A DNA stretch of 15,456 nt from positions 1 to 15,456 of the forward strand of contig CAWHXD010000018.1 in the NCBI GenBank assembly GCA_963833225.1. The letters are read 5' to 3'. The position numbers and the translations under genes were made by a program. Below are positions 1-15,456 of the stretch, piece by piece; within the stretch, counting starts at the first letter, position 1; each line of letters opens with the position of its first letter. This stretch comes from an uncultured Chloroflexia bacterium. Its GTDB lineage: Bacteria > Chloroflexota > Limnocylindria > Limnocylindrales > CSP1-4. Under the pieces are notes generated by a model. It was given only the letters and a program-made list of their open reading frames with translations. It had not been told where the DNA came from and made no database searches.

Positions 1-511
1 CTACGTGGTCGCCTACCCGGTCAACACGGGTGAGATCGCGGCGTACAACACCCAACTCGCGGCCGACGGGATCACCGACCCCGTGACCGGCAATGCGTCG
101 ATCTCCACGCTCGACAACAAAGGCGGCCTGATGACCGCGTGGTGCATCCAGTGCCACACGCGGTACAACGGCAACTGGTCGGTACAGGGAGACCCGGGGA
201 GCCAAAGCCTCGGAGTGGCTTCGCTCTACGACAACTCCGGTGGCGACTCCCGGTTCATGTACAAGCATGGAACCACCCGCATCGGCTGCGAGCAGTGCCA
301 TGTGTCGCACGGCTCGAATGCAGCGATGACCGGCTCCAACAGCTTCGCCTACGTAGACCCGAACGGCGACGTTCCGCCGACGGTCGGCGTCTCCGGCGAC
401 AGCCGCCTGCTCAAGGCGGACAACCGCGGTACCTGCCAGTTGTGCCATGACCCGACGGGCACGATCACGGCCGGCACGTACATCGGCCCGCTGCCGACCC
501 CGGGCAACTAG
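1..511 (+). CDS. Multiheme c-type cytochrome, C-terminal part (5'-truncated by window edge); OmcS/CwcA-like motif pattern
   Basis: Open frame from position 2 (YVVAYPVN...) to TAG at 509-511. Three CxxCH motifs: WCIQCH, CEQCHVSHGS, CQLCH. Followed by a GC hairpin. Confidence 0.9.
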   Translation, partial: YVVAYPVNTGEIAAYNTQLAADGITDPVTGNASISTLDNKGGLMTAWCIQCHTRYNGNWSVQGDPGSQSLGVASLYDNSGGDSRFMYKHGTTRIGCEQCHVSHGSNAAMTGSNSFAYVDPNGDVPPTVGVSGDSRLLKADNRGTCQLCHDPTGTITAGTYIGPLPTPGN

Positions 512-533
512 CCCTCATCCATCAGCAATCGCT

Positions 534-567
534 TCCCGGCGGCCACGGTTCACCCGGGCCGCCGGGG
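534..567 (+). terminator. GC-rich stem-loop after the first cytochrome gene (terminator or mRNA-stabilising hairpin)
   Basis: CCCGGCGGCC (535-544) and its exact reverse complement GGCCGCCGGG (557-566), about 23 nt after the stop. No U-tract. Confidence 0.55.
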
Positions 568-704
568 CACCCACTCAGCCAGGCAGGACCCTGCTTCATG
601 CGCCGTTCTCGTCCCCTCCGACGGTCGCTGCTCACGCCGGTGGTCTCGGCCCCGGCGATGCCGCCTGCCACGCGGCGTGTGAATACGCTCATCGGAGCAC
701 GTCC

Positions 705-2556
705 GTGACGTCCCGTCGCCGCTTCACCCTTCGCCTCAGCACGGCCCTGGCCGCCGGCCTGCTGGTTGTCAGCGCGATGACGACCACCACACCGATGGTC
801 GCGTCCGTTCGTGCCAGTGAATTCGACCCCGGATCCATCGGCATCGGCGGCCCCGACAGCGAGTCCCAAACCCACCGTGGCGCCCACCTCGACGCCTTCG
901 CCGGACCCGGCGCCGACCCCGTCACCAGATCCGGCACCGTCGGCTTCGCCCACCGTCACCGCGTCGCCCACCGCGTCCCCCACGCCTGCCCCCGCGCCAT
1001 CCACGACCGCGTCCCCGTCAGCGGCTCCGAGCGTGTCTCCGTCGCCCAGCGCGTCGCTCGGACCATCGCCCGAGCCATCGCCGTCGCCCAGCGCGTCGCT
1101 CGGACCATCGCCCGAGCCATCGCCATCGAGCGAACCGTCGGCGTCGCCGCCGGTGGAGCCATCGCCCTCCGCGTCATCTTCGGCGGACCCATCGATGGAG
1201 CCCTCCCCCTCGATCACACCGGAGCCGACGCCCTCAACCGGGATCGAGGTCGTCCATACGTGGGTCGACACCACGGACGCGACGGGCACGGTGGTGCAGA
1301 GCGGCGCGACCGACGCCTCGCTGAGCGCGATGGAGCAATTCGTCGTGTACGAGCTGCGCTTCGAGGTCCTCAACTCCGGGGACACGGAGGTCCAGCTCGA
1401 CCCGACGCTCGAAGCCGGAACCGGCTCCAGCCCCGACGCGTGGGCCGTGGTCCCGACCGTGGATCCGGTACCGGGCCAGCCGTTCTACGCCGCCTCCGAT
1501 GACGGCCGGACGTTCAAGGTCCGAGCCGCGCCGATCGATCCCTCGGCCTTCCGGTCACCGGCGCCCCCGACACCCGACGCGCAGGTCGACGCGCAGGCCG
1601 CTGCGCAGCCCGTTGCGGGGATCACAAGCGCCGGCATGAACCCCGCACCGACCATCACACTGCCCGCCCACACGTACACCGAGATCGAGTTCGCGTTCCG
1701 CGCGACGATCAGCGCAGCGTGGACGCAGACGTACTCGCTCCGCCTCCAGCCCGCGGACGAGACCGTTGCGGCCGGCACGCCGCTGACGGTGACGATGCGT
1801 GCCCGTCCGGCGATCAGGCTGACACTCCCCGCATCGACGACGCGTGACGACCCGACCGGTCTCGCCACCGGGTTCCAGCTGGCGGCCGTCACCGCCCCCT
1901 CGGGCGGGGTGCTGTACCCGCTGTCGGCCACCGTCGACCCCGACTCGCCGCACATCGTCGCCTCGCTCACCTCGGACGGATGCGCCGCCTGCCATGCCGC
2001 CCATACAGGCATCCAGCAGAGCCTGCTCTCGGGTGTCTACCGGCTCGATCCGCTCAAGAGCTGGACGGAGGCGTATGACGGCGCCGACTTCGCGCTGTGC
2101 ATCTCGTGCCACGCCGAAGAGCCGTTCGCGGACCTCAGCGGCAGCCTGAATGCCGGCACGAGCTTCGCGGGCCACGGATACCACATGGGCAACATCGAGG
2201 ACACGGGCACGGGCGGCCTGGACATCACGGTGGCAGGCGACGGCGAAGGCAACGCCCTGTGCGGCGAGTGCCACTACAACCTTCACGGCGTCCCGACTTC
2301 CGAGCGCGGCCTGGTGGTCTTTGCGCCCGACGTCGAGCCCTACAACGACGAGATCAGCTACGACGAGGCGACCGGTTCCTGCACGCTGACGTGCCACGGG
2401 CGCGAGCATGACGGGCTGACCTTCGCGACGCCACCGCCCACGCCGACTCCTACGCCGAAGCCGACGCCGACCCCCACGCCGACCCCGACCCCCACGCCTA
2501 CGCCGACCTCCACCCCCACGCCCACGCCCACGCCCACGCCCACGCCCGGGATCTGA
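705..2556 (+). CDS. Secreted multiheme cytochrome c with Pro/Ser/Thr-rich stalk, beta-rich middle domain and (Pro-Thr)n tail; +1 frameshift at ~820-823
   Basis: GGAG (694-697) precedes GTG 705, encoding signal peptide MTSRRRFTLRLSTALAAGLLVVSAMTTTTPMVASVRA-SE. Removing one base in GAATTCG (819-825) joins it to the 811..2556 frame (STPDPSASAAP...), giving ~616 aa. Heme motifs CAACH, CISCH, CGECH and atypical CTLTCH. Confidence 0.8.
1039..1122 (+). repeat. Perfect 42-bp tandem duplication (2 copies) encoding PSPSASLGPSPEPS in the stalk
   Basis: ccgtcgcccagcgcgtcgctcggaccatcgcccgagccatcg at 1039-1080 and 1081-1122. Confidence 0.95.
2428..2547 (+). repeat. Degenerate 6-bp coding repeat (ACN CCN)n encoding the Pro-Thr tail
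   Basis: Translates as TPPPTPTPTPKPTPTPTPTPTPTPTPTSTPTPTPTPTPTP just before the stop. Confidence 0.9.
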
Positions 2557-2784
2557 CACCGCGTCTGTATCTCCCGATACAGCCCATTCCCGCGGTATCC
2601 ACCCAACAGCCCTGCCGGGTCCCGGCCGAAATGTGCGGCCTGACAGATGGGCTCGAGGCTCGCCACTCCGGACAATGCCCTCAGGTGTCAAGCCGCGGCG
2701 ATCCGCGGCATCAGATGAGGGATCCACGATGAACCGGCTGCCACGGCGCAACTCCCGTTGCGCGCGTCCCGGGGGAGGCCGCGA
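2557..2784 (+). promoter_or_regulatory. Structured intergenic/leader region upstream of the TPR-ccdA-resB-ccsA-resA operon
   Basis: Inverted repeats CTGTATC/GATACAG (2565-2582), GCCGCGG/CCGCGGC (2692-2709) inside CCCTCA/TGAGGG (2678-2721), and GCGCAAC/GTTGCGC (2746-2763). RBS GGAGG at 2774-2778. Confidence 0.45.
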
Positions 2785-4086
2785 GTGAATGCGCGCGTGC
2801 TCCCCGCCACGCGACACGCCGCCCTGGAGAACGAGCTGCTCTCGCAGCTCGGTCTGCCACCAAGCGCGTCGCCCGAAGACGTCGATGCACTCCATGAAGC
2901 CGCGAGCGAGTACCTCGCGGCTGCGCCCTCGAGCCTCCGCGGATGGGCCCACGCCCAGGCCTCGGCGCTCGATTCGGCGTACCTCAAGCTAACCGACCCG
3001 GTCGGTCTCGAGGGCTCGGCCCTCAGGAGCCCGACGAGGCCGCCGACGGTCGTACCCGGCGGGCCGGCGACACCTCCGGCCCGCCGGGATTCCGTCCCGG
3101 CCACCACGATCCCCGCGGTCGCCGACACGCTCGACGATGACGTCGTGGACGACGACCTGATCGACGACGACACGTACGACGACGAGGAGATCGGCACCGA
3201 CTTCGACTCGCTGTACGCCGCGGTCACGCCCAGCGCGCACGCGGACATGGCCCCCGACGCGAAGCCCAGGCGCCGCGCTCGTGCGGCGGCGCCCGCCCCA
3301 TCGAAGGGGGTTCGGTCCCGCCGGCGCGCGGACGTGACGGCATCGGAACCCGCGTCCGGTGGGATCTGGAAGAAGATCGCGCTCGGGGGTGCGGCGGTGA
3401 TCGCCGTGTTCGCGATCGGCTTCGGGGCCAACGCGATCGTCAACGGCAACAACGCCGAGCCGGCCCCGACCCCCGATGTGGCACAGGCCAGCCCGAGCGC
3501 GCCGGCGGTCGACCAGGCCCAGGTCGCCCAACTCATGACGAAGTACGCAGCGGACCCGAACGACACCACCACGCTGCTCGGCCTCGCCGACGCGTTCTAT
3601 GCCGGCCAGGACTACTCGAGCGCGGGCGAGTGGCTGGACAAGCTGCTCGCGATCGATCCCAAGAACGTCCAGGCGCTGCTGGCGAAAGGCGCGGTCAGCT
3701 TCAACCTCGGCGACCTTCCGACGGCCGAATCCACCTGGAAGCAGGTGGCGGACATCGCGCCCGACAACGTCGAGGTCCACTACGACCTGGGCTTCCTGTA
3801 CCTCAACCAGACGACGCCCGATTGGGCGGGTGTCCAGAGCGAATGGACGAAGGTCATCCAGCTCGATCCGGGCTCGGATCTGGCACAGACGGTCCAGGCG
3901 CATCTCGATGCCCTGGTCGCCGCCTCGATGATCCCGGCCTCACCCGGTGCCCCGGCCTCACCCGCGGCCAATGGTTCCCCCGTTGCGTCCCCGGCTGCCT
4001 CTGAGACCCCGGCCCCGCCGGCCGCATCCCCGGCCGCGTCCCAGCCGGCCGCCTCTCCGGCGCCGACCGGGAGCGCCACGCCATGA
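2785..4086 (+). CDS. Membrane-anchored tetratricopeptide-repeat protein (CcmI/NrfG-like apocytochrome chaperone candidate) with N-terminal degenerate J-like domain
   Basis: GGAGG then GTG 2785. Acidic and basic linker, one TM helix (IALGGAAVIAVFAIGFGANAIV), TPR signatures (LADAFYAGQDYSSAGEWLDKLLAIDPKNVQALLAKG; VHYDLGFLY; VIQLDPGS). Stop overlaps the ccdA start (ATGA 4083-4086). Confidence 0.8.
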   Translation: MNARVLPATRHAALENELLSQLGLPPSASPEDVDALHEAASEYLAAAPSSLRGWAHAQASALDSAYLKLTDPVGLEGSALRSPTRPPTVVPGGPATPPARRDSVPATTIPAVADTLDDDVVDDDLIDDDTYDDEEIGTDFDSLYAAVTPSAHADMAPDAKPRRRARAAAPAPSKGVRSRRRADVTASEPASGGIWKKIALGGAAVIAVFAIGFGANAIVNGNNAEPAPTPDVAQASPSAPAVDQAQVAQLMTKYAADPNDTTTLLGLADAFYAGQDYSSAGEWLDKLLAIDPKNVQALLAKGAVSFNLGDLPTAESTWKQVADIAPDNVEVHYDLGFLYLNQTTPDWAGVQSEWTKVIQLDPGSDLAQTVQAHLDALVAASMIPASPGAPASPAANGSPVASPAASETPAPPAASPAASQPAASPAPTGSATP

Positions 4087-4865
4087 GCGATCTCGGCAGC
4101 GCGCTCGGCCTCGGCATCGCCTTCACCGGCGGCGTCGTGTCGTTCGCGTCCCCGTGCTGCCTGCCGCTGGTACCGGCCTACCTCAGCTACATGGTCGGTG
4201 CGACCGGCGATGGAGCGTCCGGCCGCAGGACCGCGTTCCTGCACGGGCTGGCGTTCACGATCGGGTTCTCGCTGGTGTTCGTGGCCTTCTGGGCCTCGAT
4301 CGGCGCCATCGGCTACGTGCTGGCCGACAACAAGCGTCTGCTGACGATGGCCGGCGGCGCGCTGCTCGTGTTCCTCGGGCTCCAGGTCGCGGGCGTGATC
4401 AACGTCCGGGCCCTGTGGCGCGACACCCGGGCCATGCCCGCCACGGGCGGAACGCTCGTGGCGGCCGGCGGACCGGGTATGGGCCTCCGGGGCGTGGGTG
4501 GCGTGCTCGGCGGCACCGGCGGCTCGCCGTCCTACAACCGGTCGTTCGTGTTCGGTCTCCTGTTCGCGGCCGGGTGGAGCCCGTGCATCGGGCCCATCCT
4601 GGGCGGGATCCTGGGGCTCGCGACGGCAACCTCGAGCGTGCTCCAGGGAACGATGCTGCTGATCGCGTACGCCGCCGGCCTGGCCGTCCCGTTCCTGGCC
4701 GTCGCGCTCGGAGCGTCCTGGGTCTCGCGCCGCCTGACCTGGATCGGCCGCCACCACCACATCGTCTCACTCGCCACCGGCGCACTGCTCGCGACGGTCG
4801 GGGTGCTGATGCTCACCAACACGCTCAGCCGGCTGGCGACCATCGCGTCGCCGTTCGGCCTGTAG
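4083..4865 (+). CDS. ccdA: Cytochrome c biogenesis protein CcdA (DsbD-like transmembrane thiol-disulfide transporter)
   Basis: Motifs SFASPCCLPLVPAYL and GWSPCIGPILG, about 6 TM helices, System II context. Confidence 0.95.
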   Translation: MSDLGSALGLGIAFTGGVVSFASPCCLPLVPAYLSYMVGATGDGASGRRTAFLHGLAFTIGFSLVFVAFWASIGAIGYVLADNKRLLTMAGGALLVFLGLQVAGVINVRALWRDTRAMPATGGTLVAAGGPGMGLRGVGGVLGGTGGSPSYNRSFVFGLLFAAGWSPCIGPILGGILGLATATSSVLQGTMLLIAYAAGLAVPFLAVALGASWVSRRLTWIGRHHHIVSLATGALLATVGVLMLTNTLSRLATIASPFGL

Positions 4866-4877
4866 GAGGTCGTTCGG

Positions 4878-6344
4878 ATGACCCACGAAGGCTCCCGGCC
4901 GCTGCCCCCGGCGGCGGTCCCCGCCGTGCGGGAAGCCGCGAGGACCGGCGTGGTTGATCGCATCGACCGCGTGCTCGAAGGCCTCTGGCACCTCCTGTCG
5001 TCGATGCGCGTGGCGATCGTGCTGATGCTGGCCATCGCCGCGCTCGGCGTGCTGGGCGCGGTGATCATCCAGGCGCCGTCGGGTGTCCTGAACGACCCGT
5101 CGGCGAAGGCCGACTGGCTGTCCCAGGTCCGTCCGAAGTACGGCGGCTGGACATCGATCATGGACTTCTTCCAGTTGTTCCAGATCTTCAACTCCGTGCT
5201 GTTCCGGGTCCTCGTCGCCGGGCTGACGATCAGCCTCATCGCCTGCTCGATCCACCGGACACCGGGTATCTGGCAAACGATCACCAGGCCCCGCCTTGAC
5301 GTCGGACCCGCGTTCTTCGAGCACGCACCCCAGCACGAAGCGGTCGTGGTCCGGCATTCACCGGCCGAGACGCTCGGCATTGTGAATGGGGTCCTGCAGG
5401 GGCGGCACTACCGGACTCTGGCCCACGACGACGGCGTGATCCATGTCTACGGAGACCGCTTCCGTTGGGTCCAGTTCTCCGGCGTGGTCGCCCACCTGTC
5501 GCTGGTCGTGATCCTGGCCGGCGCCATCATCGGGGCGATGTTCGGCTACCGCGACAGCGGCTTCACGATCGCCGAGGGCAGCACGCTGCCGGTGGCGGCC
5601 GAGGCAGGGCTGTCGCTCCAGCTGATCGACTTCACAGACACCTACTACACCGACAGTGGCATGCCCCAGGACTACGCCAGCCAGGTCGTCCTGTACAAGG
5701 ACGGCCAGGAGGTCGCCCGCCACACCATCCGGGTCAACGACCCGCTGCGCTACGGCGACACGACCTTCTACCAGGCTTTCTTCGGATCGGCGGCGGTCAT
5801 GACCGTCAAGGACTCGACCGGCAAGACCCTGGTGTCGGAAGGCGTGCCGCTGGCCTGGACCACCACGGCCGACAACCGGCCGATCGGCTCGTTCACCATC
5901 CCAGGCACGAACTATGTGGGCTGGGTCGTGGGGACGCTCGGCGCCAACGACGCCACCATCCAGCCCGGCCAGATGCAGCTCGAGCTGTACACCGCGGACA
6001 GCGGCCGGGAGGTGGCCCAGCAGGTGCTTGACCAGGGCACGCCAGCGACGATGGAGGGCCTGACGGTCAGCTTCGACCGCGAGAGCCAGTTCACCGGCCT
6101 GAGTGTCTCACGCGATCCCGGCGTGACCCTCGTCTGGCTGGGAGCATTCCTCCTGGTCGCCGGGTTCACCCTCCGCTTCCTGCTTCCGCACAAGCGGATC
6201 TGGGCGCGCATCTCGCCCCGGGCCAACGGTGGCGCGGTGCTGGCAGTGGCGAGCCTCGGCAGCCGCGACGCTGCGCTGGGAACCGAATTCCAAGGTCTTG
6301 TGAGCGACATCCGCGGGGCGTTGCATACGCCGGCGCGGTCCTGA
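4878..6344 (+). CDS. resB: Cytochrome c biogenesis protein ResB (CcsB/Ccs1)
   Basis: LSSMRVAIVLML N-terminus, third TM with conserved His (VAHLSLVVIL), large extracytoplasmic domain with IRVNDPLRY, C-terminal RDPG+TM. RBS GGAGG upstream. Confidence 0.93.
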   Translation: MTHEGSRPLPPAAVPAVREAARTGVVDRIDRVLEGLWHLLSSMRVAIVLMLAIAALGVLGAVIIQAPSGVLNDPSAKADWLSQVRPKYGGWTSIMDFFQLFQIFNSVLFRVLVAGLTISLIACSIHRTPGIWQTITRPRLDVGPAFFEHAPQHEAVVVRHSPAETLGIVNGVLQGRHYRTLAHDDGVIHVYGDRFRWVQFSGVVAHLSLVVILAGAIIGAMFGYRDSGFTIAEGSTLPVAAEAGLSLQLIDFTDTYYTDSGMPQDYASQVVLYKDGQEVARHTIRVNDPLRYGDTTFYQAFFGSAAVMTVKDSTGKTLVSEGVPLAWTTTADNRPIGSFTIPGTNYVGWVVGTLGANDATIQPGQMQLELYTADSGREVAQQVLDQGTPATMEGLTVSFDRESQFTGLSVSRDPGVTLVWLGAFLLVAGFTLRFLLPHKRIWARISPRANGGAVLAVASLGSRDAALGTEFQGLVSDIRGALHTPARS

Positions 6345-6356
6345 GGGAGATCCGAC

Positions 6357-7244
6357 ATGGATAAGATGGCCGGCTACGCGTTCGTGGCGGCGATGTTCAG
6401 CACCGGTCTCGCGATCTTCGTCTACCTGCTGTACGCAATCTCCGGTCTGCGGGCCGCCCGGATGCAGACCGCCGGCGCCCCGGGATCCACCGGGGCGATG
6501 GGCTTCGTGTCCGGGCCCCGAACCGCCTCGATGGGGCGCTACGCGACGATCCTCGGCTGGCTGGCCGTGGTCGCGCTCCTCATGAGCCTCGTGTTCCGCG
6601 CCATCGCCACGGGCCATGGCCCGTTCGCGAACATGTACGAGTTCTCGGTCGCGTTCGCGTTCGGGATCCTGGCGGCCTACATGTGGTTCGAGCGCCGGTA
6701 CCACCAGCGGATCCTGGCGCTGGTCGCCCTGCCCGTCGCGCTCGCCATGATGCTCTACGCATGGACGATCCAGGGGCCCATCGAGCCGCTCGTCCCGGCG
6801 CTTCAGAACAACCTGCTGCTCACCGTCCATGTCGCCGTCGCGATCGTCGCCTACGGCAGCTTCTCGATCGCGTTCGCGGCCGCCGTCCTGTACCTGATCC
6901 AGCCCGAGGGCGGCCGCTGGGGCCTGCCCAAGCCGCAGGTGCTGGACGAGATCGGCTACCGTGCCGTGGTCGTCGGCTTCCCCTTCCTGAGCCTCACGAT
7001 CATCCTCGGCGCGGTGTGGGCCGACGTCGCCTGGGGCAGCTACTGGAGCTGGGACCCCAAGGAGACGGCGTCGCTGGTGACCTGGCTGATCTACGGTGCG
7101 TACCTCCACGCCCGCGTCATGCGCGGCTGGCGCGGCAACCGGGCGGCCTGGCTCCTGATGCTCGGCTTCGCGGCCACGCTCTTCACCTATTTCTTCATCA
7201 ACCTGTTCGCGCCCGGCCTCCACAGCTACGCGGGCCTGAGCTGA
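6357..7244 (+). CDS. ccsA: Cytochrome c synthase / heme exporter CcsA (ResC; named ccsB in some annotation schemes)
   Basis: WWD domain WADVAWGSYWSWDPKET, HGPFANMYE, LTVHV, AYLHAR and C-terminal GLHSYA histidines. Confidence 0.96.
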   Translation: MDKMAGYAFVAAMFSTGLAIFVYLLYAISGLRAARMQTAGAPGSTGAMGFVSGPRTASMGRYATILGWLAVVALLMSLVFRAIATGHGPFANMYEFSVAFAFGILAAYMWFERRYHQRILALVALPVALAMMLYAWTIQGPIEPLVPALQNNLLLTVHVAVAIVAYGSFSIAFAAAVLYLIQPEGGRWGLPKPQVLDEIGYRAVVVGFPFLSLTIILGAVWADVAWGSYWSWDPKETASLVTWLIYGAYLHARVMRGWRGNRAAWLLMLGFAATLFTYFFINLFAPGLHSYAGLS

Positions 7245-7273
7245 CCCGTGCGGAACGGAAGGGAGCGATCGCG

Positions 7274-7873
7274 ATGAACGCTGCGGGCGTCGCCGCGAGG
7301 CCGTCCCGCCGCGGGGCCGGCCCCCTCCAGACGATCGTCGTCATCGCCGTCACGGCCGTCCTCATCGGGGCCGTGACCTGGCTCGTGGCGGGTCCGGGCA
7401 CCGACGACGGGGTGACGTCGATCGACCTCGGCGCCAACGCTGCCGGCGCGGCGCCGGTGGTCGGGGCGATCCCCCCGGACTTCACGGCCATGACGTGGGA
7501 CGGCCAGACCGTCTCACTCTCCGACTACGCCGGCAAGCCGATCTGGCTGACGTTCGGCGCCTCGTGGTGCCCTGATTGCCGGACGGAAGCTCCGGACGTC
7601 GAGGCCACCTACCAGGCATACAAGGATCAGGGGCTGGTCATCCTCGCCGTGTTCATCGATGAGAGCGGCGCGGACATCGGCACCTACGCACAGCGTGCGG
7701 GTCTCACCTTCCCGATCGCGGTCGACCAGAACGAGACGATCGCCGGGACCTATCGCACCCTCGGCATCCCGACCCACTTCTTCATCGGCACCGACGGACG
7801 CATCAAGGACGTGCGCATCGGTGCCCTGCCCAAGACCGAGATGGATCGCGCCGTCTCGGAGATCGTCAACTAG
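7274..7873 (+). CDS. resA: Membrane-anchored TlpA/ResA-family thiol-disulfide oxidoreductase
   Basis: GAAGGGAG then ATG 7274. N-terminal TM, PDFT, ASWCPDCRTEAP active site, GIPTHFFIGTDG cis-Pro loop. Confidence 0.9.
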   Translation: MNAAGVAARPSRRGAGPLQTIVVIAVTAVLIGAVTWLVAGPGTDDGVTSIDLGANAAGAAPVVGAIPPDFTAMTWDGQTVSLSDYAGKPIWLTFGASWCPDCRTEAPDVEATYQAYKDQGLVILAVFIDESGADIGTYAQRAGLTFPIAVDQNETIAGTYRTLGIPTHFFIGTDGRIKDVRIGALPKTEMDRAVSEIVN

Positions 7874-7883
7874 GCACGCACGA

Positions 7884-9611
7884 GTGACCGATCCCACCGT
7901 GCCCGGCGATTCGGTCCCCGCGGTGGCAGGGCCCGATTCCGGAGGGGCAGCCGACGACGCACCCCGAGCGGCGGTGGCCAGCACCAATTCCGAGGCCGCC
8001 GACGACACCCCGCCCGCGGCGGAAGCCGGCAGCGCCCCGCCTGCCGAGCCCGCACGACCCCGCCACCCCTTCTACCTGCGCGGTCGCCGGCCACGGCTTC
8101 CCTCCTCGCGGAGCGGCCTGTTCGCCCTGCTCCTCGTGCTCAGCGGTCTCGGTGCCGTCGCGACCTTCTCGGCCGTGTCGCTGCTCAACTGGACCGAGAC
8201 GGCGGACTTCTGCGGTCGCTGCCACACCATGGCCCCCGAGCTCGCGGCCTACGAGGCCGGCCCGCACCGCGATGTCGCCTGCGCCGAGTGTCATGTCGAA
8301 CCGGGCATCGCGGGCTGGATCAAGGCCAAGCTCAACGGCACGCGGCAGCTGATCGAGGTGGTCCTGGGCACCTTCCCGGAGCCGATCCCGCCACCCGACC
8401 ACTCCCAGCTTCCGGGTGCGGCGGTCACGTGCCAGAAGTGCCATGCGGTCGAGTCCCACCCGGTCACCACGCTCAAGACGGCCACGATGTACGCAGAGGA
8501 CGAGACCAACACCCGGCAGTTCGTGGGGCTCCTGATCCGCCCCAGCGGTGGCGACCCGTTCGACGTCACCAAGAGCGTCCACTGGCACGTCCTGCGCACC
8601 GTCAACTACTGGTCGCCGTACGTCAACGGCGCGCAGATCGATCTCGTCGAAGAGACCGAGGACGACGGCACGGTGAAGCAGTTCATCAGCCAGGCGGAGA
8701 TCACCGACACGTCCAACGTCGCGCCGGACGTGGCCGCCATCCAGGCAACGCAGACGTCGACCACGATGTCGTGCTACGACTGCCACAACCGTGTCGGCCA
8801 TCCGATCCCGAATCCGCGTGCCGGACTCGATCATGACCTCCTGGTCAACGCCATCGACCCCACCCTCCCGTACATCAAGCGCGAAGGGATGCGGATCCTG
8901 TGGGCCTCGTACCCGGACGATGCCGCGGCCGATGCCGCGGCCGACGAGCTGGCCTCCTTCTACGCCATGAACTACCCCGACGTCGCCCAGGCCAAGTCCC
9001 AGCAGATCGGCCAGGCGATCAGCGCGATCAAGGTGCTGTACCGGTTGACGGCCACACCCGAGATGAAGGTCACCGCGAAGACCTACCCCGACAACCTCGG
9101 CCACCTCGACTTCCCCGGCTGCTTCCGGTGCCACGACGGCGGCCACTTCCTGGTCGAGAACGGCGTCGTGACCAACAAGACCATCCCGTCCACCTGCGAC
9201 ACCTGCCACACCTTCCCCCAGATCGGGCCCGCGGTCGCCAGCCTGCCACTGGGTGCGCCACCATCGACGCACGACGACGAGCTGTGGGTGTTCAACCACA
9301 AGAATGTCGCGACGAGCATCGACCCGGGGGGCACCTCGTGCGGCGAGTGCCACGCTCGTGACTACTGCGTCAACTGCCACTCCACCGGGGCCGTGACCGT
9401 CGACCACGACGAGATGGCCACCAACCACGCCAAGGTCATCCGCGCGCAGGGCAACACTGCCTGTGCCTACTGCCACCAGCCGGTGTTCTGCGCGCGCTGC
9501 CACAACGAGCCGGTGCTGCCGGTGACGACGCCCTTCTCGGAGGGGCCAACCACCCAGAACCTGCCCGACCAGCCGTCCGGCGTCAGCTGGCCGCTGACGC
9601 CGAGAGGCTGA
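7884..9611 (+). CDS. NapC/NirT-family membrane-anchored decaheme cytochrome c (ImcH-like quinol dehydrogenase)
   Basis: Likely GTG start at 7884, just after the resA stop. One TM then ETADFCGRCHTM (CxxCHxM, NapC/NrfH heme 1). Ten CxxCH: CGRCH, CAECH, CQKCH, CYDCH, CFRCH, CDTCH, CGECH, CVNCH, CAYCH, CARCH. Confidence 0.9.
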   Translation: MTDPTVPGDSVPAVAGPDSGGAADDAPRAAVASTNSEAADDTPPAAEAGSAPPAEPARPRHPFYLRGRRPRLPSSRSGLFALLLVLSGLGAVATFSAVSLLNWTETADFCGRCHTMAPELAAYEAGPHRDVACAECHVEPGIAGWIKAKLNGTRQLIEVVLGTFPEPIPPPDHSQLPGAAVTCQKCHAVESHPVTTLKTATMYAEDETNTRQFVGLLIRPSGGDPFDVTKSVHWHVLRTVNYWSPYVNGAQIDLVEETEDDGTVKQFISQAEITDTSNVAPDVAAIQATQTSTTMSCYDCHNRVGHPIPNPRAGLDHDLLVNAIDPTLPYIKREGMRILWASYPDDAAADAAADELASFYAMNYPDVAQAKSQQIGQAISAIKVLYRLTATPEMKVTAKTYPDNLGHLDFPGCFRCHDGGHFLVENGVVTNKTIPSTCDTCHTFPQIGPAVASLPLGAPPSTHDDELWVFNHKNVATSIDPGGTSCGECHARDYCVNCHSTGAVTVDHDEMATNHAKVIRAQGNTACAYCHQPVFCARCHNEPVLPVTTPFSEGPTTQNLPDQPSGVSWPLTPRG

Positions 9612-9699
9612 CCTACCGGAGGAGCTGCCGTTTCTCCGCGGGTCCTGACTGACCTTGGCGTCACCATCGGAGGCACGAGACCCGGCACCGATACGCCGA

Positions 9700-9889
9700 T
9701 CGGGCCGGCGGGCTGATCACCCGCTGATCATCCGGGCAAACGCCCCGTACCCGCCGAACGATCGCTCCGCGCGCAAATGTGCCGTTTCTATATCCATCCG
9801 CACATTCCGTCGCCACGGTCGTCGCTCGCACAATGTCGGTCCATCAGGAGGGCTGCGATGGGCCATTGGGCCTGTCGCCGGAGGCTGCG
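9700..9889 (+). promoter_or_regulatory. Probable promoter/operator region of the Rieske-cytb-decaheme operon
   Basis: GCTGATCA direct repeat (9712-9719, 9723-9730), inverted repeat AATGTGC-N17-GCACATT (9776-9806) around an AT-rich core, and -10-like CACAAT at 9829-9834. Confidence 0.4.
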
Positions 9890-10426
9890 ATGGACCACGA
9901 CCCCGCGACCGCGCCCGAGCCAGGGCAGTTGCCGGCGCCGGACGCCGTCACGCCGCTCGGGTCTCCGTCCGGCTCAGCGACTCCCGGTCCCCAAGGGATC
10001 CAGTCCCGGCGACGGTTCCTCGCCTGGCTCGGCGGGTTCACCGTGTTCTCGACGGTCGCGATGATCACGACGCCGATCCTCGGGTTCCTCGTCCCGCCCA
10101 GGACGAGCGGCACGTCCGGTGGCGGGAAGGTCCTGGTCGCCACGACGGCCGACATCCCTCCCGGCGCCGGCAAGGTCGTCGCCCTGGGCAGCAAGCCGGC
10201 GATCGTCGTCAGCACCGAGCAGGGCCTCCACGCATTCTCGGCGATCTGCACCCACCTCGGGTGCGTCGTGGCCTGGAACGACCTGGCCGGCGTCATCCAG
10301 TGCCCGTGCCACGATGGCCGCTTCAACCCCGTCTCAGGCACGGTCGTGTCCGGCCCGCCCCCGGCACCGCTGCCCGCGCTCAAGGTCTCCGTGGAAGGCG
10401 ACCAGATCTTTCTGAGCGAGGCCTGA
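9890..10426 (+). CDS. qcrA: Rieske [2Fe-2S] subunit of a menaquinol:cytochrome c reductase (QcrA/PetC-like)
   Basis: GGAGG (9880-9884) then ATG 9890. Tat-type anchor SRRRFL+TM, box I CTHLGC, box II CPCHDG, GPPPAPL. Confidence 0.92.
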   Translation: MDHDPATAPEPGQLPAPDAVTPLGSPSGSATPGPQGIQSRRRFLAWLGGFTVFSTVAMITTPILGFLVPPRTSGTSGGGKVLVATTADIPPGAGKVVALGSKPAIVVSTEQGLHAFSAICTHLGCVVAWNDLAGVIQCPCHDGRFNPVSGTVVSGPPPAPLPALKVSVEGDQIFLSEA

Positions 10427-10427
10427 G

Positions 10428-11504
10428 ATGGCGGCCGGCGGCACCACCGATCGCGCCGTGGGATCCGGCAGCTGGATCGAGCAACGGACCGGCGTCGGAC
10501 CGGTGATGGCTGCGCTGCTTCACGTCCGGATCCCGATGTCGGCCCGGACGATGTACTTCGGCGGGATCGCCCTGTTCCTGTTCGGCATCCAGGTCGTCAC
10601 GGGCACGTTGCTCGCGCTGTACTACAAGCCCACCCCCGAGGCCGCCTACGAGAGCGTCCAGTTCGTGACCAGCGACGTCAGCTTCGGGTGGCTGATCCGG
10701 AGCATGCACCACTGGGCTGCGAACCTGATGATCCTGTTCGTTGCCCTGCATCTCCTGCGGGTCTTCTTCCAGGCGGCGTACAAGTACCCGCGGGAGCTGA
10801 CCTGGGTCATCGGCGGCGGCCTGCTCCTGGTGACCCTCGGCTTCGGGTTCACCGGATACCTCCTGCCTTGGGACCAGCGGGCGTACTGGGCCACCGTCGT
10901 GGGTACCGACATCGCCGGATCCGTTCCCGTGGTCGGCGACTCGCTCCTCCAGCTGCTGCGCGGCGGTGCGGACGTCACTGGTGACACCATGAGCCGGTTC
11001 TTCGGGATCCACGTGCTGGTGCTGCCGCTCGCCCTGGCCGGTCTCATGGCGATCCACCTGGTGCTGGTCCACCAGCTCGGCCTGGCCAACCCCAAGAAGC
11101 CCGAGCCGCGAGTCCGCCCGGCTGCGGTCGACCGGGAGCCGCTCCGGCCGTTCTTCCCGAACTACCTCCTTGACGAGGTGGTCGCTTGGTACGTCATCCT
11201 CGCGATCCTCGTGGTCCTCGCCTCGGTCTTCCCGGCCGGTTTGGAGGGGCAGGCGAACCCGCTCGAGACACCCGCGCACATCAAGCCCGAGTGGTACTAC
11301 CTCGCGGTCTACCAGCTGCTCAAGATCATCCCGCGCACGATCGCCGTGATGGCCCCGATCATCGGCATCGGCCTGCTCATCGCGTGGCCCTTCCTGGACC
11401 GCAACCCCGAGGTGCTGGCACGACGGCGCAAGCTGGCCGTCGCGGGGGCCACGCTGGTGGTGGTGGGGGTGATCGTCCTGACGGTGTGGGGTTATGTCAG
11501 CTGA
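10428..11504 (+). CDS. qcrB: Cytochrome b subunit (fused b6 + subunit IV type) of the Rieske/cytb complex
   Basis: RSMHHWAANLMILFVALH, GYLLPWDQRAYWATVVG, FFGIH...MAIH, PFFPNY, and Qo motif KPEWY. Confidence 0.95.
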   Translation: MAAGGTTDRAVGSGSWIEQRTGVGPVMAALLHVRIPMSARTMYFGGIALFLFGIQVVTGTLLALYYKPTPEAAYESVQFVTSDVSFGWLIRSMHHWAANLMILFVALHLLRVFFQAAYKYPRELTWVIGGGLLLVTLGFGFTGYLLPWDQRAYWATVVGTDIAGSVPVVGDSLLQLLRGGADVTGDTMSRFFGIHVLVLPLALAGLMAIHLVLVHQLGLANPKKPEPRVRPAAVDREPLRPFFPNYLLDEVVAWYVILAILVVLASVFPAGLEGQANPLETPAHIKPEWYYLAVYQLLKIIPRTIAVMAPIIGIGLLIAWPFLDRNPEVLARRRKLAVAGATLVVVGVIVLTVWGYVS

Positions 11505-13056
11505 GATCCGCCGGCCGATGTTCGGTCGCCGCTCCCCGGCTGCGCGGGGCGTGAGGGCCGCCCTGACCCTCGGCGTGCTCGGCCTCGCGTGGTTCGCGCT
11601 CGCGTTCACGGCGGCCGCCCAGGACCCGAGTGGCTCGCCAGCCGCATCCAGCAGCACCGAGGCCACGCCTTCGCCGAAGGCGACCCCAGCACCGTCCGAT
11701 TTCGACTGGCTGTTCGCGACGCCGCTCCCGACCGCGACCGTCCCGCTCGCATCGGCGCCACCGGTCCCTGCACCGCTCACGCACGCCCCGGCCGATGGCG
11801 CCAACGGATGCTACGACTGCCACAGCGTCGTGAACGACAAGCAGGCGGCGATCGCCGCCGATTGGCAGGACAGCGCCCATGGCCAGGCCGGCGTCACGTG
11901 CGCCGACTGCCATGGGGGAGACCCGCGTTCCGACCAGATCACGGTGGCCATGGACCCGTCGAACGGGTTCGTCGGCGCACCCGACCGCCTGGGGAGCGTC
12001 GGGCTGTGTGGCAGCTGTCACGCGGACGTGAACCGGATGAAGGCCTCCGGTCTGCCGACCGACCAGTACGCGAAATACTGGTCGAGCGTGCACGGACAGC
12101 AGCTGTTGACCGCAGATGACAACCGGGTGGCGATCTGCACGGATTGCCATGGATCTCACACCGTCAAGAAGGTCTCGGACCCGAGCTCCCCGGTGTTCAT
12201 CCTCAACGTCCCGGAGCTGTGCGCCGGCTGCCATGCCGACGCCGATCGGATGGCACCTTACGGCATCCCGACGGACCAGTACGCCATCTACTCCAAGAGC
12301 GTCCACGGCGTCGCGCTGCTCGACAACAAGGACGTCCGGGCACCGAGCTGCGCGTCCTGCCATGGTTCGCATGACGCGAAGCCACCCACGTCCGCAACGG
12401 TGGTCGGCGTGTGCGGCAAGTGCCACACGGCAACCGAGGATCTCTACCAGCAGAGCCGACACTCCGAGCTCCAGGCGGCAGCGCCCCAGTGCTGGACCTG
12501 CCACGGCACCCATGACGTCACGCAGCCGGGCTCCTACATGTTCTTCCACCCGACTCCGCCCGAGTACACGTGCGACACGTGTCACGACCTGCAGACACAC
12601 ACGCTCCGCCTCGAGCTCAGCCGGTTCACGAACGAGGCCGATCGGCGATGTGACACGTGCCATCACCCCGATTCGCAGATCTACGCGCAGATCGACGGGA
12701 TCAGCAACGCCATCACATCGGCAGAGGACGCCTACACCCAAGCCCAGGACACGATCCAGCGCGCGGCGGGGCTGGGCATGATCACGTCCGACGCGGAGGT
12801 GAAGCTGACCGACGCGAAGACGAGCCTCATCCAGGCACAGGCCGCCGTTCACACGACGAAGCTGAGCAAGATCGCGGAGCTGTCGACCGATGCCACGACG
12901 AAGGCCCAGGCGGCCGAGGCGATCGCGACCGGCAAGATCGACGAAAGCGTGTTCCGGCGTGAGGCGATGGTCGTCGTCCTCGCGTTCATCGCGTTCAACG
13001 CGCTGTTCCTGTACGTCCTGAAGCGCCGGCTGGACAGGGACCTCGAGAAGGGCTGA
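11494..13056 (+). CDS. Decaheme cytochrome c with signal peptide and C-terminal membrane anchor (third subunit of the Rieske/cytb complex)
   Basis: Overlaps the cytb stop. Signal peptide ending AAA-QD, P/S/T linker, ten CxxCH (CYDCH, CADCH, CGSCH, CTDCH, CAGCH, CASCH, CGKCH, CWTCH, CDTCH, CDTCH), Ala-rich helical region, C-terminal TM + KRR. Alternative start ATG 11518. Confidence 0.92.
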   Translation: MSAEIRRPMFGRRSPAARGVRAALTLGVLGLAWFALAFTAAAQDPSGSPAASSSTEATPSPKATPAPSDFDWLFATPLPTATVPLASAPPVPAPLTHAPADGANGCYDCHSVVNDKQAAIAADWQDSAHGQAGVTCADCHGGDPRSDQITVAMDPSNGFVGAPDRLGSVGLCGSCHADVNRMKASGLPTDQYAKYWSSVHGQQLLTADDNRVAICTDCHGSHTVKKVSDPSSPVFILNVPELCAGCHADADRMAPYGIPTDQYAIYSKSVHGVALLDNKDVRAPSCASCHGSHDAKPPTSATVVGVCGKCHTATEDLYQQSRHSELQAAAPQCWTCHGTHDVTQPGSYMFFHPTPPEYTCDTCHDLQTHTLRLELSRFTNEADRRCDTCHHPDSQIYAQIDGISNAITSAEDAYTQAQDTIQRAAGLGMITSDAEVKLTDAKTSLIQAQAAVHTTKLSKIAELSTDATTKAQAAEAIATGKIDESVFRREAMVVVLAFIAFNALFLYVLKRRLDRDLEKG

Positions 13057-13073
13057 CGCGGGGGCGCTCAGCC
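13051..13073. terminator. Hairpin spanning the convergent stops of the decaheme gene and fdhD
   Basis: GGCTGA-CGC-gggg-GCG-c-TCAGCC. Confidence 0.35.
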
Positions 13074-13922
13074 GAGCTCGACCGTCACTCGGTCCGGGCG
13101 GGCGTAGACGTTGAACCCGTCGCCTCGCAGGAACCCGATCAGGGTGAGGCCGAGCCGCATGGCGGCCTCGACCGCGAGATCGCTGGGTGCGGAGACGGCG
13201 GCCAGGATCGGAACGCCGGCCACGGCCGCCTTCTGGACGAGCTCGAAGCTCGCCCGACCCGAGACGAGCACGATCCGCTCGTGAAGCGGCAGCGCGGCGG
13301 CCAGCACCTGGCTCCCGATCAGCTTGTCCAGGGCGTTGTGACGGCCAACATCCTCGCGCAGCGCCAGCAGCGTGCCGCGCGGGTCGAACAGCCCGGCCGC
13401 ATGGAGCCCGCCGGTGGCCGCGAACACCGCCTGGGCATCGCGCAGGGAGCCCGGCAGGCCGAGCAGGACGTCCGGCGCCACGAAGGGTCCGTCCGGGATC
13501 GGGTCGCAGCGCACCTCGACCTCGTCGATCGATGCCTTGCCGCAGATCCCGCACGAGGCCGTCGCCACGAAATGGCGCTCCGCGACGCGGGTTGCGTCGA
13601 ACGGGCGGTCGAGGTGGACGGTCACCTGGTCGTCGGGCTGCGCGGCATTGCCGGGCGGGCTGAACGTGATGTCCGAGATCCCCGTGGCGTCGTCGAGCAG
13701 ACCCTCGGTGCGCAGGAAGCCCACCGCGAGCTCCGCCTCGTGACCCGGCGTGCGCATCGTGACGGCGACGTCCACCGGTGCCTGGCCAGGCCCACGGGCG
13801 CGGATGGCCATCGGCTCCTCGCCCGCCAGCCGATCGTCGCGCCCCTCCACGACGCCCGCGCGATATGCAGTCACCCGGGTGAGAGCGGCCTGGCGGGGCG
13901 TCGGGTCGGGCGGGGCAGTCAT
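13068..13922 (-). CDS. fdhD: Formate dehydrogenase accessory sulfurtransferase FdhD
   Basis: EEP, TMRTPG, ELAVGFLRTEG, SCGICGK, TGGLHAA, REDVGRHNALDKLIG, SGRASFELVQKA, SAPSDLA motifs. Confidence 0.96.
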   Translation of the reverse strand: MTAPPDPTPRQAALTRVTAYRAGVVEGRDDRLAGEEPMAIRARGPGQAPVDVAVTMRTPGHEAELAVGFLRTEGLLDDATGISDITFSPPGNAAQPDDQVTVHLDRPFDATRVAERHFVATASCGICGKASIDEVEVRCDPIPDGPFVAPDVLLGLPGSLRDAQAVFAATGGLHAAGLFDPRGTLLALREDVGRHNALDKLIGSQVLAAALPLHERIVLVSGRASFELVQKAAVAGVPILAAVSAPSDLAVEAAMRLGLTLIGFLRGDGFNVYARPDRVTVELG

Positions 13923-13965
13923 GGCGGGATCGTACCCGGCTCACGTCGCGGACCATACTCAGGCC
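13923..13965. promoter_or_regulatory. Back-to-back promoters for probably leaderless fdhD and PPOX transcripts
   Basis: TACGAT on the - strand (13934-13929) and CATACT on the + strand (13954-13959), each exactly 6 nt before its ATG. No SD for either gene. Confidence 0.6.
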
Positions 13966-14460
13966 ATGACCCGCGATCCTCGACCACCGACGGCCGCCGA
14001 ACGTGCGTTCGTGGCCCGCGCGCGACGGGCGACGCTGGCCACCAGCGGCTCGACCGGCCGGCCCCGGCCGGTCCCGGTGTGCTTCGTCCTGCTCGACGAC
14101 GTCCGCCGGCCCGGATGGCCGATCCTCTATTCCCCGATCGACGAGAAGCCCAAGCGGGCGACCGACCCGCTACAGCTGGCGAGGGTCCGGGACCTGCTCG
14201 CCCGACCGGCCGTCGCCCTCCTCGCGGACCACTGGGACGAGGACTGGGGACGGCTCGGCTGGGTTCGCCTCGACGGCCGGGCCGGCATCCTGGCTGCCGA
14301 CGCGGGCGAGGAGCACGCGCGTGCCGTGACCGCCCTGCGCGCCAAGTATCCGCAGTACCGTCAGCACGCCCTTGGCGTCCGGCCGATCATCAGGATCGAG
14401 GTCGATGGGTCGGCGTCGTGGGGCCGCCTCGAACCACCGGCCCTCAGCGAACCTCGCTGA
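13966..14460 (+). CDS. PPOX-class probable F420-dependent oxidoreductase (Rv0121 / TIGR03668-like)
   Basis: ARRATLAT, GRPRPVPVCF, YSPIDEKPK, LARVRDLLARPAVALLADHWDEDWGRLGWVRLDG, LRAKYPQY motifs. ATG 13966. Confidence 0.88.
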   Translation: MTRDPRPPTAAERAFVARARRATLATSGSTGRPRPVPVCFVLLDDVRRPGWPILYSPIDEKPKRATDPLQLARVRDLLARPAVALLADHWDEDWGRLGWVRLDGRAGILAADAGEEHARAVTALRAKYPQYRQHALGVRPIIRIEVDGSASWGRLEPPALSEPR

Positions 14461-14462
14461 GG
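14442..14462. terminator. Perfect 9-bp inverted repeat containing both convergent stop codons
   Basis: CCTCAGCGA-ACC-TCGCTGAGG. Confidence 0.4.
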
Positions 14463-14636
14463 AGCTCCAGCAGGGTCGGGTTGAACCAGTCGGGGGCGCT
14501 CGAGGCTCGGCAGGTGAGCCACGTCGGGCACGTGGATCCGATGGTCGCCGGCCACGCCGGCAATCAGCGCATCGGCCATCGCGCCCAGTGCCGCGGTGTC
14601 GAACCCACCCCGTGGTCGAAAGCGTGGGAGCCTCAC
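14444..14636 (-). pseudogene. C-terminal remnant of an alpha/beta-fold hydrolase, with an internal frameshift
   Basis: GGFDTAALGAMADALIAGVAGDHRIHVPDVAHLPSLERP, then after removing one base of the G5 run (14492-14496) DWFNPTLLELLSEVR*. Catalytic Asp/His region only; no room for the N-terminal part. Confidence 0.7.
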
Positions 14637-14688
14637 CTTGCCGTGCCGGCCGCCCTCAGCACCTTCATGCGACCCGCACCTCGCGCCC

Positions 14689-15456
14689 TCACTCGGCCAC
14701 CTCCCGCTCGAGGTACACGGCGGACCCGGTCGGCCGCAGGCAGTGCGTCATCGACATCGCCTGCAGGTAGCCGCCCGCATTGAGGATGGCGACCAGCTCG
14801 CCTTCGGCCACGTCCGGGAACGGGTAGTCCTCGGCGAACAGGTCGCTCGCCTCGTTGATGTGCCCGGCCACCGTGACGAGCCGCGTGCGCTCGCGAAGGG
14901 GATCGCGCACGGGCACGATCTCCTGGGCGTAGCGATAGATGAAATAGGCACAGTTGACGTTCCAGCCGATGTCCAGGCCGACGAACCTGGTCCCGCCTCG
15001 ACGCTCGACGCTGACGACCTCGCCCAGGAGCACGCCAGCGTCCTTCATCAGGAAGTCACCGGGCTCGAACGCCGCCGTGACGCCATACGGCGCGAGCTGC
15101 CGGCTGACAACGGCCGCGTACGCATCGAGGTCAATCGGGGTCTCGCCCTGGCGCGCGACCCTGCCCAGACCGCCACCCACGTTGACCTCCCGGATCGGGA
15201 AGCCCGCGGCCAGCAGGCGATCGAGAAGCCGATCGCCCGCTCGAGCGCGGCCTCGAACGCAGCGAGCTGATCGCCGAGCCACCCCGAACCGGCGTGGAAA
15301 TGCAGGGTGTCCACGACCAGGCCATGCCGGCGGACCGCCACGATCGCGTCGTCCAGGCGATCCTCGGTCACGCCGAACTTGGTCGGCCGCTCGCCCGCAT
15401 ATGCGAGGTGCTCGGTGTAGCCCGCCCCGACGCCCGGGTTGACCCGGATGCCGACT
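14689..15456 (-). CDS. lysA: Diaminopimelate decarboxylase-like fold-type III PLP enzyme (5'-truncated by window edge; frameshift at ~15225)
   Basis: GIRVNPG...TKFG and LHFHAGSG in one frame; VNVGGGLG, FEPGDFL, AGHINEASDLF, NAGGY in the next. One missing base at 15225 joins ERAIGF to LDRLL. Confidence 0.75.
   Translation of the reverse strand, partial: SRHPGQPGRRGGLHRAPRICGRAADQVRRDRGSPGRRDRGGPPAWPGRGHPAFPRRFGVARRSARCVRGRARAGDRLLDRLLAAGFPIREVNVGGGLGRVARQGETPIDLDAYAAVVSRQLAPYGVTAAFEPGDFLMKDAGVLLGEVVSVERRGGTRFVGLDIGWNVNCAYFIYRYAQEIVPVRDPLRERTRLVTVAGHINEASDLFAEDYPFPDVAEGELVAILNAGGYLQAMSMTHCLRPTGSAVYLEREVAE

What the first reader, a model, noticed from the sequence alone, without database searches (positions are those of the whole stretch)
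1..13056. Self-contained multiheme quinol-to-surface electron conduit with its own maturation system and no porin gene
Seen: eleven co-oriented genes, most tightly spaced or overlapping. They encode two probably extracytoplasmic multiheme cytochromes, a TPR protein, full System II (CcdA/ResB/CcsA/ResA), a decaheme NapC/NirT protein, and Rieske + cytb + an anchored decaheme, with at least 26 CxxCH plus one CxxxCH. Established: NapC/CymA/ImcH and Rieske/cytb proteins oxidise the quinol pool, and surface multihemes mediate extracellular electron transfer (EET) in Geobacter, Shewanella and Thermincola. Inference: a complete EET module for metal, humic, electrode or partner-cell exchange in a probably monoderm high-GC lineage, using membrane anchors and P/S/T stalks rather than an MtrB porin.
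Basis: partly seen in the sequence, partly recalled or inferred. Interest (0 to 1): 0.9.

Follow-up and report, generated by a model that had tools for sequence, protein, structure and literature searches.

The report
Multihaem electron-wire gene cluster, Chloroflexota
This contig carries most of a gene cluster that lets an uncultured soil and salt-marsh Chloroflexota bacterium without an outer membrane link its membrane quinone pool to a chain of haem proteins outside the cell membrane, probably to exchange electrons with minerals or other outside partners.

Summary
There are eleven co-oriented genes with 26 CxxCH plus one conserved CxxxCH. They encode a System II set, an NrfH-like decahaem, and Rieske + cytochrome b + an anchored decahaem.

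Corrections:
- The window is a whole 15.4-kb contig that cuts the cluster.
- In a 99.5%-identical MAG the first gene is a secreted hexahaem. Upstream lie a sensor kinase/NarL-type regulator, a Tat-type Rieske protein, a TPR protein and an NHL propeller, with no porin.
- Gene 2 is split from its signal peptide by one base at 820.
- The contig is probably mis-binned. The MAG's own orthologous locus lies on contig C7.

The core module is NapC-like cytochrome + hexahaem + NHL/TPR. It is accessory (29 of 121 family genomes) and co-inherited. The Rieske/cyt b/decahaem trio is an optional add-on.

No Omp85 was found in 6 genus genomes and no NrfA in 5. No terminal reductase lay in 8 distant neighbourhoods.

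Extracellular electron transfer is the best reading (about 0.5). Direction and partner are not shown. It is a new variant of known kinds (Thermincola chain, Geobacter ext cluster).

The parts
2..511 (+). 3' end (169 codons, 3 CxxCH) of a secreted hexahaem cytochrome gene (g1), cut by the contig end
   Evidence: Paired_CXXCH_1, 30.1 bits. The full gene in the 99.5%-identical MAG is 461 aa with an N-terminal signal-like helix and 6 CxxCH. It has 10 free His for 6 haems.
705..2556 (+). g2, a secreted tetrahaem cytochrome. In order: signal peptide (705-819), one-base frame break at 820, 135-aa P/S/T/A linker, two Ig-like domains, 3 CxxCH + CTLTCH, PT tail
   Evidence: The linker is 112 of 135 residues P/S/T/A. 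The AF2 N-domain has pLDDT about 90, and Foldseek gave only generic beta-sandwich matches. 19 relatives of the short tetrahaem form exist at 46-85% identity.
2758..4086 (+). Membrane TPR protein with one predicted helix. Its stop overlaps the ccdA start (ATGA). Possibly an apocytochrome chaperone. Start codon uncertain
   Evidence: TPR_11 at 44.5 bits; TPR_CcmH_CycH at 30.4 bits, below its cut-off of 42. for the helix. It lies upstream of ResB in 22 of 22 informative loci.
4083..4865 (+). CcdA (DsbD-type thiol reductant transporter) of System II
   Evidence: PF02683, 46.9 bits (cut-off 27.1). Matched in 17 of 22 informative related loci.
4878..6344 (+). ResB/CcsB-type haem-handling protein of System II (cluster-specific copy)
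   Evidence: PF05140, 249.5 bits; three ResB genes in the MAG (C18, C7, C6).
6357..7244 (+). CcsA/ResC haem lyase subunit of System II with a W-rich WGSYWSWDPKE motif
   Evidence: PF01578, 157.2 bits. (TIGR03144, 232 bits, cut-off 187.6). Motif read.
7274..7873 (+). ResA-like membrane-anchored thioredoxin (WCPDC)
   Evidence: AhpC-TSA, 88.7 bits. (ResA NF002854, 106.1 bits, below its cut-off of 170)..
7884..9611 (+). NapC10, a decahaem with one N-terminal membrane helix. It has an NrfH/NapC-like quinol-site module (first motif CGRCHTM = CxxCHxM) and six further haems
   Evidence: PF03264, 46.4 bits, profile positions 3-99 of 174; NrfH 2j7a_C, E 2.8e-7.
9779..10426 (+). Rieske [2Fe-2S] subunit of b6f type, with an SRRRFL Tat-like motif, a membrane helix, and CTHLGC / CPCHDG boxes. 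Start codon uncertain
   Evidence: (b6f Rieske 8hn2_A, E 2.7e-21).
10428..11504 (+). Cytochrome b, a fused b6 + subunit-IV-like form. Seven predicted helices, Hx13H and Hx14H haem ligands, PEWY motif
   Evidence: cytochrome b6 6rqf_I, E 1.3e-54; best family ExtP, 237.9 bits, cut-off 290 not met. Motifs read.
11494..13056 (+). Decahaem cytochrome c. In order: signal peptide, P/S/T/A linker, 10 CxxCH, Pro-free Ala-rich stretch of about 90 aa, C-terminal membrane helix. It sits where c1/f sits in bc operons
   Evidence: It overlaps the cyt b stop by 11 bases. 388 cluster representatives match at E<=1e-30.
13068..13922 (-). FdhD (formate dehydrogenase sulfurtransferase), a conserved convergent neighbour. 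Not shown to be part of the module
   Evidence: PF02634, 220.1 bits. It lies downstream of the decahaem in 24 of 24 loci that have the full arrangement.

Best explanation
The window is most of an accessory gene cluster of a Limnocylindrales (probably CSP1-4) Chloroflexota bacterium. These genomes lack outer-membrane biogenesis genes. A two-component system appears to regulate the cluster.

Proposed mechanism:
- The cluster builds a chain of c-type multihaem cytochromes outside the cytoplasmic membrane.
- It connects that chain to the menaquinone pool at two points. One is an NrfH/CymA-like decahaem (NapC10). The other is a b6-type Rieske/cytochrome b complex whose c subunit is a C-terminally anchored decahaem.
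- A dedicated second System II (CcdA, ResB, CcsA, ResA) and a TPR protein mature the roughly 30 haem sites.
- A secreted hexahaem and a secreted tetrahaem (an octahaem in relatives), carrying P/S/T linkers and Ig-like domains, form the distal part.
- Membrane-anchored NHL-propeller and TPR proteins, encoded just upstream of the contig end, are proposed to hold them in place.

Most likely the chain carries respiratory electrons from menaquinol to acceptors beyond the membrane (Fe/Mn minerals, humic matter, a partner cell) when oxygen is scarce.

Shown: gene content, motifs, predicted topology, synteny, co-inheritance, and absence of a porin or reductase gene. Inferred: localisation in the wall, the scaffold role of NHL/TPR, direction of flow, and the acceptor.
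For: 1. Parts and motifs: 26 CxxCH + 1 CxxxCH; CxxCHxM at haem 1 of NapC10; Rieske boxes; PEWY in cyt b. All four cytochromes have enough free His for bis-His haems: 10 for 6, 8 for 4, 14 for 10, 12 for 10.
2. Topology: single N- or C-terminal helices on NapC10, the decahaem, both TPR proteins and the NHL protein (own Kyte-Doolittle scan). g2 has a linker that is 83% P/S/T/A and two confidently modelled Ig-like domains.
3. Upstream in the 99.5%-identical MAG, all on the same strand: GAF-HisKA_3 kinase, LuxR/NarL-type regulator, Tat-type Rieske protein, TPR protein, NHL propeller, hexahaem. No porin.
4. Envelope: Omp85 in 0 of 6 genus genomes, two of them single-contig, against 7 diderm controls that all ring.
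5. Accessory and co-inherited: NapC10 is in 29 of 121 family genomes and the hexahaem in 24 of 121. All 24 hexahaem carriers have NapC10, none of the 92 NapC10-negative genomes has the hexahaem, and the two genes share a contig in 15 of 24.
6. The NapC-like + TPR + NHL + hexahaem set recurs in other Chloroflexota families (G327, G084, G329), rearranged in G329 and there with an SLT-domain gene next to it.
7. No catalytic partner: no NrfA in 5 genomes. None of 8 distant neighbourhoods has NrfA or a molybdoenzyme beside the cytochromes. Some carry further quinone modules instead, such as cyt b561 + multihaem or multihaem + FeS + NrfD.
8. Dedicated maturation: cluster-type ResB copies plus a different ResB elsewhere in the genome.
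9. Ordinary aerobic chains exist elsewhere in the MAG: two haem-copper oxidases, one next to a long cyt b.
10. Habitat: near-identical DNA in 8 salt-marsh runs at >=0.73 of the sampled words. Two of these were laid and cover nearly the whole window.
11. NHL propellers accompany extracellular cytochrome clusters in Desulfovibrio ferrophilus and in the Uet cluster (passages read).
Against: - No functional datum exists. The RNA-library contigs that match (1-518, 4137-4289, 8319-8517) could be carried-over DNA.
- Haem counts per protein are modest.
- The wall-spanning role of the secreted cytochromes is inferred from linkers alone.
- The hexahaem model was poor (pLDDT 46.5). Its profile did not find OmcS or any filament cytochrome in the PDB; the best match was MtrA 6r2q_A at E 1.4e-4.
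- Rieske/cyt b complexes usually serve high-potential acceptors. Five loci carry Rieske-cyt b-decahaem without the rest, so that trio can work in another context.
- The MAG encodes oxidases that could be the sink.
- Both this locus and its C7 orthologue sit near cytoplasmic formate dehydrogenase genes, whose link to the cluster is unexplained.
- g2 is frame-broken in this sequence.
Confidence: 0.5

Rival explanations
1. Inward electron uptake. The same chain oxidises outside donors such as Fe(II), Mn(II), reduced humics or minerals. Electrons go downhill to the haem-copper oxidases. The Rieske/cyt b complex or NapC10 may push some uphill into the quinone pool.
For: The MAG has two haem-copper oxidases and an uptake-type NiFe hydrogenase followed by a multihaem cytochrome. 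Rieske/cyt b chains are usually high-potential. Near-identical DNA occurs in salt-marsh runs. NHL propellers also occur in the electron-uptake Uet cluster (passage).
Against: No RuBisCO large subunit was found in the MAG or in 3 congeners; only the near-identical MAG G041 has one match, at 151.9 bits. Lithoautotrophy is therefore unlikely, although energy gain without CO2 fixation remains possible. No Cyc2-like or copper oxidase gene lies in the cluster. The regulator pair is of the NarX/NarL type, which is known for anaerobic switches (cut-offs not met).
Confidence: 0.2
2. A respiratory branch that stays at the membrane. The Rieske/cyt b/decahaem acts as a variant complex III, and NapC10 as a quinol dehydrogenase, feeding the cell's own oxidases or an unlinked reductase. 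The secreted cytochromes act as carriers or as an electron store.
For: Rieske-cyt b-decahaem occurs alone in 5 of 29 informative loci. The decahaem gene sits where c1/f sits. The decahaem core family is large and spread over several phyla (388 representatives at E<=1e-30; named members from Armatimonadota and Pseudomonadota MAGs).
Against: A separate long cyt b lies next to cox genes, so a housekeeping chain already exists. The module is missing from 92 of 121 family genomes. Its own regulator, its own System II, the NHL/TPR proteins, long P/S/T linkers and Ig-like domains are not expected for a plain complex III.
Confidence: 0.2
3. Reduction of soluble metalloid oxyanions such as selenite or tellurite, as proposed for the Geobacter sulfurreducens ext cluster.
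For: The best NCBIfam family for the cyt b is ExtP of the 'selenite/tellurite reduction operon' (237.9 bits), and its C-terminal part matches ExtQ (23.7 bits). The ext cluster also places a Rieske protein and cyt b among 10- and 12-haem cytochromes (passages of PMC5877670).
Against: Both scores are below the curated cut-offs (290 and 150). No rhodanese, porin-like ExtI or selenocysteine cytochrome is present. The decahaem and NapC10 hit no Ext family. In Geobacter only the porin-like ExtI mutant was tied to that phenotype.
Confidence: 0.07

Closest known systems
Thermincola potens/ferriacetica monoderm chain ImdcA-PdcA-CwcA-OcwA (passages of PMC7911101)
   Same: The cell has no outer membrane. 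A membrane-anchored decahaem is proposed to oxidise menaquinol. A hexahaem is placed in the wall and further secreted multihaem cytochromes lie beyond it. No porin is involved.
   Different: The passages read mention no Rieske/cyt b complex. In the related Carboxydothermus paper the word Rieske occurs 0 times. CwcA is an OmcS homologue, whereas the hexahaem profile here did not find OmcS in the PDB. This cluster adds NHL and TPR partners, a second System II and a two-component system. Homology to the Thermincola proteins was not tested.
Geobacter sulfurreducens extKLMNOPQS genes: ExtO Rieske, ExtP cyt b, ExtQ, and 12-, 10-, 5- and 4-haem cytochromes (PMC5877670)
   Same: A b6-type Rieske/cyt b pair is embedded among decahaem-class cytochromes and linked to an envelope electron conduit. 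ExtP is the best-scoring curated family for the cyt b here.
   Different: Geobacter is a diderm and has the porin-like ExtI, a rhodanese and a selenoprotein cytochrome. Its cyt b is split (ExtP + ExtQ) but fused here. The curated cut-offs are not met. The function of the Geobacter genes is itself unsettled.
NrfH / CymA / NapC-NirT quinol dehydrogenases
   Same: An N-terminal membrane helix, a CxxCHxM first haem motif, and a PF03264 match above its cut-off. NrfH 2j7a_C aligns at E 2.8e-7.
   Different: There are ten haems rather than four, with about 110 residues between the third and fourth motifs and a six-haem C-terminal extension. The NrfH and NapC equivalog cut-offs are not met. No NrfA was found in the genome.
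NHL-propeller-containing extracellular cytochrome clusters: Desulfovibrio ferrophilus DFE_448-451/461-465 and the Uet cluster (passages)
   Same: NHL beta-propeller genes sit beside extracellular multihaem cytochrome genes.
   Different: Those organisms are diderms, and Uet has a porin (UetC). Here the propeller has its own membrane helix. No role for the propeller is proven in any of these systems.

Membership tests
System II cytochrome c maturation (CcdA/ResA/ResB/CcsA) | ResB/CcsB haem-handling protein | tested here: met
   PF05140, 249.5 bits, cut-off 24.6.
System II cytochrome c maturation (CcdA/ResA/ResB/CcsA) | CcsA/ResC with a W-rich haem-binding motif | tested here: met
   TIGR03144, 232 bits, cut-off 187.6. 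WGSYWSWDPKE read in the translation.
System II cytochrome c maturation (CcdA/ResA/ResB/CcsA) | Thiol-reducing branch: CcdA plus a CxxC thioredoxin | tested here: met
   PF02683, 46.9 bits. AhpC-TSA, 88.7 bits, with WCPDC. The ResA subfamily model scores 106.1, below its cut-off of 170.
NapC/NirT (NrfH, CymA) tetrahaem quinol dehydrogenases | N-terminal membrane helix and family domain | tested here: met
   PF03264, 46.4 bits, cut-off 24.1, but only profile positions 3-99 of 174. Helix at residues 76-103.
NapC/NirT (NrfH, CymA) tetrahaem quinol dehydrogenases | Small tetrahaem protein reaching the curated equivalog scores | tested here: not met
   NrfH TIGR03153, 48.6 bits against 134.2. NapC/NirT TIGR02161, 25 against 310.6. 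The protein has ten haems in 575 aa. It works like the family at its N-terminus but is not a member of the equivalogs.
Rieske/cytochrome b (bc1/b6f-type) complex | Rieske boxes CxHxGC and CxCHxS/G-like | tested here: met
   CTHLGC and CPCHDG. PF00355, 53.3 bits. b6f Rieske at E 2.7e-21.
Rieske/cytochrome b (bc1/b6f-type) complex | Cyt b with two His pairs and the Qo-site PEWY motif | tested here: met
   Hx13H, Hx14H and KPEWY read. PF00033, 180.3 bits. Cytochrome b6 at E 1.3e-54.
Rieske/cytochrome b (bc1/b6f-type) complex | Monohaem c1 or cytochrome f as third subunit | tested here: not met
   The gene in that place encodes a decahaem with a C-terminal anchor. Physical association with the complex was not tested.
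Geobacter ExtP/ExtQ (NCBIfam NF040969, NF040970) | Score at or above the curated cut-off | tested here: not met
   237.9 bits against 290, and 23.7 against 150.
Porin-cytochrome conduits (MtrCAB, Pcc) | Outer-membrane beta-barrel sheath | tested here: not met
   No such gene in the window or in the 20 kb upstream of the near-identical MAG. Omp85 in 0 of 6 genus genomes.
Porin-cytochrome conduits (MtrCAB, Pcc) | MtrC/MtrF-type haem domain | tested here: inconclusive
   PF22113: 30.4 bits for the full hexahaem (cut-off 30, no single stretch passing); 41 bits for the C7 hexahaem; 20.6 bits for g2.
OmcS/CwcA-type filament hexahaems | Sequence or fold likeness to OmcS | tested here: not met
   The profile of 42 relatives found no OmcS chain in the PDB at E<=10. 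The fold could not be tested because the AF2 model has pLDDT 46.5.

The most novel reading that the evidence does not exclude
An energy-conserving electron outlet through a monoderm wall. In this reading a Q-cycle Rieske/cytochrome b complex has its c1/f subunit replaced by a stalked decahaem that hands electrons directly to wall cytochromes held by NHL and TPR scaffolds. An NrfH-like decahaem serves as a second, non-conserving tap for other potentials. If so, abundant soil and sediment CSP1-4 Chloroflexota would respire minerals or humics, or take electrons from them, with a bc-type complex as the coupling site. That has not been shown for any organism.
Probability: 0.25. Interest if true: 0.8.

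Novelty: new variant of a known kind. Interest (0 to 1): 0.55.

Why it matters
The organism belongs to Limnocylindrales and probably to CSP1-4. That placement is inferred from record titles and from one paper. The lineage is widespread in soils and sediments, has no cultured member I know of (recalled), and is described in the papers I searched as aerobic, polymer-degrading or nitrate-respiring.

None of the papers returned by my searches describes this cluster.

If the chain does reach outside partners, about a quarter of the family's genomes (29 of 121) would take part in iron, manganese or humic redox cycling.

It would also give a second, monoderm case in which a Rieske/cyt b complex is wired to multihaem cytochromes. 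That would make the unresolved role of the Geobacter ext bc-type genes easier to test by comparison.

Tried and rejected
1. 'Two paralogous clusters in one cell' was my reading, and I rejected it. The flanks of the near-identical MAG's cluster match contig C7 of this MAG collinearly at only 75-83% identity, while the window is 99.5% identical to that other MAG. The two cyt b genes also fall in different well-supported groups. C7 is therefore the MAG's own orthologous locus, and the window is probably mis-binned (MAG contamination 3.06%). Recent transfer of the whole block cannot be excluded.

2. The hexahaem as an OmcS-like nanowire was not supported. The AF2 model with 42 sequences was too poor to search (pLDDT 46.5). 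PDB sequence and profile searches found only weak paired-CxxCH matches to MtrA.

3. The fold search of g2 returned only generic Ig-like sandwiches, none at E<=0.001. Its haem part was not modelled (pLDDT below 50).

4. PDB searches with g2 and the decahaem gave low-complexity matches or short NrfA-fragment matches only.

5. RNA evidence is weak. One metatranscriptome-library run has four identical contigs on 4 of 30 bins, and DNA carry-over is possible. Parts without RNA cover say nothing.

6. The indel at 820 stays unresolved. In run X2 a contig of depth 14.5 lacks the base, out of a summed depth of 26.9, so the joined frame exists in nature. Whether the window's extra A is an assembly error or an allele cannot be told. 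Run X1 has almost no cover there. The near-identical MAG has its own one-base gap at 987, which breaks the frame that is open in the window.

7. The SRRRF Tat-like motif in the g2 signal peptide is not conserved in the C7 orthologue, so I drew no conclusion from it.

8. Rfam found nothing in the window.

10. The names of ~420-aa decahaem relatives say only 'cytochrome c3 family protein'. Likeness to Geobacter ExtN could not be tested.

Full report
WHAT IS IN THE WINDOW

The window is a complete 15,456-base contig (C18) of a 3.89-Mb, 20-contig MAG. The MAG is 86% complete with 3.06% contamination. GC content is 65-73%.

Eleven + strand genes fill positions 2-13056:
- a 169-codon 3' fragment of a cytochrome gene (g1, 3 CxxCH);
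- g2 (3 CxxCH + CTLTCH);
- a TPR membrane protein whose stop overlaps the ccdA start;
- CcdA, ResB, CcsA and a ResA-like thioredoxin;
- a decahaem with a NapC/NirT-type N-terminus (NapC10);
- a b6f-type Rieske protein;
- a fused b6/subunit-IV-type cytochrome b;
- a decahaem with a signal peptide and a C-terminal membrane helix, whose start overlaps the cyt b stop by 11 bases.

The count of 26 CxxCH + 1 CxxxCH is exact. A six-frame scan of the whole MAG found only 11 open frames with three or more CxxCH. Four are here and four are in one other cluster on contig C7.

Downstream lie FdhD (convergent), a PNPOx-like gene and a truncated Orn/DAP decarboxylase gene. Rfam found nothing.

WHO CARRIES IT

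Thirty-two related loci were found, mostly in records titled 'uncultured Chloroflexia', 'Chloroflexi/Chloroflexota bacterium' or 'Candidatus Limnocylindrales'. One record is labelled Actinomycetota and one distant record Hydrogenedentes.

The same order holds a family of 1.0-1.4-Mb genomes. A 2026 paper treats Limnocylindraceae and CSP1-4 as sister clades (passages). From this I infer that the family here is CSP1-4.

Omp85 was not found in this MAG or in five congeners, two of which are single-contig genomes. All seven diderm controls rang. The lineage therefore lacks the usual outer-membrane assembly machinery.

THE CLUSTER GOES ON UPSTREAM

One MAG (G041) holds the window at 99.5% identity on a 1.37-Mb contig.

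There g1 is a 461-aa protein with a signal-like N-terminus and six CxxCH. Upstream of it, on the same strand, lie:
- a membrane GAF-HisKA_3 kinase;
- a LuxR/NarL-type regulator;
- a 153-aa protein with no family match;
- a small Rieske protein with an RRR motif and bc-type boxes;
- a membrane-anchored TPR protein;
- a membrane-anchored NHL propeller.

No beta-barrel gene is there. Further upstream are formate dehydrogenase genes with an in-frame TGA at the usual selenocysteine position.

TWO FLAWS OF THIS COPY

First, g2 is broken. Its signal peptide (GTG at 705, VTSRRRFTLRLSTALAAGLLVVSAM..VRAS) is in a different frame than its body. Removing one A at 820, as in G041, joins them. One contig of an independent salt-marsh run also lacks this base, at depth 14.5 out of a summed 26.9. 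Nineteen relatives of the short tetrahaem form exist, so the gene type is maintained. The C7 orthologue and many relatives have eight haem motifs, and g2 has lost the four middle ones.

Second, the contig is probably mis-binned. The G041 flanks match contig C7 of this MAG collinearly at only 75-83% identity. The C7 cyt b groups with other genomes (support 92/89), while the window's groups with L017, L018 and L022 (support 100/99). C7 therefore carries the MAG's own orthologous cluster, and the window most likely comes from a co-occurring congener. I withdraw my earlier reading of two paralogues in one cell.

CONSERVATION AND MODULARITY

Of the 32 related loci:
- 24 have NapC10-Rieske-cyt b-decahaem-FdhD in this order;
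- 5 have Rieske-cyt b-decahaem without NapC10 or System II (L036, L037, L039, L040, L043);
- 2 are too short to tell;
- 1 is a distant match.

ResB-CcsA-ResA precede NapC10 in 23 of 23 informative loci. CcdA was matched in 17 of 22.

A single-contig congener (G006) has kinase-regulator-hyp-Rieske-TPR-NHL-hexahaem-7-CxxCH cytochrome-TPR-CcdA-ResB-CcsA-ResA-NapC10-FdhD, but no Rieske/cyt b/decahaem. The trio is thus an add-on, and the core is NapC10 plus the distal proteins.

In one draw of 121 family genomes:
- NapC10 is in 29 and the hexahaem in 24;
- all 24 hexahaem carriers have NapC10;
- none of the 92 NapC10-negative genomes has the hexahaem;
- the five NapC10-only genomes are assemblies of 150-440 contigs;
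- the two genes share a contig in 15 of 24.

Related genomes are not independent, but the carriers span 16 of 49 genera. The decahaem was found in 14 of 24 congeners and in 16 of 91 family genomes in a class-wide draw. NapC10-like genes occur in 30 of 401 Chloroflexota genomes.

In other families the set TPR-NHL-hexahaem-...-System II-NapC10 recurs (G327, G084). A rearranged set in G329 reads kinase, regulator, decahaem, cyt b561, NapC-like, TPR, NHL, hexahaem, SLT-domain gene.

In none of the 8 distant neighbourhoods was NrfA or a molybdoenzyme beside the cytochromes. Three had a solitary NapC-like gene. Two had extra quinone modules (multihaem + FeS + NrfD, cyt b561 + multihaem).

THE MATURATION SET IS AN EXTRA ONE

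The MAG has three ResB genes: C18, C7, and one on C6 that is 27.6% identical to the window's. Congeners have one or two, and G171 has only one, whose score matches the C6 type.

WHAT ELSE THE HOST HAS

The MAG encodes:
- two haem-copper oxidases, one beside a long cyt b;
- a split b6/subunit IV pair beside a flavoprotein and a cytochrome c-cupredoxin fusion;
- a NiFe hydrogenase followed by a multihaem cytochrome;
- a multihaem-FeS-NrfD set.

No NrfA was found in 5 genomes. No RuBisCO was found in the MAG or in three congeners.

PROTEIN DETAILS

- NapC10 aligns with NrfH at E 2.8e-7. Its first motif is CGRCHTM, the CxxCHxM form of NrfH (the significance of the Met is recalled knowledge). Equivalog cut-offs are not met.
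- The Rieske protein has CTHLGC/CPCHDG boxes and an SRRRFL motif.
- Cyt b has Hx13H, Hx14H and PEWY. It matches cytochrome b6 best. Its best curated family is Geobacter ExtP, below the cut-off.
- The decahaem core family is large: 388 representatives at E<=1e-30, typically about 420 aa. Only some also match the C-terminal Pro-free stretch and anchor.
- The g2 N-domain folds as two Ig-like sandwiches.
- The hexahaem family has over 1,300 members (1,334 at E<=0.001 among 8,000 candidates scored). Its nearest Atlas clusters are mostly from Chloroflexota, Actinomycetota and Bacillota.

OCCURRENCE

Eight runs labelled salt-marsh metagenome hold >=0.73 of the sampled words. Nine further runs hold 0.20-0.49 (eight salt marsh, one soil). 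Contigs of two salt-marsh runs cover nearly the whole window, and one soil run covers it in pieces. These runs may include the source sample and may belong to one campaign.

INTERPRETATION

The anatomy fits a regulated, separately matured chain of electron-transfer haems that starts at the quinone pool and ends in secreted, linker-rich proteins of a cell without an outer membrane.

That is how the Thermincola chain is drawn: a membrane decahaem, a wall hexahaem and a surface cytochrome (passages). Having several quinone modules recalls Geobacter. The only published cluster I found that joins a b6-type Rieske/cyt b pair to decahaem-class cytochromes and an envelope conduit is the Geobacter ext cluster, whose role is unsettled.

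Extracellular electron transfer is therefore the best reading, at about 0.5 outward and a further 0.2 inward. Nothing here shows localisation, direction or partner. A membrane-face respiratory branch remains a real rival (0.2).

IN PRINT

The following searches returned no description of this cluster:
- Limnocylindria + multiheme (2 papers, one read in passages);
- Chloroflexi + multiheme cytochrome + EET + Rieske;
- CSP1-4/Ellin6529/Edaphomicrobia/Limnocylindrales + cytochrome (one read in passages);
- Gram-positive + NHL + multiheme.

Supplements were not opened, so gene tables there could mention it.

Noticed in passing
whole window (contig C18) versus G000:C7:168945-225830: The window is 99.5% identical to another MAG (G041). 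The flanks of that MAG's cluster match the host MAG's contig C7 at only 75-83%. The contig is therefore probably mis-binned, and C7 174125-195660 is the host's own orthologous cluster.
   Followed up: yes
L049:6645-8675 (G041, about 12 kb upstream of the window start) and L052:13591-19998 (G000:C7): Formate dehydrogenase genes near both clusters have an in-frame TGA in the motif C(N/A)RT-TGA-HAPSV, the usual selenocysteine position. FdhD lies at the other end of the cluster. No link between the formate dehydrogenase genes and the cytochromes was established.
   Followed up: partly
L036:5341-8262, L037:2516-5242, L039:5670-8144, L040:5484-8090: In 4 of 4 examined loci that have Rieske-cyt b-decahaem without NapC10, a large flavoprotein gene (Oxidored_FMN + Pyr_redox_2, 825-974 aa open frames) lies just upstream. 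A flavoprotein partner of that trio is possible.
   Followed up: no
G000:C19:166806-172120 (L057:6806-12120): A split cytochrome b6/subunit IV pair lies between an FAD/FeS protein (Pyr_redox_2 + Fer4_20) and a cytochrome c-cupredoxin fusion. This is another unusual b-type complex in the same MAG.
   Followed up: no
G000:C17:268639-273748 (L059:8639-13748) and G000:C19:382982-386703 (L060:8982-12703): A NiFe hydrogenase operon is followed by a c7-like multihaem cytochrome. Separately there is a multihaem-NrfD-FeS-multihaem set, which is a further quinone-linked haem module.
   Followed up: no
L087:14426-15790 (G329): In a distant Chloroflexota version of the module, an SLT lytic-transglycosylase-domain gene follows the hexahaem gene. 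This could serve to open the wall for assembly.
   Followed up: no
window 1039-1128 and 2426-2547: There is a 42-base tandem repeat (2.1 copies) inside the P/S linker of g2, and 6/18/24-base repeats encoding its PT tail. The near-identical MAG differs in length in these low-complexity parts.
   Followed up: partly
window 13750-13922: The listed PNPOx-like frame (13750-14460, +) overlaps the 5' end of FdhD (13068-13922, -) by about 170 bases. Its true start is probably further downstream.
   Followed up: no

Follow-up and report, generated by a model that had tools for sequence, protein, structure and literature searches.

An exported hexaheme cytochrome of the Limnocylindria with probable distant kinship to OmcS

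A truncated gene at the start of a Limnocylindria contig specifies the C-terminal part of a hexaheme cytochrome c that is read here, with better than even confidence, as a Sec-exported and unanchored protein with six predicted bis-His hemes, distantly related to OmcS of Geobacter sulfurreducens and relaying electrons outside the membrane. The window, meaning the whole stretch of DNA that was analysed, is the entire contig C18 (15,456 bases) of an assembly of 3.89 Mb in 20 contigs with about 70% G+C. Frame +2 is free of stop codons over positions 2-508 and closes with TAG at 509-511. The 5' part of the cytochrome gene is missing because the gene is truncated by the contig start, and no open multiheme frame was found on any other contig end of the same assembly. 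The features of this fragment are as follows, with residues numbered according to the full-length relative P0002 and invariance referring to an alignment of 101 homologues.

2..511, + strand: 3' end of the hexaheme cytochrome gene, 169 codons and the stop, equivalent to residues 294-462 of P0002
125-157, + strand: GLMTAWCIQCH in the translated frame
143-157, + strand: heme 4 motif CIQCH with Trp before it (WCxxCH); W340, C341, C344 and H345 invariant
257-271, + strand: MYKHG in the translated frame
266..268, + strand: His of MYKHG, H382, invariant, a candidate distal heme ligand
281-319, + strand: IGCEQCHVSHGSN in the translated frame
287..310, + strand: heme 5 motif CEQCH (287-301) and the second His (CHVSH, H396), invariant
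422-451, + strand: NRGTCQLCHD in the translated frame
434..448, + strand: heme 6 motif CQLCH with R-G-T before it; C438, C441 and H442 invariant

A preliminary description of this DNA had singled out these strings and their three CxxCH motifs as an OmcS-type signature, and all of them were found at the positions it gave. The OmcS strings that it gave for hemes 4 and 5 (GMSEWCANCH, LRHP and VNCLSCHRAHAS) are likewise present in the OmcS chain printed by HMMER, which aligned the heme 4 motif to WCANCH and the CxxCHxxH of heme 5 to NCLSCHRAH. In the heme 6 region, conservation of R435 and G436 reaches at least 90% among the 101 homologues. Since the three motifs together with W340, H382 and H396 are invariant in 101 homologues, all of which carry six CxxCH, the pattern is not a product of chance.

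From 2447 candidates, a search for longer relatives of the 169-residue fragment retained 766 proteins at E ≤ 1e-3. At their head stands P0002, a complete protein of 462 aa that matches the fragment with 100% identity over 100% of its length. A same-species record, locus L011, holds the complete gene at 6001-7386, encodes the same protein and is 97.9% identical to the first 2700 bases of the window with 35 gaps. P0002 begins with a signal peptide ending ...PVFA/DGGPH and contains CxxCH motifs at residues 49-53, 72-76, 182-186, 341-345, 389-393 and 438-442. In size and heme number it resembles OmcS, and the preliminary description is borne out to the extent that such an exported cytochrome occurs beyond the Geobacterales. 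Considering that it possesses neither a Cys behind the signal peptide nor a second hydrophobic stretch, P0002 would be an exported protein that is released rather than lipid-anchored.

Exactly six CxxCH motifs were counted in all 101 aligned homologues. The six motifs show no variation, nor do H56, H149, H189, H382 and H396, and H31 is conserved in at least 90% of the sequences, giving twelve conserved His for six hemes, a number that fits a predicted hexaheme with bis-His ligation throughout. Among Pfam and NCBIfam models, nothing scored above cut-off beyond the general Paired_CXXCH_1 domain (PF09699/TIGR01905; 67.3 bits for P0002 and 30.1 bits for the fragment alone, against a cut-off of 20.6).

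Three profiles were compared with PDB chains: A1 from 51 closer sequences, A2 from 101 sequences, and A3, to which the actinobacterial branch was added. The fragment, the paralogue P0001 and A1 gave no match to OmcS, OmcE or OmcZ in the PDB at E ≤ 10. The highest match of A2 was 6r2q_A of the Mtr complex (E 1.3e-6), reached via repeated paired motifs, and the next three were 9yuq_N (E 8.3e-4), 7tfs_A (E 1.2e-3) and OmcS 6ef8_A (E 1.3e-3, 21.1 bits). With A3, OmcS was found at E 2.5e-4 (23.4 bits), 7tfs_A at 1.3e-4 and 9yuq_N at 0.068. The chain 7tfs_A is a 232-aa cytochrome c that we take to be the G. sulfurreducens OmcE filament; 9yuq_N is described as the Desulfuromonas soudanensis OmcE filament (PMC13712944).

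The alignment of A2 with OmcS comprised two collinear stretches, profile 53-85 on OmcS 8-55 (hemes 1 and 2, including CxGCHxxH) and profile 179-351 on OmcS 130-344 (hemes 3, 4 and 5), with the five heme motifs in order. The residues common to the hexaheme and OmcS beyond CxxCH lie in LxCxSCHxPHG..YR, WCxxCHT and NCxxCHxAH, and the CxxCHxxH of heme 1 was aligned by HMMER to CEGCHTMH of OmcS. The OmcS signal is nevertheless partly generic, because 6r2q_A was the best PDB sequence match of A1, A2 and A3 alike through its repeated paired-CXXCH motif. The three-heme signature noticed at the outset is present, but its specificity did not hold, much of it being the general paired-CXXCH pattern that also matches MtrA and OmcE.

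A structural model was predicted by AlphaFold2 from the 101-row alignment, with no hemes in the model (mean pLDDT 84.9, pTM 0.84), and low confidence was limited to residues 25-50 and the last few. An earlier model based on 51 sequences (pLDDT 53.9, no Foldseek match at E ≤ 1e-3) was uninformative and was discarded. VIA-align against 48,161 representative chains returned three with Z ≥ 2, of which the best was OmcS 6ef8_A, at a Z of 7.3 that belongs to the range of 7-8 commonly reached as best value by models without a clear match (rmsd 4.4 Å, 201 aligned residues, 26% identity); the other two, with Z values of 4.8 and 2.4, were the Mtr complex and an unrelated protein, respectively. As only 3 of 48,161 chains reached Z 2, the background for this particular model is very low, and despite the mid-range Z the OmcS match runs along the whole of both chains, with model residues 48-445 superposed on 7-407 of the chain and 201 of 407 OmcS residues aligned.

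Neither OmcE entry (9YUQ, 7TFS) was among the VIA-align chains with Z ≥ 2. Foldseek also placed OmcS first among 350,542 chains, yet with values that are not significant (E 0.15, TM 0.16-0.17, rmsd 18.5 Å), and when Foldseek's own candidates were re-examined, OmcS alone came back. Memorisation is an unlikely source of the resemblance to OmcS, the AlphaFold2 weights being older than the release of 6EF8 in April 2019 and the prediction template-free. A point against the kinship is that the model contains a beta-rich region, with strands between residues 89 and 207; few secondary-structure elements are described in the OmcS paper (PMC6584659).

Downstream of the hexaheme gene, the window carries a series of genes on the same strand, among them genes for cytochrome c maturation and for membrane-bound redox modules.

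705..2556, + strand: second cytochrome with a signal peptide, three CxxCH and one CxxxxCH, in two frames (705-~820 and 811-2556)
2758..4086, + strand: TPR protein with a transmembrane segment (Pfam TPR families)
4083-4865, + strand: CcdA/DsbD-TM (PF02683), System II cytochrome c maturation
4878-6344, + strand: ResB (PF05140), System II cytochrome c maturation
6357-7244, + strand: CcsA (PF01578), System II cytochrome c maturation
7274..7873, + strand: membrane-anchored thioredoxin-like protein of ResA/TlpA type (AhpC-TSA, Redoxin)
7884..9611, + strand: NapC/NirT-like membrane-anchored cytochrome with 10 CxxCH (PF03264), candidate quinol oxidase or reductase; its start is uncertain, the longest ORF running from 7659
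9779-10426, + strand: Rieske protein (Pfam)
10428-11504, + strand: cytochrome b (Pfam)
11494-13056, + strand: cytochrome with 10 CxxCH (Pfam, heme count)

The second cytochrome combines long Pro/Thr/Ser-rich linkers with a beta-rich domain and a PT-rich tail, and its orthologues in loci L013 and L014 are encoded by a single uninterrupted frame. The region upstream of the truncation is supplied by L011, where a GAF histidine kinase, a LuxR-type response regulator, a 142-aa protein, a small Rieske protein with a twin-arginine-like leader, a TPR protein and an NHL beta-propeller of 361 aa follow one another, the last lying directly upstream of the hexaheme gene.

The conservation of these neighbours was counted by tblastn of the cluster proteins against 76 related loci. 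The NHL propeller was the most widespread (70/76), followed by the upstream TPR membrane protein (64/76), the 142-aa protein (57/76), the second TPR protein at 2758..4086 (56/76), the response regulator (51/76), CcdA (50/76), the histidine kinase (47/76), ResB (45/76) and the small Rieske protein (44/76), while CcsA was counted in 15/76 within the limit set by a 6-kb flank. Five of the six loci lacking the propeller have less than 1.7 kb of upstream sequence; the sixth, L071, has 6 kb with none there. The C-terminal part of the second cytochrome was found in only 5/76 loci, showing that the cytochrome at that position is variable.

Comparable arrangements surround the known filament genes. In Geobacter, the NHL protein GSU2505 adjoins omcS (PMC9070056), and the osc operon around omcS has been proposed to serve filament folding, secretion and morphology (PMC13194489). 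As described in PMC13712944, OmcE clusters are located beside resB/ccsB and always contain beta-propeller lipoproteins together with other multiheme cytochromes.

Searches for Omp85 (PF01103) and LpxC (PF03331) gave no match in the genome of the window, which is 86% complete, and were positive in 7/14 and 4/14 control genomes, respectively. This absence fits a single-membrane envelope, in which an exported cytochrome devoid of an anchor would reside in or beyond the wall, and an outer-membrane secretion step of the OscE-G type (PMC13194489) would not apply to such a host. In the proposed mechanism, the membrane modules, namely the NapC/NirT-like decaheme and the Rieske/cytochrome b proteins, would exchange electrons with the quinone pool, and the hexaheme, released outside the single membrane, would relay them through the wall zone, to or from a tethered surface cytochrome and an external partner. 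The message of the hexaheme is probably lifted above those of the neighbouring genes by a hairpin that follows its stop codon.

534-567, + strand: GC-rich hairpin of 14 pairs with one 1-nt bulge in the 5' arm, 23 nt past the stop codon

The strong hairpin noted in the preliminary description is real. A 96-nt stretch containing it folds with -38.1 kcal/mol (z -3.1 versus shuffles), and 1 of 200 shuffles folded as well. There is no T-run after it and a consensus scan called no terminator there, and the structure is considered a candidate terminator, attenuator or 3'-end-protecting element. For a survey of its conservation, 42 of the 76 loci were chosen and the 70 nt after the stop were folded; 40 loci were kept, and L059 and L084 were left out because their frames were no longer than 147 and 83 codons. 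Of the 40 loci, 31 carried a hairpin with 10 or more pairs that began 5-39 nt past the hexaheme stop, in contrast to 0/40 for the control of 70 nt before the gene start. The stems fall into two sequence classes, indicating that the fold has been retained despite divergence in sequence. MAFFT left the two hairpin classes out of register, and as a result RNAalifold found no more than 4 consensus pairs across 17 loci.

Metatranscriptome contigs from two runs of two studies matched the window with no differences at 1-162 and 133-518 (X1) and at 259-523 (X2). Both sets end near the same place (518 and 523) without loose ends, which hints only weakly that a transcript ends close to the hairpin. Assembled contigs cannot rank expression and may contain DNA. 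They do not really cover positions 600-3000 of the window, where short RNA pieces at ~1751-1784 and 2513-2549 are loose at either end; this lack of cover is not evidence against transcription. The hairpin probably raises the hexaheme mRNA over that of the downstream genes.

Whether the likeness to OmcS reflects descent has to be weighed against a convergent, motif-level resemblance, in which case the fold would be unrelated to OmcS and the protein a generic multiheme cytochrome of the paired-CXXCH type. Such a view is in keeping with Paired_CXXCH_1 as the one family assigned by Pfam and NCBIfam, with the Mtr chain as the top PDB profile match, and with the Foldseek TM of 0.16 and a Z of 7.3 that VIA-align rates as middling. 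It accords poorly with the rank of OmcS, which came first or among the first four solved chains in three methods, with alignments that are collinear along both whole proteins and include common residues outside CxxCH, with six hemes in each protein and mature lengths of about 436 versus 407 residues, and with the very low background of 3 chains in 48,161 at Z 2, and convergence is accordingly judged improbable. The kinship asserted in the preliminary description consequently stands in qualified form: the profile E values of 1.3e-3 and 2.5e-4 and the fold Z of 7.3 speak for it, although each of these measures is marginal alone and A1 gave no match. Since three partly independent methods agree, none of them decisive alone, a distant homology of the hexaheme to OmcS is considered quite probable.

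Distant homology with OmcS leaves two ways in which the exported relay could operate. As a filament subunit, the hexaheme would polymerise head to tail, each subunit lending a His as ligand to a heme of its neighbour and the NHL and TPR proteins assisting assembly. Candidates for this His are H56 in the CxxCHxxH of heme 1 and H31 close to the N-terminus of the mature protein, and the product would be a wire that crosses the wall of a single-membrane cell and extends past it. In OmcS, one axial His, that of heme 5, is supplied by the neighbouring subunit (PMC6584659, PMC9473688). Heme 1 is of interest in this respect, as its CxxCHxxH pairs with CEGCHTMH of OmcS and its second His, H56, is invariant. 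The same view is favoured by OmcS being the best fold match and among the first four solved chains by the A2 profile, by the missing anchor of P0002, by the NHL gene adjacent in 70/76 loci, and by the conserved hairpin (31/40) and the RNA contigs ending past the stop, which fit a gene made in excess. The inter-subunit ligand of OmcS is presumably His16. In addition, CwcA of Thermincola was reported to be insoluble and proposed to polymerise in the wall (PMC7911101). Nevertheless, a protein related to a filament subunit need not form filaments itself, and the twelve conserved His suit a self-contained monomer equally well, so that a filament is regarded as rather unlikely.

A homodimer prediction (residues 30-442 twice, the 101-row alignment, four of the twelve hemes) gave scores of 0.00/0.00 and a mark of 0.42, an outcome that, with no controls folded, speaks neither for nor against binding. 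The monomeric alternative is a carrier of the wall zone, 'periplasm-like' in its role, running between the membrane cytochromes and a surface cytochrome tethered by PT linkers. The gene-cluster evidence bears on it just as on the main reading; the fold is compact and confident without a partner (pTM 0.84), and the long Pro/Thr-rich spacers of the second cytochrome could span the wall alone. Against this, the profiles place filament subunits, namely OmcS and two OmcE entries, next to the Mtr chain as the closest solved relatives, and a simple shuttle has no obvious need of a conserved device that raises the mRNA of one gene; the monomeric carrier is thus given a little less than an even chance.

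Going further than the exported relay itself, it is conceivable, but doubtful, that single-membrane Limnocylindria and their Actinomycetota relatives build a cytochrome filament with the assistance of NHL and TPR proteins and without outer-membrane secretion machinery, wiring the quinone pool to minerals, humics or partner cells. The bacterial cytochrome filaments solved in the cited literature all come from the two-membraned Geobacter and Desulfuromonas.

OmcS itself (PDB 6EF8/6NEF) spans residues 26-432 with six motifs (PMC6584659). Like it, the hexaheme is a secreted protein of ~400 residues with six CxxCH and expected all-His ligation, its hemes 1-5 are collinear with those of OmcS in the profile, OmcS is its best structural match, and an NHL beta-propeller gene lies beside the cytochrome gene, comparable in domain type and position to GSU2505 of Geobacter. 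In contrast to this shared layout, the similarity is at the detection limit (E values of about 1e-3 to 1e-4, a Z of 7.3, roughly half of the OmcS chain aligned), hemes 2 and 3 of the hexaheme model are separated by a beta-rich insertion, and the distal His of the hexaheme stands 7 residues upstream of the heme 5 motif, whereas LRHP of OmcS directly follows heme 4. Moreover, a filament is known for OmcS, while the hexaheme is known here from genes and models.

CwcA (Tfer_0075) of the Gram-positive Thermincola ferriacetica is a proposed cell-wall hexaheme modelled on OmcS, with 18% identity to it (PMC7911101). Compared by description, CwcA and the hexaheme share a predicted bis-His ligation of six hemes, a single-membrane host, a distant similarity to OmcS and a proposed role in electron transport through the wall; the Thermincola pathway partners ImdcA, PdcA and OcwA, in turn, differ from the cytochromes of the window locus. 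Membership of the gene in the known OmcS/CwcA-like hexaheme cytochromes is partly supported, with a marginal link to OmcS and a link to CwcA by description.

The OmcE entries (9YUQ, 7TFS) match the profile through the paired CxxCHxxH...CxxCH unit, and beta-propeller proteins, more multiheme cytochromes and resB/ccsB are found near OmcE genes as well (PMC13712944); OmcE, however, is a tetraheme of about 220-230 residues of which one motif pair aligns. The Uet cluster of 'Candidatus Tenderia electrophaga', as set out in bioRxiv 10.1101/2022.05.06.490989, resembles the locus in its NHL, multiheme cytochrome, CcsA/CcsB and TPR genes, but in that account it belongs to a Gram-negative host and has a beta-barrel protein with undecaheme and triheme cytochromes and no OmcS-like hexaheme.

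The family is large. A profile of 51 sequences matched 2286 clusters (50% identity) at E ≤ 1e-3 among 1.84 billion representatives, 1104 at ≤ 1e-10 and 356 at ≤ 1e-30. All of the best 76 genomic loci of the hexaheme family come from metagenome-assembled genomes, 75 of them labelled Chloroflexota, Chloroflexi, Chloroflexia, Limnocylindrales/Limnocylindria or Anaerolineaceae and one Actinomycetota. The hexaheme was present in 18/24 genomes of the same genus and in 0/16 of a sister family with genomes of ~1.1 Mb. In the literature searched, no description of an OmcS-like cytochrome in the Limnocylindria or Chloroflexota was found; an OmcS homologue of 28% identity has been mentioned for a Coriobacteriales genome (PMC7399161).

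Should the hexaheme conduct electrons in the manner of OmcS, their transfer over long range or across the wall would extend to lineages that abound in soil and freshwater and are not deemed metal respirers, and a true filament would mean wiring in common, largely aerobic bacteria of these habitats. The conserved NHL propeller beside the gene would then offer a handle on the assembly of such cytochromes. A divergent member, P0234, is 34% identical to P0002, and the named relatives found from it belong to Dietzia sp., Intrasporangium calvum, Kineosporiaceae and an 'Actinobacteria bacterium', annotated as 'cytochrome c3 family protein' or 'Doubled CXXCH motif domain-containing protein'. Since Intrasporangium and Dietzia are genera with cultured members, the question can be tested at the bench. 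Ten distant members that were looked up bore only the name 'predicted CXXCH cytochrome family protein'. Within the genome of the window, the whole gene cassette is duplicated on contig C7, where the paralogue P0001 (409 aa, six CxxCH) is 61% identical over the C-terminal part. As a lead only, the look-alike clusters of the hexaheme in the atlas include Bacillota.

The second cytochrome gene, directly downstream of the gene for the secreted six-heme cytochrome (hereafter the hexaheme), is split over two frames at window 705–830: one, read from 705, encodes the signal peptide (VTSRRRFTLRLSTALAAGLLVV...), and the other, read from 811, encodes the Pro/Thr-rich body. The orthologues in the related loci L013 and L014 are encoded in a single uninterrupted frame (...VASVRASDSTPDPSASAAP...). 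The split reflects either a single-base mistake in the assembly or a genuine break in the frame. The features of the window considered here are as follows.

850–1250 and 2440–2556, long Pro/Ser/Thr-rich repeats of the second cytochrome
7884–9611 and 11494–13056, two more cytochromes, each with ten CxxCH motifs
13068–13922, minus strand, FdhD/NarQ-family gene, at the end of the cluster and on the opposite strand

Comparison of the window with L011, a near-identical public record, gave 97.9% overall identity with 35 gaps over 2733 columns, and gaps fall at the Pro/Ser/Thr-rich repeats, indicating that the repeat length is variable or misassembled.

Alignment of window 512–575 with the corresponding segments from 16 loci (alignment A4) displayed two sequence classes of stem, CCCGGCGGCC/GGCCGCCGGG and GGTGGCCGG/CCGGCCACC, for the hairpin 3' of the hexaheme gene, both located at the identical position relative to its stop codon. 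A smaller second hairpin of 6 pairs (581–596) lies between the main hairpin and the start of the second cytochrome gene.

One of the ten-CxxCH cytochromes carries a NapC/NirT-type N-terminus. The other is encoded directly 3' of a Rieske/cytochrome b pair, its gene overlapping that for cytochrome b by 11 bases, and such a multiheme partner of a Rieske/cytochrome b complex is unusual. The gene for a separate small Rieske-domain protein of 172–178 aa, with RRR in its leader, lies three genes 5' of the hexaheme gene, and the protein was present in 44 of the 76 related loci. No adjoining cytochrome b gene was found in the L011 and L010 loci, where its gene lies as follows.

L011, 3084–3602
L010, 12660–13196, minus strand

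The entire cassette occurs twice in the genome, and the second copy is located on contig C7.

L010, 1–13612, minus strand, genes for Rieske, TPR and NHL proteins, the hexaheme P0001, a 755-aa cytochrome, CcdA, ResB, CcsA, a thioredoxin-like protein and a NapC-like cytochrome

The 755-aa cytochrome contains seven CxxCH motifs. In the orthologous locus L008, NuoF-like and molybdopterin Fe4S4 domain genes (4730–7858) of the NAD-linked formate dehydrogenase type were observed upstream of the sensor kinase.
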